Virus record (IMG/VR): IMGVR_UViG_3300032291_002754
Coordinates: 1 to 57,962 of that record
Reading direction: 5' to 3' (one strand)
Length of the DNA: 57,962 nt
Origin: a virus
Taxonomy: Duplodnaviria; Caudoviricetes
Positions 1-57,962 of the stretch are shown here, piece after piece (within the stretch, counting starts at the first letter, position 1; every line of letters begins with the position of its first letter). Made by a program: the position numbers and the translations under genes. The notes under the pieces are model-generated. The model was not told the DNA's origin and ran no database searches. It saw nothing but the letters and a program-made list of their open reading frames with translations.

Positions 1-123
1 ATATCTATTGCGCTCAACGGGCCACGCAGCCGGCGGATTTTCTCCGCGATCCGGATGGCCTGGTATCGCCACGCCTCCACCCCGTGATCCTCGCTGGCGA
101 GGGCATTTTCCAGCGGGTGTTCC
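1..123. repeat. Terminal direct repeat, copy 1 (circular overlap)
   Basis: Bases 1-123 are identical to 57840-57962. Confidence 0.97.
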
Positions 124-254
124 AGACACCCGTAGTACCCGCGCTTTCGGGAAAGCAGTGCGTGAAGTTCCTCGCAAATCGGGCGGTACGGATCACCACC
201 GATGCTCTCTTGAGGCGTTGACGATTCGGCCGTATTCGGCCCAGAAACTGGCAT
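1..254 (-). CDS. 5' part of a junction-spanning DUF1599/Nmad1-like protein (109 aa in total, continues to 57764)
   Basis: ATG at 254 reads MPVSG...ICEELHALLSRKRGYYG...RIAEKIRR...TLLDIAGHAVLG across the junction; not in the ORF track. Confidence 0.7.
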   Translation of the reverse strand, partial: MPVSGPNTAESSTPQESIGGDPYRPICEELHALLSRKRGYYGCLEHPLENALASEDHGVEAWRYQAIRIAEKIRRLRGPLSAID

Positions 255-534
255 TGTGGGGATCGTCCCCTTCGGCGTGACAAAGGTATGCAGTCCTCGC
301 ATGCGCCCACTCCTCGCAACATGTGTCTATGAAACTAGAAAAACCCTGCGATTCTGAGATCAGAATCACACCAGTAGCCTGGTCTTCATTCAGGCAGAAT
401 AATCCGAAGCACCCTTCCATCGTCTTCTGCGGCCGGACGTAGCACCGCAGGGGGTACGGCACTGGAAACTTCCGCTGCGCCCACCTCCGGAACTTGCGCA
501 ACAACGCTCTCTGCCAGCCGTAGGACGAGGTCAT
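193..534 (-). CDS. Zn-metallopeptidase-like protein (SprT/IrrE-like) with EExxH variant motif
   Basis: CCEEWAHA followed by a downstream H-x3-F (PHNASF). Confidence 0.55.
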   Translation of the reverse strand: MTSSYGWQRALLRKFRRWAQRKFPVPYPLRCYVRPQKTMEGCFGLFCLNEDQATGVILISESQGFSSFIDTCCEEWAHARTAYLCHAEGDDPHNASFWAEYGRIVNASREHRW

Positions 535-829
535 GGAGGCGATCCAGTGGGACGGTGCAGAGCCAATCTGCGCGGGCCTTGCGGTGCAGGAGGAACGGGA
601 CTTTGGTGCCTGCGTCGGTGATGGTCTGGGCCATCCACTTGCGCACCTGTTCCCGCTCGCAGTACTTCACCTCACAATGAATGCCCTCCACGTCGATCTG
701 GACATCGGGGCTTTCCGGACCGCCGGCATACTGGACCCCTCGCCTGGCTCGGACACCCAGGCAGTCCTCCAGAGCCTTGGCCGCTTCCCGTTCTCCGCGC
801 TTTCCGCGCTGTCGTTCGCGCCTGCCCAT
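386..829 (-). CDS. Holliday junction resolvase, PD-(D/E)XK type
   Basis: RGKRGEREAA, SPDV, CEVK motifs. Confidence 0.85.
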   Translation of the reverse strand: MGRRERQRGKRGEREAAKALEDCLGVRARRGVQYAGGPESPDVQIDVEGIHCEVKYCEREQVRKWMAQTITDAGTKVPFLLHRKARADWLCTVPLDRLHDLVLRLAESVVAQVPEVGAAEVSSAVPPAVLRPAAEDDGRVLRIILPE

Positions 830-1227
830 CACGCCCTCCTTGACGGCCGAGAGTTTGCCACCCTCTCTTCAATGTAATACCCCGGTATGGGCTGGGGTTC
901 GTATGACAATGCTTTTTTGTTTCGCAGCGCCGCCATGCTGGCCGGATCGTAGTTCTTCGGGTCCGCCTCGCGTTTGGCTTGTAACAGTATACCCTTGTTC
1001 AGATCCGGGAACCTACCAAAAATTTTCCCGCTGTGAAAAACTCCATGGCAGCGCGAACAGAGCTTCAAAAAATTGAACGCGCTATTGCCCTTGGTCCGTA
1101 CTGATCCGCCCTCAAGGTGATGCACTTCCAATCGCCTGCGATGGTCATGCTCCGGCCAATGGCACACGGCACAACAATCGAACTGCTGTGACCACTCATT
1201 GATCAACCTCTTAACCTTGGCGTCCAT
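829..1227 (-). CDS. HNH endonuclease
   Basis: CAVC...EVHH...N..KLCSRCHG; likely start MDAK at 1227. Confidence 0.85.
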   Translation of the reverse strand: MDAKVKRLINEWSQQFDCCAVCHWPEHDHRRRLEVHHLEGGSVRTKGNSAFNFLKLCSRCHGVFHSGKIFGRFPDLNKGILLQAKREADPKNYDPASMAALRNKKALSYEPQPIPGYYIEERVANSRPSRRA

Positions 1228-1399
1228 GCCCCCATGCGCTTCCTGGTGGTGAGTGCATAGCGACTCCCCGGAAAGGAGAGTCGCGCTGCGCCACCTGTCG
1301 GAGCCGGCACAGCGGGAAACGTGATTTTGTTTTCGGGGTTCGCTTCCTTGCATCCCACCACCCCGTGCGGCAGAGCGCCCACGCGCCTTTGGTTTCCAC
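1211..1399 (-). CDS. Hypothetical protein
   Basis: 62 aa ORF co-oriented and packed with neighbours. Confidence 0.4.
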   Translation of the reverse strand: METKGAWALCRTGWWDARKRTPKTKSRFPLCRLRQVAQRDSPFRGVAMHSPPGSAWGHGRQG

Positions 1400-1542
1400 G
1401 CTGGAGTCGTCAGCATGCGTGGCTTAAACCGCAATCTGCCCGCTCTTCGCCCCTTTCGGGGTGGTCGCCAGCGTTGCATCGCTGGCCTTCGGCGGCGGGC
1501 CGTATTCATGCCGTGTGGCAACAGAGCCTTGAGCGTGACGTT

Positions 1543-1623
1543 CTATTCGTCCTCGCCTTCTAGAGCAAGGAGGAAAATTGAAATCAACATGATGACAGTG
1601 AAATAGTACGCAAGAGTGTTCAT
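1543..1623 (-). CDS. 26 aa membrane peptide
   Basis: MNTLAYYFTVIMLISIFLLALEGEDE; ATGA overlap with upstream ORF; not in the ORF track. Confidence 0.5.
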   Translation of the reverse strand: MNTLAYYFTVIMLISIFLLALEGEDE

Positions 1624-1886
1624 GGCCACTCTGGATAGAAGAGAACTCCGCATTGCGTCTGGCGGTCAAGAATCTCTGCCGCCGCGGTTCGCGGAAACTC
1701 TCTGGCAATCAGTTCTGCCAGATCATCGAACGCAATCGTCTGCATTAACTCTGTGTGGGAATCCACAAACGATTGCAGGCCGGCATGGTCGCGGGCGAAT
1801 GACGGGTCTTTCTCCCCGCGGTGTACCCACACACGCATTGTAAACCGCGGATGTTCAACTCTGACGAGGTTCTCTTGGACTATCAT
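1620..1886 (-). CDS. Hypothetical protein
   Basis: 88 aa, 4-nt overlaps with neighbours on both sides. Confidence 0.7.
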   Translation of the reverse strand: MIVQENLVRVEHPRFTMRVWVHRGEKDPSFARDHAGLQSFVDSHTELMQTIAFDDLAELIAREFPRTAAAEILDRQTQCGVLFYPEWP

Positions 1887-2050
1887 TCATCACCCCAGAT
1901 GTTAATCACCTTGGCGCGGAGCCTTGCGACTTCGGCCTCTAGGACTCGGATCACACTTGTCAACCTTTGGCACTCGGAACATGTCTGCGTTGCCTTCAAC
2001 GAGGTCAAGGTCTGCGGTTCCGCAGAGGATGGCCCTGAGTTGGTCGGCAT
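1883..2050 (-). CDS. Small CxxC plus coiled-coil protein
   Basis: CSEC...LEAEVARLRAK; overlaps the 3' end of 1902-2489 in another frame. Confidence 0.45.
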   Translation of the reverse strand: MPTNSGPSSAEPQTLTSLKATQTCSECQRLTSVIRVLEAEVARLRAKVINIWGDE

Positions 2051-2489
2051 GTCGGAGGCATGATGCGGGTGCGACGAGCATTGGGACGTTGAATCCCCGC
2101 ATGCTGTCCCACACTGTTTGCTCGCTCCACTGATCGTCGCGATCAAGGACCGACAGCCATACCCACGCACCCGTTGCTTTTGAAATGTACACCCAGGCGA
2201 ACGGGGTGGACCCTTTAGTGAGGCCATTGATGTCATCAACAAGCACCGTGGCGTAGGGAAAGTCTTCTGGGCATGTGAACTTTAGGCCCCTGACCTTTAT
2301 CTCCAGCCGTACGAGGCCCACGGCGTCTGGGGTTGGACAGTGATCCTTCTGCGGGTTGTGATTGGGCAGCACCAGCTTCTTGCCGTGAGCGACCGCGTGT
2401 CCCTCTGTCTGGCGTTCTTCCACCCACGCTCGTTCCGCCCGGTGGGCCTTGGATAGCACTTCCAGAAAGTCGGCCTTCGACCACCCCAT
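1902..2489 (-). CDS. PD-(D/E)XK nuclease-like protein
   Basis: N-terminal helix with AE, then TPDA...LEIKVR. Confidence 0.65.
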   Translation of the reverse strand: MGWSKADFLEVLSKAHRAERAWVEERQTEGHAVAHGKKLVLPNHNPQKDHCPTPDAVGLVRLEIKVRGLKFTCPEDFPYATVLVDDINGLTKGSTPFAWVYISKATGAWVWLSVLDRDDQWSEQTVWDSMRGFNVPMLVAPASCLRHADQLRAILCGTADLDLVEGNADMFRVPKVDKCDPSPRGRSRKAPRQGD

Positions 2490-2925
2490 TCAACCTCCAT
2501 GTGTCGCGGACCGCAGCAGCACGCGCAGCCAAGTCCTTGGGCATGAGATCATCGGCATCGATCTCTTCCCAGTACTCACTGGTCAGAGGTTCCGCTTGCC
2601 GCACACGCGCTGCGCGACGGCAGACATCGGCCACAAACTCCACCGTCACACCGAACGCGCTGGCGATCTCTTCATGCGTTCGTTCCGGATAGCCGGCCGA
2701 CAGCAGGATCAATCGCTTGGTGGATGGCAGTCTGTTTTTCCGCAGCAACGCAGTGATCTTGCGTCCGACCTCCGGCCCAACCCCGATGCGGTCATAGACC
2801 ATCATGGCCGGCTCACGGTTGATCAATACGCGGCGATGAATCTCTGGCACCAAAGCCAAAGGCACTCCGGAACCAAGCCGCCACTCTTCCCCAAAACGTC
2901 GCTCTGGGCTGTTGTTCTTCCTCAT
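2236..2925 (-). CDS. Putative HTH DNA-binding protein
   Basis: THEEIASAFGVTVEFV HTH-like segment; C-terminal tail overlaps the next gene. Confidence 0.55.
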   Translation of the reverse strand: MRKNNSPERRFGEEWRLGSGVPLALVPEIHRRVLINREPAMMVYDRIGVGPEVGRKITALLRKNRLPSTKRLILLSAGYPERTHEEIASAFGVTVEFVADVCRRAARVRQAEPLTSEYWEEIDADDLMPKDLAARAAAVRDTWRLNGVVEGRLSGSAIQGPPGGTSVGGRTPDRGTRGRSRQEAGAAQSQPAEGSLSNPRRRGPRTAGDKGQGPKVHMPRRLSLRHGAC

Positions 2926-4523
2926 GCGCCAACTCCTCTCCCCTTGGTGGAAACGCCTCGTCCAGCCGGAACAGCAAATGCAGTTCGTTCACCGTGTCTG
3001 CCAGCAACAGTTCGCCGCTGCTTCTCTCGGTGGAAGTAACTGCGGACCCAGCCTCTGATGCTGGGCTGTCGCAATGCCCAATCGATCTCTCCATCTGTCA
3101 GATCCCCCATTCGCTTGCCTGCATGCCGCCCACGCAGCGGCACCTTGTACTCGCTGATGCACTTCTTCTGGACGATCTGCACGTCCTTGGCATCGATCAC
3201 ACCGCTCGCCTCGCCACGCATGGCGGCAAGACCCTCTTCGATCAACTTTGCCTTGCGGAGATCGTCCGCCGCTTGGGCCAGCAGATCGGCTGGATCGGCG
3301 GGGTCGGCGTCCTCGGCCGCGGCGGCTTGCCTTGCACGGCGGACGATCTCCGGGTCGGCGTCCCTCGCAAACATGTCTACGGCGGTAACAAGCGAGTGGC
3401 TGGCCGTCTCGTCGGTCATGTCAATGACCTTGAAGAACGGCTTGCTGCTCCTTGCAATCGCTGTCTGGCGGGCGACGACTCCAAGCCATCCAGACATGTT
3501 GGCAAATGGACAGTTGTTCAGTGTATCAGATGACAGCCTTGTAGCGCGACCGACAATCTGAAGCCAGAGCGACCGGCTCTTGGTCGGACGCGCCAGCACA
3601 ATCGTCTGGGTGGCGGGAGCGTCAAAGCCCATGGCCGCGATCTGGCAATTGAACAACACGTCGATATCGCCGCGGCGATAGGCATTGATAATCCGATTCC
3701 GCTCATCCTCCGGCTGGATGAATGCAGACCCGCAGATCGCAGCCGCGTTCATGCCGTAACTGCGAACAGCCAGGTCAGCCGCCGCAAACGCCGACTTGAC
3801 CCCGGGCAAGAACGCAATGCACTGGCCTGTGCGTTCCTTCTGGATTGTCAGGCACACTTGGTGCAGCGGCTTGCTGGCACCAATCACCATCTCCAGATCC
3901 GACGCCACGTAATCACCGCCGGCAACTGCCACGTTCGACAGGTCTAGCCCGCGGCACTTGACGATCTTCGCTCTCGGTGGAGGCGCCCATCGCTGCTGGA
4001 TGGCCTCCTGCAAGCCCATCTCATACGCTGTAGTCTGGTAAAACCTCCCAAGCCGCCGGCCGTCAGCGCGGAACGGAGTGGCCGTGAATCCAAGAATGTG
4101 CGCCCCATGCTCTTGGAACTTCTCCAGCATGGCGATCATGGCTGGGCTGTCCTGGGCATGCGCCTCGTCAACGATGACGAACCGCTTTCCCAGATGCCGC
4201 ACGTACCTCTGCGGACTGCCGGACAGGAGCGTCTGCCGGCTAGCAACGGTGATGCGTGACCCGTGGACGGCCCACTGGTCGGCCATCTCAATTTCGACAA
4301 ACTCGCCGGTAACGCGGTCCAAGGTTTTCGCCGCCTGCCAGACAAGTTCGCGCTGTGGTGCGACGATCAGAAAACTAGACCTGTCGCAGAGTTGCGCCAG
4401 TCGGCTGAATATCACCGTCTTCCCACCACCCGTGAATAGGGAGACAAGTGCCGTTTTGTGACCGCGAGCAATCGCGGCCAGAATGTCATCTACGCAGTGC
4501 TGCTGATAATCTCGCGTGTGCAT
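2922..4523 (-). CDS. SF2 (DEAH) DNA helicase with a small C-terminal GxxxGK (DUF3820-like) domain
   Basis: TRDYQ, FTGGGKT, DEAH, TAT, GFDAP, QIVGRATR; C-terminal PLRGRHAGKRMGDL...W. Confidence 0.93.
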   Translation of the reverse strand: MHTRDYQQHCVDDILAAIARGHKTALVSLFTGGGKTVIFSRLAQLCDRSSFLIVAPQRELVWQAAKTLDRVTGEFVEIEMADQWAVHGSRITVASRQTLLSGSPQRYVRHLGKRFVIVDEAHAQDSPAMIAMLEKFQEHGAHILGFTATPFRADGRRLGRFYQTTAYEMGLQEAIQQRWAPPPRAKIVKCRGLDLSNVAVAGGDYVASDLEMVIGASKPLHQVCLTIQKERTGQCIAFLPGVKSAFAAADLAVRSYGMNAAAICGSAFIQPEDERNRIINAYRRGDIDVLFNCQIAAMGFDAPATQTIVLARPTKSRSLWLQIVGRATRLSSDTLNNCPFANMSGWLGVVARQTAIARSSKPFFKVIDMTDETASHSLVTAVDMFARDADPEIVRRARQAAAAEDADPADPADLLAQAADDLRKAKLIEEGLAAMRGEASGVIDAKDVQIVQKKCISEYKVPLRGRHAGKRMGDLTDGEIDWALRQPSIRGWVRSYFHREKQRRTVAGRHGERTAFAVPAGRGVSTKGRGVGA

Positions 4524-4612
4524 GTGACCCCTCCATGCGGTTACTGCCGCCGGGGAGATATCCGTCTCTCCCCGGCGACAGGTGCGTCCGTGCAAACCAC
4601 TTCCGTCCTAGA

Positions 4613-4939
4613 TCAGAATGGGCTAGTTTCGGCCTCCGCACGCTCCCTGCTTCCAAGCAGCGTGAGATTGTTGACCCGCAGCGAGTAGGCAGTGCGCTTG
4701 ACGCCATCCTTCTCGTACTGCCGGCACTTCAGTTCACCCGAAACAGCCACAGCCTTTCCGCGAGTCAGGTACTCCACCACCTGACCGGGCTTCCAGTAGT
4801 CACAATCCATGTACAGCACCTCGTCCTTGCGGCCATTGACCGCAATGGCGAAGGCTGCGACCTCACTGTCACCGACAGACCGGACCTCGGCATCCCGCGT
4901 GAGATTGCCGGTAAACGTGCAGACATTCATGCTGGCCAT
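4613..4939 (-). CDS. ssb: Single-stranded DNA-binding protein
   Basis: GNLTRDAE, LTRGKAVAVSGEL, C-terminal PF. Confidence 0.95.
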   Translation of the reverse strand: MASMNVCTFTGNLTRDAEVRSVGDSEVAAFAIAVNGRKDEVLYMDCDYWKPGQVVEYLTRGKAVAVSGELKCRQYEKDGVKRTAYSLRVNNLTLLGSRERAEAETSPF

Positions 4940-5595
4940 CAAACACCTCCTGGGAACTGTGATGCAAACTCTTCGATCCGAACCAACACAGCGGTGGGAC
5001 AGACCCCCTCGCTGACTCTCAACCGCACCAACTCAACGGTCTTCTGAATCGCCTCTGGAGACGCGGCCTTGGAAATCGCTTCCCGCGCCTTCGCCTCAAT
5101 CTCCATTCCTCGCCCGATGACGTTTGGCTTGGACGCCTTCGACTTTGGCGGCGGCGCAGACTGCTGGCCATCGTCATCGTCCTCGGCCCAAGCACCCACC
5201 AGCGACAAGAACGTGTACTTCTTCGCGTAGGTGTAGGCACTGCCCAAGGACTGCATGTCAATCTTCGGAGTGCCTTCCTTGTCAAATCCCATGTAGATCG
5301 GACAGAGCGTGTTGACCCACTGCCCGCTTGGGGCATGGTGCAGTTCAGCCACTGCCACCCAATCGCCATTGATGCGGGTCAGCTTCGTCTGCGGGATCGG
5401 GAATCCCTCCGCAAGCAACGCCGGCCGCAATGCCTCGCAAATGTCGCTATACCGCATGTATCGGTAGCGACCGAACTTGTTGTCACCTCCACGCTCCACT
5501 GACGGGAACTGTGCCTGTGCGCGGGCAAGAGCCGCATACAGTTCCTGCGTTTCCGGTGACGATGTCAGACCGGGCAAACTGTGATCAACCGTCAT
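4939..5595 (-). CDS. ERF-family single-strand annealing protein
   Basis: LYAALARAQ...Y...QSLGSAYTYAKKY...EDDDDG. Confidence 0.92.
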   Translation of the reverse strand: MTVDHSLPGLTSSPETQELYAALARAQAQFPSVERGGDNKFGRYRYMRYSDICEALRPALLAEGFPIPQTKLTRINGDWVAVAELHHAPSGQWVNTLCPIYMGFDKEGTPKIDMQSLGSAYTYAKKYTFLSLVGAWAEDDDDGQQSAPPPKSKASKPNVIGRGMEIEAKAREAISKAASPEAIQKTVELVRLRVSEGVCPTAVLVRIEEFASQFPGGV

Positions 5596-6466
5596 TGGAC
5601 CCTCCAATCCATTTGGGAAACTCCAACTCCACCACCTCCGTATCAGCCGCCTCCGCGTAGACACCGAGACTGCGGCGCATGCGGATCACATCAAGGGTGC
5701 GGGCAATCTCTTCCCGCGCCTTCTCCAACAACTCCTCCGGCAGGGTGAACACCCTGACCGAGAATGGTGCGAACGTCTGGGCGACGATGAACGGCATGTT
5801 GAATCGCTCCCACATGCCGGATGCCACTGCGGCGTCGGAGTACCAAGCCGATTGCCACAGGTAGCCGTAGTCCACAAACGAGCGCCACAGTTGCGGCCAC
5901 TCGCTGCGCGTTGTCTTGAAATCCCACCAAAGGTCCGGCGTCATTCCATCCGCCAACGCCTTGCGCTTGTGGCCGTCCTCGTCTTGGAATCGGACAGAAC
6001 CCTGCATGTCCACTGCGCTGTCCAGCAGTTCCGATGCGACGGGATGCTGGGCTGTGTTGCAGCAGATGCGGTCGATCTTGAAGAACTCGTCAGCCGTACA
6101 CTCCCTCGCGCCGGCAGGCAGTGACGCCTTCCATTCGGTGTATGGCTTTCCACGCCTCGCACCGTTGGACAGAACATCCTCCGGCGGAACCACGTAGTTG
6201 GCAGACAGGGACTGTCCACACACCATGAGTGGAATGGCTGCGTCAACAAGTGACCCAAAGTCCGTACCGGCATTGCCAGAGAACAGGCGTTCACCGTTGT
6301 CCAGCGCACGCTGCCCCATACCGCCAAAGCGGTGGATGCTGTGTGCCGTGGAGCGGGTGATGTACCCGTCGTTGACCCTGTAGGCAGCGTCCACAGCCGC
6401 CTGGTCTAGAAGGGTCTTGACCCCTCCATTGCCGGAGATCACCCCTGGGGTATAGGATGCTGTCAT
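5585..6466 (-). CDS. RecE/ExoVIII-like PD-(D/E)XK exonuclease (DUF3799-like)
   Basis: FGSLVDA, KALADG, DFKTT, YLWQSAWY; adjacent to ERF. Confidence 0.85.
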   Translation of the reverse strand: MTASYTPGVISGNGGVKTLLDQAAVDAAYRVNDGYITRSTAHSIHRFGGMGQRALDNGERLFSGNAGTDFGSLVDAAIPLMVCGQSLSANYVVPPEDVLSNGARRGKPYTEWKASLPAGARECTADEFFKIDRICCNTAQHPVASELLDSAVDMQGSVRFQDEDGHKRKALADGMTPDLWWDFKTTRSEWPQLWRSFVDYGYLWQSAWYSDAAVASGMWERFNMPFIVAQTFAPFSVRVFTLPEELLEKAREEIARTLDVIRMRRSLGVYAEAADTEVVELEFPKWIGGSNDG

Positions 6467-6582
6467 GCGAATGCCCTCCGCAGGAGACGAAGGGCGAGGC
6501 GGGCATGGCCACAGACCATGAGGGTCAGGGCCAGACAGAAAAAACCACTAGCAGAAGCAGTGATTAGGAGGGCAAGCCACGC

Positions 6583-6609
6583 TGCCCTAGCCAATTGAGC
6601 TAGGGGTGC
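6583..6609 (-). other. Candidate attP: tRNA 5' end and D-arm fragment with 7-7-7 core symmetry
   Basis: Minus strand reads GCACCCC TA GCTC AATTGGCTA GGGC A; contains CCCTAGC-TCAATTG-GCTAGGG; 50 bp upstream of the integrase. Confidence 0.7.
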
Positions 6610-6658
6610 GTCGGACTTGACCAACCTATCCTGCCGAATTACAGGAGAGGCTGCAACC

Positions 6659-7474
6659 ATGAAAATCTCCGAATACGCGAGGCTCTACGCCAAAAGGGTG
6701 GGGGCTAGTCCGGGATACCTGGAACAACTGGTCGTCTGCACCAAACGGCTGGATTGGGACATCGCAAGTGTGACACGCGACCAAGTGGACGAATACCTCA
6801 CTCGGGCTATGTCAACGCTTGCGCCCAGCACAGTCTCTAACCACCGCCGCTATTTGAGAACCCTCCTCAGAGCTGCCAATCGCGACGGCGTGAACGAAAG
6901 TATAGCGGTCGATTTTCGGCGTGTCAAGGTGCCGCGAAAAATAGTTCGCGCCTACAGCCTGGTTGAAATTCGCAAGATCGTGACGGCCGCGCGGGCCGCT
7001 ACTCGCCAGTTCCATGGCGCACCACACTCCGTTGTGCTACCAGCGTGGATCCTCTGTGCGTACAGCACGGGCCTCCGCGCGGGCGATTTGCATTCCTTGC
7101 ATCGCGATCAAATTTCCGGTAGGCGAGTATATTGCGTCCAGCGAAAAACGCAAGCCCCCCACATCGCGGTTTTGAACGATGACGCGTTTCTCGCACTGGA
7201 GGCATTGCCCTACAAAAACCGTGTGTTTGCAGACTTGGCGAGTCGCAAGCAACTGGAGAAAGCACTGCGTTCTGTCCTGCGAAGCATCGGCATGCCGGGT
7301 TCTGTCAAGTGGCTGAGAAGGTCGGCAGCGACATACGCCGAGATCAGCGGCATGAGTGCGATGGCCACGCTCGGACATCTCACGCCTGGCCTAGCCGCAA
7401 AGCACTATGTCGATCCACTCCTTCTGACCGACGCGAAACGGCCGCTGCCATCCGCAATGCTAGCGGACGCCTAG
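6659..7474 (+). CDS. int: Tyrosine recombinase/integrase
   Basis: TGLRAGDL (R), K, KWLRRS (R), LGH, HY (Y); RBS AGGAG before ATG 6659. Confidence 0.92.
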   Translation: MKISEYARLYAKRVGASPGYLEQLVVCTKRLDWDIASVTRDQVDEYLTRAMSTLAPSTVSNHRRYLRTLLRAANRDGVNESIAVDFRRVKVPRKIVRAYSLVEIRKIVTAARAATRQFHGAPHSVVLPAWILCAYSTGLRAGDLHSLHRDQISGRRVYCVQRKTQAPHIAVLNDDAFLALEALPYKNRVFADLASRKQLEKALRSVLRSIGMPGSVKWLRRSAATYAEISGMSAMATLGHLTPGLAAKHYVDPLLLTDAKRPLPSAMLADA

Positions 7475-10400
7475 TATCGACAGCGGGTCCATGGAGTCTT
7501 TCTTCTTCTGCCGCGCCCGCTTCGCTGCCTCGCTCTGGAGAATGCGATACAGGAGGTATTGCCTCTTCTGCGTGTCGGGCAGTTTGGCCAGATCCTCCGG
7601 AGACACAAACAGATTCTGGTACGAACCAATGCCGGGGGTGTTGTCCAGCAACTGGTTGAGGGTGGTGCGAGCGGCCAGCCGCATGGTCTTCTCTTGATCC
7701 ACGTCCTGTAGTTTCACGCCAGTCAAGGAGTTCACCAAGAACTTTGCCGCACGTTCCTGCGGGGAGATTCTCTGGTCGGTGAGTTGTCGGTACGTGCCAA
7801 GGATTCGCGAGCCGCCAGGTGCGTTTACCAGTGCCTGCTCCGCTAACCGCCCCGGCATTCCGAAGGTCTGCTCCAGAACGCTGTACAGGTCTGAAAGCTG
7901 CCGGCCGCTGTAGAACTGGCGATTGGTGATGTACTCAAGCGGCCCCTTGAGTAGGGGGTTCGTCTGCCCCAGAATGTTCTGCCCAGTCTTGGTCAGCGAA
8001 TCCTTGACTGCTTCGGCAACGGTGTTGCCAATACCCGGCGTGACGAGATTGACAAACGACTCATGCGGCAAATCCAAGTTGGTCAGGAAGCGCGTAACGC
8101 CGGGGGTCTTTACGCCCAAGAAGGGGATTGACCCGGGCATTGGCAGCGCAGCCGACTGCCGCAGATATTCTGGGACAAACTGATCTTCGCTTGGCTCTGT
8201 GCCGCGGTTGATGGCCCGAACTGAAGCGGACTGCAAGCCGGCCGGTCGCTCCAGCGTCTCTTGCACAACAAGCGGCGCTATGCCTCGGGTGTACTTGTAA
8301 AACGGAAACAGGCGGGCCAGAAACTCGCGCTCAAACTCGGAGTATTTCTGGGGCTGATAGTTGACCTGGGTAAGGTCAGTAACGGACTTTGCGGCAGACG
8401 GCGCGTACCCTTTGCGAATGGCGGTCAGATATGTGCCAATGCGGTTGGCGGCGTCGGATGTTTCCGCGGCGCGGTCGCCCAACTCCACAAGAGGGTTCTC
8501 TGACAGCGACAGCCATTTCCTTGGATTGCGCGCCCAGTCTCTTGTCGATGACAACAGGCTTGACCATGTTGGCCTAGCGGCACCGGGGAAGATTTCCTTG
8601 TATGCAAGGTTCTCTGTTGCCTTCAGAAGGTTGTCGGTCACCGACGCGTTTGACAGCGCCTGACCGCCGCTGTCCGCCAAGAACTTGCGGATCTTCTCCT
8701 CGTCGCTGAGAAGCGTGTAGCCCGGTGCGTCTTTGAGTCGGGCCGGCAACCAAGAATAATCTCCGGAACGCACGCGCACTCCAGTCGCGCGATCAATGGG
8801 GTTGTATAGTCCCTGCGTGGCGGCAGCGAAACCGCCACTGTAGCGATCCCGCGTATAGCGGGCGGGCCACAGCAACGCCAGCGTTTTGAATGCGCGGGTG
8901 TAACTGTCAGCCGCTTTGAGAAGACCCTTCGTCTCCATGGGCTGGCGACTTCGCTCAATTCGCTGGGCGTAATTCTCAATGAAGTTGCGGTCGAAGGAGA
9001 CGTTTGCCAGATCGTCTGGACTTATACCCATACGCCGCGCCAGTGCAGCCGGCCCTGTCTCCGAATCAAACCCAAGGCGGCGCAGTGCGTCAGCGGCAGA
9101 GTAGGCCGTATTGCCAGGGATAGAATCCGCAGATGCGGCAATGTGCGTCTGATTCAACTGGTTAAGCAGTACATTCGCCGTTGCTTCGGCGCGCCGGCGA
9201 CCGCGTTCGTAACGCGCGAGGTCATTCAGTGAGTTGCCGAACAGAGGCAATGCGTTCTTGGCGAACTGCGGATCCGCTCGCCGGAAATGGTCGGCTGTCT
9301 GGCGGTAGAGAAGTTCCTGCGTGGCGTCATCTGCGTAGTCAAAGACCGATCCGCCGCGAGACGAAATGCCCGTTGGCATCCAGAAATCCGGCGCATTGGC
9401 AGTGATCCAATTGTCCAGCAATGGCCGAACACCGCTTCCGCCACCCGGAAGCGCATTGGGGGCCTGCCGGAGAGCGGCCTGCAACGTCGCGTCTTGCTGC
9501 ATGGCGTTCAGCACCCATGCCGGAAAGGCGCGCGCCCAGTCGCGGCGAGCGTATTCCGCGCCATCTCCAACTGGCGCCAAACGCGCACTGCGAAGGTACG
9601 GCGGACTGGCGGACGGCGGATACATGGGACCGCCGGACGCGTTGAGGATAGGCGTTTGCTCTTTGAGCAACACACTCTGGCGAGGAAAGAATCGGACGTT
9701 GTTAGGGCCTGGAGAGAGGTGCTGGAGTGGGATGCCCAGATCGCGAGAGGTTGTCAACGCCTTTCTTTGCTGGAACCGCCAGTATCGATAGAGGGCCTGC
9801 ACTGCGGGCGTCTGCATGACCGCCGCCATGTGCGCCGGGATCTGGTCCGCTTGGTCTTCAGCGAGCATGCGGAATGCATCCGCAAACTCCTGCGACTGAA
9901 ACATGTCTGGCCCGATAGACCTAGCCACGTTCACTTGCGCTCTGGCTAAAGGCCCATCGGCAGCAAGCGCGGCTACACGCTCGGCCTCGGACAATTCCCG
10001 CCCCATCCACTGTTGATTGTAGTCGGTCAGCCCCTTGAACTTGTAGTCCAAGAGCGCGCTTGTCCCTCGGACGGCCGAACCGATCAGCGGTGCGGTCTTG
10101 GCGTAATCCCCAATGGCATCGCTTGCGTCGGCTAGCGCATCACCAATACGTCTGCCAAAGAGATCGTATGCCCCAGTCTGAAAGCCGGGGATCGACACGC
10201 GGTTTGTCCGCGTCAGCGGTTGATTGAGAAGCTCTTTGGCGCGTGTTCCGGCGGCGTTCGACCAATCGATCCCCGCCTGGATCGGATTGGGCGAGAGTCG
10301 AATAAGATCGTCAGGTGTGCTGTTGCGAAGGAACCTGGCTTTCCCCATGCCCTGCTGGCGCGCCAGCAAGCCTATATCGCCAGCCAAAAGACCGGCCTTG

Positions 10401-10819
10401 CCAGCGATTCCGCCGGCAATTGTTTTGGCGCCACGTCCGATAAGGCCAACACCAATATAGGTTGTTGGGTCCAGAAGCAATTCAGCCGCCATGCCAGTGG
10501 CAAAGTTGCCCCAGTCATCCTTGCGACCGGCCATTCCCCATTTTCGCAGGAGGTCGCGGCCTGACACGCGCTCGTCGGTAAAAGCATCGCCAAGGCTTTT
10601 GCCGGCAAGCAGAGTCCTGACGATTCCGCCCGGTGTGTCAATCACCCACCCTAGACCAGACAGTCCAGAAATGCCACGCTGCGACAGAGCGCGCAGCATG
10701 GAAGTCTTCTCCTCCTCCGGCATCAGATCCGCAAGCGTGCGTTTCTTTCTGCCAAAGGGGATGACGCCAAGATCGTCACCGCCCAGCGGATCGTAGATGT
10801 CAAACAGCGGGGAAGACAC
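7460..10819 (-). CDS. Large internal virion/ejection protein (1119 aa)
   Basis: Largest ORF, at the end of the tail region; LLDPTTYIG and C-terminal FPFY...NPLLK..LE...N motifs typical of podovirus ejection proteins. Confidence 0.65.
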   Translation of the reverse strand: MSSPLFDIYDPLGGDDLGVIPFGRKKRTLADLMPEEEKTSMLRALSQRGISGLSGLGWVIDTPGGIVRTLLAGKSLGDAFTDERVSGRDLLRKWGMAGRKDDWGNFATGMAAELLLDPTTYIGVGLIGRGAKTIAGGIAGKAGLLAGDIGLLARQQGMGKARFLRNSTPDDLIRLSPNPIQAGIDWSNAAGTRAKELLNQPLTRTNRVSIPGFQTGAYDLFGRRIGDALADASDAIGDYAKTAPLIGSAVRGTSALLDYKFKGLTDYNQQWMGRELSEAERVAALAADGPLARAQVNVARSIGPDMFQSQEFADAFRMLAEDQADQIPAHMAAVMQTPAVQALYRYWRFQQRKALTTSRDLGIPLQHLSPGPNNVRFFPRQSVLLKEQTPILNASGGPMYPPSASPPYLRSARLAPVGDGAEYARRDWARAFPAWVLNAMQQDATLQAALRQAPNALPGGGSGVRPLLDNWITANAPDFWMPTGISSRGGSVFDYADDATQELLYRQTADHFRRADPQFAKNALPLFGNSLNDLARYERGRRRAEATANVLLNQLNQTHIAASADSIPGNTAYSAADALRRLGFDSETGPAALARRMGISPDDLANVSFDRNFIENYAQRIERSRQPMETKGLLKAADSYTRAFKTLALLWPARYTRDRYSGGFAAATQGLYNPIDRATGVRVRSGDYSWLPARLKDAPGYTLLSDEEKIRKFLADSGGQALSNASVTDNLLKATENLAYKEIFPGAARPTWSSLLSSTRDWARNPRKWLSLSENPLVELGDRAAETSDAANRIGTYLTAIRKGYAPSAAKSVTDLTQVNYQPQKYSEFEREFLARLFPFYKYTRGIAPLVVQETLERPAGLQSASVRAINRGTEPSEDQFVPEYLRQSAALPMPGSIPFLGVKTPGVTRFLTNLDLPHESFVNLVTPGIGNTVAEAVKDSLTKTGQNILGQTNPLLKGPLEYITNRQFYSGRQLSDLYSVLEQTFGMPGRLAEQALVNAPGGSRILGTYRQLTDQRISPQERAAKFLVNSLTGVKLQDVDQEKTMRLAARTTLNQLLDNTPGIGSYQNLFVSPEDLAKLPDTQKRQYLLYRILQSEAAKRARQKKKDSMDPLSILGVR

Positions 10820-10821
10820 GT

Positions 10822-12288
10822 CTACCTCCCGCGGCGTTGACCCGGCACAAGTGGACGCGTTGCCGATGAAGCCGGGGTGGGAGTGGGAGTCGCAGACCCG
10901 GGCGCAGACCCAGCGGACCCAGGCGCTGGGCTAGGGGGCGCGATTGGCCCTCTCGCACCAATCCACCTCCTGCCATCGGCGGCTTTCCTTGCCGCCTGCC
11001 GTGCTTCTGCTTCCCCCATTCCGTAGTTTCTGATTAGGTAGTCCACTAGTCGGTTCTCGTCTTCGTCGCTGAAACCACCAGTTGTGGTATCCATCGATTC
11101 CGCAAGACGATCAACTTCTGCCTCTGCCTCCGGACTCTGCCAATTACCGCTCTGGAGATCCTCTTTGCCGGCCGCAACCGGGTCAGCGCGGCGCGCCTGC
11201 CGGAGCTTCTCGCGCGCCGCCTCTCGCGCAAGTGGGTCCATGCCGGCGAGAGTTTCGGCGGTCATCAGACGCGCTGCATTTTGCATGTTTTGCGCATCCA
11301 CCGATGCGACCAACTGACCACCTGGCAGCATGTACTGCAATGATCTCTTGCGCTCTTCTGGATCCAACTCTTCCAGTGCGTTGACAATAGCCTTTGATCC
11401 GCCACGTCCTCCCGTTGGCTGACCACCAGCAAGCATCGCCTGCTTACGCCACAGATCGCGACGAGCGTTTGCCTCGTCCGCCCTTGCGGCTCGCGCACCC
11501 AAGCGCAATGAGTTCATTCCATCTTCAGTCTGGGCCAACTCCAAAGCCTTTGCGGCCGGAATGCCAGACTGTTCCGCCAGTCGAAGGGCTGAACGCTGGC
11601 GGTCTTGAAGAGCGTATCGCGCCTTCGCTTCCTCGCCGGGAACCATTACTGTCACCGGGCCAGTCGGGCCTTTCACACCTCGGGAAGTCCAGCCCTTTTC
11701 CAACAAATCGATCCTGACACCGGGGCGGCCGGGTGCGCCGATTATGCTCGGATCCTCGCTGTACTCCACTCCGTACCCAACGCTACCGTCTGCGTTGTAT
11801 CGCGGCACCATACCGCGGAGTCGCATGTCCTCGTCGCGCTGCGATGGAAGATATTCTCCTGGGGTATCGGGGTTCTCCTCGCGCACTTCGTAATCCCGCT
11901 GGTCATCTTCATCCACAATAGGTTCGCCCTGCGGAGTCGGCAGTCCATTCGGGAGACGCGGGCCAGGAGCGCGGCGATAGTCTCCGATGCGCGGGTCAGG
12001 CGTGGACTTGAATTCAGCGGGAGCGCGACCCGGGGCGGGAGCATCCGCGGGCGGACCTTGGAAGTAGAAACTGGCAATCCGCACCGCTTCTGGGTACGGG
12101 ATGCCTTGCGCAACGTAGTTCTGAACCATCGCTTCCCGCATTGCTTCCGGGTTGCCGCCGCTGGTGACGCCAGCCATTCGGGCTTCGGTGGCCATATTGC
12201 CTGCGCGACGATTGGGGCTGTACGGCCCAACGTCCGGATCGCGGCCAACTGGATTGGAGAGCGGGTCAAATCCCGTGCGAACGTCCAT
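10822..12288 (-). CDS. Putative internal virion protein
   Basis: 488 aa, Ala/Arg/Pro-rich, in the ejection-protein block. Confidence 0.55.
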   Translation of the reverse strand: MDVRTGFDPLSNPVGRDPDVGPYSPNRRAGNMATEARMAGVTSGGNPEAMREAMVQNYVAQGIPYPEAVRIASFYFQGPPADAPAPGRAPAEFKSTPDPRIGDYRRAPGPRLPNGLPTPQGEPIVDEDDQRDYEVREENPDTPGEYLPSQRDEDMRLRGMVPRYNADGSVGYGVEYSEDPSIIGAPGRPGVRIDLLEKGWTSRGVKGPTGPVTVMVPGEEAKARYALQDRQRSALRLAEQSGIPAAKALELAQTEDGMNSLRLGARAARADEANARRDLWRKQAMLAGGQPTGGRGGSKAIVNALEELDPEERKRSLQYMLPGGQLVASVDAQNMQNAARLMTAETLAGMDPLAREAAREKLRQARRADPVAAGKEDLQSGNWQSPEAEAEVDRLAESMDTTTGGFSDEDENRLVDYLIRNYGMGEAEARQAARKAADGRRWIGARGPIAPPSPAPGSAGSAPGSATPTPTPASSATRPLVPGQRRGR

Positions 12289-12290
12289 GA

Positions 12291-13310
12291 CTACCTCATA
12301 TTGCTGTATCGAAGGCCCATCCGCTTTTCGCGTTCACGCTCAACGCTGCCCTCTGGGTAGAAACTATCCATCTTCTTACCGGTAACAGGATCGCGGATAT
12401 CAATCACTTGAGTTCGCAGCCCATCGATGTCCGACGCTGACAGCCGGCCGCTTGAAGGCTGCGGGCGCATGTTGGTGTATCTCTTGCCTTCCCGAAGTTC
12501 CCGCTCTCTCTCAACGCTTCCTTCGGGATAGAAACTCTCCAGCCGTTCGCCGGTAACGGGATCGCGGATGTCCACTACTTGGGATCGCAGTGCTTCGATT
12601 TCTTCTGGAGTCAGGCGATCCTCTACCGATTCAATCTGGGTTTCCGGACCAGGGCGCGTCTCTGCCACAAGGTCGGCAGTTGCAAACGGGTCTTCGGTCA
12701 TCCCGTATCCCGGGATTGCGATCTCGGGCTGATCAACAACAACCATGTCAGCGAAGTCTTCTGCGCTGGGGAATCGGCTGACGGGATCCATGCTGGCTTC
12801 CGACTGCTGCGGTGCGCGTTGAGATGCTATAGCCGCTGCAACAGCCGCAGCGCCGCCGCCTGCGATACCAGCGTCGTTCAGAAGCGCGCCGCGCTCGGCG
12901 TCTCGGGCCATCTGCGCATAACGCTCGTCCCGCATATTCCGTAAATTTTCTTGGGCAACGGAGGCCAAGGACCGCTGGCGCTGTTCTGGCGTCAGTCGGT
13001 TCAGTCGGCTTTCGGTCAGCGCACGCGAACGCTCGTTGCGGAGAATCATATCCATGAGCGGCTCTTGGGCGGCGGGCGCTTCATATCCTGCGGCGATACG
13101 CTCAAGCGGCGTAAACGGCCCACCGCTCGCCGCTTCGTCCAGCCAAGACTGCGGGGCCGCGGTGAGGGCGCGCATGCCTTGGATGTTGTCCGCCTGCGAC
13201 ATTGCCTCGGCTTCCAACTGCGCCAAGTAACGCGCCGCATCCGGGTCCATACCCCGAACGCGGGCGAGCTTCTTCGCCATGTCCGCAATCATGTCAAAAT
13301 ACGTGGCCAT
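12291..13310 (-). CDS. Putative virion protein with a duplicated C-terminal ~45 aa module
   Basis: Two copies of LRxQVxDIRDPVTG...SFYPEGSVERERE...RYxNMR. Confidence 0.7.
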   Translation of the reverse strand: MATYFDMIADMAKKLARVRGMDPDAARYLAQLEAEAMSQADNIQGMRALTAAPQSWLDEAASGGPFTPLERIAAGYEAPAAQEPLMDMILRNERSRALTESRLNRLTPEQRQRSLASVAQENLRNMRDERYAQMARDAERGALLNDAGIAGGGAAAVAAAIASQRAPQQSEASMDPVSRFPSAEDFADMVVVDQPEIAIPGYGMTEDPFATADLVAETRPGPETQIESVEDRLTPEEIEALRSQVVDIRDPVTGERLESFYPEGSVERERELREGKRYTNMRPQPSSGRLSASDIDGLRTQVIDIRDPVTGKKMDSFYPEGSVEREREKRMGLRYSNMR

Positions 13311-13570
13311 TATCGCCTCTTCTTCTTTGGCTCGGTGTCCTCGTCCTCATCTTCCTCGTCTTCCTCAACAGCAATCTTGGAGGGTGCGCCACGCATCTCC
13401 TCGTTGAGGTCTGCCAAGTCATTGCTCTCGTCGGCGGCGCGCTTCTGTCTCTTGGTCAGTTGGTCAAGGATTTCTTTTTCTTCGCCGTCCGGTGCGGCAA
13501 GCAACTGATGAACAAGACGCTTGAGAGCGGCCTGCGTTAGATCGTCAAGGTTGATGTTCAGATTCCGCAT
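13310..13570 (-). CDS. Small helical protein with acidic tail
   Basis: Start MRNLN at 13570; ends EEDEEDEDEDTEPKKKRR. Confidence 0.7.
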   Translation of the reverse strand: MRNLNINLDDLTQAALKRLVHQLLAAPDGEEKEILDQLTKRQKRAADESNDLADLNEEMRGAPSKIAVEEDEEDEDEDTEPKKKRR

Positions 13571-13571
13571 T

Positions 13572-14051
13572 TCAGTACCCAAGGAAAGTGTCCAGCCAGT
13601 TACCGCCGCCGCCCGCATTTGAGCCGGCAATGGATCCCATTGACCCCATAAGTCCGCCCAATACGCCCGTCTGGTAGTTCTGCTGCATCTGTTGACGTTG
13701 GAGCGCGGCCAATGCAGCGGAGTAATCGTTCTGCTGCTGGAGCGAGGTCATGTCATTTCCGAATCGCTCCCGGCTGGATTCGTACGCCAGCGTGTTCTTG
13801 GCGTCCGCGGCGGCGTCCTCCATGGGAACGGCGTATGCGTCCGCGATGCCCTTGGCCATGGACTGCGCGCCTCGCAATCCACCTTCCGACGCAGCCCCTC
13901 GCCCACGGGAAATGCCAGCGCGGTCGAACTGCTTCTGGTTGTAGCGCGGATCCCCAGCCGACAAGGCATCGGCGTACTTCTGATTGAAGTATGCCTGCGT
14001 TCCTGGCGTTGCTTCCGGCGGAACATCAAACGTGTTCGTTTTGTAGTTCAT
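13572..14051 (-). CDS. Gln/Ala/Gly-rich putative ejection protein
   Basis: Composition and position. Confidence 0.55.
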   Translation of the reverse strand: MNYKTNTFDVPPEATPGTQAYFNQKYADALSAGDPRYNQKQFDRAGISRGRGAASEGGLRGAQSMAKGIADAYAVPMEDAAADAKNTLAYESSRERFGNDMTSLQQQNDYSAALAALQRQQMQQNYQTGVLGGLMGSMGSIAGSNAGGGGNWLDTFLGY

Positions 14052-14407
14052 CGGAAAAGACCCTGTAGCAGGCCGTTGACGTTACCCATCATTTTCTGGC
14101 TGTAGTCAAGCGCCATCTGCTGCTTCTGGTTGTCCAGGTTCTGCTGGTTCTGCTTGAGGTTGGAAAGAACCTGCGCTCCTTGGAGCATGGCCTGACGCTG
14201 TTGCTCTTGTGCTTGCAGTGAATACTCGTTGTTGAGAGCCGTGGCTTGGCGATCCAATTGCGTCTGGCCGCGCTGCGCCTCGGCGGCATAGATGTCCGCG
14301 GCAGGCCCGGGGGCATAACCCGGGTAGGCAGACAACCCCGCCAGAACGGAGTCGCGCATCTGCGGCGTGACTGGAGGCGAGTACTTGATTCCTGTGGTGT
14401 ATTGCAT
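14048..14407 (-). CDS. Gln-rich coiled-coil putative ejection protein
   Basis: Composition and position. Confidence 0.55.
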   Translation of the reverse strand: MQYTTGIKYSPPVTPQMRDSVLAGLSAYPGYAPGPAADIYAAEAQRGQTQLDRQATALNNEYSLQAQEQQRQAMLQGAQVLSNLKQNQQNLDNQKQQMALDYSQKMMGNVNGLLQGLFR

Positions 14408-14410
14408 TGA

Positions 14411-15973
14411 CTACCACTTCTTGACTGGTGGGCGGTTCGCGAGTTCCTGTTCACGCCGCATCTTCCGATAGTCCTGCAACTGAGCCTGATCGCGAGCTTG
14501 TTCGACGGGCGTCTTGTAGAAATTGGTCTTGCCCATCGACTGGTTCCAGAGATTCGCCAAAGCCCCAGACGTTTGCCCAAACCCCATGTCGCCGCCCGTC
14601 TGGAGTTTGCCGTAGGCGTTGCGCAAATCCATCGCGCCTTGGTTGAAGGCAGTACTCATGTCGTTGTTGTTCATCGAACCCAAATGACCGTAGTACTGAT
14701 TCATGCCGGCGTTCAATTGGCCATAGCCTTGGCCAAGCATCCCCTGCAAACCGCCATAGCCCTGCCGCGTCATGTTCGCGACATTGGAGTTAGTGTCGCT
14801 GAAAAATCTGTCGGCCTGCCTGCGGCCGGCGGAAGCGTTCTTCATCAAGTCAGACTGAACGGTCGATCCGAGAACGCCGCCCATTGCCTGACCAATACCG
14901 CCATAGGACGCGGCCCCGGCGTTGGCAATCCCCTGACCGCCAGCGGCTGCATTGCCGCCAATCGCGGCATAGGCGTTCTGGTCGGCGTTATCCATGGATT
15001 GGGCTACACCGGGAATCCGGCTATTGAATCCGGGTGCCTGCTGCTGGTTCTGATACCACTCTCGCCCACCACCGTACTGGGTTGTCGGTGGCACGTTGTA
15101 GCCGCCACCCGGAGCGGGAATCATGCCGTATGACCCGCTAGCGTACGTGCCTCCACCGGCTCCGTTGCTGGACAGATTCAGACCGCCAAGAGCGCCACCG
15201 ATAGCGCCAGTCGCGGCTGGCAGAGTGCCGTACCCCTGCGAAGCAACGCTCAACTGGCCTGTGCCAATTTCTCTTGCGAGGCCCAATTTCGCCATGTCTC
15301 TGGCGTAGTTCAGATCGGCCATGTAGGCATTCTGATCGTCGCGCCCAAGGCTGGCGAGCGCGCTTGCCCTCGCAGCCGCCGACTGCCCGCCGTAGTTGCC
15401 GGCCGCAGTGCTGGCAGCGCCATACAGGTTGCCGTATGCGCCGCTAAGTGCGCCGCCCAAGTTGGCATAGGAACTCCCCAAGCCAGCCAAGGCCGCGTCA
15501 CGGGATCCGCTGTACGCCGCAAGCGCGGCCTGGTCAGCCGCCTGACGGTCGGAATTCGCCTTCATCGCCGCGGTGGCGTTGGCCGAAATCGCACCCAATC
15601 CCTGGCCCATCATCTGCCCATAGGATGTCATCCCGGTGGTGGCGAGATTCGATAGGGCGACTTGGCGAGCAACCTCGGCTTGGCCCATGGAGGCCATCCG
15701 GTTGGTCTGAAGGTTGGCGAGATTGTTGAAGTAGTTCTGGTACAGGGCGCTCTGCGCACCGCCCAAAGTGCCTACGCCTTGGTTATAGGACGCAATTCCA
15801 GCCCCCATGGCCTGCGAGGCTGCGCCTCCCATGTTGCCGAGAGCGCCAGCAAACGCCCCGGGCTGGCCATAGGCCACGTTCTGGGGGCCAAATGGATCGC
15901 CTCCGGGGTCCATGTGGCCGACGCCAATAGAAAACCCGGGGCCAGTCGTTGTAGAAATCGGCGTATACGGCAT
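14411..15973 (-). CDS. Gly/Ala-rich putative DNA pilot/ejection protein
   Basis: 520 aa, very Gly/Ala-rich; RBS AGGAG. Confidence 0.6.
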   Translation of the reverse strand: MPYTPISTTTGPGFSIGVGHMDPGGDPFGPQNVAYGQPGAFAGALGNMGGAASQAMGAGIASYNQGVGTLGGAQSALYQNYFNNLANLQTNRMASMGQAEVARQVALSNLATTGMTSYGQMMGQGLGAISANATAAMKANSDRQAADQAALAAYSGSRDAALAGLGSSYANLGGALSGAYGNLYGAASTAAGNYGGQSAAARASALASLGRDDQNAYMADLNYARDMAKLGLAREIGTGQLSVASQGYGTLPAATGAIGGALGGLNLSSNGAGGGTYASGSYGMIPAPGGGYNVPPTTQYGGGREWYQNQQQAPGFNSRIPGVAQSMDNADQNAYAAIGGNAAAGGQGIANAGAASYGGIGQAMGGVLGSTVQSDLMKNASAGRRQADRFFSDTNSNVANMTRQGYGGLQGMLGQGYGQLNAGMNQYYGHLGSMNNNDMSTAFNQGAMDLRNAYGKLQTGGDMGFGQTSGALANLWNQSMGKTNFYKTPVEQARDQAQLQDYRKMRREQELANRPPVKKW

Positions 15974-15991
15974 GATTTTCTCCTACAGATC

Positions 15992-15998
15992 AGTGTCC
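15992..15998 (-). promoter_or_regulatory. GGACACT late-promoter-like motif
   Basis: About 19 bp upstream of ATG 15973; recurs before other late genes. Confidence 0.5.
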
Positions 15999-16001
15999 CG
16001 G

Positions 16002-16940
16002 TTACGGCCCAAGCACTCTGTATGTCTTCATAGTCACCGGCTGTTCCTGTACGTCCGACACCACGGACACTTTCCCTGCTTCCTTGAATGTCGGCACTTC
16101 GTACGTGAAATCGACGTTGTCAACTCCGTCGCTAACGAGTTCGCACGTTGCGGAGTCGAACTTGTATTTAGGTACTTGGATGGTTCCGGTCTTGACTTCC
16201 GGTTCGTCTTCGACAACGCCTTCCGAAGGAACGTCTTCGGTTTCTTTGTTTATGATGCTTATATTATCCTCTACCTCAATGACGTTCCCGGTCATTCCGT
16301 ACTGGTTGACAATGTTGTTAATGACGTTAGTCACCAGTTGCTGTAGCGTCACAAACTCGTTGTTGTATTGAATGTTGAAGTTTTGCGTTGTCAGGTTCGT
16401 CGTGAACAGATTCTTGGTTGTCAGATTGTTGGTTGTCTGATTGTTGGTGATGGAGTTGTTGACGTTAACGTCGTTGCTGTAGTTGGTGACCGAATTGTTA
16501 ACGTCATAGTTGGTGGTCGATGGGCCAAGGTAGATATCGTTGCTGATTCTCCTCTGGTCGTAGTACTGACTGTTGTTATAGTCGCCCCAGTTATTCGTCT
16601 GCGAGGCGTCGATATTGGTGTCACCGAACGAAATATCGCCGCCGTGATATATGCTGTCGCCGTATGTGTAGTTGTCGCCGCCGTAAACAAACTGGTTTGA
16701 ATAGTTGTTGGGGTCCAGCATGTTTGGACTCCAGCCAACGTCGTTGTTGTTGTTGACCAGATACGTGTCGCCGTAACCTCCACCGGCAGGAACTCGCTTG
16801 GTTGGGTTGACCGTTATGCCTGCGCGCTGCGTGAGAGGCTGTCCGCAGTTGGCGAACGTCTGCAAGATCGCCTGTATGTCCTTTGGACCGGCAATGTTGG
16901 ACAGCGCGTTGGACAGCAATTCCGCTTGCGATGTGAACAT
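16002..16940 (-). CDS. Asn/Thr-rich tail protein (needle/spike-like)
   Basis: N/T-rich repeats (NNLTTKNLFTTNLTTQNF); follows the nozzle-like gene. Confidence 0.55.
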   Translation of the reverse strand: MFTSQAELLSNALSNIAGPKDIQAILQTFANCGQPLTQRAGITVNPTKRVPAGGGYGDTYLVNNNNDVGWSPNMLDPNNYSNQFVYGGDNYTYGDSIYHGGDISFGDTNIDASQTNNWGDYNNSQYYDQRRISNDIYLGPSTTNYDVNNSVTNYSNDVNVNNSITNNQTTNNLTTKNLFTTNLTTQNFNIQYNNEFVTLQQLVTNVINNIVNQYGMTGNVIEVEDNISIINKETEDVPSEGVVEDEPEVKTGTIQVPKYKFDSATCELVSDGVDNVDFTYEVPTFKEAGKVSVVSDVQEQPVTMKTYRVLGP

Positions 16941-19315
16941 TACTGCGTGACCCCGGCAATCGTTACGCCGTAAAGAGCAACTCCGGACGCCACTTGCGAT
17001 CCGTCAAGGCCGACCGCCACATGCCTGTCGCCGCCGGCAGATCGGTCATCGAAGCGGCCCGAATACCTTGCCACCGCGTACCCAGTGCTGTCTGCGAGTG
17101 CAGAGCGCGTGCGGCTCATGTCCAGCACCGCAGCCGTAGAGCCTGTGGTGGTCTTGAAACCCTCGCCGCGGTCGGACACTACGGCGTTGGGGCTGGCGGC
17201 CGTGCTGCCGTTGTAGTTGACCGAGAGAGATAGGGGGGAAGACTCTTCCGTTGGCCGATACAGAACTCCCACATGGCGGGTGGGTTCATTGAGTACCGGG
17301 AAATTTCCTGTGCGAAACGCGAACGGGATGGGCGCGGCGGCGCCAGCATCCTGCGCCCCCTGTGCCGGTGTGTGCAGCGCGCCGCTGGAAGTGCCGTATA
17401 TCGCAGACTGCTGGCCTGCCAAGCTGGAGACGCAACCGGCGGTCATGCCCACAGAATACGTTTCCTCCCACCATGCCTTCGTAGTGACGCAATAGCACAG
17501 CGCACGTTTCGGAGAACCAGCGTCACCCACCTTGTGGTAAAACATCCGCACGGTCCTGGAGGCAGGCTCGCACTCCACAAAGAACTCTGCGCTCCGAGAG
17601 AAGTCGATGATGCGGTTCCTCCAGTAGTCATCTACGGCTACTGAAAGCGGCTCGGCGTTAGAGCCGTCGAATGCGTACAGGCCAAGAGAATCGGCCATGT
17701 ACAGCACACCCTCCATCGCGCACCAGCACTGGGCGTTAAGCAGGCCGCGGTGGCTCATGAGCGTGACGCTAGCGTCAATGACCGGCTGCGACACGTACAT
17801 GATGCGATACAGATGGCGCCTCTGGGCAACAACCAGCATCGAACCAAACGGGGCAAGTCCTACGATTGCGTCCTGTTCGCCGCTGTTCTCCTGCAAAACA
17901 ATTTCGTTGGTGTCCGGAACGGATTCCGGCTCATCAATCTCCGAGAACAGAAGGCTGTTTGGATTGTTGCCAGTGGTGTCGCCGGCATACCAAGCGCGGT
18001 CTTGGAATACAACGGCAAGAGACATGGTTGTCGGCGGCACTGTGAATCGCCGCGCGTTGAGTTGTCCGGACGGCAGGGTGATCGGCATGTACATGTACTC
18101 ATCGCGGTTGCGGTCGATGAGCATCGCATCCGACAGAGTGTCAACGTAGGTGGTAGGCAGGACTCCATCCACCTTGCTGAGTACCGCCACGCGGTAGAGA
18201 ACGACCGCTTGATCGGCCGACGTGCGGAACAACTCCACCTTGTCGGCGCGAACGTCCGCGCTGGAATTGCTCCAGTTCCAGGTAAAAGAAGTCGCTCCGT
18301 TGTCGGCAACAACCTCAACTAGTTCTGTGATGTTGGATGGAATCGGGCCACCTTCCGACTCGGGGGTGGTGTCGCGATAGCGAACAGCGCACCGATACTT
18401 GCCCAGCATGGGTGACCGCAGCCGCGCAATTGCAGCCGCAGGAGTGGGTACGGCCGTAACCGTGGGGATATCGTAAAAGAGTCCCGGGTTGACGATCTCA
18501 ACGCGGTCCAATGCGCCGCTGGTGGTGTTGGCATAGGCGTATGCCACGGCGCTCGCGGCAGGATTCGTCAGGGACGTGAATGTCAGCGGGATCTTCCCAG
18601 CAAACCCAGTCCCGCCGGAAGTGATGCTGATGGCCGACAGCGACCACTGCATGAAGCACGTACCGGCTGCGGATGTTCCGGTCGATCCAGTGATCGCCAC
18701 GGTCGCGCCCGTAGTGAATCCTGTGCCGCCGTACATTAAGTTGACAGAGGACACAGAATCGTTGTTCATGCTGTCCACGTAGACCGTGGCGACAGGGGTG
18801 TTGCTTGGGCCAAACCGCGCCGTCGCGCCATTCACATATCCCGTGCCGGCGTTTGTGATAACGACAGACTGAACTGAGCCGACCATTACAGGCACAAACG
18901 ATGCACCGGACGCCTGCCCACCGCTGAACACTACGGTTGGTGGAGACTGATACCCAGCGCCGCCGCCAAACACAATGACCCCATCAACGCCTTCGCCCTT
19001 CAGAGCCGCCCTTCCGGTCGCGGCAGTGGTTGCTGCACCCACAAACGTAACCGTGGGAGGCGTGTAGTACCCGTCTCCACGGGTTGTCATTTGAACGGAA
19101 GCGACTGTTTTGTAGGTGGACGTAGTCCCAGCGGCTGTCACCGAAACAGAGGATGGTGGCGTGATCCCAATCGGCTCTACGGCTGTGCTGGCGCCGTCCC
19201 ACCGAAACCCGCGACCGTATCCGTTCACGCCATAGATGTATCGGTGACGCCCCTTGAATACCGTGATAGGGGCGGTAGACGCCATGTTCACGCCAGTGAG
19301 TTGCGTCAGTTTCAT
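16940..19315 (-). CDS. Tail nozzle/stabilisation-like protein with inserted GxGY beta repeats
   Basis: FQDRAWYAG, LLFSEIDEPES, IVGLAPFGSML beta-propeller-like motifs; repeated (N/S)xGxGY/F segments. Confidence 0.7.
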   Translation of the reverse strand: MKLTQLTGVNMASTAPITVFKGRHRYIYGVNGYGRGFRWDGASTAVEPIGITPPSSVSVTAAGTTSTYKTVASVQMTTRGDGYYTPPTVTFVGAATTAATGRAALKGEGVDGVIVFGGGAGYQSPPTVVFSGGQASGASFVPVMVGSVQSVVITNAGTGYVNGATARFGPSNTPVATVYVDSMNNDSVSSVNLMYGGTGFTTGATVAITGSTGTSAAGTCFMQWSLSAISITSGGTGFAGKIPLTFTSLTNPAASAVAYAYANTTSGALDRVEIVNPGLFYDIPTVTAVPTPAAAIARLRSPMLGKYRCAVRYRDTTPESEGGPIPSNITELVEVVADNGATSFTWNWSNSSADVRADKVELFRTSADQAVVLYRVAVLSKVDGVLPTTYVDTLSDAMLIDRNRDEYMYMPITLPSGQLNARRFTVPPTTMSLAVVFQDRAWYAGDTTGNNPNSLLFSEIDEPESVPDTNEIVLQENSGEQDAIVGLAPFGSMLVVAQRRHLYRIMYVSQPVIDASVTLMSHRGLLNAQCWCAMEGVLYMADSLGLYAFDGSNAEPLSVAVDDYWRNRIIDFSRSAEFFVECEPASRTVRMFYHKVGDAGSPKRALCYCVTTKAWWEETYSVGMTAGCVSSLAGQQSAIYGTSSGALHTPAQGAQDAGAAAPIPFAFRTGNFPVLNEPTRHVGVLYRPTEESSPLSLSVNYNGSTAASPNAVVSDRGEGFKTTTGSTAAVLDMSRTRSALADSTGYAVARYSGRFDDRSAGGDRHVAVGLDGSQVASGVALYGVTIAGVTQ

Positions 19316-19584
19316 GACGATGCCCTCACAGCGTAGAGTTCGCCGGCCGCGTTCTGGTACAGGATGTTTTCGATGCCGCTCGCGGCCTGCACTCTCGCCA
19401 TGGCGCGGATGGGCCGCGTGTTGCCCTCGCTGCTAGCGTAGGAATGCGCGGTCATGGCGCTGCGCACGACAAGCTGACCGGGGGTCAAGACTTGCAGATT
19501 GACTTGCGTCACTGCCGCTCCAGGCGGTATTGCGTACGGGGAGGCATTGGTGACCAAGCCAGCCCACTTGTCGATGATGATCAT
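19312..19584 (-). CDS. Small tail protein resembling the N-terminus of nozzle proteins
   Basis: WAGLVTNASPYAIPPGA...N...GQLVVR; ATGA-coupled to the next gene. Confidence 0.6.
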   Translation of the reverse strand: MIIIDKWAGLVTNASPYAIPPGAAVTQVNLQVLTPGQLVVRSAMTAHSYASSEGNTRPIRAMARVQAASGIENILYQNAAGELYAVRASS

Positions 19585-20696
19585 TAGCCTTGGTCCGGCA
19601 TGATGGGGGAACGCCAGCCGAATGCGTCCCATATGATTCGCGACGGCGAGTACGCTGTGTGCAGGCTGTCCGACTCCATGGCGAGCCGCAAATCCCGCTG
19701 GTACAACTGCACTGCGCCTTCAAGTTTTTGCCCTCGCATGCGGGCCAGCCAGTATTCGCAGATGCTGTACAGCGCGTTCTCCATCCCTTGGGAAACGTCC
19801 GCGGGATCGGAGATGAGATACTTCACGCTGGACGCGGTGTACGCGGAATCCATTGTCAGCGATGTTGGGCTGGCAACGGCCGTCACGCGGGCCTCATGCA
19901 TCATCGGCGTCAATGAGGCGTCGTTTCCTGGGTGGTCGGATGCCGTGCCGAAACGGATGACAGAACCCACCATTGCGCTTGTGAAGGACGTGCCAACCCC
20001 AGTTACGGTTGTCCCGGCCGCGCTGACGGTGCCGGCTCGGTTCACGGTTTCATGCCCAGACCTCACCATGGGCCTTGGGGTTCTGCGGTAGGTGAAATCA
20101 AGCGTTTGGTACTGCCGCAAAACGCCGACAACACGCACTGCCCAGTGGCCTTTAAACGGGATGACAGACCAATAGGACGGCGGGTTGACCGTTGTCTGCG
20201 AGGCATCCAGTTTGTAGATGGCGTCTTGATCCACGTAGTGGTAGTGCGCCCAGCCAGTCTCATCGATTGGGGTGTTGAGGTTTCTGAAATCGGCTGGCAG
20301 GGGGTAGTCAATGCGATACACGCTGGCGGGATGCGCAGTTATGGCCGTACCGTCTGGAAAGGGCAGGGCGGCGTCCAGCGTCAAGACGGTATCGCTGACT
20401 CGCGCTGCAATCTTGGAGGTGACCAAGCCAATTCGGATGCGATAATCCGCCGCATCCGCAGGGAACGCTGGGCCGCTAACCTTGGTGACCGTCAGTCCGT
20501 TGACAGTCACAGTGCCGTTCCACTGGTCTTCAAACAGAATTCGGCAATTGGTGTAGTAGTGCTGCCAGTCCTTGATCCAAGACAACTCCCTGTACCCGCG
20601 CTGCACGGCGGCGCGGATGTCGCGCTGCTCGGCGTCTTGCGGGCCACCGAAAGAGCTTGTGATGAGGTGTTCGACTAGGTCGAAATACGTGATCAT
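19584..20696 (-). CDS. Head-tail adaptor (tail tubular A-like) with beta-rich insertions
   Basis: N-terminal helices, YPLPADF motif, C-terminal helix pair; inserted GTTVTGVGTSFT segments. Confidence 0.65.
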   Translation of the reverse strand: MITYFDLVEHLITSSFGGPQDAEQRDIRAAVQRGYRELSWIKDWQHYYTNCRILFEDQWNGTVTVNGLTVTKVSGPAFPADAADYRIRIGLVTSKIAARVSDTVLTLDAALPFPDGTAITAHPASVYRIDYPLPADFRNLNTPIDETGWAHYHYVDQDAIYKLDASQTTVNPPSYWSVIPFKGHWAVRVVGVLRQYQTLDFTYRRTPRPMVRSGHETVNRAGTVSAAGTTVTGVGTSFTSAMVGSVIRFGTASDHPGNDASLTPMMHEARVTAVASPTSLTMDSAYTASSVKYLISDPADVSQGMENALYSICEYWLARMRGQKLEGAVQLYQRDLRLAMESDSLHTAYSPSRIIWDAFGWRSPIMPDQG

Positions 20697-20761
20697 TTTC
20701 GGAGTGCCAGTACAAAAACGGCAACGCCTAGCAGAAGAAGGATGAGGTGTTCAAATCCCAT
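20693..20761 (-). CDS. 22 aa membrane peptide
   Basis: MGFEHLILLLLGVAVFVLALRK; RBS GAGGAG; ATGA overlap with the adaptor gene; not in the ORF track. Confidence 0.65.
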   Translation of the reverse strand: MGFEHLILLLLGVAVFVLALRK

Positions 20762-20779
20762 GGCAAATACTCCTCTCAA

Positions 20780-20788
20780 CTAGTGTCC
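20780..20788 (-). promoter_or_regulatory. GGACACTAG late-promoter-like motif
   Basis: Intergenic, about 20 bp upstream of ATG 20761. Confidence 0.55.
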
Positions 20789-20821
20789 TTCAGCCAGGGC
20801 CTTGGAAGCGTACGTCGGACC

Positions 20822-21082
20822 TTACGGGAGTCCCTGCAACACCGCCGCCGGGTCGGCCCCTAGCACCTCGCGTAGCCGTTCCTCTGCTTGGGCCTGCGTG
20901 TAGTCGCCCGCTGCGTCATAGTCCGCGCCGCTCCACAGCGTGACCCGCGTGGTCACTGGAATCAGCATGGCGTAGACCTTCTTGTCATCGGCAACGTCAA
21001 GCAGAGCGAAGCCGAACGCCTGCCTCGTCAGAGTCTGTCCGTTTCGGAGCCGAACGGTAATAGGAGATGGAAATACGAACAT
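20822..21082 (-). CDS. Small protein downstream of the tail fibre (chaperone-like)
   Basis: 86 aa; LWSGADYDAAGDYT; RBS AGAGGA. Confidence 0.65.
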   Translation of the reverse strand: MFVFPSPITVRLRNGQTLTRQAFGFALLDVADDKKVYAMLIPVTTRVTLWSGADYDAAGDYTQAQAEERLREVLGADPAAVLQGLP

Positions 21083-21125
21083 CTGGCATCCTCTCTAGGT
21101 TACTCGCACCCGCCAGGGCCGGTCA

Positions 21126-23249
21126 TCAGCAGCACGCTTCGTATGAAATAACTTCAAAATACTCGCCGCAATTTCCGTCCGCGTACACGGTGCCGTAGTC
21201 GCAGCCTTGGCACTCATCGCGGATGTAGGTTCCATAGGGTTCGCAGGATGGAGGTGCCGCCGGAAAGCAGAAGGTTGTGGCTGTGTTGGCTGGCGGTTGG
21301 GACGGAGGAGTGAACGGTCCGCAATACAAGCACGCTTTCGTGACTCTCAGGCCGTCCATGTAGCCGTCGAACTGCCAAAGACCGCTTGTTTCCAAATTTC
21401 CGACGAGCGATCCTTGAGGCTGAGACAGGCTTGCAAGCCAGTTGCCGCTGTCAACTATCTGGCCGTTCAGAAACAGTGTCGCATAGCCGCCGTTTCTCGT
21501 AACGGCAACGTGACACCACTGCCCTAGTGGGACTGCGGTTGAACTGAAAAGCGGGCTTCCGCCCACGTTTGCTTGATCTGCAATAAGAAACCCTGTGGAA
21601 TCAATCGCCAGCGCCAAACCGCCACCCGGCTGTCCGAAAATGCCGCCTTGCCCCGAGCCAACCCTGTGAATCCACGCTTCAACCGTGAAGTCTCCTGACC
21701 CGAGCGCAAGGTTAGGAGCATTCTGAAAGGTTATGTACGTCCCGCTGAATCTCGCAGCCCCGCTACCAAACTTTTTTTCCGTGCTGCTGATGGCGACGGC
21801 CCCCGCCGGGAATGATGCCTGCACGGCATCAATTCCATCATCTACGAACGACCCATCGAAGTTGAGCAACAGGCTGGCGGTATACGTTCCCGGTACGGGC
21901 GTTGCGGTAACGGAGAGCGGGGCAGCGGGAGGGGTAAATGGACCGGCGTATACTGCCAGACCCTTTACGAAGCGGAGATCATCGATGTGGCCTCCGACAG
22001 GCGAATCGCTGCCGTCACTGGCACTACCGATCTGAAGGGCGGCGCTCGCGTAGGTGACGTTGCACGGCGCGGCGTCACCGAGCGGAATGCCATCAACGAA
22101 CGCGCGAATTGCGTTCCCGTTGCGGCATACCGCTACGTGATACCACACGTTGGGCGACGGAACCCACGAACGAATCAACTGGTTTTCTAGTCGGTCGGAA
22201 ACGACAAGAGACTGATAGTTGTATTTGCCAGCATCGTAATAGATCGACAGCCCGCCGAACGTGCTGAAGTTCAGAATCGTCGCCGTGTCTTCCCCTGTCG
22301 GCGTGGCGTCAAACCGAACCCAGCACTCCGCTGTAAAACTTGAGTTACCCGGCGACAGCGAGTTTGGCGAAGCAACCGTCGCATAGTTTTCGCCACCGTC
22401 CGGGAAGTACCCCGCACCGCTGCCGAACTTCTTCGTCGCCGTGCTGATTGCGGCACTGCCAACTGAAGTGACTGTCACAGGACTTGGTGAAGAATCCGCG
22501 AACGACCCGTCGAAGTTGATCAGCAGGGACGCCTCCCTCTCCACCGGCACAGGCGTGGCGTAAGCAGAGAGCGGCGAGGCGGGCGGAATGAACGGGCCTT
22601 CGTAAACAGCCAGACCCTTTACAATTCTAACCTCATCAATGTAACCATTGGCAGTTGCATGATTAGGTAGCCCGCCAACTGCATGTGCGCCGGTTGGCGA
22701 TCTGAGGTTCACCGAAGACTGGTACTCATTCACCTTCTGTCCGTCAATAAAAAATCGGAATACGTTGCCGCTTCTGGTTGCCGCAAGGTGATACCACCGA
22801 TTCGCCTCCGGGAGCGGAACAAAACTCACATTTATCCAATAATTAGCGTCATAGCCTTGAGTCAGTAAGATTGCGCCCTCATTTGTCTGGCTCATTCGCA
22901 CTTGGGCGTAACTGACTTGATCGGCGTTGATTGCAATGATGTTGCTTCCAGTGACGAGGTCTAGCGGTCGCCACCAAAGTTCAACTGTCCAATCGCCAGA
23001 CTGAAGGTTCAAGACAGGCGAATCTTGCACCGTCAGGCACCCTTCTGCAACAAACGAAGCACTGCCAGAGCCATGCCTAAACTCTGTTGTGCTGATTGTG
23101 GCGTTTGACCCGGCAGATACTGCCAAATTATTGTTTGACGAGTCATTGAAGTTCCCGTCGAAGTGAAGGAGCAGGCTCGCGGGTGTGCCTGTCGGCGCAG
23201 CCGCAGCAGCGGCACGTTTGGGTCGCAGCCTTTTGGGCGACATGGCCAT
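21126..23249 (-). CDS. Tail fibre/receptor-binding protein with three LamG/ConA-like domains
   Basis: Three repeats of ASLLxxFDG...TxExW...WxHxAxxR...GxxDxxR; Cys-rich C-terminus. Confidence 0.88.
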   Translation of the reverse strand: MAMSPKRLRPKRAAAAAAPTGTPASLLLHFDGNFNDSSNNNLAVSAGSNATISTTEFRHGSGSASFVAEGCLTVQDSPVLNLQSGDWTVELWWRPLDLVTGSNIIAINADQVSYAQVRMSQTNEGAILLTQGYDANYWINVSFVPLPEANRWYHLAATRSGNVFRFFIDGQKVNEYQSSVNLRSPTGAHAVGGLPNHATANGYIDEVRIVKGLAVYEGPFIPPASPLSAYATPVPVEREASLLINFDGSFADSSPSPVTVTSVGSAAISTATKKFGSGAGYFPDGGENYATVASPNSLSPGNSSFTAECWVRFDATPTGEDTATILNFSTFGGLSIYYDAGKYNYQSLVVSDRLENQLIRSWVPSPNVWYHVAVCRNGNAIRAFVDGIPLGDAAPCNVTYASAALQIGSASDGSDSPVGGHIDDLRFVKGLAVYAGPFTPPAAPLSVTATPVPGTYTASLLLNFDGSFVDDGIDAVQASFPAGAVAISSTEKKFGSGAARFSGTYITFQNAPNLALGSGDFTVEAWIHRVGSGQGGIFGQPGGGLALAIDSTGFLIADQANVGGSPLFSSTAVPLGQWCHVAVTRNGGYATLFLNGQIVDSGNWLASLSQPQGSLVGNLETSGLWQFDGYMDGLRVTKACLYCGPFTPPSQPPANTATTFCFPAAPPSCEPYGTYIRDECQGCDYGTVYADGNCGEYFEVISYEACC

Positions 23250-23255
23250 ATGCCA

Positions 23256-23585
23256 CTAGCCCTTCAAAAAGACTGTGGCGTTGGCTGGCGTCCCTGCCGA
23301 TGCCGTGATGACAATGCACGGTACGCCGTAGCACTCATCCGGCAGTTGGACGCACACATTGGATGCAGTGGCTGACGCGGTGACGGCAGAACCGTCCGGC
23401 TTCGTCATCGGGAACACAGCGCCACCGGGCTGGACGGCCGCGTGAAACGTGAGAGTCGCAGACGTGCTGCCGGCCCAGAACACACTTCCGCCAGCGTATC
23501 GCTGCGATGGAATGACGCTGGTGGTCTGCGTACTTCCAGTGATTGTCACCACTTGGGTGGTGCAGTAGCGTTCGATTTCGATCAT
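23256..23585 (-). CDS. Small beta-rich virion protein
   Basis: Thr/Ser/Ala-rich 109 aa in the structural block. Confidence 0.6.
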   Translation of the reverse strand: MIEIERYCTTQVVTITGSTQTTSVIPSQRYAGGSVFWAGSTSATLTFHAAVQPGGAVFPMTKPDGSAVTASATASNVCVQLPDECYGVPCIVITASAGTPANATVFLKG

Positions 23586-24127
23586 TTGGCTTCCTTCCTC
23601 TTGGTTGGGTGTGCGTGTTTGCTGATCACCATTTCGCGAAGCTCTTCGCGCTTCTTGCCTGGGTGCAGTTTTTGATACCGCGCCACTTCCTCCTTGACGA
23701 TCCGTTCGTTGAGTACTTTTCTCTGCGGTGGAACTGGCGTTCCCTTGTGCGTTACTGCGCCATCCACTGTCAGATTGCGGTCGCGCGCCACCCGCAATAT
23801 GTCGCCTGTGCTGTCAACCCAAGCCGCAGGGTCTTTGAACCCCCTATGGTCGGCCAGACCGCCCACGTACACCTTGCCTGTAGGATTAATGCCCGCCGAC
23901 CGCGCTTGCGAAAGCATTCGCTTCGCTTGGAAATCGGGCATGTCATCTAGTTGCTGGTTGTTCAGCCGCCCCTCCATGAAGGCCCTGTCAGACCCACGCG
24001 TTCCAGGCGGCGTCTGGAGGGCGACCATGATTGCAAAACGCTCTGTTGCTCCGTTTGCCAGCGCGCTCTGGTAGATTCGGGCGGCGGCAGGGCCGGCGTC
24101 ACTGATTTCCCGGGGGAGGGGGTCCAT
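23582..24127 (-). CDS. Hypothetical protein downstream of portal
   Basis: Likely start MDPLP at 24127 (ORF is open to 24151). Confidence 0.7.
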   Translation of the reverse strand: MDPLPREISDAGPAAARIYQSALANGATERFAIMVALQTPPGTRGSDRAFMEGRLNNQQLDDMPDFQAKRMLSQARSAGINPTGKVYVGGLADHRGFKDPAAWVDSTGDILRVARDRNLTVDGAVTHKGTPVPPQRKVLNERIVKEEVARYQKLHPGKKREELREMVISKHAHPTKRKEAK

Positions 24128-26108
24128 CGGGCGGTCCTTGCGGAGGGCCATTTGGCGGTCCTTGTGGTGGTGCTGGGGGGGCTGGGGGAGGAAGCATGTA
24201 GCGCGTCACATCGATATCCATTGCTCGCCCCCAGTCCTCTATCAAAGCGTTCATCATTTCCGGTCGGCCGGCTTGGACGAGTCCTTGGGCGATTGGCATC
24301 ATCACTTGCATGCTCTGGTTAATCTGTTCGACCTTCGTACCCTTGTTGGGCTTGCGAGCGGAGCCAGCCTCAACGCGGTAGTCGAACTCGCGGACAATCT
24401 GGTCCGGCTGCATGACTTGGACGTGCATGCCCCAAGCCTGCGCCGCTATCGGCCCAAGCAGTGGCGCCACGTCCTGCGGCTTGACAAGCCACCTCGCCAA
24501 GAACGCCTCCTTGCGGGCCAGCATTCCCATGGCGTCTTCCAGCGTGTTGGCCATGTCATCGGGCCGTACGCTGATTTGCTCGGCCTTGACGTTGGCCTCC
24601 GCGGCACTGCGGAACTGGTTTCTCGTCATTCCATAGACGAGTTCAGTCAGGCCAACCCGCCGGTCAAACAGTTGCGTGACCTCGGAGACAATCGTCCACA
24701 ACTCGGCAGGGACGCCGGGGAGGTTGAAGACAGAAATAACGTCGTTGACGTTACGGCCGATTGCCTCGGAGATTTCAACAATCTTGAATCCGGCCTCGCT
24801 GGAGTCCAGGATTTTGGCCTTCAAATCTTGGTCAGCCGCCTTGCTGACGCCGATCATGGTGTGTGCGCTCGTCGCGATCTTGGTAGCGATGAACGACATG
24901 GCCCAGTTGATGAACCGCAGTTCACCAATCCCGGGCTTGATCAGCGAAATCGGGTAACTGTACCCCGGCTTGCCGTGGAACCAGAGCGGCGTCATCGGCC
25001 ATCCGCCGTTATCAACCCAGTACGGAATGGGCCACTGTGCGCGCTGGAACATGGATGGCGGGATACCGCTCTCATCCACTTCTTCCTCCAGCATCTGGGG
25101 AGGAATGTTGAGCGGGAACGGCACTCCCTCGCAAACGACCACATAGCAGTGGTCGCCAAGTGCTTGGAACTTGCCTTGCAGATCCCTGTCGGCGTCTTTC
25201 AGACGGTCGCCAAAGCCGCACTTGGAATACACTTCCCAATACGTGACGAGGTCGGCTGTCTGGCCGTTCTTTCGTTTGTTCTCATATCCGCGGTCGCGCG
25301 AGTGCGACCGGGATTCGTAACTCTCGGAGGTTCCTTTGAGATCCTCCATGGGGATTCCGAACCGCTGCGACACAAACGACTTCGGATGCACGCGCTTGCG
25401 AGCCAGCCATTTGATGTCGAAGTAATCGTCGGCATCTGGATCCCAGACCACATTGTCGAAGCTCTCATAGAAACTGCCGGGTACGCTCTGGCTAGAGCCT
25501 GGCGGTTGGTAGAGTTCCGTAAACCAGCACCCGCTGCCCTTGATGAGGGCCTCATCGACCACCTTCTTGGAGTGGGTCTTGAGGTCTAGTTCGACAGGCG
25601 TGTAGTTCAGATAGTCTTCCAAGAGACGGCTGATCAGTTTGCGCCTGTCAAACGCCAAGCCGGTTTGCTCTACCATTTGCTGGTATTGCTGCATGGCTGG
25701 GTCCGGCATCATGATCGGCTGGCCGTCTGGGCCAACAACAGGCTGGCCGTCCGGACCCATTTGCGGGATCGGTGGCTGGGGCATGATCCCCAGCATCGGC
25801 GGCGAGAACACTGGGTATTCGCGCGGGGTGACGGTGCGCGTCGGGTTACGGTGATAGATCACCGCCCCGAACAAACGCACCGCCTCCCACACCCGATTGA
25901 TCGTCATCCGGAAGGCCGGAGGGGCTAGCCCTTGAATGAACCCTTTCTCCCCGCGAACGTACTCGTTCCGGAACATCCAAGCGTTGTCGCCGTCATAGAA
26001 GTTCATCGCCTCTTCGGCGTCTTCTTGGAACGGTTTCTTGTGCTTGATGGCCAGATCGATCTTGTCCAGCCAAGACCGGACAATCGGACGCAGCGGGTGG
26101 GTTTCCAT
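24099..26108 (-). CDS. Portal protein
   Basis: 669 aa downstream of TerL; FYDG, WDPDA, Gln/Pro-rich C-terminus. Confidence 0.8.
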   Translation of the reverse strand: METHPLRPIVRSWLDKIDLAIKHKKPFQEDAEEAMNFYDGDNAWMFRNEYVRGEKGFIQGLAPPAFRMTINRVWEAVRLFGAVIYHRNPTRTVTPREYPVFSPPMLGIMPQPPIPQMGPDGQPVVGPDGQPIMMPDPAMQQYQQMVEQTGLAFDRRKLISRLLEDYLNYTPVELDLKTHSKKVVDEALIKGSGCWFTELYQPPGSSQSVPGSFYESFDNVVWDPDADDYFDIKWLARKRVHPKSFVSQRFGIPMEDLKGTSESYESRSHSRDRGYENKRKNGQTADLVTYWEVYSKCGFGDRLKDADRDLQGKFQALGDHCYVVVCEGVPFPLNIPPQMLEEEVDESGIPPSMFQRAQWPIPYWVDNGGWPMTPLWFHGKPGYSYPISLIKPGIGELRFINWAMSFIATKIATSAHTMIGVSKAADQDLKAKILDSSEAGFKIVEISEAIGRNVNDVISVFNLPGVPAELWTIVSEVTQLFDRRVGLTELVYGMTRNQFRSAAEANVKAEQISVRPDDMANTLEDAMGMLARKEAFLARWLVKPQDVAPLLGPIAAQAWGMHVQVMQPDQIVREFDYRVEAGSARKPNKGTKVEQINQSMQVMMPIAQGLVQAGRPEMMNALIEDWGRAMDIDVTRYMLPPPAPPAPPQGPPNGPPQGPPDGPPPPGNQ

Positions 26109-26428
26109 CACTTGCCCTTCTTAACGCCCAGGTCGCGCTCCAGAGCCGACAGCCGCTCCGAAAGCATCGCGATTTTGGGGTCACGCGGGCGATGCTCCCA
26201 CGTACCGTATTCCTTCCACTGGACGCTTTCTTGCAGCCGCGGATCGTCCGCGTGATGCACAGAAGTCTTCTCCACCCCGCCGTAGCCGGGTGAAAGCGCC
26301 CACAGTTCTAGTGTCTCTCGGCCGACTTTCGTCACAAAAGCCATGGACGCCTCGGCACCTTCATGCGCCCGAAACAGCACCGTATCGCCCAGATTCACAT
26401 CCGGCATTTTCCAAGCAGTCATGCTCAA
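26108..26428 (-). CDS. Hypothetical protein
   Basis: Tightly packed between TerL and portal. Confidence 0.75.
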   Translation of the reverse strand: MSMTAWKMPDVNLGDTVLFRAHEGAEASMAFVTKVGRETLELWALSPGYGGVEKTSVHHADDPRLQESVQWKEYGTWEHRPRDPKIAMLSERLSALERDLGVKKGK

Positions 26429-28113
26429 CCCTTTCTTACAGGCCCTAAGATCACGTATCCCTTGCCGTCATCGCCCTGTCGTTTCTTGCGGTCAGCCAGC
26501 CACTTCACGTACCACGGGTCCGGCCCTGCATTTGCCGGCGGCGCGTGATAGGAGGGTTCGTATGCGCACATGTATTCCAAGCACTGGACGGCATGTACAT
26601 CCCCACGCGTGTTTGGCATGTCGGTGACGAACGCGCCGTTTGTGCCGTGGATGACCTTCTTCTTGTACCGCTTGAGTTCCCTGACCAACTCCGGCGTGGC
26701 GCCCTGCAAGAACTTCAGCGCCGTTGTGCCGTCCTTGCGAATGTGCAGCATCTGACGCACAAGTGCGGTGCGGGCTTGGATATCGTCGGAACCCGGAATG
26801 AAGGAATGGCCGGAGAGTTGCGCGCGGATCTTGCGGTCGCGAAGCTGCTCTGAGTACAGGTCGCTGGGGAGCCGGCCGGACCCAAGGTCGCGCAGCGAGC
26901 CTCCATGCATGTCCATGATGAGGGCATAGAAGAACTGGCCTTCAGCCTTCTTCGCAAACTCTTCGCCCCAGATCAGAGCGTTGGCATTGCGGATATACAG
27001 TTCGTCATAGATCAGAAGGAATCGCTCGTCGGGCGGCACGGCACCAAACACGCATGCCATCACCGTGTGTCCCGGGTCAATCGCCACATAGCGCGTCCAT
27101 TCTGGCGGGACGATGCCGCCGGCCAGTTCGTCGCGCGGCATGACATGCACCGTCTGGTTCCAAGACGGGTACATCAAAATAGAGTCTTGCGTGAACTCAC
27201 CTTCCGCCCGCATGCGGAGTTCATCCACGCCCAGCGCAGACCATCGCGCGATGTTCTTCTGCTTCTCTTCGTTGTCTATGTGCCGGTTATCAAGAAACCT
27301 GAGAACAAACTTGCGGATGGGGGGGTCTTTCACGCCCAGTTCGATCTCCCTGTCGGCGCGCTCGCACAAGCCGAGAAGCGCATCATTCTTGCTATGTGGC
27401 ATAGCGGACCACACCAGTCGGCCTTTGCGGTCCGCAAGACGCGCCTGCATTTCACCCACCCACGCGGGATTGGACACGTCCTCGTCCAGATGCACCAAGT
27501 CGGCTTGAAAGCCCTGCGGAGGCTCTCCCTCGCTGGAGAAGAAGTTGATGATCCAGCCGTTGGTGAGCGTCACCTTCTGGCAGTAGCCGGCGCTCTTGAG
27601 AACCCATGCCACTTCCTTGACGAACCGCGGAGGGATCAGCGGGGGCGCGGGCTTGGTTTCGGAGATGCGAGCCGCATCGCTTGCCGGCCGGAACGCGCGC
27701 CACTGTTTCGTTTCCGCATCCTTGATGATCTTGAAGGCACCGGCCTTGAAGAGCATGGGGTATGCAACGAGTCCTATGTGCGGCCAATTGCGGCCAACAA
27801 TGACTATGTTCCCGTCTGTCTTTGGGTACTTCCCGAATGGATCTTGGCCCGTCGCCGCCCTGGCGTCCTCAACAAACGTCGATAGCGACTTGCCGGAACG
27901 ATTGCCGCCCAAGACGATACGCTCGCTGGCCATGCAGGCATGCATTTCCTGCTGCGCCTCCATCGGCTCATACAGACGCAACGCCTCTATGCGGCGGTTG
28001 TTGATTTCCGCCTGCATCTCCTTCAGCACATCAAATGAGTGCTTGGAGACGTTCTTGGCAAAGTCGCCTTGCGGCTTGCCTTGGTCAGGAATCTTGCGAG
28101 GGTGCTTCTTCAT
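26425..28113 (-). CDS. terL: Terminase large subunit
   Basis: Walker A GGNRSGKS, Walker B VHLDE, nuclease AIDPG. Confidence 0.92.
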   Translation of the reverse strand: MKKHPRKIPDQGKPQGDFAKNVSKHSFDVLKEMQAEINNRRIEALRLYEPMEAQQEMHACMASERIVLGGNRSGKSLSTFVEDARAATGQDPFGKYPKTDGNIVIVGRNWPHIGLVAYPMLFKAGAFKIIKDAETKQWRAFRPASDAARISETKPAPPLIPPRFVKEVAWVLKSAGYCQKVTLTNGWIINFFSSEGEPPQGFQADLVHLDEDVSNPAWVGEMQARLADRKGRLVWSAMPHSKNDALLGLCERADREIELGVKDPPIRKFVLRFLDNRHIDNEEKQKNIARWSALGVDELRMRAEGEFTQDSILMYPSWNQTVHVMPRDELAGGIVPPEWTRYVAIDPGHTVMACVFGAVPPDERFLLIYDELYIRNANALIWGEEFAKKAEGQFFYALIMDMHGGSLRDLGSGRLPSDLYSEQLRDRKIRAQLSGHSFIPGSDDIQARTALVRQMLHIRKDGTTALKFLQGATPELVRELKRYKKKVIHGTNGAFVTDMPNTRGDVHAVQCLEYMCAYEPSYHAPPANAGPDPWYVKWLADRKKRQGDDGKGYVILGPVRKG

Positions 28114-28621
28114 GGTCCCGTGGCGCGGGTAGGTTGGCCTGCGGTATCACTTGCAGGGTCACCGTAGTGTTCAATTCCAAGAGCCTCTTCTGAAGCTCTT
28201 CCTCCAACTCCTCCTCATTCCACAGCGACAACGGTTTCTTGGCGCCACCAAGAGCCGTGTTGTTGACGATCAGCCGCATGACAGAGTCGATCTGTTTGGT
28301 GCGAAACGCGCCGCCTGCGGGGCTATCGTAGTACTGCTTCATGAAGAGATTGCAAAAGCCATTGATGCCGCCGAAGTAGGTCAGGAGCGTTTCAAGGAGT
28401 TCGCTGGAGTGCGGGATGTTTGCCCCGCCCAGACGGGAGGCGGCGCAGAACAAATCGACCGCGCCCTTTTCGATGTCATCCAGGCGGGTGTCCTTGCTCT
28501 TCTTTCGACGCTTGCGTTCATACTTGGTGCGACATTCCTTGCACTGGGTGTGACGCTTCCCGCTTGCGGCGAGGTGAAACCGCTCTTCCGGCAAGTCCTT
28601 GTGGCACTTGATGCAGAGCAT
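28085..28621 (-). CDS. Zn-finger protein, candidate terminase small subunit
   Basis: CIKC...CKEC, then helical region; directly upstream of TerL. Confidence 0.55.
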   Translation of the reverse strand: MLCIKCHKDLPEERFHLAASGKRHTQCKECRTKYERKRRKKSKDTRLDDIEKGAVDLFCAASRLGGANIPHSSELLETLLTYFGGINGFCNLFMKQYYDSPAGGAFRTKQIDSVMRLIVNNTALGGAKKPLSLWNEEELEEELQKRLLELNTTVTLQVIPQANLPAPRDHEEAPSQDS

Positions 28622-29484
28622 TACACGCTCAATTCCTTCGGGAGTGGCTGGACAATGTCCATCACTTTGGTCACGCAGCCGGCCTCCCAGTCCGTTCGCA
28701 TCTTGGAGGCCACATCGGACGGCGAGATCGGCACAGGCTTGCCAACGCACTTCGGCTTCCAGTGACCGGCCCATGCGTCCCAGTTGCAGAACACGGGGTT
28801 GTATCCCAGTTTCTGGCTACCGATCAGTGACAAGTCGCGAGTCATCGTCACGTCTTCGGTGGACGCTTTCTCGGAGGCGTACACGTCGCTCCACTCATAG
28901 TAGAACCACGGGTGGTCTTTTGCGGTCTTTGGTTCAGTGACCTCAAAGCAACGCATGTCATACATGATCAAGCCGGTCGGAAGAGCGGCGCAGGACTGAA
29001 TGCCAGTCAGGCTGGATGCGGTGTGTCGGTCATACATCTCCAGCCGAAAGTCGGGATTCGGATGTTCGTTCTGGTGATTCTGCCAGCGGAACACGTAGAC
29101 GCATTCGTTGGGCGGGGGGCCGCAGTACGGCGCTCCGACGCACACAGGACCGCGTTCGTAGTGGTTGAATATGAAATCGAACGATGTTGAGAAGAACGGC
29201 TTCGCCCACGTTTCGCCTGAGTACATGTCGGGCTTCATGTCAGAATCGACCATCAACAGCACATCGCACTTGTGGGAGCGCGCGGTCAGCACGGCGCGGT
29301 TTCGCGTCATGGTGATTGGCGTATCGGACAGGTTCCAGATGTGGATGTTGTCGATACGCGGATCTCGCGAAGCGTCCGCAACCAGCGGCACCATCCACTC
29401 GCGGATGTCCGGAACTTCGGAGGAGATGCCTCCGTTTCCGCCGTAACTGAACGTGCAAATACCTACGTTCATCTTCTTCTGCAT
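28621..29484 (-). CDS. GT-A/GT2-like glycosyltransferase
   Basis: TRNRAV, LLMVDSDM (DxD), TGLIM, STED, GHWK. Confidence 0.8.
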   Translation of the reverse strand: MQKKMNVGICTFSYGGNGGISSEVPDIREWMVPLVADASRDPRIDNIHIWNLSDTPITMTRNRAVLTARSHKCDVLLMVDSDMKPDMYSGETWAKPFFSTSFDFIFNHYERGPVCVGAPYCGPPPNECVYVFRWQNHQNEHPNPDFRLEMYDRHTASSLTGIQSCAALPTGLIMYDMRCFEVTEPKTAKDHPWFYYEWSDVYASEKASTEDVTMTRDLSLIGSQKLGYNPVFCNWDAWAGHWKPKCVGKPVPISPSDVASKMRTDWEAGCVTKVMDIVQPLPKELSV

Positions 29485-29538
29485 GCGACACCTTTAAGGG
29501 GGGTTAGGTGGAGGCTAGCGCCTCACAAGTGTACACTA

Positions 29539-30195
29539 TTACACCCAAACTTTGGGTGGCAATACGCGTTTTGTTACTGGGTCTAGCCTGCCGTGGCTGA
29601 CATAGCGCGGCCCATTGTTTTCGCCAGCGGTCCTTCCATACAGACCGTCGCGGCTACCGGCCACAGTCTGGGTGTAGGTTCCATTGGGGTTTTGTGTGAG
29701 CCGCTGCCAAGAGTTTGGTCCGGTTTGCCCTTCCTGCGTTTGTCCTCTGCCGGGGTTCAATGCTGATGAAAGTCGGCGGATGCTGCCGGCAGAATCGTAG
29801 TTCTGCCGATATTGGTTTCCTCCGCGGGACTGCGAATACATGTCCCAAGGAGACGAAGGATTTGACCGAGGCGCCGCTGGCATCGGTCCAGCCGTCCGAA
29901 TCTCTGGCGCCGCTGACCGCGAATACATCATGCCATCCGGTGGCGGGTTGGCTTGATATTGACCCGGCGTGTCCGACCTGGCGTAGGTCATGCCCGGTGG
30001 TGGGGATGACTGGTATTGGCCGGGTGTTTCAGAGCGCATGGCGGAAAACCCGCCGTACGCCCCCATATTGGCGCCTTGGGAAGAAGAGCGCGTGTAGTTC
30101 TGGTTCGTCGGGGAATTGCGATTAACGACCGACTTGTTGGTCGTTGAGTAGTTGTTAGTGACGGTGTTTCGGCCTTGCTGGTACACGCCTATCAC
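29539..30195 (-). CDS. Low-complexity protein with tandem RSxTPGQYQ repeats
   Basis: Q/N/S/G/P-rich, 218 aa. Confidence 0.65.
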   Translation of the reverse strand: MIGVYQQGRNTVTNNYSTTNKSVVNRNSPTNQNYTRSSSQGANMGAYGGFSAMRSETPGQYQSSPPPGMTYARSDTPGQYQANPPPDGMMYSRSAAPEIRTAGPMPAAPRSNPSSPWDMYSQSRGGNQYRQNYDSAGSIRRLSSALNPGRGQTQEGQTGPNSWQRLTQNPNGTYTQTVAGSRDGLYGRTAGENNGPRYVSHGRLDPVTKRVLPPKVWV

Positions 30196-31850
30196 CTTTT
30201 CCTCTTTTTAGGGGCCGGAGGCTTGGCTGGAGGCCCGTTAGGGATCCAAGTATTTCCAACCCACATTCCGCCAGTCGGTGAGTCAAGCGGGTATCCGCGG
30301 CGGTCAACGCGCACGACCGTTGGATTCATTGGATCGCTTCCAGGCATTGTCCTTTGCCTCACGCCATTGCGTCGATCTTCCGCTTCTTTCGCAGCCTTCT
30401 CGGCGCGTTGCCTTTCGCGCTGCGCGTCAAGCCGACGCTGGTTCTCAACGTCATACTTGGTTTTTTGCTCCGGCGTCATTTGGGGGCCAGGTGACGGCCT
30501 CGGCGTTTGGTTGGGCTGCGGGTGGAACGGCCGGCCGCGGTCAGGCGGCGCCCACGTCAACACCGCATACTCGTTTTGCGGCGTTTGGTTGGGCCGCGGG
30601 AGGAACGGCTCTGGGGCGTTTGGTACGTACGGCGGCGGAAACTGGTAGGGCTGCGGGGAGGTCACAGGCGGCATTTGGTTGGGCTGCGGAGTTGGAGCGC
30701 CGTTCGGCCAACCCCATCCGGAATCGTTGTAGTACTCCATCCCTGGCCTTGGCGGTCCTCCCCATGGGCTAGCCCCAGCCAGATTTTCATCCGAGACTTG
30801 TGGTCCGTAGTCGTTAACTAAATACGGGTTTTGCGGCGTTGGGTAGCGATGCCGGCGGGACGGCTGGCCGTAGTCAGGCTGCGGGTAGACCACCGCAGGC
30901 TCGTATTGAGGCGTTGGATTGGGATCCCCGTAGATCACAGCACCCGGGTCGTTCGGGTTTGTGCGCTGTTTTTCGCGCTCCCAACTCCCGTCGGCATCGC
31001 CCAAATGGCGCAATTCTCCCGGATAGCCTGAGAACTGCTGGTTCATGTCTGGGCCTAGGTAGCCGGGGTAACTTTCTAGTGGCCCCAACTCTGGCATAGG
31101 GGTGTGTATTTTGGGTTTGCCAGTCTGTTGAGGTACACCTGAGAACTGCTGGTTAATGTCTCCAACGAAAGTGTTGCCCGTGTAGCCGGGGTCCATGGTC
31201 GGAGATCCGTTCCCAAGGCCAGCCTGCTGAATCAAGTCGCGGATGTTCGTCATCGTCGGCCTTGCGTTCAACCACTCGGCGGGCGGGGGGGTGTTTCCAG
31301 TCCACGTCTGATTGAACTGCACTTGGTTCCGCATGTTCTCTTCTTCCATCAACTGGATCATCTTGGCGCGTTCGGCCAATGGGTCCATTGACGGCCCCCA
31401 CGGGGTCTGCGCAGGCCCCATAGAGAACGGTGGCTTTTTGGGAGCCGCGACTGGAGCGTAGCCGCCACTTGGCGGGTTGTAGGCTTGGCCAGGCACCACT
31501 TTCTTAGTCTGCGGTACTGGCTGACCGTACGGTGTGCCTTGCGACTGCGGAGGAATGGGGTTTGCCTGACCGGGCCTGTAGGCGCTCATGTCAAAGCCGC
31601 CAGAAGGCTTTGCGCCACCCTTGGGAGATCCAGCGGCTTGCCATGCCTCCGTGGTTCCGTAACCATACAAGGTGTCAAGCCCGAGCGGCCGTGAGGCGTT
31701 GTTTGTAACGCCAGTGTTCTTGGCAGGCGGGGCAGCGTCTGGGGCCTTGGAATACATCCATCTGCCGGCACCAAACTCGTTGTCATACTGTCGGGCGCGT
31801 TCCACGTCGGCAGCAGTTTCTTCGTATCGGCCCCCTGGCGCGTATCTCAT
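30192..31850 (-). CDS. Pro/Gln/Gly-rich disordered protein
   Basis: 552 aa; PNQTP-like and NQQFSG repeats. Confidence 0.7.
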   Translation of the reverse strand: MRYAPGGRYEETAADVERARQYDNEFGAGRWMYSKAPDAAPPAKNTGVTNNASRPLGLDTLYGYGTTEAWQAAGSPKGGAKPSGGFDMSAYRPGQANPIPPQSQGTPYGQPVPQTKKVVPGQAYNPPSGGYAPVAAPKKPPFSMGPAQTPWGPSMDPLAERAKMIQLMEEENMRNQVQFNQTWTGNTPPPAEWLNARPTMTNIRDLIQQAGLGNGSPTMDPGYTGNTFVGDINQQFSGVPQQTGKPKIHTPMPELGPLESYPGYLGPDMNQQFSGYPGELRHLGDADGSWEREKQRTNPNDPGAVIYGDPNPTPQYEPAVVYPQPDYGQPSRRHRYPTPQNPYLVNDYGPQVSDENLAGASPWGGPPRPGMEYYNDSGWGWPNGAPTPQPNQMPPVTSPQPYQFPPPYVPNAPEPFLPRPNQTPQNEYAVLTWAPPDRGRPFHPQPNQTPRPSPGPQMTPEQKTKYDVENQRRLDAQRERQRAEKAAKEAEDRRNGVRQRTMPGSDPMNPTVVRVDRRGYPLDSPTGGMWVGNTWIPNGPPAKPPAPKKRKR

Positions 31851-32011
31851 CGGTCCTCCTGCTTGACTGTTAGAGCGGTTGTCCCAACACCCGGCACCCG
31901 ATACATGCGCAGATCAATGGCGTCCTCTGCGGGCATATTTGCCCTTGCCTCCGCAATCAACTGGCGAAGCGTCTCAAGGTTTGTGATTGCCGGCCGGTCT
32001 TGCGTTGCCAT
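31847..32011 (-). CDS. 54 aa hypothetical protein
   Basis: MATQDRPAITNLETLRQLIAEA...; ATGA-coupled to the next gene; not in the ORF track. Confidence 0.7.
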   Translation of the reverse strand: MATQDRPAITNLETLRQLIAEARANMPAEDAIDLRMYRVPGVGTTALTVKQEDR

Positions 32012-32016
32012 CTACG

Positions 32017-32055
32017 AAAAGGGCCTCTGGCCCAGTCTCCCAGGTCAGAGGCCCT
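32017..32055 (-). terminator. Rho-independent terminator after the capsid operon
   Basis: AGGGCCTCTG/CAGAGGCCCT stem followed by a short T run. Confidence 0.65.
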
Positions 32056-32079
32056 CCCCCTAGCCCATGAAGGGCATGA

Positions 32080-32661
32080 TCACGCGACCGGGGTGCTGAC
32101 AAACGCCAGCACGTTCGCGCCAGTCGTTGCGCCGGCCGATGCCGCGTAAGCGATCACGCCGATGCCAGTGTTGCCCGGGGAGGTGGTCGCCGCCCCAACG
32201 GTCGAAGGAGTCACTCGGCCCGAGGTGGTCGCCCCGGTCGTGGCGCCTGCCACGGCAGCGAGACGATCACCAACCGCAACCGCCGTTCCCGAAAGAGCGA
32301 CGGCCACTTCAGTTGGGCCGTTGACGGTCACCCAGAAAACATCCTTGTCGGCAACCCCGCCGGCAAGATGCTCGTCCACCACACCAACAAGTTCGTTGTT
32401 GGCAGAGGTGTTGTATCCGGCGACGGCAGAGAAGCTGCCGCTCACAAACGACACCAGTCGCTTGGGAAGAAGAGTGGTGCCGGACGAGTTGCGAACCGCG
32501 ACACAGAGTTTGACGCGGTTCGACCGGATGGTGCCGGTCTTGGGGTCAACGTCTGGGAACTGCTTGATGGCGCCGATCCAGTTGGCTCCGATTTCCACAC
32601 CACCCTCGCCAAGGCCGAGGGTCTGGCCGAGACTGAACGGCGGGTCAACGAAATAAGACAT
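32080..32661 (-). CDS. Capsid decoration/cement protein
   Basis: Follows the major capsid gene; small-residue rich; FWVTVNGP motif. Confidence 0.7.
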   Translation of the reverse strand: MSYFVDPPFSLGQTLGLGEGGVEIGANWIGAIKQFPDVDPKTGTIRSNRVKLCVAVRNSSGTTLLPKRLVSFVSGSFSAVAGYNTSANNELVGVVDEHLAGGVADKDVFWVTVNGPTEVAVALSGTAVAVGDRLAAVAGATTGATTSGRVTPSTVGAATTSPGNTGIGVIAYAASAGATTGANVLAFVSTPVA

Positions 32662-32679
32662 GCGAATCTACTCCTTCTG

Positions 32680-33786
32680 TCAGGCGAGTTTGGCGAGCTT
32701 GAAAAAGTTCCGGGGCGACTTGAACTTGAGGTTACCCAGAGTGGACACCACGTACCTGTACATCTGCGAAGTTTCGTCAAAGAAGGGGCCTTCGCTGTTG
32801 TACATGGTGCCTTCCATGTTCAGCAGTTCGATGTTGCCGAGGGCAAGACCGTAACCGCAGTTGGTCGGGACACCGTACTCGGTCGCGATCTCAACGCCAT
32901 CCAGTTCGATGGTGTTGAAGCCGAACGACCGCATGCCGTTCTCCTTGGTGATCAGCACCCGCTCCTTGCCATCAAGAGCGTTGAGAAGGCCGATGTACAA
33001 CTTACGATCAAGGACGATCAGATCGACGGCGTCCTCTTTCGTATCGTTTCTCTTTGTGTGATGCAAAGCCTCGCGGATGGCCTTCACGCAGTTGGCCTCC
33101 CACGTCGTTGCGCCGAATGCGCTGGAAGACCAGTTCACGATCAGCGGCGAGTAGAAGTCATACTCGCTGTCGGCCTTGCCCACCGGCCACAGACCTTCGG
33201 TCTGACTGCCGCCGTAATAGCCGAGGTTCGTCCGGAGGCCAGCGTACGCATCGTCCGGAGCGCCGAACATGTCTTCAGCGTTCGCGGCGCGCGGCGTCCC
33301 GTCAACCTTCGACAGCGTCTGCGTGGCGGCGAGAAAACTTTCCAGCCCATGGTATCGCAGTTCGTTACCGGCGGCATTACCGTCGATGTAAACTTCCTGC
33401 GCGAGGTACTGTTCGATGCTGGTCAGGAGCCGGCTGGCCATCTTGCCGGCCACGTTCACCAGAGCCTGAGTGCCTCTGTTCTCCAAAAGCTCCTTACGGA
33501 ACAGGGCATCCGTTGCCTGGTAGCCGCGGTATTCCAACTCTGCGCGCTTCCACAGGTTCTGACGTGCGAACGACCGCGGAGTTTCTCCGTTGTTGCCGCT
33601 CGGCTTATGCAGACGATAAGACACCTCCCAGTCGAAGCCGCGCCCAGACATGTTCATGCGGACGTTGCCGCGCGACTCAATGCCGGCGAAGACGATGTAC
33701 TTACGCAGGGATGCAATCTCTTCATCCCTGAGATGGTTGATAATCGTCGTTGCGATACTACGCGCGAAATCTGTCGTGCTGGGCAT
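32680..33786 (-). CDS. Major capsid protein
   Basis: 368 aa after scaffold; YIDGN...GLESF, GFNTIELDGVEI, strong codon bias. Confidence 0.85.
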   Translation of the reverse strand: MPSTTDFARSIATTIINHLRDEEIASLRKYIVFAGIESRGNVRMNMSGRGFDWEVSYRLHKPSGNNGETPRSFARQNLWKRAELEYRGYQATDALFRKELLENRGTQALVNVAGKMASRLLTSIEQYLAQEVYIDGNAAGNELRYHGLESFLAATQTLSKVDGTPRAANAEDMFGAPDDAYAGLRTNLGYYGGSQTEGLWPVGKADSEYDFYSPLIVNWSSSAFGATTWEANCVKAIREALHHTKRNDTKEDAVDLIVLDRKLYIGLLNALDGKERVLITKENGMRSFGFNTIELDGVEIATEYGVPTNCGYGLALGNIELLNMEGTMYNSEGPFFDETSQMYRYVVSTLGNLKFKSPRNFFKLAKLA

Positions 33787-33798
33787 GCCTGTTTACTC

Positions 33799-34836
33799 CT
33801 ATGCGATTCCGTCTTTGACGAATTGGTTGGTCAGACGCTCACCGAAAGTCATCTTCTGCCGAGGAGCGCGAGGCTCCGAGGCACCGCCGCTCCTGCTTGG
33901 TGCGCGCGTGGCGCGCTCTCGCAGGAACTGCATGTTCGATTCAACCATTGGGTCTGCCATCTGCTGCGGGGGCGCGTACTGGTAGTTCGCTGCCGCCTGC
34001 TGCGGATGGGCCTGGTAGGCCGACATCATCTGGCTGTGCCGAAGGTTCAGTAGATCGCGCTCCAGCATTCCGGTCGCGTAGTTCCACCTTGCCTGCGGGT
34101 CGTTGATTCCGATCTGCGCCGCCTGCGCAATGTACGCTTGGATGGCCTGACCCTCGCGGCTGACGTTGCCGCGACCGTCGTAAAGCCAGTCGGCGTTTTG
34201 CTGCTCCAGCGACTGAACGTAATTGCTTGTTTGGTATTGGTTGAGACTCTGCTGAACAAGTTCCTGCGCCTTCTGCTGCGCGACCTGTTCGATGAAAGGC
34301 TTGAGCGTGTTTTCGGGGTCTGTGACCAACCGCTTGGCGAAGTTGGCCGTGTAATTCTGGTACTCGCGGATCTGGGCCTGCGCCTCAAACGGGGCGTCAG
34401 GGGCAATCACCTCGCGGCCCGTCTCCGGATCGCGAACGATGAAACTCTTCCAAGTATCCTTGATCTCTGGTGGATTCCACCACGGCTTGGGAGCGTTGGC
34501 TTGGGCCTGCTGCGCCTGCTGTGATTTGCGCCACTCTTGGAATGCCTGCTGGTTCTTGAGGTATTCCGTTGCATACGGCATGACCTCTTGGTACTGCCGC
34601 AGTGCATGCTCGGCCATCTGGCGCTGCTGCATCGACTGATACAGGTTCTGCGCGATGGCCACATCGTCTTGGCCTTGGAACTCCGGCAGCGACTTGAACG
34701 CGTCAAACGCGGACTCGCGCTGGTAGCCTCCATCGGGCGAGGACGATTGGGGCGGTGAATTGTCAAAGGACTGCGAGGGAGACGTGTCGGAGACAGGTGC
34801 GGGGGAACCTTGACTCTGGATCGCTTCTTCGCTCAT
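33799..34836 (-). CDS. Capsid scaffolding protein
   Basis: Gln-rich helical protein with an acidic Pro/Ser-rich N-terminus, upstream of the capsid gene. Confidence 0.7.
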   Translation of the reverse strand: MSEEAIQSQGSPAPVSDTSPSQSFDNSPPQSSSPDGGYQRESAFDAFKSLPEFQGQDDVAIAQNLYQSMQQRQMAEHALRQYQEVMPYATEYLKNQQAFQEWRKSQQAQQAQANAPKPWWNPPEIKDTWKSFIVRDPETGREVIAPDAPFEAQAQIREYQNYTANFAKRLVTDPENTLKPFIEQVAQQKAQELVQQSLNQYQTSNYVQSLEQQNADWLYDGRGNVSREGQAIQAYIAQAAQIGINDPQARWNYATGMLERDLLNLRHSQMMSAYQAHPQQAAANYQYAPPQQMADPMVESNMQFLRERATRAPSRSGGASEPRAPRQKMTFGERLTNQFVKDGIA

Positions 34837-34911
34837 ATGATCAACCTTTCACAAGACTAGGGGGTGTCTGTGAAAAGAATGTCCGCAGAGTTAAAACCGT
34901 AAACCGATTTG

Positions 34912-35883
34912 TTACTCTTGCGAACCAACCGCTACGGCGGGAACCGCCAAGAGTCCACCGTTGCGGATGAACTCACGCAACACCTTGTCTGGTGTGGTTT
35001 TCAATCTCTTGGCTTGTTGATAGATAACTGTCTCAAGCGCATGCGGAAGAGTGGGGTCGGTGGAGCGCACGCCAGTCCTCTTGGCACCACCCATCCACCG
35101 CGCCGCTTGGAACGCCGCCGGATCCAATCCAAGTTCATCGGCCAAGGCTATAGAGCGCGCCTCTGCTATGCCGTATGCCGCTCCGGATGGGAGGCTGGGG
35201 TATCCTCGCGCTCGCCACTCATGACGATCCAAGACCATTGGGGCGTAGTTGCCGCGGATGTTCTCGCCAAAAGACATCATCTTGTTAGCGGCCTTCGCGC
35301 TGCCCAGGCCGGCGAACGGATCTTCGTAGAAGTATCGCCCGCTCCACAGCGCGTCGTTCTGTCGTGCTATGGATCCGTACCCCGAAGGAACCTCTGTTGC
35401 CTTCACATACCGCTTCGCATCTGCGGCGTTCTCCAATTGGGGCAGTAGGCCGTTGAGGGCCTGCTGCCGGTAGAAGCTCGCCTTGCGGAGGTTGTTGCGA
35501 ACTGGTGCGCTAGACGATGTCGCCGCGATCATCTTGGCGAATAAATCGAACTGCTCCTGCCCAGCGTCCTTGCCAAGTTCGTAGATGAATTCTTGCCGGA
35601 TTGGCTCGGCGTGATACCAGAGATGCGCGTTCTGCTTCAGCCCGCGTTCCACGTCCTGCAATAGGCGCGCATCGTATCGGCCAAGGTTTTCGGCGCGGCC
35701 GGTGATTGGACGCGAGGATACGAATCGCGGCAGAGCAACTTGCTCCACCCCCGGTATCGGGGCAACGTCTTCCATCTGGAAGAGTGTGAGTTTGTCCAAG
35801 GCACCGCGTCCGGACGCATTGCGCGGCCCCCAGTCAACGGAAGCCTGCCTGACTCTCGCCAAGATATCGTCAATTGCTGGCAT
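34912..35883 (-). CDS. Protein with HhH-glycosylase-like (DUF7178-like) motifs
   Basis: WY...AATS...N...K..SF.EN..G...LDRH..R...Y...QAARW; start MPAIDD. Confidence 0.55.
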   Translation of the reverse strand: MPAIDDILARVRQASVDWGPRNASGRGALDKLTLFQMEDVAPIPGVEQVALPRFVSSRPITGRAENLGRYDARLLQDVERGLKQNAHLWYHAEPIRQEFIYELGKDAGQEQFDLFAKMIAATSSSAPVRNNLRKASFYRQQALNGLLPQLENAADAKRYVKATEVPSGYGSIARQNDALWSGRYFYEDPFAGLGSAKAANKMMSFGENIRGNYAPMVLDRHEWRARGYPSLPSGAAYGIAEARSIALADELGLDPAAFQAARWMGGAKRTGVRSTDPTLPHALETVIYQQAKRLKTTPDKVLREFIRNGGLLAVPAVAVGSQE

Positions 35884-35890
35884 GATGCGA

Positions 35891-36391
35891 TCAGTGGATG
35901 CGAACGGTTGTGCCGGGATTGATTGAGAACTGGTTGCCGACTGACTGCTGCGACAGTGCGCGAATGTTGTTTGCGCGCTCTTCCGCCTCAAGTCTCATGC
36001 GCAACATTTCCCGCTGATGCTGCTGACGCTGGTACTCGCGAGCCTGCGAGACTCTGGAATCAAACTCGTCGTTCCAAGCGTTCGACACGCCACCGATCAT
36101 TCCGGCGAGGTGGGCGGCTTGATCTTGCGGGCCTACAACAGGGATCTGCATTGGTGCGTTTCCGGGTGACTGTAAACCGCCAACGGCAGACTGCTGGCGG
36201 CGGGCCTTCATGTTTGCTTGATGCTCTGCCCAACGCTGGCGACCGTCTTCGGTGATTTGCTCTGGAGTCTCGTACCAGTCGGGATCAAGACCAAACGCTG
36301 GGAACTTCGCCGCGGCTTTGCTCTTCTTGCGATCCAAGTCAGCGCCGGCGCTTTGGTCGCCCCACATTGGGCTAGTGAACAACTGATCCAC
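35891..36391 (-). CDS. Hypothetical protein
   Basis: RBS GGAGG; 166 aa. Confidence 0.7.
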   Translation of the reverse strand: MDQLFTSPMWGDQSAGADLDRKKSKAAAKFPAFGLDPDWYETPEQITEDGRQRWAEHQANMKARRQQSAVGGLQSPGNAPMQIPVVGPQDQAAHLAGMIGGVSNAWNDEFDSRVSQAREYQRQQHQREMLRMRLEAEERANNIRALSQQSVGNQFSINPGTTVRIH

Positions 36392-36392
36392 T

Positions 36393-36851
36393 TCACGTCC
36401 TCCGTAAACTAGTGTCTTTTTTCTTCGCTCTGGAAATCGCCAGCCGGACTATGGCTTGCCCAGCCAGGTCGATGAACGGCAGTCCGCGCTTCGACGCCTC
36501 ATCGCGGAGCCAGCCGACGATTGTCGGGATGTTGTCTTCGCACCATTGAATGCCCCTATCGTCCATGGCTCGGGCTTTTTGGTTGCAGGAACACGTCGGG
36601 CTTGATGTGATGCCAATGCGTTTGAGTAACGCCTTCAACTCCGTTCCTGCACCCGGAGCGGGCGGGACGTAGTTTGGACGGTACTTGGCTTTAAGGGAGA
36701 CAAGTTGTTCTGCCGTGAAGCCGACAGCCTCAACCTCGCCGGTTGCAGACAGGTATTTTTCGCCCTTGTCTAGAAGTTCTTGCACGTACCCTTCCGGCCG
36801 CTGCTTGGCGGTTTCCAGAATGTCTTGCATCGGGAAGACAACTGAGATCAT
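36393..36851 (-). CDS. Hypothetical protein with GAGTELK...CSC motif
   Basis: GAGTELKALL...CSCNQKARAMD...W. Confidence 0.75.
   Translation of the reverse strand: MISVVFPMQDILETAKQRPEGYVQELLDKGEKYLSATGEVEAVGFTAEQLVSLKAKYRPNYVPPAPGAGTELKALLKRIGITSSPTCSCNQKARAMDDRGIQWCEDNIPTIVGWLRDEASKRGLPFIDLAGQAIVRLAISRAKKKDTSLRRT
36409..36417 (-). promoter_or_regulatory. AGACACTAG late-promoter-like motif
   Basis: About 20 bp upstream of start 36391. Confidence 0.45.
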
Positions 36852-37510
36852 GGAGGAGACTCACAGGACAGGCTTGGCTCGCCATTCAGAACGCCTTCAT
36901 CGACCGGCGGCGCGTTGCAGCCGGAGCAAGATCGCATGCAATCACCAGTAGGCGGAATAGTGGTGTTTAGGACGAAGCAATACTCCGTTCCGCGCGCATT
37001 CCCCCACCCAGGCAATCCCGTGACTGGGTATCTTAAATCGTCGTTTCCTGGGGAGCATTGAAAAATCCACGCTTGCGAGGCCGGAGAGGTTATTTCTGGA
37101 TGCGGCACTGGTTCTTCTGGGGTAGAGCGAATTTCCACGGCTTGGGAGGTGACATCTTTGAAGTTCTTGCCGTCGCACATATACAGCGAATACTTGTATT
37201 TAATTCGTCCGCAACAGAGGCCGCTGCCGTATTCGCCGGAGTAGGTGCCGTACGAAGCCGCCATCGCAACGTACCATTGCAAGGTGCAGCCTTTTGACGT
37301 GAGGGCCTGCGGATACCCTGTCTTGAAAGACACTTGCACGTTTGGACTGAGGCCCGCCGGTAAGAAAACTGCCACAGAGTGCGACGGTACTTCGCACGGT
37401 GGCAGTGGATTTTCCTCCGGATAATCCTGCGGGTACTGGCCCTGCGGCACTACAGTTATGCAGCCTTCGCGATCACACGGCTCGGAGCATCCGCAGCAAG
37501 GGCAGGGCAT
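36848..37510 (-). CDS. Cys-rich protein
   Basis: Begins MPCPCCGC; many Cys residues. Confidence 0.7.
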   Translation of the reverse strand: MPCPCCGCSEPCDREGCITVVPQGQYPQDYPEENPLPPCEVPSHSVAVFLPAGLSPNVQVSFKTGYPQALTSKGCTLQWYVAMAASYGTYSGEYGSGLCCGRIKYKYSLYMCDGKNFKDVTSQAVEIRSTPEEPVPHPEITSPASQAWIFQCSPGNDDLRYPVTGLPGWGNARGTEYCFVLNTTIPPTGDCMRSCSGCNAPPVDEGVLNGEPSLSCESPP

Positions 37511-37512
37511 GG

Positions 37513-38457
37513 CTACTCTCCTGCGTAGGTCTTGCTTTGTAGATCGGGGTTGCCAATCAATTCACGCACACGCGCGCCGGATGCGTCCAAGGCTCTCTTA
37601 ATCGCAGGCCCTCGCTCAAGCGCCACGCCGACCGCCGGCAGAGCAACCTCCCAGCCGACTTTCTTCCAAGCCGGTCCGATTTTCCCGGCGCGCGCCAGAA
37701 GTGCCGCGTGAGGGAGATTGTTGAACGGATCTAATGCGGCATCGCTGAAAAACCCAAGCGCCGTCGCCAGCCCGGGGGAAGCACCGAGAGCGGTGTAGTG
37801 ATCAAAACCAGTGCGGGTTCCTTCCCACTGCTTCTTGTGAGTTGCTTCGTCTATCTCGGCGTAGTCGGAAGACGGGTCCAGCGTCTGCCAAGACACCTGT
37901 TCCTTGCGGCGGTTTTGCTCTGGGAGTTCGTCAGCGAACGTGCCTGTGCCTTTTGGCACCAACCCAAAGTCCTCCGCGCCGTACATAGTCAGCGTGTTGA
38001 CGGCTCTGGCCAATCGTTTTTCCGCCTGCGGATCCCAAGGAGCTTCCGGGTCAACGGAGTTTGCCAAGACACCGGACAGCGAATACGCGGCAGATGGCAG
38101 CGCGGCCATGCCATTCAAGACGTTGCTCAAATGGCCTCCCGGCGTCAGAAGGCCGCGCTGGTATGGAGACTTCAAGTCCGGAAGTTTTCCGTACTCGTAG
38201 TCCACAGCCGGCCCCGTTACCGCGGATGGAAGAAAGCCGGTGGGGCCTTTCGGAAACCGCTCATTGATCTTCTCTAGGAAGTGCGCGCGCCGCATGTCCT
38301 GGTCATACTGGTCTGCGGATTTGGTCTGATATGCCAGCGCGCCGGGGTGATTGATGATTCGCGACACAAACCCTGGCCGCTCAAACCGAGGTAGGTCTTT
38401 GGTTTCCTTCACCAGTTGGCGAAGGAACTCCATGTCTTCTGGTGCGTAGTCGGCCAT
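37513..38457 (-). CDS. Hypothetical (putative virion) protein
   Basis: 314 aa; ALDPFN and hydrophobic ALPAVGVA segment. Confidence 0.7.
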   Translation of the reverse strand: MADYAPEDMEFLRQLVKETKDLPRFERPGFVSRIINHPGALAYQTKSADQYDQDMRRAHFLEKINERFPKGPTGFLPSAVTGPAVDYEYGKLPDLKSPYQRGLLTPGGHLSNVLNGMAALPSAAYSLSGVLANSVDPEAPWDPQAEKRLARAVNTLTMYGAEDFGLVPKGTGTFADELPEQNRRKEQVSWQTLDPSSDYAEIDEATHKKQWEGTRTGFDHYTALGASPGLATALGFFSDAALDPFNNLPHAALLARAGKIGPAWKKVGWEVALPAVGVALERGPAIKRALDASGARVRELIGNPDLQSKTYAGE

Positions 38458-38459
38458 GT

Positions 38460-39146
38460 CTATCTCCCGAGGTCTTGAAGTTGCGCTGGCCGGCGGCGGC
38501 GCATGATTTCCTGCGCGGTCGGTTCGCCGCCCCTTGCGGATTCCATCTCTGGCTTGTCCACGTACGCTGCGGCCGTCAAAAGACCGCCGGAACCAATTGC
38601 AGCCCCGAGAGCGTACGGCGCAACGCCACGCGCAGTTGACGCCGCGGTCTGAAGCCCACCCAGGACAGCGTATGGAACCGGGTCAAGTTCGGCGTAATTG
38701 TTCACTGGCCAGTCAACTAGTTGCGAAGACTGCCCCGATGCAAGCCGCGCCAGAAGCTCGTCTTCAAAAGGCGCATATTTTTGTGGGTATTTCAACCACC
38801 GCGGCAGGGCAGCGCGAACCGACTCGTCATTTCTTGCGATGTCATAGATGCCGTGCATCAACTCATGCCGAAGGGATGGACGGTCGCCAGCGCGGTGCCA
38901 TACCTCCTTGGCCGATGGTGAGTAAAACCCGTACATCCGACCACCGGCTTCGTACGCGTCAGGATTTGACCGCATGAATAGATCATCCAAGGCTTCCGGC
39001 TTTGCCTCAATTACGTTTAACTGCCGGCGGGCCTTCAGTAACGCAGGGACGCGCGAGGGCGCCCCCGTGAAGTTCCTCCACGCGCTGTCTAGATACTGGG
39101 CCGCTGCGAGCGGCATGGACTTTCCAGCCGGACCGCCCACGGTCAC
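38460..39146 (-). CDS. HExxH metallopeptidase-like protein
   Basis: GFYSP...LRHELMHG...EDELLA. Confidence 0.65.
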   Translation of the reverse strand: MTVGGPAGKSMPLAAAQYLDSAWRNFTGAPSRVPALLKARRQLNVIEAKPEALDDLFMRSNPDAYEAGGRMYGFYSPSAKEVWHRAGDRPSLRHELMHGIYDIARNDESVRAALPRWLKYPQKYAPFEDELLARLASGQSSQLVDWPVNNYAELDPVPYAVLGGLQTAASTARGVAPYALGAAIGSGGLLTAAAYVDKPEMESARGGEPTAQEIMRRRRPAQLQDLGR

Positions 39147-39183
39147 TCCTCCTCATCGTCCCAGAAAAGAAATTCAAACGGGT

Positions 39184-40041
39184 TCATTCTGTGTCCACTG
39201 CTTGCGAAGCGGCCACCGGCAGCGTGGCCAGGATCTTTGTCATGTAGTCCGCATATTGACTCTTGCTGCGAGAGTTCAGCACAGCGTCTGCCGTGGCGCG
39301 GCGGCGAGCGTCATTGTCGAACAGCGCCTCTTGCAGGGCCTCCATGGCCTTGTCGCGGCTATCCACCAGAGATCCGGTCTTGTTGACTCGCCTTGAAACA
39401 ATGTCGCTTAACGTGGCGGCAATCTCGTCGGGGTGGCTGATGTAGGCGGCATCAAGACCCTTGGCGCTCATTCGCGACAGCGGCAGTGCGTCCCGCTGCC
39501 TTTGGCCGACCAAGCGGTCGATGGCGTGAGCCGCCTCTTCCCTGACAGTGGATGGCAGCGTATCGGGATTGCCAGCCGCCAAACGGATGACCTGGCGGGG
39601 GGCGGGTGTGTCGCGTGTTCGGACACGCTCATACCGACCGAGGCTGGGCTTTCCGGCAACGATGCTGTTCTTCGGCGTGACCAATACGGGGATGTCCCAT
39701 TCCGAAGCACCGTCTCGCGCGAAATACGGCCCGTCTATCGGGTCGCGAGAAACGTCTTGGAGGCCATGCTTGCGCGCATGGGAAAGCACGTCACCCCTCA
39801 TGCCCTCGTCATATGACCGAAGAACCGCGTCAAGCGGATCTACTGACATGAGATCGACTGGGCCGTGCCGACCTTGGCCGGCGTACGCCGCCGGGATGTC
39901 AGGCGAACGCCGCAACAGCGTCAGCGCCTTGTTGCTGTTCACATCAACGGGAAGGACTCCAAGCTCTTGGAGAAGCGTCCGGATTCCAGATGGCACATTG
40001 CCAGTCATCTGGCCAACGTCGCCCCACCACTGCTTGCCCAT
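39184..40041 (-). CDS. Metallopeptidase-like protein with EExxH variant
   Basis: LGRY...VREEAAHAID...YISHPDEIAA. Confidence 0.6.
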   Translation of the reverse strand: MGKQWWGDVGQMTGNVPSGIRTLLQELGVLPVDVNSNKALTLLRRSPDIPAAYAGQGRHGPVDLMSVDPLDAVLRSYDEGMRGDVLSHARKHGLQDVSRDPIDGPYFARDGASEWDIPVLVTPKNSIVAGKPSLGRYERVRTRDTPAPRQVIRLAAGNPDTLPSTVREEAAHAIDRLVGQRQRDALPLSRMSAKGLDAAYISHPDEIAATLSDIVSRRVNKTGSLVDSRDKAMEALQEALFDNDARRRATADAVLNSRSKSQYADYMTKILATLPVAASQAVDTE

Positions 40042-40077
40042 CGATGGACCCTCTAGCCACTAGTTATCCGCTAGTTG

Positions 40078-40086
40078 CTAGTGTCC
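40078..40086 (-). promoter_or_regulatory. GGACACTAG late-promoter-like motif with CTAG cluster
   Basis: Intergenic at the head of the late block; four CTAG within 40053-40081. Confidence 0.55.
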
Positions 40087-40097
40087 CGCGAGCGGCG

Positions 40098-40490
40098 TCA
40101 CTTAGTTCGCTCCAGCAGCGAGCGGAGCGTGGCGCGGGCTTGAACCAGAGAAACTACGCCCTTCTCTGTCCACTTAGCCCCCTCCAAGTCCCCCTCTTGC
40201 ATGTACTCGTCCTGCTTCTTTTGCCCTCTGCGGACTGTCTCCGCAAGATTCATACACGCAATATCCACAGCCTCCCGCTCATCGCTGGTGAGGCAGTCCT
40301 GTTTCAAATGTAGGTTCTCTCGCCGCAGTTCCATCATGGCAGAAGACATTTCTCGCCACTGTTGACGCAGCATTTCGATTTCGGCTGCGGCATCTTTGCA
40401 TGGACTGCACTGCGGCTCAGGGAGTCGAAGCAGCAGCGTCGTTATGTCTTCCATCGCGTCTCTCACTGATTTCTGGAGCGCCCCGATCAT
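40098..40490 (-). CDS. Coiled-coil hypothetical protein
   Basis: DAAAEIEMLR; LTSDEREAV...ATLRSLLERT. Confidence 0.7.
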   Translation of the reverse strand: MIGALQKSVRDAMEDITTLLLRLPEPQCSPCKDAAAEIEMLRQQWREMSSAMMELRRENLHLKQDCLTSDEREAVDIACMNLAETVRRGQKKQDEYMQEGDLEGAKWTEKGVVSLVQARATLRSLLERTK

Positions 40491-40499
40491 ATTGAAAAC

Positions 40500-40823
40500 T
40501 CACCGCGAAACGTCGGTTTTCTCATATGGCAAGGGCAACTCTTCAATGCCGCTGATGTCCAAGCGGTGCCTGCCCAGCCGATCTCCAACCATGTCCTCAA
40601 AGGCAACAAAGCAGTCTCTCACATCCTCGTCGTTATTCAGCAGTTTTTCGACCGCTGCCCCGATATGGGTGCCGAGGCACCTTGGAAGATTGGCAAGTTC
40701 TGGCGTCCAGCCAAGTTCCTCTGTCACAATCTGCGAGCATGCATCCGCGCGGTCTTCGATCTCAATGCGTATCCGAATCACGCTGTGGGCGTCTGGGTAT
40801 TTCATTCGGAACCTCCCTGTCAC
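40500..40823 (-). CDS. Hypothetical protein
   Basis: Packed ORF. Confidence 0.65.
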   Translation of the reverse strand: MTGRFRMKYPDAHSVIRIRIEIEDRADACSQIVTEELGWTPELANLPRCLGTHIGAAVEKLLNNDEDVRDCFVAFEDMVGDRLGRHRLDISGIEELPLPYEKTDVSR

Positions 40824-41047
40824 TTTTTGTTGTTGTGGTCAGAACCCGAGAAGCGAACTGTTGGATGCTCCATGAACATCACGCGCATGGTGGCGAGGTG
40901 GTCATCGAAAGCCCGTGCCGCTGCCATCCAGTGGTTGCGCTCCTTGACCAGACGCTCAATCTCGTCCGCCGCCTCCTCCATCAGAGGATCCTTGCCCTTG
41001 AACGAGAACGACCTGTCCCGAAGTCGTTCCACCAGGCTGTTGAACAT
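40820..41047 (-). CDS. Hypothetical protein
   Basis: LVERLR...EAADEIERL motif; start MFNSL. Confidence 0.7.
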   Translation of the reverse strand: MFNSLVERLRDRSFSFKGKDPLMEEAADEIERLVKERNHWMAAARAFDDHLATMRVMFMEHPTVRFSGSDHNNKK

Positions 41048-41180
41048 CGCGATTCTCCACTGGGGCTGGGGGGATACGGAAGGACACATTGCCGGACGGG
41101 AAGAACTGGATGACGGCCTCCAAGGCTTCCAGGCGGGCTGACAGTGACCTGACGGCGGCGAGAAGCTCTTCGGTGTCCAT
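40956..41180 (-). CDS. Hypothetical protein
   Basis: MDTEELLAAVRSLSARLEALE coiled coil; first gene after the non-coding region. Confidence 0.55.
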   Translation of the reverse strand: MDTEELLAAVRSLSARLEALEAVIQFFPSGNVSFRIPPAPVENRDVQQPGGTTSGQVVLVQGQGSSDGGGGGRD

Positions 41181-41515
41181 GGCGCTACATCCCGTGCGGT
41201 TAGTTGCGCGCCATAGTAGCGCATTTCACGGCCTAATAGTAGCGCGCCCTCACAGACCACGTTGGTTTGGAAATGGGTGAAAACCACATGGTTCTAGGAA
41301 GTTAGAAAAAATCCAGGTGGGGATATGACAAGAACCTCCGGGCTTCGACGGGGGCGGGCCGGGGTGGTTCAACTCACCCCAGCCCTGCCCCCAAACCCTT
41401 GCCCCGCCGGGAGTTAGGTGTTTCGTCCGGCTTGCCAATCGGACAAGCGGCCGAAAACGACCCCTCCGGCGGACGGTCGCGGCGTCGGCCGCGTTGCCGT
41501 GCATCGTCACCATCC

Positions 41516-41550
41516 AAAAACCTAACGGGGCGATCAGCGGAAAAAATCTT
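41516..41550 (-). promoter_or_regulatory. Early motif copy 1 (A/T tract + CGCCCCGTTAGGTTT)
   Basis: One of 8 oriented intergenic copies. Confidence 0.7.
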
Positions 41551-41611
41551 TCCCGCAAACCACCCGACCGCATCCCCCCGCAGGGGAACAGGGTCGGACA
41601 GTCTGCCCGTG

Positions 41612-41647
41612 GGTAGGGGGGGTGAAATCCTGGCCACCCCCCCTACC
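41612..41647 (-). terminator. 13-bp perfect hairpin after 41658-42089
   Basis: GGTAGGGGGGGTG/CACCCCCCCTACC; no T tail. Confidence 0.5.
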
Positions 41648-41657
41648 GGGGCGTCTG

Positions 41658-42089
41658 CTATTCGGACCGCCCGTAGGCTGCGGCGACAGCGTCTGCCGCC
41701 GACAGTCCAAGCCTGTTGCACTTGCGGCGGGCATCGGACTGCATCGCCTCCGCTGCGACCATCTGGTCAAGCGGCGACGGAACGTGGCAGCGGGCCGTTT
41801 CCCGCACCGCCACGGCCTGCATGGCCTCCGCGACCTTCTCCGGCGTCCGCCTGTTCTTGCCCTGCGGCTGACGCCACCCGCCACCCCGCCAGACCTTCCT
41901 AACGATCTTGGTGAAGTCTTCCGGCGTGGCCGGCGGCAACCGCCACTCCCTCCGCAGACCCCAAACGAATGCCGCTTGGGCGGCCTCTTCTGCCGCCTCC
42001 CGTCCCAGACCGTACCACCGGGCGGACCGTTCCAGATCGGCAAGGATCAGCCGGAAGACTTCGTTACTGGCAGTCTTGACCCATTCCAT
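41658..42089 (-). CDS. Protein with a sigma region-2-like segment
   Basis: LERSARWYG...AAEEAAQAAFV resembles ECF DAEDxxQExF; no clear region 4. Confidence 0.5.
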   Translation of the reverse strand: MEWVKTASNEVFRLILADLERSARWYGLGREAAEEAAQAAFVWGLRREWRLPPATPEDFTKIVRKVWRGGGWRQPQGKNRRTPEKVAEAMQAVAVRETARCHVPSPLDQMVAAEAMQSDARRKCNRLGLSAADAVAAAYGRSE

Positions 42090-42215
42090 CGTTCTTCTCC
42101 CCATGGTGACTATCACAGTGTGTCAGCACTGTGCCGGGATTGTAACACCGTTTCCGCGGCACTGCAACCCCTTACTATATCGGCAGAATGGCGGTTGAAC
42201 TCCGGCCAATCGCAG

Positions 42216-42251
42216 CCCCTCCCCAGAGGCTTGGGCGTATCTGGGGAGGGG
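42216..42251 (-). terminator. 12-bp hairpin after 42271-42456
   Basis: CCCCTCCCCAGA/TCTGGGGAGGGG. Confidence 0.5.
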
Positions 42252-42270
42252 TTCGCGACGGGCCGCGGGA

Positions 42271-42456
42271 TCAAGCCTTGACGTAGGCGTTCAGGCCGAT
42301 CACAAGCGGCTTCCCGTCCACAAGGACGGTGGTCTTCTGGTTACCCCCGGTGCTGGCCACCCGCAGTCCCTTGCCGGAACTGGTGGGCAGGAGGTTCGGC
42401 TCCACCGGGATGCGGACGGTCAAGATGCCCTTTTCGATCTTCGCTTCGATGCTCAT
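42271..42456 (-). CDS. Small conserved-looking beta protein
   Basis: SSGKGLRVASTGGN...IGLNAY; RBS GGAG. Confidence 0.8.
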   Translation of the reverse strand: MSIEAKIEKGILTVRIPVEPNLLPTSSGKGLRVASTGGNQKTTVLVDGKPLVIGLNAYVKA

Positions 42457-42505
42457 TGTGAAGTCTCCGTTTCGGCCATCGTTCCTGCCGCTCGTCGCGG
42501 CTTAC

Positions 42506-42540
42506 AAAAAACCAACGGGGCGGTGCGTCAGAAAAATCTT
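42506..42540 (-). promoter_or_regulatory. Early motif copy 2
   Basis: AAGATTTTTC...CGCCCCGTTGGTTTTT. Confidence 0.75.
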
Positions 42541-42585
42541 TCGGCCGGACGATTTTTTCGATCTATATATAGCCTCGCGATTTTG

Positions 42586-42618
42586 AAAAGTTTTTTTGGA
42601 TCATCGCCCCGTTAGTTT
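42586..42618 (+). promoter_or_regulatory. Early motif copy 3, divergent from copy 2
   Basis: AAAAGTTTTTTT...CGCCCCGTTAGTTT. Confidence 0.75.
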
Positions 42619-42619
42619 C

Positions 42620-42800
42620 GCGGCGGCGATGTCGTTTTCGCCGCTGCGTCCGCCGTCGATGTTCGACGGCTTTCCACTGCCCCCCGCGGCAGACCTCGTC
42701 GGCCGCACCCTGCCGGGTGGCCGGTGGCACTCTGATGCGGGCAGCGGTCGTTTGCCTGAGTGTGCGGGCAGTTGGGGCTAGTCGCGACGGCGGACGCTGG
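42620..42800 (+). ncRNA. Candidate structured leader RNA
   Basis: 13-bp perfect long-range pair 42646-42658/42785-42797 enclosing nested stems. Confidence 0.45.
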
Positions 42801-42832
42801 GGCTATCCATGCGGGCAAGTGAGGGTGTTTCC

Positions 42833-43585
42833 ATGCGCGTCTCCTATGGCAAGGCCAACAGCAAGTTGGTGCGGTTGCAGGCTCTTCTGGGCCGCAAGGT
42901 CTACTCTTGGTCGATCCTCTCTGGGAAGAACTGCACCTATGCCAAGGACTGCAAGGTCTGGGCTGAGAGGGATTCCCAGACGGGCAGGACACGCAAGGTG
43001 CGCTCCCCGCTGACGGTGTTCGACTGCTTCTCTGCCTCTGAGGAAGCACTGTATCCCAGCGTGTATGACTCTCGGGCGCGGAACTCTGAGGTTCTGATGC
43101 TGAGTCAGTCCCAGATGACCGAGGTCATGCTGGCCGGCATACCCAAGAATGCCGGAGTCATTCGCATCCATGTCGGCGGTGACTTCAAGACGCAGGAGTA
43201 CTTCGATGCGTGGCTGGATGTGACTCTGCGCCGTCCGGAGCTGCTCTTCTACGCCTACACCAAGTCCATCCCGTTCTGGCTGAAGAGGGTGGACAGCATC
43301 CCGGACAACTTCAGGCTGACCGCCTCCCGCGGTGGCCACCGTGACGATCTGATCGCGGCCCATGGGCTGAAAGAGGCCGTTGTGGTCTACACCGAGCAAC
43401 AGGCCGCTGATCTGGGTCTGGAGATCGACCATGACGATAGCCATGCCGCGCTGGGCAGCACGTCTTTTGCCCTGCTGATCCACGGCAAGCAGGCCGCTGG
43501 CACAGAGGCCGCTGCTGCGGTGCGTGCGCTGAAGGGCAAGGGGTCTTACTCACACAAAGTGAACAAGGCCCTGGCTCTGGCCTGA
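42833..43585 (+). CDS. Gp88-like protein
   Basis: NSKL, CTYAKDC, RIHVGGDF, FYAYTKS, NFRLTASRGG. Confidence 0.8.
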   Translation: MRVSYGKANSKLVRLQALLGRKVYSWSILSGKNCTYAKDCKVWAERDSQTGRTRKVRSPLTVFDCFSASEEALYPSVYDSRARNSEVLMLSQSQMTEVMLAGIPKNAGVIRIHVGGDFKTQEYFDAWLDVTLRRPELLFYAYTKSIPFWLKRVDSIPDNFRLTASRGGHRDDLIAAHGLKEAVVVYTEQQAADLGLEIDHDDSHAALGSTSFALLIHGKQAAGTEAAAAVRALKGKGSYSHKVNKALALA

Positions 43586-43595
43586 CGCAGAAACC

Positions 43596-43629
43596 GGAAT
43601 TTTTCGTTTCATCGCCCCGTTGGTTTTTT
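43596..43629 (+). promoter_or_regulatory. Early motif copy 4
   Basis: GGAATTTTT...CGCCCCGTTGGTTTTTT. Confidence 0.75.
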
Positions 43630-43661
43630 GGATCGATCCGTTTCCCCAAAGGAGTTCCACC

Positions 43662-43856
43662 ATGCGCGTTTTCTGGGTCTACAACCGGACGGGTGATTCG
43701 TCGTGGCGTCTGCATGAGGTGATTGCGGCCCCCAATCGGAAGGCCGCTGTGCGCGCCCTTGACGCCGCCTCTTCCCGCCGGCTGCGGGACGGCATGGTCA
43801 TGGTCGGTCCGGCCCTCAACAAGACCCTTGCCCCTAACCGCACTGTGGAGGTTTGA
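43662..43856 (+). CDS. Hypothetical protein
   Basis: RBS AAGGAG, start MRVFW. Confidence 0.7.
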   Translation: MRVFWVYNRTGDSSWRLHEVIAAPNRKAAVRALDAASSRRLRDGMVMVGPALNKTLAPNRTVEV

Positions 43857-44068
43857 TGTACGCCTACAAGATGCCACCGAAGCGGGTGTTCCGCGACCGA
43901 TTCAAGGGCAGTGATGCACTGTTTGAGGCTTGCTGGAGGCAGTACCGCCAGTACCTCAACGGTGCTATCGATGACCCGACCTGTGACGATGACGTGATGG
44001 GATGGCTGGAATCCATTGCGTCGGAGCGCGTCAATTCCAGTTCCTCCAGGTTCTACCTCTACGGCTGA
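43856..44068 (+). CDS. Hypothetical protein
   Basis: RBS GGAGG, TGATG coupling. Confidence 0.7.
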   Translation: MYAYKMPPKRVFRDRFKGSDALFEACWRQYRQYLNGAIDDPTCDDDVMGWLESIASERVNSSSSRFYLYG

Positions 44069-44086
44069 CAGAAAGGCGGTGCGACA

Positions 44087-44272
44087 GTGAAAGAGAACGT
44101 GAAGATTGTGCTGACCAAGGACGAGGCCGTTGAGTTGGAGGACGTTCTTGGTGAGTCCATTGAGACTCTGAAGAACTCCCTGCGGCGATCCGACTATCCA
44201 TCGCTAGATGACTCTCACCGGCTCGCAGTTCTGACCGACATCTGGAATCTACTGTCCGACGCCATGGTATAG
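44087..44272 (+). CDS. Hypothetical protein
   Basis: 61 aa, helical. Confidence 0.65.
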   Translation: MKENVKIVLTKDEAVELEDVLGESIETLKNSLRRSDYPSLDDSHRLAVLTDIWNLLSDAMV

Positions 44273-44283
44273 GGGGAACGCTA

Positions 44284-44610
44284 ATGCCTACCAAATCTTG
44301 GGCCGTGATCTACGAATTGAATGACCCTTCGTTCCAGAACATCATGGGCGGTCCGCACTACAACGTCGTTGACATAGACGAGGGAGAAGAGGTTGTTGCC
44401 ACCGTCTGGATTGACGATGACGCCAACAAATGCCAGCGCGATGCACTGCTTCTTGCTGCGGCCCCCAACTTACTGCGAGCCTGCGTTGACGCAATCAAAT
44501 GGGGAGAGGCGCAGGATGACACAGTGGCGCCGCGATGGATTCGACGCATGGCCAAGGCAGTGCAACTGGCACTGAATGGCGACCAGCACTCTCGGACGTT
44601 CTACGACTGA
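44284..44610 (+). CDS. Hypothetical protein with AAAPxLL motif
   Basis: DALLLAAAPNLLRAC, a common phage early-gene motif. Confidence 0.75.
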   Translation: MPTKSWAVIYELNDPSFQNIMGGPHYNVVDIDEGEEVVATVWIDDDANKCQRDALLLAAAPNLLRACVDAIKWGEAQDDTVAPRWIRRMAKAVQLALNGDQHSRTFYD

Positions 44611-44636
44611 CCTCAAACACACCGGAGAGTCTTTGC

Positions 44637-44906
44637 ATGGCCAAGTTCAAGGTCGATCTGCGCTATTCTGCGGAGTACTCCACTACTGTGGTCGTGGAGG
44701 CGCGAGACATTGAGTCTGCGCAGGAGTTACTTGAGTACGCAGATGGAGACTACATGGAGAGTCTTCTGCACTGGAAGACCATCGATTGGCAGATGCCTCA
44801 CGTCATTGACATCAACCCCACCGAAGACTGCGCGGTCTGCCAGAAGTTGATGGATCATTGTTTCAATGAGAAGCGGCAGTCTGTAGCGCGAAGAAACAGG
44901 GGGTAA
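44637..44906 (+). CDS. Hypothetical protein
   Basis: VVVEARDIESA; RBS GGAG. Confidence 0.7.
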   Translation: MAKFKVDLRYSAEYSTTVVVEARDIESAQELLEYADGDYMESLLHWKTIDWQMPHVIDINPTEDCAVCQKLMDHCFNEKRQSVARRNRG

Positions 44907-44910
44907 TGAA

Positions 44911-45195
44911 ATGTTTAACAACCTCAATGTGCAGTACCTGTTCTCCGATGGACCGTGGACGGACGGGGTTTGCAGGCGATTCATACTGTCAGTGAATGCT
45001 TGCTCCGATAGGGTCGAAAGTGAAGTCTTCGGAGAACCAAAGGAACTGAGCGATTACATGGAACTGTATGAGCATGCCATCATTCTGGTTCCAGTCAGCG
45101 ATGAGCCGTGGCGCATCCTGCCACTGACCCCATACGGTGCAAAGCAATTGGCGGCTGCGGCGACCTTCACCCAGTACAAGGAGGCAGAGGTATGA
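44911..45195 (+). CDS. Hypothetical protein
   Basis: Packed ORF. Confidence 0.65.
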   Translation: MFNNLNVQYLFSDGPWTDGVCRRFILSVNACSDRVESEVFGEPKELSDYMELYEHAIILVPVSDEPWRILPLTPYGAKQLAAAATFTQYKEAEV

Positions 45196-45494
45196 TCACC
45201 TACAAACTGTACAGCGCGGATTGCCGCAGTATCCTGCCGGTCGGATCGGAGTTCGACGCCATTCTCACACGCCGTGACAACCACGTTGAACGGCGGCGCG
45301 TCACCAAGCAGACAAGCCGCATGATGGTGACCACCGTGATCGGTGGGCCGCGTGACGGCCAAGAATGCGAGTGCATCTGGAGCGATGTCGAAGCGGATGT
45401 CGATGAGGACGGCGTGATCATCATGTCGGCTGGGTGGTGCGGCGTGTTCATGCGGATCGACAACGTGAACCGTGCCATTTGCGTTGTGGCCTAG
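45192..45494 (+). CDS. Hypothetical protein
   Basis: ATGA coupling; IGGPRDG motif. Confidence 0.65.
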   Translation: MITYKLYSADCRSILPVGSEFDAILTRRDNHVERRRVTKQTSRMMVTTVIGGPRDGQECECIWSDVEADVDEDGVIIMSAGWCGVFMRIDNVNRAICVVA

Positions 45495-45526
45495 ATTTTT
45501 TTCGTCCATCGCCCCGTTGGTTTTTT
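45493..45526 (+). promoter_or_regulatory. Early motif copy 5
   Basis: AGATTTTTTT...CGCCCCGTTGGTTTTTT. Confidence 0.75.
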
Positions 45527-45539
45527 GAAAGGAACCCAA

Positions 45540-45869
45540 ATGGCAACCTACTATCTTGCGACAGCAAACGGCTTTGACCCCTTTGACTGGTTACCAGTGG
45601 GCATTCTGAACGAACAGTCAACCCCCATAGAGGTGCGCTGCGCCAGGGTTCAAGCCGACGCCGCCGCGCGAGTCTGGGGAATCCCATCAGCGGTCGCCAT
45701 GCGCGTCATGCGCGGCGAGGTGCGTGTCAAGTGTGATGAGGAAGGCTTCATGCGGATCTACGATGACACCAAGATCATGCTGCCAGACGTTGCCGCCGGG
45801 ATACTGAGTTCCGGCACCACATACACGTCAGTCAGTGACGATGCTGACTTCGTCAGGGTCTTGGAGTAG
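45540..45869 (+). CDS. Hypothetical protein
   Basis: RBS AAGGA, start MATYY. Confidence 0.7.
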   Translation: MATYYLATANGFDPFDWLPVGILNEQSTPIEVRCARVQADAAARVWGIPSAVAMRVMRGEVRVKCDEEGFMRIYDDTKIMLPDVAAGILSSGTTYTSVSDDADFVRVLE

Positions 45870-45899
45870 ACTTCGGATCGGGGCTTGGCCCCATGGTGG

Positions 45900-45946
45900 C
45901 CCCCGCCGGGGAAAGTTGTCAGCAAGTACCCGGCGGGGGTTTTTTT
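45900..45946 (+). terminator. Rho-independent terminator
   Basis: CCCCCGCCGGG/CCCGGCGGGGG stem followed by T7. Confidence 0.8.
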
Positions 45947-45971
45947 CTGCGCTTCAAAGGGGCGTGAACGT

Positions 45972-46412
45972 ATGATCACCGTGCGAATGAACCTGTTGAA
46001 TGGCAAGCACAAGGGCCATTGGGAGATCACCTACCCAGGCGGACGGCGTGAATACGCAGACCCCGCAGAGGTGGCGCTGGTCATGCGCCAGTGCAGGCTT
46101 GTGAACGACACGGCCACTGCCAACCGCATTCACTCACGCAAGCAGAGCAAGACTCGCTGCTCTTGGGTGGAGGCCAGCCAAGTTGACGTGTGGAGCAGTA
46201 CCTATTCGATGAGGTACACCACTCTCTTTGAACACACGCTCCTGTCCTACGATCCGCACGTTCGGCCTCACTGGGTTCGCACTGCGGTGTCACTGTATGC
46301 GAGTCACGTTTCGACGGCTGACGGCGAGGTCTTTCCGCTTCTGCGCACAGATGGAACAAAGATATTTTTCAGCCCCTCCGAAACCACAGACTTTTATCGC
46401 GCGGGCAAGTGA
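45972..46412 (+). CDS. Hypothetical protein
   Basis: Start MITVRMNL; YDPH motif. Confidence 0.7.
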   Translation: MITVRMNLLNGKHKGHWEITYPGGRREYADPAEVALVMRQCRLVNDTATANRIHSRKQSKTRCSWVEASQVDVWSSTYSMRYTTLFEHTLLSYDPHVRPHWVRTAVSLYASHVSTADGEVFPLLRTDGTKIFFSPSETTDFYRAGK

Positions 46413-46436
46413 CCAGACGCTTCGGGCTGTAGGAAC

Positions 46437-46470
46437 GAATTAAAAATCACGCGAGCGCCCCGTTAGTTTT
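46437..46470 (+). promoter_or_regulatory. Early motif copy 6
   Basis: AATTAAAAAT...CGCCCCGTTAGTTTT. Confidence 0.75.
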
Positions 46471-46484
46471 CCGGAGGAACATCA

Positions 46485-46715
46485 ATGGACGCACCAAACA
46501 TCCCACAACAACAGACAGCCGGACTCACCGTTGGGTCATTGCGCTATTTGCTGGAAGGCTTGGACGATATGACGCCCATCGGCGTTGCGTGGCAGGACGG
46601 TGAAGTACCCGGCGATGACGCTCCGGCAGTCTCGGTGTTCGGGTTTCGGCGCGACCGCCACAACTGCCAGTCGGTCGATGTGCTTGTTGGTCTTGCATGG
46701 ATGGGCGATGAGTGA
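46485..46715 (+). CDS. Hypothetical protein
   Basis: LTVGSLRYLLEGLDD; RBS GGAGG. Confidence 0.75.
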   Translation: MDAPNIPQQQTAGLTVGSLRYLLEGLDDMTPIGVAWQDGEVPGDDAPAVSVFGFRRDRHNCQSVDVLVGLAWMGDE

Positions 46716-46748
46716 CCGCACACCCTTTCTTGACAGGAGGAACATCAA

Positions 46749-46976
46749 ATGCCCACGCCAGATCACACTGACGATAGCAGGCTGTTCAGCATCGACGTTG
46801 TCCGGAGGCGCATTGCGGAGTGGGTTGCGTCTATTGCTTCCATCGATGAACTGGCTGCAATGTGGTCGGAGTTTGAGCCAAGTGCGCCAGTCCAACTGTT
46901 CGACAGAGCCATGAGAGAACTCTCTGACATCTACCATGACGGCGAGAGAGTACCCTATCAAAGAGGTGACAAATGA
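46749..46976 (+). CDS. Hypothetical protein
   Basis: RBS AGGAGG. Confidence 0.7.
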   Translation: MPTPDHTDDSRLFSIDVVRRRIAEWVASIASIDELAAMWSEFEPSAPVQLFDRAMRELSDIYHDGERVPYQRGDK

Positions 46977-47134
46977 TGCGCGTTGTCGTTGAGTTTCTGT
47001 TTGAAGACATCGAAGACCCAAACGGCGTCCGCGCCGACGAGGCGGTTGAGTTGCTTTCTCTTGGGCTGGAGGAGGCAGGGATTCACTGCGATTCATGGCA
47101 CATTGACGATGTGTACGCAGGCCAAGCCGGCTGA
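46973..47134 (+). CDS. 53 aa acidic hypothetical protein
   Basis: MMRVVVEFLFEDIEDPNG...; RBS GAGGTG; not in the ORF track. Confidence 0.65.
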   Translation: MMRVVVEFLFEDIEDPNGVRADEAVELLSLGLEEAGIHCDSWHIDDVYAGQAG

Positions 47135-47157
47135 CCAGTCTTTGAAGGGAGTCATCA

Positions 47158-47736
47158 ATGGCGCGTGTTCTTGTCGGATGCGAGTTCTCCGGTACGGTGC
47201 GGTCTGCGTTCAGAGCTGCCGGTCATGAGGCGTACAGTTGCGACCTCTTGCCGGCAGAGGATGGCGGGCCGCACCTCCAGTGTGATGTTCGCGAGGTACT
47301 CAATGACAACTGGGACTTGGCAATCTTCCACCCACCATGCACCCACCTTGCGGTCAGCGGCGCACGTCACTTCCACCGCAAGCAGGCAGAGCAAGCCGAT
47401 GCGCTGGAGTTCGTTCGCGCCCTGCTGAACGCACCGATTCCGCGGATTGCACTGGAGAATCCCGTGTCTGTGATCAGCACACGCATTCGCAAACCCACCC
47501 AGATTCTACAGCCGTACATGTTCGGCCACCCGGAGAGCAAGAAGACGTGCCTCTGGTTGGTGAACCTTCCGGCCCTGCGTCCGACAGATATCATGAGGAA
47601 CCGTGGGCGCTGGGAGAACCAGACGCCAAGCGGGCAGAACAAACTTGGCCCGTCGCCAGACCGATGGAAGATCCGGAGCCGCACATATCCCGGCATTGCC
47701 AACGCAATGGCCGTTCAATGGGGAGAAATACTATGA
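47158..47736 (+). CDS. Small DNA cytosine-C5 methyltransferase-like protein
   Basis: VLVGCEFSG, HPPCT, ENP, RSRTYPGIA. Confidence 0.85.
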   Translation: MARVLVGCEFSGTVRSAFRAAGHEAYSCDLLPAEDGGPHLQCDVREVLNDNWDLAIFHPPCTHLAVSGARHFHRKQAEQADALEFVRALLNAPIPRIALENPVSVISTRIRKPTQILQPYMFGHPESKKTCLWLVNLPALRPTDIMRNRGRWENQTPSGQNKLGPSPDRWKIRSRTYPGIANAMAVQWGEIL

Positions 47737-47978
47737 CGCTTGAGGAGTTCGTAGCCACCCGCACCAGGGAAGAGTCCATTGGTGAGCGCATCGGGTCGCC
47801 TCACATGCAGACGGGTGGGTTCCTGTACTGCGGCGTCTACTACATCTGCGATCCGCTGGAAGACGGTCAGTACTGGACGATACTGGGCAATCAACAGCCG
47901 TCCGGAACTCTGGATTACTGCGAGCAACGACTGTACGAATGGGCCAAGGCCAACGAGGGTTGGGGCGACAGCCACTGA
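47733..47978 (+). CDS. Hypothetical protein
   Basis: ATGA coupling, start MTLEEF. Confidence 0.7.
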   Translation: MTLEEFVATRTREESIGERIGSPHMQTGGFLYCGVYYICDPLEDGQYWTILGNQQPSGTLDYCEQRLYEWAKANEGWGDSH

Positions 47979-48007
47979 CTCCATTCCAAGACATCATCAA
48001 GGGGTAA

Positions 48008-48256
48008 GTGATGCCACGGGTTTCTGTATGCACCAACTTGGCCGATAAAGAGAGACTGGGCGCTCGTTTCTCTGGTGAGAACAACAATCTGGACTACTGC
48101 CGCAAGTGTTATGCGGCCCTGACAGAGTCGGTCATTGCGCTCCATCACGGCGTGTCGGTAGACGCTGTGGATATGGGAGCGGACCACCCGTACTACGCAG
48201 ACGATGACTACTCCTGCGAGAGGTGCGGCAAGAGGCTGGGCATATCTGACGAGTAG
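48008..48256 (+). CDS. Small Zn-binding protein
   Basis: CRKC...CERCG. Confidence 0.7.
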   Translation: MMPRVSVCTNLADKERLGARFSGENNNLDYCRKCYAALTESVIALHHGVSVDAVDMGADHPYYADDDYSCERCGKRLGISDE

Positions 48257-48271
48257 TCTTCTCGCGGTTTC

Positions 48272-48305
48272 GGAAAATTTCTTTTCACCGCCCCGTTAGT
48301 TTTTT
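48272..48305 (+). promoter_or_regulatory. Early motif copy 7
   Basis: GGAAAATTT...CGCCCCGTTAGTTTTTT. Confidence 0.75.
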
Positions 48306-48349
48306 GGGTGCGCGCTTGCGCGCCGAGCCTTCCGCAACAGGAGATAGCC

Positions 48350-48727
48350 GTGTCTTTGAATTGGGATGTCACCGCATGCGAGCCGCCGGCCAACTTCGAC
48401 AACCCGGGCGATACCAACCGCTTGGACAGCCTCATCTGGGGTGCGTTGTACGTTGACATTGGCACAATCACTAACGCAAACATTGAGGAGTGGGTGTGGA
48501 GGGTGGAGTTCCTGCGCCGCTCTCTTGGCGATGGAAAATCTCCGTTCACCCTGCGGTATGCAGATGGCCGTGAACAGAAGTTGCACCGAGCCGATCTTCG
48601 TCGGTGGGTTGGACTACGCACCAACGTGACAACGACCTCACGCAAGAAGTTCATCAAGAAGGTCATGGATCAAATGGTGCAGCAGGTGAATGCGATTGTC
48701 GCTGCAAAGATGAAGGAGGAGGAGTGA
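48350..48727 (+). CDS. Hypothetical protein
   Basis: GTG after AGGAG; SLNWD...GLRTNV. Confidence 0.75.
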   Translation: MSLNWDVTACEPPANFDNPGDTNRLDSLIWGALYVDIGTITNANIEEWVWRVEFLRRSLGDGKSPFTLRYADGREQKLHRADLRRWVGLRTNVTTTSRKKFIKKVMDQMVQQVNAIVAAKMKEEE

Positions 48728-48963
48728 TGAATAAGCAGAGGGTCAAGAACCTTCGGGCATGGGCGCTGTCCAAGTGCCGCGAGTGGAATTGGAATGTCAA
48801 TCTCGCAGAGATAGCGGCACAGTTGATTGACGAGGACATCGGCACTGACTCCGAAGAGTTTGCTGCGCTTGGCAGTGCGTTTGAGGAGTTCTTTGGACCC
48901 TCTGACCAAAATGCCAAGCACAACTGGGAGATCGTCGGTCACATCATTGAACAGTTTTCCTAA
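48727..48963 (+). CDS. Hypothetical protein
   Basis: RBS GGAGG, TGATG coupling. Confidence 0.7.
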   Translation: MNKQRVKNLRAWALSKCREWNWNVNLAEIAAQLIDEDIGTDSEEFAALGSAFEEFFGPSDQNAKHNWEIVGHIIEQFS

Positions 48964-48977
48964 CAGGAGGTGATGCG

Positions 48978-49238
48978 ATGCCGTGGGCAAGGTTGAGATA
49001 CATCGCGGTTGAGATTGACGATCATCCCAAATACCCGTTCGTCGTTACCGCATGGCGGAACGTCGGAGACATCTACTGCGGCGACAGGTTCTCCCGAAGT
49101 GTGGGGGATATTCTGATCGAAGCGTGGCGGGAAGACGGCATTGAGGTCAGCGTGACAGCGGCTTCCTCTGAAGAGGGAGGTTATGAGACGTATGCAGAAA
49201 CTACGCCTGTCAGTCCGCCCGATCTGGGCGCTGGGTAA
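48978..49238 (+). CDS. Hypothetical protein
   Basis: RBS AGGAGG. Confidence 0.65.
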   Translation: MPWARLRYIAVEIDDHPKYPFVVTAWRNVGDIYCGDRFSRSVGDILIEAWREDGIEVSVTAASSEEGGYETYAETTPVSPPDLGAG

Positions 49239-49347
49239 AGGTCACCCGGCCAAGATCAGCGGGGCCGGCGCGCACTCCGACCGCAGGACACGCCGCCTGC
49301 GGACACGCGGAGATCAACGGCGGCGTTCTGTGGAGGATGGCCAGTGA
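49183..49347 (+). CDS. 54 aa Arg-rich protein
   Basis: SGAGAHSDRRTRRLRTRG; RBS GGAGG; not in the ORF track. Confidence 0.65.
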   Translation: MRRMQKLRLSVRPIWALGKGHPAKISGAGAHSDRRTRRLRTRGDQRRRSVEDGQ

Positions 49348-49547
49348 GCGTCATTGACAAGATGACAGATGCGGATGTGCGACAGGCGCTTTCTCTCTTG
49401 TTCAATGCAAGAGAGTTGCTTCTGAAGTGCCTGCGGAGGGCATACCCAAATGCTACCCCGGGCTATCTGGAGTACGAAGTCGGTCGCGAAATCGGGCAGT
49501 ACCTTGACCGCGTTGGATACAACCCCTTCCAAGAACAGGAGGACTGA
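49344..49547 (+). CDS. Hypothetical protein
   Basis: GTGA coupling. Confidence 0.65.
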   Translation: MSVIDKMTDADVRQALSLLFNARELLLKCLRRAYPNATPGYLEYEVGREIGQYLDRVGYNPFQEQED

Positions 49548-49742
49548 ATGCCCTTGCCTAAGTTCACATCGAAGGTTCGGCGTGGGATGTGGCTGATCGT
49601 AGCCAGATCCCCAACCGTGATGATGGCAGAGGAGTCGGACGTTGGGTTTGACAAGGAGGATCGCGAGGCCGTCCTGGCTGCGAGCCGGTACGCCGAGGCG
49701 CACTGGCACCCCGATCCCGTAGAGAAGCACTTGGTTGATTGA
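49548..49742 (+). CDS. Hypothetical protein
   Basis: RBS GGAGG. Confidence 0.65.
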   Translation: MPLPKFTSKVRRGMWLIVARSPTVMMAEESDVGFDKEDREAVLAASRYAEAHWHPDPVEKHLVD

Positions 49743-49769
49743 CAGTAGCGCGAGAACGCGGCGGGTTGT

Positions 49770-49801
49770 AAAATTAATTTCAACAAACGCCCCGTTAGTT
49801 T
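49770..49801 (+). promoter_or_regulatory. Early motif copy 8
   Basis: AAAATTAATTT...CGCCCCGTTAGTTT. Confidence 0.75.
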
Positions 49802-49837
49802 CATGGATCGATGAAGTTTTCCCTTGGAGGTATGAGC

Positions 49838-50566
49838 ATGACCGGCATGATTCTGCACTGTGGCGGCGAGATCGTTGACCGCAATCAGATCGAAGACGTT
49901 TCCACCCCCAGCGCCACCAAGACGTGGCAGCCTGTGCCTCACAAGACGGTGATCGAACTGGTGGAGAAGAGCCTTGAAGGCTCCGGCCTCCCGATCACCG
50001 ACAGTTCCTTTGCCCTTGCCAAGAACGGCAATCGGATGTTCGGAGTGATCACCCTTGCCGGCGGCACCGACTATGCCACCGTCATCGGCGTTCGCAACAG
50101 CCATGACAAGTCGTTCCCCGTGTCCTTCTGCCTTGGTTCGCGGGTGTTTGTCTGCGACAACCTCGCCTTCTCGGCCGAGGTCACTGTCAAGACCATGCAC
50201 ACCCGCCTTGTGTTCGACCGCCTTCCTGGCACCATCAACGATGGCATTGCCAAGCTGGTGGCCGCGCGTGGCCGGCAGTCTGCCCGTATCGAAGCCTACA
50301 AGAACACGGCGGTGAACGGCCTGCCTCACCTCCATGATCTTGTCATTCGTTCCTACCGTGCCGGTGCGATCCCGGCGCGTGCCATCCCCGATGTGATTGC
50401 TGAGTACGATGCCCCGCGGCATCTGGAGTTCTGCGACCAGAACCTCTGGTCGTACTTCAACTGCGTGACCGAGGTGCTGAAGGAGTACGGCGATCTGCCT
50501 CGCCGCACCCAGCGCCTGCACGGCGTGGCCGACAGCGCCTGCGGCGGTCTGCTGCTTGCGGTCTAG
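49838..50566 (+). CDS. DUF932-family protein
   Basis: PVPH, RNSHDKS, RVFVCDNLAF, NLWSYFN. Confidence 0.85.
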   Translation: MTGMILHCGGEIVDRNQIEDVSTPSATKTWQPVPHKTVIELVEKSLEGSGLPITDSSFALAKNGNRMFGVITLAGGTDYATVIGVRNSHDKSFPVSFCLGSRVFVCDNLAFSAEVTVKTMHTRLVFDRLPGTINDGIAKLVAARGRQSARIEAYKNTAVNGLPHLHDLVIRSYRAGAIPARAIPDVIAEYDAPRHLEFCDQNLWSYFNCVTEVLKEYGDLPRRTQRLHGVADSACGGLLLAV

Positions 50567-50581
50567 GAACGATTGGAACTT

Positions 50582-50609
50582 GGGGGCGGCGTATCTGTGC
50601 GCCGCCCCC
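50582..50609 (+). terminator. GC-rich hairpin after DUF932
   Basis: GGGGGCGGCG/CGCCGCCCCC; no T tail. Confidence 0.45.
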
Positions 50610-50629
50610 TGCTACCCCCGGAGAATTGC

Positions 50630-51082
50630 ATGTCCTCTTTGCGTTACTCGCTGGCCTGCCTCGCTAACGAAGACCCGTTCGACCTACTGAAACGCACACT
50701 TGAGGCGTTGTTCCTTGAGTCGCTTCATGGCCATGAAAACAAAGATGCGATTGCATGCGTCGTGAACGCCATTCAGAAATACCGTGCAGGCTGTGATGAC
50801 GAGGACGATAATGGCGCAACGCTGAACGGCGGATCTTGGACTCACACGGGTGAGGGCGCCGAGATGTACTATCACCAAGCGTACATGAACGCGGCCAAGA
50901 GGAACGACATCTACGCATCCGAAGAGGATGGCGTCATGTGCGACTACCTTCCGATTGAATGCTTCTGGCATCGCAAGGAGTTGGCGGAACTTGCCCTTCT
51001 TGATCTGGGCCACGGCGTTTCTGTTCGACGGGAACTGACTAGGCTCGCCAAGGAGCATGCTGATTCGCAGGCCCGCAAGTAG
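50630..51082 (+). CDS. Hypothetical protein
   Basis: RBS GGAG, start MSSLRY. Confidence 0.7.
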   Translation: MSSLRYSLACLANEDPFDLLKRTLEALFLESLHGHENKDAIACVVNAIQKYRAGCDDEDDNGATLNGGSWTHTGEGAEMYYHQAYMNAAKRNDIYASEEDGVMCDYLPIECFWHRKELAELALLDLGHGVSVRRELTRLAKEHADSQARK

Positions 51083-51114
51083 TTCGGACATATCCACGGC
51101 AAGGAGGATCGACA

Positions 51115-51432
51115 GTGAAGAATAACAGGCTTGACATGGCGGCTTTCATCGCTGCCTACCAGCGGGCATACGAACAGGGGCGCACGGTTGGCGATCTCGC
51201 AAAGGAACTCGGCGTGACAGGCAACTGCCTGCACCAGCGCCGCTTTGTACTGGAGCGGAAGAAGGGCATCGTCCTGCCGACGTTGAAGCGGACGGTGGTC
51301 CGGCGGAAGTCGCGAGTCAGGCCAGCCGGCAAGGCATGGTCGGATGTTGAGATCCGCAACCCCGGCGCTGCAATGCCTGTGCGGATGCATGCTCCCGAGA
51401 CGTTCGTCATGTTTGTTGGAGGTGCTGCATGA
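51115..51432 (+). CDS. HTH DNA-binding protein
   Basis: TVGDLAKELGVT. Confidence 0.65.
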   Translation: MKNNRLDMAAFIAAYQRAYEQGRTVGDLAKELGVTGNCLHQRRFVLERKKGIVLPTLKRTVVRRKSRVRPAGKAWSDVEIRNPGAAMPVRMHAPETFVMFVGGAA

Positions 51433-51650
51433 GCGAATCACGGGTCACCATAACCGTGGAGCGCGGTGAGATTGATGCGCTCATGGAATCGCTGCGTACG
51501 CTGCGAGATCAGATGCGCAGGAGGCTGCATGACGCCAAGCCGGACACACCGGAGGGCGACTATCTTCGTGATGGACTACTGACGAATCTGTGGGTGATGG
51601 ATATCATCACCACTGGCATGAATTCATCTGCGACAAAGAGGAAGACGTGA
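51429..51650 (+). CDS. Hypothetical protein
   Basis: ATGA coupling. Confidence 0.65.
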   Translation: MSESRVTITVERGEIDALMESLRTLRDQMRRRLHDAKPDTPEGDYLRDGLLTNLWVMDIITTGMNSSATKRKT

Positions 51651-51784
51651 CATCTCGGCTCTGGCGGGACATCGTTTCGATACTGCAAGCACTGGCAACG
51701 GCCGTGCTGATGCTACTGACGGTCGAACTCACGGGCATTGCTCGTCAGTTGTTGGCCATGGCTATCACAGGGGGATCCAAATGA
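51647..51784 (+). CDS. Small membrane protein
   Basis: Hydrophobic IVSILQALATAVLMLLTV; GTGA coupling. Confidence 0.55.
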   Translation: MTSRLWRDIVSILQALATAVLMLLTVELTGIARQLLAMAITGGSK

Positions 51785-52122
51785 AGTTTGACGGCGTCGA
51801 TGAGAATACATGCGACCACCAAGTCACCTTGATGTTTGCGGACGCGCTGCGAAAGCACATCAACCGCAACGTGCGCGGCTGGAAACGGCACTGCAACAAT
51901 GCGGACATTGATTTCACAGAGGCTCCGGTCCTGTCGGCCATTACAATGCTGTGGCTGGAGTCAGTCGCAGGCACGTTTGGCATGGCAGCGTTTGAGAGTG
52001 CCGTTCAATTGTCATCCGATCTTCGGCCCTCTGATCCTGACGTTGAGAGGACTATGCGTCAGGCGGCGAGCGACTTCCTTCGCCGTTCGGAATGGCTCGC
52101 CAAGAAAGCGGGTGCCAATTGA
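51781..52122 (+). CDS. Hypothetical protein
   Basis: Packed ORF. Confidence 0.65.
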   Translation: MKFDGVDENTCDHQVTLMFADALRKHINRNVRGWKRHCNNADIDFTEAPVLSAITMLWLESVAGTFGMAAFESAVQLSSDLRPSDPDVERTMRQAASDFLRRSEWLAKKAGAN

Positions 52123-52463
52123 GACGCCAAGAATACATTTGCACTGGCGGGGCAGGCGATCCTCTCCGCTTGTTCGTTGTGCCTGTTGACGAGGACACGC
52201 TGAAGTTATGCGGCGATCCAGTGGAATGGACAGCGCATGTACCGCAGTCGGAGGTGGAGCTTGCCGTTGTCTGCTATCAAGAGGACCGCAACAAGGATCG
52301 CTATGGACCGCTATCGGACATCACGCCGCCGGATCAGTTCAAGGTTGTTGCTAGGTACTGGCATTCCGAGGAACTGCCTAACATCGACGGCAATCAAAAT
52401 ACCGCTGCCGTCATAGAGCGTCTGATCCGAGACGGCATTCTCCGGAACGGTGCCGATGACTGA
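52119..52463 (+). CDS. Hypothetical protein
   Basis: GGAGDPL; likely TTG start overlapping the upstream stop. Confidence 0.55.
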   Translation: MRRQEYICTGGAGDPLRLFVVPVDEDTLKLCGDPVEWTAHVPQSEVELAVVCYQEDRNKDRYGPLSDITPPDQFKVVARYWHSEELPNIDGNQNTAAVIERLIRDGILRNGADD

Positions 52464-52517
52464 GGCCATCGTCGCAGTGGCGGCATGGTTAATCATTCTG
52501 TTCGTAGCGAGGAAGTC

Positions 52518-53285
52518 ATGAGCAAGGTGTTCGGTTACGCCCGCGTTTCAACTGACGATCAAGCCAACAGCGCGGAGGCGCAGGAGCGGAAGATCCGCGA
52601 CTATGCGGCCAAGGAGGGCCTGGTGTTGGAACACATCTACGTTGACGAGGACGTGACCGGACGAATCCCACTACGCAATCGGCCGCAAGGCAAGTTGCTG
52701 TGGGAACGCATGGAGGCGGGCGACACGCTGTGCTTCTGCCGGATTGACCGTGTGTTCCGTAGTATGCGAGATGCATCGGACACCGCGTACAACTGGCGGA
52801 AGGACGGCATTGCCGTCATCATCCTTGATCTCAACATCAATCTGAGCGAGCCTGCCGGCCGGCTGTTCTTCCACCAGTTGGCTTCGTTCGCTGAGTTTGA
52901 GCGCGAACTGAACGGGCAGCGCGTACGCGAGGTGAAGAAGTTTCTTTCCGACAACGGTCGGCCTCACGGCAATCGCCCTTTCGGTTGGCGGCGCGACCGT
53001 CCCGGCAAGGGTGCGTCTTTTGTTCCTTGCCAGCAGGAGAGGGAACTCGCTGACCGCGTGAGTTCTTGGCATGATCACGGCCGGAGTTACCGCGAGATCG
53101 CCCTCGCTTTGTACTACCAGAAGGTTGCGAAGCCTGGCAAGAAGTGGTCGGAGCAGGGCAGGGGGATTCACTACTCTCACCGGGACGTTCACCGCTTGGT
53201 GCTGGCGCGTCAGCGTGGATACCCAATTTGCTCGCGAGAGTCCTTGCGAGTCTGCGAGACGCCATCGACGCAGAGCGCATGTTGA
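52518..53285 (+). CDS. Serine recombinase (resolvase/invertase catalytic domain plus short recombinase-like domain)
   Basis: GYARVSTDDQ, RIDRVFRS, AEFERE, RPFGW. Confidence 0.92.
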   Translation: MSKVFGYARVSTDDQANSAEAQERKIRDYAAKEGLVLEHIYVDEDVTGRIPLRNRPQGKLLWERMEAGDTLCFCRIDRVFRSMRDASDTAYNWRKDGIAVIILDLNINLSEPAGRLFFHQLASFAEFERELNGQRVREVKKFLSDNGRPHGNRPFGWRRDRPGKGASFVPCQQERELADRVSSWHDHGRSYREIALALYYQKVAKPGKKWSEQGRGIHYSHRDVHRLVLARQRGYPICSRESLRVCETPSTQSAC

Positions 53286-53724
53286 GGTCGAACTGTTCTG
53301 ACAGATCGGAGATTCTGCCCTTGGCCACAAAGCGGAACTCGGCCATCTCACGGTCGCGTTCCGGCAGGCAGGCTATCGCCTCGCGCAGGTGGTCCCTCTC
53401 ATCCGGGGCGCACAGAGAATCCTCCGCGCTGTCCATGCTGACCCTGTCACCGGGCGTCCTGGTCAGGCGGCGGATCGCCTTCAGCATGGCGTTCAGTATG
53501 GAGCGGGCGAAGTATTTCTTGGGGTAGGGCAGGCGGGCAGGATCGTAGGTGCGTGCGCTCTTGCACAGTGCCAGATATCCCTCGCCCTCCAGTTCTGGGA
53601 TGAGTGCGCTGCGCTGCCACGCCGGCCGGTTGGCGACGAAGTAGCGGGCCACCATTGGGACCATTGACTGGTATTCAGTGACGAGCGACTGTTGCCGCTT
53701 GGAGAGCTTGGATTGCTTTTTCAT
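52837..53724 (-). CDS. Sigma-70 family RNA polymerase sigma factor (regions 2 and 4) with a long C-terminal tail
   Basis: ELEGEGYLALCKSARTYDP, LREAIACLPERDRE, ISDLSEQF. Confidence 0.85.
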   Translation of the reverse strand: MKKQSKLSKRQQSLVTEYQSMVPMVARYFVANRPAWQRSALIPELEGEGYLALCKSARTYDPARLPYPKKYFARSILNAMLKAIRRLTRTPGDRVSMDSAEDSLCAPDERDHLREAIACLPERDREMAEFRFVAKGRISDLSEQFDLNMRSASMASRRLARTLASKLGIHADAPAPSGERPGESSESPCPAPTTSCQASQPSGSTKRGRSRGNSGRDHAKNSRGQRVPSPAGKEQKTHPCRDGRAANRKGDCREADRCRKETSSPRVRAARSVRAQTQRTKPTGGRTAGRQARSD

Positions 53725-53875
53725 GCTGGTGAAGTCGCTCGCGGGTATCTGCGACCAGTTCTGGCAGACCTTCCATGGCGTGTGCGATGAGCGTCACCTT
53801 GGCGTGAATGCTCATGGCCCACGGCACAACCGCGACCAACACAGTAGCGGCAATCAGTATCTCGTCAGTTGTCAT
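53675..53875 (-). CDS. Small protein with one TM helix plus coiled coil (holin-like candidate)
   Basis: ILIAATVLVAVVPWAM followed by a coiled coil. Confidence 0.6.
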   Translation of the reverse strand: MTTDEILIAATVLVAVVPWAMSIHAKVTLIAHAMEGLPELVADTRERLHQHEKAIQALQAATVARH

Positions 53876-54098
53876 CGTTCACCCCGCTGGCTATCACCTC
53901 AAGCAACCCCTTGGCCGCATCCTCCGGAAGCGCACCGCGCTTCACGTCATACATGATGCGGCGCACAGCCCTCTGCCAATTGTTCTCTGGGAACACATAG
54001 ACCCACGCGTGTGTGCCATCGCTGGCAGTGGCGCGTATTACCTCTTGCACTTCCCGTTTGGACAGTCTGTTGGCATTGTGCATTGGCAGGCCGTCCAT
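53865..54098 (-). CDS. Hypothetical protein
   Basis: Start MDGLP or MHNAN. Confidence 0.6.
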   Translation of the reverse strand: MDGLPMHNANRLSKREVQEVIRATASDGTHAWVYVFPENNWQRAVRRIMYDVKRGALPEDAAKGLLEVIASGVNDDN

Positions 54099-54265
54099 GA
54101 TTGGTTGTCTCCCGTGCGAACTTGTCCAGTGCCGCGGCACTTCTGGCATTGCGGATCTGGCGGCTTCGGCTGCGGAGCAGGCGCTGGCTGTTCCACGGTT
54201 GCGTGGAGCGCGCTCTGCACGGCACAGATCGCCACGTAGTGCGGTGTGTATGCGTCCCAGATCAT
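54038..54265 (-). CDS. CxxCxGxG Zn-finger protein
   Basis: CQKCRGTGQVRTGD...CQC...C...C. Confidence 0.7.
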   Translation of the reverse strand: MIWDAYTPHYVAICAVQSALHATVEQPAPAPQPKPPDPQCQKCRGTGQVRTGDNQSWTACQCTMPTDCPNGKCKR

Positions 54266-55209
54266 ATGCGTCCAATGCTCCCGAGGTCTGGCAAGGTTCT
54301 GGCAGGGTAGCCACGCACATCGCTGTACGCCCATGCGTCTTCGCTGTCCACGCACACGGCCCAGTCCTCTGCGCGAGTGACGATCATCCCCGGTATCCAC
54401 TTTGGGTACGCCGCCGGCCAGTCATTTACAGGCTTGTTCCACAGCCCCCAGGAATTCGCCACAAAAAAAACTGTGAACGGCCAAAACTCTTTCGTATCGT
54501 CATAACCAACGGTCGCCATATCATGCGCCCACCCGGGCGACACGCGGCCATGCACATTCTTGGAATTGGGGCGAGAGTCCCACGCAGCCATCTGTCCGGA
54601 GTGGATTCCGTAGCCACTGAACAGCGCGTCCATCGCGGACTCCACTGTCTTGACAAGAGCGATGGTCCCTACCTTCCGCTCACGGCATATGTCCTGTACC
54701 GCTTTTGGTACACCCGTCCGCCCCCATCCCTGCCCGAGAGCGCCGTTGTACTTGGACAGATTGACTACGCCCGGGAAATCCTTGCGGGCAGCAAAGCCCA
54801 CATCCCTCTCAAACCGTGACGCCGCTGCCGGCGACATTCCAGATCCGGAATGGCCGCGCGCTCCGTAGGTCGGCTCTGTTGCAGTGCGGGCAAACCAGTC
54901 ACCCACCTCACCTTTGATGAGTAGCGAGACGGCGCGAGTAATGTCACGGGCGTTGCGACTACCATGGGAAACACAATCGCCCTCTGTCTGAACTTCACTG
55001 AACGCACCGGGGTCAAGTTGCGTGTAGTACTGCCACAGCAGGGCGCGTTTGCCTGCGCCGGACTGTGGTACGGAGAACGCTCGCATCGGATTGGAGGACA
55101 GGAATTCCTCGCGCTCCGCTTCGTTCGGGACATAGCCCCTGAATCCGCCCGCTTGGTAGGCGGACAGCAGTTCCTCCGGTCCGCGGAACATCGGCTCATC
55201 GGGCGGCAT
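54262..55209 (-). CDS. Papain-like (C1) cysteine peptidase
   Basis: QTEGDCVSHG, WAHDMATVGYD, ANSWG. Confidence 0.85.
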   Translation of the reverse strand: MPPDEPMFRGPEELLSAYQAGGFRGYVPNEAEREEFLSSNPMRAFSVPQSGAGKRALLWQYYTQLDPGAFSEVQTEGDCVSHGSRNARDITRAVSLLIKGEVGDWFARTATEPTYGARGHSGSGMSPAAASRFERDVGFAARKDFPGVVNLSKYNGALGQGWGRTGVPKAVQDICRERKVGTIALVKTVESAMDALFSGYGIHSGQMAAWDSRPNSKNVHGRVSPGWAHDMATVGYDDTKEFWPFTVFFVANSWGLWNKPVNDWPAAYPKWIPGMIVTRAEDWAVCVDSEDAWAYSDVRGYPARTLPDLGSIGRI

Positions 55210-55609
55210 TGGATACCTCGCGCAGTGCGGCAACCAGTGCGGCTCGCCTGTCAGCGGTCAGTGCCACATTCTCCAGGCCGATGGCCTTGACCAGCATGTC
55301 ATTGACTGCAACGTCCAGGCCGATGTACTTGCCCTTCAGATCAGTGCCGCGGAAAGCCTCGTCCAGAGATGCGGCGTGGACAATGCGGAACAGAGACACG
55401 GTATTGATGTGAGTGCTGCGCTCAACAACGTCTGCCAGCGCGGCGTAGAACGCGGACACGCGGTGGCGGTCATCGTCTGGTGCAAGGCGCAGGGCGATGC
55501 CGACAGGGGCGAGAGGTGCCGGCGGGACCACTGGTTTCTGTGGCATCCACGCGAAGAGGCATACGCCCAAGACAAGCACTGCGATGATGTGTTTGATCAT
55601 GCTTCTCAC
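55196..55609 (-). CDS. N-terminally membrane-anchored protein
   Basis: HIIAVLVLGVCLFAW, Pro linker, helical domain. Confidence 0.7.
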   Translation of the reverse strand: MRSMIKHIIAVLVLGVCLFAWMPQKPVVPPAPLAPVGIALRLAPDDDRHRVSAFYAALADVVERSTHINTVSLFRIVHAASLDEAFRGTDLKGKYIGLDVAVNDMLVKAIGLENVALTADRRAALVAALREVSNAAR

Positions 55610-55613
55610 CTTG

Positions 55614-55880
55614 TTAACACTTCCATGCCCGAAGGGACTTGTTGATTCGGCTGTTTGGATCGCGGGCCGTTTCCTTGCTGGTGAGCTTCTCCTTCATGCC
55701 CTGCATGCGGGCGCAGAATGAGTCGCGCCGTGAGCCGCCCTCCGGCTGCGGGGGCTTGAGGTTGGCACCATGCTCCCGGTTGTATGCGGCCCTGCCCTTG
55801 GCGTTCAGCCCGCCGTTGGGGTTCTGCCCCTCCTTGCGCGCCCACACCTCGTTGCGTAGTTTGCGAATGCGGTCGCTCAT
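55614..55880 (-). CDS. DUF6321-like basic protein
   Basis: WARKEGQNPNGGLNAKGRA...SFCARM...LRAWKC. Confidence 0.8.
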   Translation of the reverse strand: MSDRIRKLRNEVWARKEGQNPNGGLNAKGRAAYNREHGANLKPPQPEGGSRRDSFCARMQGMKEKLTSKETARDPNSRINKSLRAWKC

Positions 55881-56050
55881 CACTTCCTCTTGGACTTGGA
55901 GTCTCGGAAATCGCTGGCCGTTGGTGCGCCATCAGACCCGGGCTTGCGCATCTGCTCGCCCGATCCGTTGGCAATCCGCTTGCGTTTGGCGTGTATGTTC
56001 GCCCAGAGTCCCGGCCGCAGTCTCCGGATGTTGTCTTCTCTGGATGGCAT
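55880..56050 (-). CDS. 56 aa basic protein with GLWANIHAKRKR motif
   Basis: MPSREDNIRRLRPGLWANIHAKRKR...; not in the ORF track. Confidence 0.8.
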   Translation of the reverse strand: MPSREDNIRRLRPGLWANIHAKRKRIANGSGEQMRKPGSDGAPTASDFRDSKSKRK

Positions 56051-56361
56051 TAGGTGTCCTTGTCCTTCGGCCGACGTGGCTCTACCAATTCCAGTTCGCC
56101 AGTCTTCGGATTAATTTGCAGCGACTTGTGGGGGTAAGGCTGTGTCACGTTTTGATTGAGTCCGCGGTCGTTGACCCGCGCAGTGATCCTGTCTCGGTAC
56201 ACACCACCCTCATTGGAATGCGTCAGAGGCGATGCATTGCCAAGCATGCTGGTGTTGTAGGACTTGAGTACAGGGTCGTTCACGCCCATCTCTTCGTATG
56301 GCGTACGCTCTTCTTTGCGCGGCCTGCGAAGTCGGCGGATGTTGTCTTCTGGAGTTGGCAT
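56050..56361 (-). CDS. Hypothetical protein
   Basis: Start MPTPEDNIRRLR; TGATG coupling. Confidence 0.7.
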   Translation of the reverse strand: MPTPEDNIRRLRRPRKEERTPYEEMGVNDPVLKSYNTSMLGNASPLTHSNEGGVYRDRITARVNDRGLNQNVTQPYPHKSLQINPKTGELELVEPRRPKDKDT

Positions 56362-56570
56362 CACTTGATCTCCAGCAGAGTCTGAATCAAGGCGTTGCAT
56401 GCCTGCGTCACGGGTGGCGTCTTGTACTGGTCGCGGACTGCAATGACGTTGCGGAGGTGAGACAGCAACGAGTCCGGTGCCGCCTGCGTTGGCACCTTGA
56501 TCAGTGGGATCAGATACAGACCTAGCAGGCAGATGACGGCCGCGATGGAGATGATTTGTGGAATGGTCAT
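56361..56570 (-). CDS. Small membrane protein (holin-like candidate)
   Basis: MTIPQIISIAAVICLLGLYLIPLI TM segment. Confidence 0.65.
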   Translation of the reverse strand: MTIPQIISIAAVICLLGLYLIPLIKVPTQAAPDSLLSHLRNVIAVRDQYKTPPVTQACNALIQTLLEIK

Positions 56571-57451
56571 ACGATTGCCCTGCATCCTTGGGAGACTATG
56601 CTTGCCGGATTGATCAGCCCCCACCCGTACACTTCGTCTAGGCCGGGAGCGCCGACATCCATGGAGGTCATTCGTATGATGTCGTTGGCTGAAGACCCGG
56701 CGCCAGCGCCACATGCGCCTCTGGCTAGAGCCAAGACGCCGGCCACAAACGGCGCGGCCATGGAAGTTCCAGACAGGCAGGCCACGCCGCCGTCAAGCCA
56801 CGCCGATACGATCTCGCAGCCCGGTGCGGCAACGTCGATCTCCCGGCCGCGGCAGGAGAACTCGCATGCCCTGCCGTCCTTGTCCACCGCGCCGACCGCG
56901 ACCGTCTCGGAGTACGCGGCCGGGTAGTTCACGGCACCGCCGTCGTTCCCCGCGGCGCAGACAATCGTCACTCCGCTCTTCGATGCGGCCTTGATTGCCT
57001 CATGCAGCGGGCCGCAGTCGGCCGGCGCACCCAGCGACATCACAATGATCTGGCAATGGCGTTCTGTGGCGTACCACACGGCGCGTGCGATGGCCTCCAT
57101 GGATCCTGCACCGGAGTGGCCAAGCACCTTGCAACTGATGATCTCGCAGCCGGGGGCAATACCCTTGACCGCGCCTCTGCCCCCGACGATGCCGGCGACA
57201 TGTGTGCCATGGCCGACCGTGTCATATGGGCTGGAGTCGGTGGTGAAGTTGCGATGCTCAAGCACAGCACCCTCTAGGGCTGGATGCCCCGGGACGATGC
57301 CGGTGTCCAGAACACCCACCCGAATCCCGGCCCCTTGGTGGCGCTGCCAAAGGGCCGGGATTGCGTACGCGTGGAGGGACCAGTCAATGCCCGAGGAGGG
57401 GAGGGCATGGATGACGGCTTCGACACGGTACGGCGGGAGGTGGGCGATCAC
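56567..57451 (-). CDS. Subtilisin-like (S8) serine protease
   Basis: VLDTG, HGTHVAG, AAGN, GTSMAAP. Confidence 0.95.
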   Translation of the reverse strand: MIAHLPPYRVEAVIHALPSSGIDWSLHAYAIPALWQRHQGAGIRVGVLDTGIVPGHPALEGAVLEHRNFTTDSSPYDTVGHGTHVAGIVGGRGAVKGIAPGCEIISCKVLGHSGAGSMEAIARAVWYATERHCQIIVMSLGAPADCGPLHEAIKAASKSGVTIVCAAGNDGGAVNYPAAYSETVAVGAVDKDGRACEFSCRGREIDVAAPGCEIVSAWLDGGVACLSGTSMAAPFVAGVLALARGACGAGAGSSANDIIRMTSMDVGAPGLDEVYGWGLINPASIVSQGCRAIV

Positions 57452-57771
57452 GTATCGTTCTCTCTGGTCAGCGCCGCCTTGATCAGAGCCGCAACGATTG
57501 GGACGATCACGTTCAGAAGCAGGACCGGAGCGATGCCGAAGGACTGCGCCGTCGCGATCTCATTGTCAACTTCCTCCGGCTCAACGGAGTTGGCTCGGAA
57601 CAGAGGGTAGGACTCAATGATCGGCAGGATTGCCTGCGCGATCCTGTAGACGATCTCCAGCTTCGCCGCCAGAGTCAGGCTGTCGGACCACGTAGAGACG
57701 ATGTCGGAAATCTGCCGCAGCACACCCGTATTGGAAATCAGCCACTTGACGATCAGATACTTGTCAGCCAT
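57448..57771 (-). CDS. Hypothetical protein with a C-terminal hydrophobic helix
   Basis: Start MADKY; IAPVLLLNVIVPIVAALI. Confidence 0.7.
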   Translation of the reverse strand: MADKYLIVKWLISNTGVLRQISDIVSTWSDSLTLAAKLEIVYRIAQAILPIIESYPLFRANSVEPEEVDNEIATAQSFGIAPVLLLNVIVPIVAALIKAALTRENDT

Positions 57772-57962
57772 CGGATTTCTCCCGTAGACACGCCACCCCC
57801 AGAACCGCATGACCAGCGATGTCAAGCAGAGTTCTCTGAATATCTATTGCGCTCAACGGGCCACGCAGCCGGCGGATTTTCTCCGCGATCCGGATGGCCT
57901 GGTATCGCCACGCCTCCACCCCGTGATCCTCGCTGGCGAGGGCATTTTCCAGCGGGTGTTCC
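57764..57962 (-). CDS. 3' part of the junction-spanning DUF1599/Nmad1-like gene
   Basis: In-frame continuation from ATG 254; stop TGA at 57764-57766. Confidence 0.7.
   Translation of the reverse strand, partial: EHPLENALASEDHGVEAWRYQAIRIAEKIRRLRGPLSAIDIQRTLLDIAGHAVLGVACLREKSDG
57840..57962. repeat. Terminal direct repeat, copy 2
   Basis: Identical to 1-123. Confidence 0.97.

Follow-up and report, generated by a model that had tools for sequence, protein, structure and literature searches.

Between the integrase gene of this phage (plus strand) and the divergent PDDEXK gene (minus strand) lies a gap of 192 bp that holds a stretch resembling the start of a bacterial tRNA, and the question it raises is whether the phage recombines at this stretch and so hands a 5' end to a tRNA gene of its host. 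The virus record is complete (57,962 bp, with direct terminal repeats) and was analysed at its full length, which we call the window. On the minus strand, positions 6609 to 6583 read GCACCCC-TA-GCTC-AATTGGCTA-GGGC-A, exactly the string that a first-pass annotation of this DNA had given as a candidate attP. The 27-mer occurs once in the window, and none of 100 shuffles gave a match with up to 3 mismatches. The annotation had described an acceptor strand and a D-arm followed by neither anticodon nor T arm, and this description holds: ARAGORN called no tRNA gene anywhere in the window, Rfam had no match in it, and no likeness to tRNA was seen beyond the 27th base of the fragment. The distance from tRNA position 1 to the integrase ATG at 6659 is 49 nt; the closeness of site and gene had been correctly noted, and the figure of 50 bp needs a small correction.

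The perfect symmetry that had been claimed for the site is also there, as the exact inverted repeat CCCTAGC/TCAATTG/GCTAGGG at 6585-6605 (Table 1). A 7-7-7 palindrome of this kind could by itself arise by chance: the window contains 7 of them, against 4.3 +/- 1.8 in 30 first-order Markov simulations. Further inverted repeats, with 13-nt arms (at least 11/13 complementary) and a 7-nt spacer, are found at 32491 and 40051. Two direct repeats, GGACTTGACC (6613-6622) and GGTCTTGACC (6413-6422), lie 200 bp apart, the first of them abutting the candidate attP and including TTGACC, a possible -35 element of the integrase gene. Three large ORFs (1119, 488 and 339 aa; 7460-13310, minus strand) converge on the integrase gene and have no Pfam or PHROG match.

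Table 1. Features at and around the candidate attachment site, in window coordinates.
Feature	Position	Strand	Basis or remark
tRNA-Arg(ACG) 5' fragment, candidate attP	6583..6609	-	acceptor 5' strand, U8 A9, D-arm, position 26; 25/27 bases as in the common Planctomycetota gene
Block identical to host tRNA positions 1-19	6591..6609	-	19-mer matched in at least 120 genome contigs
Left core arm CCCTAGC, tRNA positions 5-11, putative integrase binding site	6599..6605	-	perfect inverted repeat with 6585-6591; co-varies with right arm across relatives
TCAATTG, tRNA positions 12-18, putative 7-bp strand-exchange overlap	6592..6598	-	between the arms; 126 related loci tRNA-like through G18
Right core arm GCTAGGG, phage-specific	6585..6591	-	host tRNA reads GATAGAG; arm complementarity 7/7 against 5/7 in the host
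Extended imperfect palindrome, 13-nt arms, 11/13 complementary	6579..6611	.	one predicted hairpin if transcribed
Terminator-like hairpin with U6, putative function	6537..6565	-	RNA fold of 6625-6500; 18 nt past the tRNA-like stretch; missed by a simple terminator scan
Tyrosine integrase, 271 aa, core-binding and catalytic domains	6659..7474	+	PHROG_1 at 1.7e-21
PDDEXK / exonuclease VIII-like, first gene on the far side of attP	5585..6466	-	Pfam/PHROG matches
Erf, next after the PDDEXK gene	4939-5664	-	recombination module
Helicase, recombination module	2922-4595	-	Pfam/PHROG matches

The identity of the fragment was explored in a genome collection holding one genome per species (185,579 species). 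The full 27-mer, which is the sequence expected at the attL of this phage, had no exact match in genome contigs and none in metagenome contigs. Its first 19 bases matched in at least 120 genome contigs and, among the matches listed, always begin with the first base of a tRNA gene, whether complete or truncated. By pattern count, the 121 listed occurrences (120 loci) comprise 102 tRNA-Arg(ACG)-like genes (in one of them, L079, the likeness ends near position 45), 10 tRNA-Lys(CTT) genes, 4 other full Arg-type genes, 4 copies truncated in the D-arm and 1 contig end. Thus tRNAs that begin with this sequence do exist, and the resemblance to bacterial tRNA-Arg 5' ends that the annotation had pointed out amounts to identity at 19 of 19 bases. 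Where the usual Planctomycetota gene continues ...TTGG-ATAGAGCA, the phage has ...TTGG-CTAGGGCA, so that 25 of the 27 bases agree, and both mismatches raise the symmetry of the right arm from 5/7 to 7/7. A 31-nt Logan contig (run X4) covers 6583-6611 with 2 differences, the number expected from the host tRNA, and is known by its position and difference count alone. Logan contigs of 4 runs from one study, among which may be the run that yielded the window, showed neither joints nor loose ends at the site; these contigs drop rare variants, and the result therefore has no bearing on integration.

The arrangement is shared by a large family. About 40 clusters related to the integrase (44-54% identity, about 272 aa) were found in a large protein collection; a scan of IMG/VR with the single protein gave no match, and the 21-mer palindrome had 0 matches there. 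Profile scans based on alignments yielded 136 family loci, 67 from metagenomes and 69 from IMG/VR, in two sets that overlap; without duplicates, they hold 92 distinct integrases among the 118 complete ones and 49 distinct 25-nt cores. Of the 136 loci, 126 have tRNA positions 1-18 ahead of the integrase (42-54% identity) and on the other strand, at a distance of 45-106 nt from the start codon. The expectation that homologous integrases would map to the same site is thereby borne out in position and orientation, and a case of special interest, in which the 5' end of an intact tRNA-Val(CAC) lies 49 bp from a family integrase (L138), is discussed below. The 10 loci without a fragment have too little flank (2), have a partial integrase at a contig edge (2) or are distant homologues of 29-35% identity (6). 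Since the 19-mer is the exact start of tRNAs in at least 120 loci and the arrangement recurs in 126 of 136 integrase loci, the likeness of the fragment to tRNA is, on these comparisons, not due to chance.

The fragments fall into seven 18-mer types (Arg-like, Val-like and others): GCACCCCTAGCTCAATTG in 45 loci and in the window, GGGCAGCTAGCTCAGTTG in 35, GGGCAACTAGCTCAGTTG in 25, GCACCCCTAGCTCAACTG in 15, GCGCCCGTAGCTCAATTG in 3, GCGCCCGTGGCTCAATTG in 2 and GGACAGCTAGCTCAGTTG in 1. All of them resemble a tRNA up to and including G18 and part from it at position 19 (G, T or A). In a quick maximum-likelihood tree the window integrase forms a long branch that is sister (99% SH-aLRT) to 23 integrases with Val-type fragments, while itself having a fragment of the Arg type. 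Across the integrase tree the Arg label requires at least 3 changes on well-supported branches, and tRNA type is clustered, with the sublocation unchanged throughout. One IMG/VR contig of 117,778 bp carries two family integrases about 57 kb apart (L243 and L258), with Val-type and GCGCCCGTGG-type fragments, and could represent two phages in tandem or a chimeric assembly.

Where within the fragment the strands would be exchanged was addressed through the covariation of the arms. The outer triplet of the right arm (positions 22-24) is complementary to acceptor positions 5-7 at 99 of 147 positions. Random reassignment of right arms to cores gives 72.4 +/- 5.1, and 0 of 10000 such shuffles reach 99; these shuffles ignore relatedness, which makes the covariation support rather than proof. 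A true D-stem (GAG) would score 67 in the same count. A tRNA sequence decaying after G18 would tend to keep GAG at positions 22-24; the triplets observed follow acceptor positions 5-7 instead: of 18 distinct cores with CCC, 8 have GGG, both cores with CCG have CGG, and those with AGC have GCT or GCx. The fit is poorer for cores of the AAC type, which mostly have GCx and not the fully complementary GTT. This last observation is one of those that speak for another placement, in which the attP does supply the 5' end of the tRNA while the strands are exchanged within the acceptor stem or between positions 8 and 11, the symmetry around TCAATTG being incidental or serving another protein. The bounds set by comparison would accommodate it, being as wide as positions 1-18/19, or -2 to +22 in a host island described below (G002), and, as noted, the palindrome is not rare by chance. 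We nevertheless hold this placement to be unlikely: in all 126 loci tRNA identity stops at G18, just where an overlap at positions 12-18 would end, the right arm co-varies with positions 5-7, and both differences between window and tRNA act to perfect the symmetry. [quoted passage not shown] Of the earlier proposal, that crossover occurs in the D-loop and that the phage restores the 5' end, the second part is supported by the comparison of the family; the first goes further than those bounds and derives from the symmetry.

Integrated forms are rare in the material at hand. The integrated configuration was seen in 1 of the 136 family loci, L138, where an intact tRNA-Val(CAC) stands in place of the fragment that its siblings carry, with its 5' end 49 nt from the integrase start. 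The L138 integrase nests among the Val-type phage integrases, and its integrase-side spacer can be aligned with those of sibling phages, which have just the matching tRNA fragment and not the whole gene; the sequences part after position 19. This configuration is as expected for an integrated form, to judge from the alignment. Past the 3' end of the tRNA lies a second, classical P4-like element with an integrase, DUF3987 and HTH_17. The presence of a classical element at the tRNA 3' end argues for a chromosomal context of L138, and with a family prophage on the 5' side both ends of one tRNA-Val(CAC) gene would be occupied (L138:2259-5951). Elsewhere the family was hardly met: tblastn (E <= 1e-3) revealed no family integrase beside the listed 120 tRNA loci, and 401 sampled Planctomycetota genomes gave weak integrase matches in just 2 (E 1.6e-8 and 7.8e-7). 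It seems that integration is rare, or that the hosts are poorly sampled.

Copies of tRNA-Arg cut between positions 19 and 22 were present at 4 of the 120 listed host loci, and they offer a view of the same geometry in host chromosomes. In one MAG (G004; L131 and L126), one contig consists of host upstream sequence, positions 1-19 and AT-rich foreign DNA, ending 430 bp later, and a second has the upstream 50 nt, with two mismatches, followed by an intact tRNA-Arg; the pair has the look of an occupied and an empty allele. In G002, 5953 bp separate a truncated copy from an intact tRNA-Arg of the same orientation. The island between them, just upstream of the intact gene, is flanked by a direct repeat of 25 bp (2 nt of upstream sequence plus positions 1-22), which would bound the crossover to -2 to +22. 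Type III Cmr/RAMP genes and a gene of DUF7689 are found on this island (L135:2791-8768, on G002:C31), which has no integrase and may be a defence cassette mobilised in trans. Read as assembled, these loci show that insertion upstream of tRNA-Arg with duplication of its 5' end happens in Planctomycetota. Because the islands lack the family integrase, the truncated host fragments speak to the geometry and not to this enzyme: the 5 genomes with truncated fragments had no family integrase beyond weak matches elsewhere in G004, the DNA downstream of the fragments (L055, L065, L078, L079) had no similarity to phage loci, and the upstream side of L065 had one weak tblastx match to them. The neighbouring genes code for sulfatase, LRR, Cmr and similar proteins. 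Separately, two loci of G406 (L134 and L130) have upstream sequences about 90% similar, and one copy is tRNA-like to about position 45, with two mismatches, before it diverges, a breakpoint that differs from the D-arm cases.

Two more distant arrangements were left out of the integrated forms. In L273 (31-35% identity) the integrase lies about 100 nt from an intact tRNA-Arg(ACG); in L270 (30% identity) an intact tRNA-Gly(CCC) is 155 nt away. Either could be an integrated form or a case of a phage-borne tRNA gene, and as the tRNA of L273 is followed by a small ORF, by eye an HTH regulator, neither was counted. In both (L273:9512-10524 and L270:5770-6816), a distant integrase is divergent to an intact tRNA gene, and these arrangements may hint at the origin of the fragment-integrase layout. 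A reading that we regard as extremely improbable is that the fragment is a functionless scar, left by imprecise excision from a tRNA locus. The failure of the 27-mer to find a lysogen of this phage in genome and metagenome contigs would suit a scar. Yet the fragment recurs in 126 of 136 loci, bounded each time at G18 and accompanied by a phage arm that co-varies with it, and a scar would need to have formed repeatedly or been retained in all of these.

The integrase protein has the make-up of a two-domain tyrosine recombinase. Its start at ATG 6659, preceded by GGAGAGG, is backed by an alignment of 40 sequences (A1), and R140, K163, R220, H240 and Y250 are invariant across these 40 relatives; the first catalytic His appears to be replaced by Lys, the alignment consensus at this place being KFLRR. 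The Pfam PF00589 score of the window protein is 24.7 bits, below the cut-off of 27.1, and many relatives have a precomputed match to the same model. NCBIfam Xer models gave 17-27 bits against cut-offs of 220-335, a marginal similarity, and profile searches matched the PDB at 1e-4. The AlphaFold model built from A1 (pLDDT 92.8) has the core-binding and catalytic fold of the tyrosine recombinase superfamily, with a Foldseek probability of 1.00 to lambda Int(75-356), Tn1549 Int, XerA, Cre and IntI, the first three being its best fold matches. Since the model matches residues 75-356 of lambda Int, Tn1549 Int, XerA, IntI and Cre, the integrase is, as modelled, a protein of core-binding and catalytic domains without an arm-binding domain. 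Cultured relatives of the phage were not found at 1e-5 among 50,697 phage records, by megablast of window positions 1-25000 or by tblastn of the integrase, for which E <= 1 gave 25 weak partial matches only.

A protein so built, like Cre and Xer, invites the alternative that the phage is extrachromosomal and that the site serves it for resolution, in the manner of lox or dif, or as an operator within the divergent promoter region, the likeness to tRNA being an inherited relic. Nearly all family loci are free, phage-like contigs, lysogens being almost absent from genome collections; the site also abuts TTGACC on the integrase strand, and GTCAAG is kept within 25 nt upstream of the fragment in 31 of the 60 short-spacer loci. 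A relic, though, would not keep positions 1-18 of a tRNA unaltered in a family whose integrases are down to 42-54% identity and have changed from one tRNA type to another, and L138 places a family member beside an intact tRNA. We judge this alternative very unlikely as a replacement for integration, with which such a role would be compatible, the two not being mutually exclusive.

Which tRNA is targeted, and in which host, is answered at the level of the phylum. Phyla, as we assigned them from genus names, were Planctomycetota for 105 of the 120 listed loci, Actinomycetota for 9 (all of them Lys genes), Verrucomicrobiota for 4 and Acidobacteriota for 1. The Verrucomicrobiota gene has a 26-nt start in common with that of Planctomycetota. 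Many relatives with Arg-type fragments still read GATAGAG, and even TCGGTC, which belongs to an anticodon stem of the Planctomycetota type. The genomes of Nocardioidaceae have a G+C content above 56-61%. The Actinomycetota tRNA-Lys(CTT) begins with the same 19 bases as the phage fragment, and a target in this gene (Nocardioidaceae, Arthrobacter), with a host outside the Planctomycetota, has to be weighed: it accounts for 10 of the 121 listed occurrences of the 19-mer, in 9 Actinomycetota loci, and these have a C after the 19-mer, as does the phage. The Lys right arm, GCAGAGC, fits the symmetric arm at 3/7 against 5/7 for Arg, the relatives just mentioned keep sequence of the Arg gene, and the G+C content of the window, 56-61%, is lower than that of Nocardioidaceae. 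In favour of such a host, the Val-type GGGCARCTAGCTCAGTTGG of the nearest integrase clade was found in 0 of 301 Planctomycetota genomes; against it, the sequence was found in 0 of 251 Actinomycetota genomes as well (and in 0 of 201 Verrucomicrobiota genomes). One match with 1 mismatch came from 5 hand-picked genomes. For this phage, we find a Lys target in Actinomycetota quite unlikely; given that the 19-mer is mainly a Planctomycetota sequence, that relatives keep GATAGAG and TCGGTC, that the Arg right arm fits better and that the G+C content agrees, Planctomycetota is the most likely host phylum. The suggestion that the fragment identifies the host thus yields a lead to a phylum and goes no finer, the 19 bases being shared with Actinomycetota tRNA-Lys(CTT).

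Based on the identity to tRNA, the conservation of the fragment beside the integrase across the family, the covariation of the arms and the junctions of the same geometry in other genomes, we consider it probable that 6583-6609 contains the attP core of the adjacent 271-aa integrase, and that the phage supplies the 5' end of tRNA-Arg(ACG). Two integrase subunits would bind the inverted arms CCCTAGC and GCTAGGG and exchange strands within the 7-bp TCAATTG; the host site would offer the same left arm and overlap, with GATAGAG as an imperfect right arm. The prophage would be placed upstream of the tRNA gene. Its integrase-side half of attP, which brings phage positions 1 to about 18, would be joined to the remainder of the host tRNA, which would stay intact and unchanged. 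The host promoter and the host's own positions 1-18 would be left at the other end of the prophage as a truncated fragment. The activity of this phage, the cleavage positions, the source of transcription of the rebuilt tRNA and a host in the Planctomycetota are presumed in this scheme from the comparisons above.

Since the prophage would end up upstream of the tRNA, it must replace the tRNA promoter. A search of 6300-6800 of the window for sigma-70-like promoters gave 0 sites. A TTGnnn-N15-18-TAnnnT motif pointing at the fragment was found in 15 of 67 long-spacer relatives and in 0 of the 60 short-spacer loci, the window included. The hairpin and U6 at 6537-6565 could, as a conjecture, stop read-through from the displaced host tRNA promoter. 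tRNA-Arg(ACG) is the inosine-reading decoder of CGU, CGC and CGA and is often encoded by a single copy. One may speculate, and we do so only tentatively as this is rather doubtful, that the family has fixed on the D-arm as the third symmetric site of the cloverleaf, one not filled in the classical scheme, and that the swap of promoters at integration gives it an addiction-like hold: the prophage would take over transcription of tRNA-Arg(ACG), and the host promoter would point into the prophage and be stopped at 6537-6565. If this were true, translation in the lysogen would depend on a promoter supplied by the phage.

Integrases of tRNA genes are said to have been described by Williams, in Nucleic Acids Res in 2002, as using three sublocations, the anticodon loop, the T-loop and the 3' end. 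A later preprint restates these three classical sublocations, all of which restore the 3' part of the tRNA (bioRxiv 10.1101/2020.11.02.365908). The present system resembles the classical ones in that the integrase gene adjoins an attP copying part of a host tRNA so that the gene is rebuilt, in the symmetry that flanks the crossover site, and in a tRNA identity that changes within the family while the sublocation stays fixed. Unlike them, the phage copies the 5' end (positions 1-19) and not the 3' part, the fragment having no att identity over anticodon loop, T-loop or 3' end; the putative crossover is in the D-arm, with the prophage upstream of the tRNA and a promoter to be replaced, and the integrase appears to lack the arm-binding domain.

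The geometry has precedents. According to the same preprint, Klebsiella islands integrate upstream of arg2 at a site made of the acceptor 5' half, D-stem and D-loop, the D-loop being called a novel sublocation (bioRxiv 10.1101/2020.11.02.365908). Integration upstream of a tRNA-Arg gene would be common to those islands and our phage, and so would the use of the D-arm: phage and host share positions 1-19, and both L138 and the G002 island have the element on the upstream side of the tRNA. The Klebsiella elements are islands of Gammaproteobacteria whose integrases, by their authors' description, have the usual N- and C-terminal domains, whereas here the trait is common to a whole family of phage integrases. 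A second precedent is found in the HTVC019P-type pelagiphages, several of whose attP cores are reported to overlap the 5' end of a host tRNA so that the phage gives a partial 5' end, with attL and attR confirmed by PCR and sequencing (bioRxiv 10.1101/410191). The likeness to our candidate lies in this overlap and in the partial 5' end supplied. The pelagiphages differ in being T7-like podoviruses of SAR11, in having cores of 11-46 bp at varied places in the tRNA, and in that rebuilding leaves some of their tRNAs altered or broken. No Pelagibacter phage was among the 25 phage records that matched the integrase at E <= 1, in a collection that may lack phages of the HTVC019P type. Cre/loxP, XerA/dif and XerH/difH share with our system the two-domain fold and a short site with inverted arms around a 6-8 bp spacer and no evident arm-type sites; in contrast, they resolve or circularise replicons, their sites are not copies of tRNA, and the sequence similarity is marginal.

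The view that the integration geometry is uncommon therefore stands, with the qualification that it is already in print for Klebsiella islands and pelagiphages. In the accessible literature on D-loop sublocations of integrases and on prophages of Planctomycetes, we found no description of this integrase family. The geometry, then, is known and rare; the integrase family, its size and its strict use of the D-arm sublocation are new, and what we describe is a new family of a known, uncommon kind.

In conclusion, the fragment provides a sequence-based lead to the host, most likely in the Planctomycetota, for uncultured phages of about 57-62 kb without a cultured relative. A compact recombinase with a symmetric site of about 21 bp could also be put to use for integration in a phylum where genetic tools are scarce. 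Integration on this side of a tRNA raises a question that 3'-end integration avoids, namely where transcription of the rebuilt tRNA comes from. The rule that integrase families keep their sublocation while changing the tRNA would extend to the D-arm, and our results suggest that use of the D-arm with an element-supplied 5' end is the fixed habit of a large phage integrase family (92 distinct proteins), rather than an oddity of a few islands.

Follow-up and report, generated by a model that had tools for sequence, protein, structure and literature searches.

The complete 57,962-bp record of an uncultured virus with terminal repeats, which over its whole length is the window analysed here, holds 213 nt (42620-42832) of extensively paired sequence directly before its gp88 gene, and the question is what such a stretch would do there. 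A sequence-only reading had found no credible gene in it and proposed an undescribed ncRNA or conformational switch at the start of the first early transcript. Leftward genes of this phage extend to 42456 and the rightward ones begin at 42833, so that the stretch lies in a divergent control region; its placement in the “first early transcript” would follow from this gene order. It is tentatively read here as a 214-nt untranslated, cis-acting 5′ leader of the gp88 mRNA, which probably affects the processing, stability or translation of that message. A leader that heads the rightward genes is the natural reading, since the stretch adjoins a repeated, orientation-consistent promoter-like box on its upstream side and gp88 on its downstream side.

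The gp88 gene (42833..43585, +) encodes a GP88-family protein (Pfam PF17338, E = 1.5e-30). The ATG at 42833 is taken as its true start because a ribosome-binding site, GAGGG (42821..42825, +), lies 7 nt upstream and because the predicted N-terminus agrees with those of homologues (MRVSY here, MRVRY and MALRY elsewhere). The phage also encodes a P22-like portal, an ERF recombinase, a helicase, a resolvase-type recombinase and an integrase-like gene. A search with the portal led, at 65–74% identity, to a large group of ~60-kb uncultured phages, ten of which (G001–G010) were used as relatives, five of these as whole or nearly whole genome sequences. Strains were compared using DNA contigs from four sequencing runs of one study, among which may be the run that yielded this DNA; the strain contigs cover positions 42390-42694 of the leader region (runs X2 and X3 have no contig over 42717-42918). 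Over the leader the strain contigs diverge by 3.8–6.8%, about equal to the neighbouring DNA.

The promoter-like box, CGCCCCGTTAGTTT (42605..42618, +), is preceded by an A/T tract, GAAAAGTTTTTTTGG (42585..42599, +), of the GGAWTTTTTC type, which also occurs at the other boxes and in relatives. It is one of eight copies confined to 41519-49801, each consisting of the same unit of A/T tract, CGCCCCGTTRGTTT and TTTGGA placed before an ORF, with two copies on the minus strand (41519 and 42509) and six on the plus strand (42605, 43613, 45510, 46456, 48289 and 49788). The motif CGCCCCGTTRGTTT is exact in seven copies and has one mismatch in the eighth. A search allowing up to two mismatches returned nine matches compared to 1.01 ± 0.90 expected, a number reached in none of 100 shuffles. 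All eight boxes have the A/T tract in front and the orientation of the next ORF, and the distance from box end to start codon is 214 nt at the gp88 copy and 15, 16, 35, 36, 47 and 52 nt at six others; the 52-nt distance belongs to the divergent copy (42509..42522, −), which precedes a 61-aa ORF (42271-42456, −). This position, orientation and repetition suggest that the box acts as a promoter. It is not recognisable as a sigma-70 promoter, and no canonical sigma-70 promoter was found in 41000-44000. Relatives have the same layout of A/T tract, box and TGG before their first rightward gene with their own phage-specific box sequences; the box sequence of this phage was absent from the five relative genomes compared, and 31 single matches to the motif in viral_contigs resemble chance hits.

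The box resembles GGAAT-N17-CGTT, an ECF-type layout. The neighbouring 143-aa ORF (41658-42089, −) is all-helical and a real gene, judged by its codon score and a 91%-identical protein elsewhere. A protein atlas leads from it to ECF sigma factors with scores of 0.91–0.93, and its single-sequence structure model is poor (pLDDT 58.6); no sigma match came from Pfam, from PDB sequences or from a full HMMER search, and the ECF assignment is no more than a lead. If the 143-aa protein were a sigma factor, the eight boxes could be its promoters. The 61-aa ORF, divergent from gp88, belongs to no Pfam or PHROG family, and in the protein atlas lies near clusters of 59–62-aa viral and bacterial proteins with up to 835 members.

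Consistent with the earlier judgement that no credible gene is present, codon-usage scores over 42600-42825 do not exceed 0.04 in any of the six frames, compared to 0.13–0.27 for gp88, and none of the five mechanical ORFs over the leader matches a Pfam or PHROG family at E ≤ 0.01. A pseudogene remnant was considered and rejected (tblastn of 518 ORF pieces from the early regions of relatives, best E = 0.012). The Rfam search was blank, with no match at E ≤ 1 in 41000-44000, none at gathering score in the whole genome record and none in 12 loci of relatives; no tRNA or tmRNA was found. Homologues of the leader were likewise absent by blastn against phage records, by nhmmer and blastn over 80 + 80 loci around gp88 homologues (viral_contigs and metagenome_contigs), and in the five whole related genomes, while a palindrome scan returned 34 loci, all of them unrelated coding DNA. 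A typical MITE was also considered, as inverted repeats are present, and rejected because neither arm boundary shows a target-site duplication and the genome has no other copy; the same 80 + 80 loci yielded no second copy of the inverted-repeat element.

All of the pairings named in the sequence-only reading are present at or close to where it had placed them. Hairpin 1, GCGGCGGCGA/TCGCCGCTGC (42620-42629/42638-42647, +), begins one or two bases past the box and has a 10-bp GC-rich stem with one G-U pair and an 8-nt loop, within which strain contigs carry indels (42631/42634). The long-range helix joins a 5′ arm (42646..42658, +) to a 3′ arm (42785..42797, +) by perfect 13-bp complementarity and closes a 152-nt domain; it is extendable to 19-nt arms at 89% (42640-42658/42785-42803), and its 3′ arm is flanked by two 8-bp direct repeats, TGGGGCTA (42773-80 and 42798-805, +). 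Both helices were confirmed with pairing probabilities near 1: 0.72–0.99 for the pairs of hairpin 1 (0.99–1.0 with the start region included) and 0.93–1.0 for 11 pairs of the long helix, the two outer pairs of which compete with hairpin 1. Within the domain, CUGCCC (42677-82) pairs with GGGCAG (42766-71), one of three GGGCAG/GGGCAA copies, and GGCAGAC (42688-94) with GUUUGCC (42750-56) in the minimum free energy (MFE) structure, whereas the proposed GGCC..ACCC/GGGT..GGCC stem appears only in an alternative fold. The perfect palindrome GCCGTCGA-TGT-TCGACGGC (42652..42670, +) does share a strand with the long helix (42652-58), but as a hairpin it has an equilibrium probability of 0.00, and forcing it costs 6.9 kcal/mol (−107.1 compared to −114.0). 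Folds of the first 55–140 nt contain it, and at 180 nt, the next length folded, it is gone; it would be a folding intermediate, transient during synthesis only. G-U pairs make up 15 of the 79 pairs of the MFE structure, 14 of them in interior stems that are possible only in plus-strand RNA. The two strongest helices are pure Watson-Crick and therefore do not point to one strand and could function at the DNA level.

Whether this pairing exceeds chance depends on the statistic used. The MFE of the 213 nt (−114.0 kcal/mol) is better than that of dinucleotide shuffles (−103.2 ± 4.9), though modestly so (z = −2.19, with 6/200 shuffles as good), and the opposite strand does as well or better (z = −2.71). 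In a GC-regressed genome scan of 541 windows of 213 nt, the leader ranks 15 on the plus strand and 333 on the minus strand. The first 50 nt after the gp88 box are more distinctive (z = −3.71) compared to those after the seven other boxes (−1.03 to +1.56). Perfect inverted repeats of at least 13 bp with a 3–300-nt loop number four in the genome compared to 0.29 expected, a count not reached in any of 200 block shuffles, and three of the four fall in 41500-42900, where the shuffle mean is 0.005. Given these mixed fold, first-50-nt and inverted-repeat statistics, the two main helices are not accidental, while the interior pairing is about as expected at 70% GC. A perfect inverted repeat of 16 bp, its arms 65 nt apart (3256-3271/3337-3352), lies inside the helicase gene (2922-4595, −).

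The neighbouring divergent region holds a second long, ORF-free structured stretch (41150-41650, −), downstream of the box copy at 41519-41532 (−). Its segment 41150-41520 (−) folds with z = −4.55 (0/100 shuffles as good), and of the four top-ranked minus-strand windows in the genome scan, three begin in this stretch (41196, 41303 and 41517). There is no coding signal and no Rfam match across ~41100-41650, and 41305-41392, which includes the tract GGATTTTTTC, is 77% identical to the relative G008. The stretch is a candidate ncRNA or ~470-nt leader of a small gene ending at 40820. Just past the stop of the 143-aa ORF stands a perfect 13-bp hairpin, GGTAGGGGGGGTG-N10-CACCCCCCCTACC (41612-41647), in which a strain contig from run X2 has both 41614 T>C and 41645 A>G, a compensatory change in that the two positions pair.

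The conserved part of the leader is a decamer, located in its last 25 nt. With two further near-copies, it occurs three times in the leader, at spacings of 27 and 47 bp: ATGCGGGCAG (42735..42744, +), GTGCGGGCAG (42762..42771, +), the GGGCAG of which is the one paired with CUGCCC in the MFE structure, and the family-conserved CATGCGGGCA(A) (42808..42818, +). Exact matches to ATGCGGGCAR number only two in 58 kb, both inside the leader. The family-conserved decamer (42808-42817) is 3 nt before GAGGG and, as in G002, G008, G009 and G010, CATGCGGGCA is single-copy in the genome (~0.2 expected per genome); in those four relatives a few bases separate it from the downstream GGAGG of the first rightward ORF. 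The pattern was found in a further three of five genomes searched (G003, G004 and G007, none in G001 or G005; a reversed control gave 0) and also in G006 (L497), so that 8/10 relatives carry the decamer before the first rightward gene, 3–8 nt from the ribosome-binding site. The gene that follows varies, being gp88 here and a 69-aa MYCD... protein, a 113-aa MSK... protein or others in relatives. Outside the close relatives, CATGCGGGCA with a ribosome-binding site and ATG also heads genes in L472, L481, L498, L526, L468 and L459, in L468 ~16 nt after a TTGACT-N17-TATTAT promoter-like site; 119 matches to the decamer pattern are probably mostly chance.

In relatives, the box is about 75 nt from the ATG and a 40–50-nt hairpin abuts or overlaps the decamer. 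These hairpins were judged by per-sequence z-scores: of the 61-nt segments, 12/13 have negative z and 6/13 have z ≤ −2.4. RNAalifold on a MAFFT alignment retained only two invariant pairs, and the helix register slides by 1–2 columns between sequences. The gp88 leader departs from this family pattern, since its own 61 nt (42758-42818) are unstructured (z = +1.19) and the local 40–50-nt hairpin is absent. It shares with the family early-leader element a decamer 3–8 nt before the ribosome-binding site, downstream of an A/T tract and box, and differs in having a 152-nt domain, the base of which is 11 nt before the third decamer, a 5′ hairpin of its own and two additional decamer-like copies. The hairpin of the relatives is replaced here by a much larger closed domain, which carries those additional copies.

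Analogous stem-closed segments occur in the early regions of other phages. In G010, a 324-nt non-coding stretch precedes gp88 and its last part is a 132-nt segment (L290, 28039-28170) with 20-nt arms, CTGAATAGCCCCCTCTGGGC and its near-complement; two segments of this kind, of 132 and 216 nt, occur in G002 (L292/L293, 19686-20040) and one of 120 nt in L352 (7416-7535). Common ~20-bp arms of the CTGAATAGCCCCCTCTGGGC type enclose unrelated interiors in all three, and between G002 and G010 an inner 8-bp hairpin shows two differences, one a double change (G-C to U-A) and the other from U-A to U-G. Given these segments, long stems directly before the ribosome-binding site are a habit of the phage group.

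As a cis-acting leader, the stretch would be transcribed from a start at or just past the box CGCCCCGTTAGTTT (42605-42618). The nascent RNA would form the very stable 5′ hairpin (42620-47) and the small palindromic hairpin first; once the distal arm had been made, the 13-bp helix (42646-58/42785-97) would displace the small hairpin and close the 152-nt domain. The 5′ hairpin may protect the 5′ end of the RNA, the long, nearly continuous helix may be an RNase III-type processing or stability element, and the decamer at the translation start may be read by a host or phage factor, so that the leader would influence, in cis, what becomes of the gp88 mRNA. RNase III is described in one account (PMC5371410) as targeting RNAs of lambda, T7 and T3, with cleavage that can free an occluded ribosome-binding site. 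The unpaired probability of the gp88 start region (0.39–0.52) is within that of six other box-driven genes (0.30–0.71); the ribosome-binding site is as accessible as elsewhere and no translational gating is therefore visible.

The reading first proposed, a new ncRNA or a conformational switch (riboswitch-like or an antitermination element of the put/nut type) using two mutually exclusive structures, is quite improbable, although two stem-loops do form in the first 51 nt after the box, the second later displaced by the long helix, and their position matches that given for HK022 putL, just downstream of PL (PMC9378689). A switch is not borne out: no terminator-like site follows any stem on the plus strand in 42600-42840, the ribosome-binding site is hidden to no greater degree than those of the six other box-driven genes, so that neither type of expression platform is seen, and the alternative folds are not of comparable stability, being 6.9 kcal/mol apart with the rival hairpin at zero equilibrium probability. 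Terminator-like sites in 42800-55000 are not in excess (15 compared to 10.0 ± 3.3), and processive antitermination would be unneeded because most rightward genes carry their own box. Nor does an independent ncRNA fare better, as the sequence is not conserved, Rfam is blank at E ≤ 1 and nothing signals the 3′ end of a free-standing transcript.

Two further explanations, each unlikely, place the function in the DNA or deny the stretch one of its own. The repeats may act as DNA, either as operator sites just downstream of the promoter or as 13–19-bp recombination sites flanking a 126-bp invertible segment. A phage or host regulator would find palindromes at 42620-47, 42652-70 and 42781-88 (GTCGCGAC) and three direct decamer copies with spacings of 27 and 47 bp, and the strongest helices, being perfect Watson-Crick, are equal on both strands. 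A second perfect 13-bp inverted repeat (41913-41925/42050-42062) with nearly the same spacing (124 compared to 126 nt) lies inside the protein-coding 143-aa ORF, the likeness between the two 150-nt segments closed by these repeats being weak (z = 2.95 and 2.07), and the common ~20-bp arms of the relatives, closing 120, 132 and 216 nt of unrelated interior, fit sites read as DNA. Invertons are invertible DNA switches flanked by short inverted repeats, and the leader is like them in that 13–19-bp inverted repeats enclose 126 bp directly ahead of a gene, in a phage that encodes an integrase-like gene and a resolvase-type serine recombinase (52485-53285, E = 8.3e-31, kept in 5/5 relatives compared). 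Unlike an inverton, however, the segment holds no promoter, neither box nor A/T tract being enclosed for inversion to switch; the recombinase gene is 10 kb away, and the locus is known here from contigs alone. Against DNA sites in general, no DNA-binding protein was identified next door, where the 61-aa and 143-aa neighbours are without family, and the 14 G-U pairs of the interior stems form in plus-strand RNA only. It is similarly doubtful that the stretch is a spacer between the box and the conserved decamer and ribosome-binding site, left by recombination, by small duplications or by the decay of an inverted-repeat element in a family where the gp88 cassette would be mobile. In favour of this, gp88 is found in 3/10 relatives with a different upstream sequence each time, and among 160 homologues there is no neighbour synteny; one strain contig leaves the phage sequence at 42602, at the box, the 3′ helix arm sits between two 8-bp direct repeats, and the leader is unique, its strain divergence is not reduced and its whole-fold z is only −2.19. 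But perfect inverted repeats of at least 13 bp are far above chance and concentrated here, a typical MITE is contradicted by the lack of a target-site duplication and a second genome copy, and three copies of a family-conserved decamer, with both exact ATGCGGGCAR matches of the genome inside the leader, would be unlikely in junk.

A cis-acting leader, the preferred reading, can be set beside known systems. In lambda, the leader of the N gene runs from PL over roughly 200 nt, includes nutL and, ahead of the start of N, a hairpin processed by RNase III, and its processing changes expression; Steege et al. reportedly wrote on this leader in 1987. The gp88 leader is alike in that ~200 nt of untranslated sequence lead from a putative early promoter to a first early gene and a large hairpin comes shortly ahead of the ribosome-binding site, and unlike in that it has no identified boxA/boxB-like element, its phage no identified N homologue, its ribosome-binding site is not predicted to be occluded, and there is no sequence similarity. 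In T7, hairpins processed by RNase III lie between the early genes; Dunn and Studier 1973 is among the references of PMC5371410. Like the T7 early hairpins, the stems here are long, nearly continuous and just before the ribosome-binding site of a cistron, with cleavage as a prediction, and the relatives G010 and G002 have 20-bp stems directly before gp88 or another gene; the gp88 leader differs in having an 11–13-bp stem with stacked short helices and not one 20-bp helix. The put sites of HK022 are described in one source as about 70 nt with two stem-loops, putL lying just downstream of PL (PMC9378689). The gp88 leader is likewise predicted to be a folded RNA directly after an early promoter, with two stem-loops in its first 51 nt, but the second stem-loop is lost at equilibrium, the element is three times longer, it matches no Rfam family and no downstream terminators are evident in the phage. 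By analogy, the likeness to put would extend to position and the two early stem-loops only.

Overall, the leader is an ordinary feature of a known general kind, with a unique sequence and weak global fold statistics. A broader proposal, to be regarded as speculative, is that the decamer CAUGCGGGCA, present three times in the leader, and the 120–216-nt stem-closed domains form an undescribed early-gene control system, in which a conserved factor of host or phage would read the decamer at the translation start of any gene that heads the rightward set, the stems would be its processing or recombination sites, and an expanded version with three sites would stand before gp88. If functional, the leader would be one more long, structured 5′ leader controlling a first early gene, in a group of phages without a cultured member. 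The eight-copy box, the decamer in 8/10 relatives and the cluster of long inverted repeats outweigh the leader itself as handles on how this group regulates its genes.
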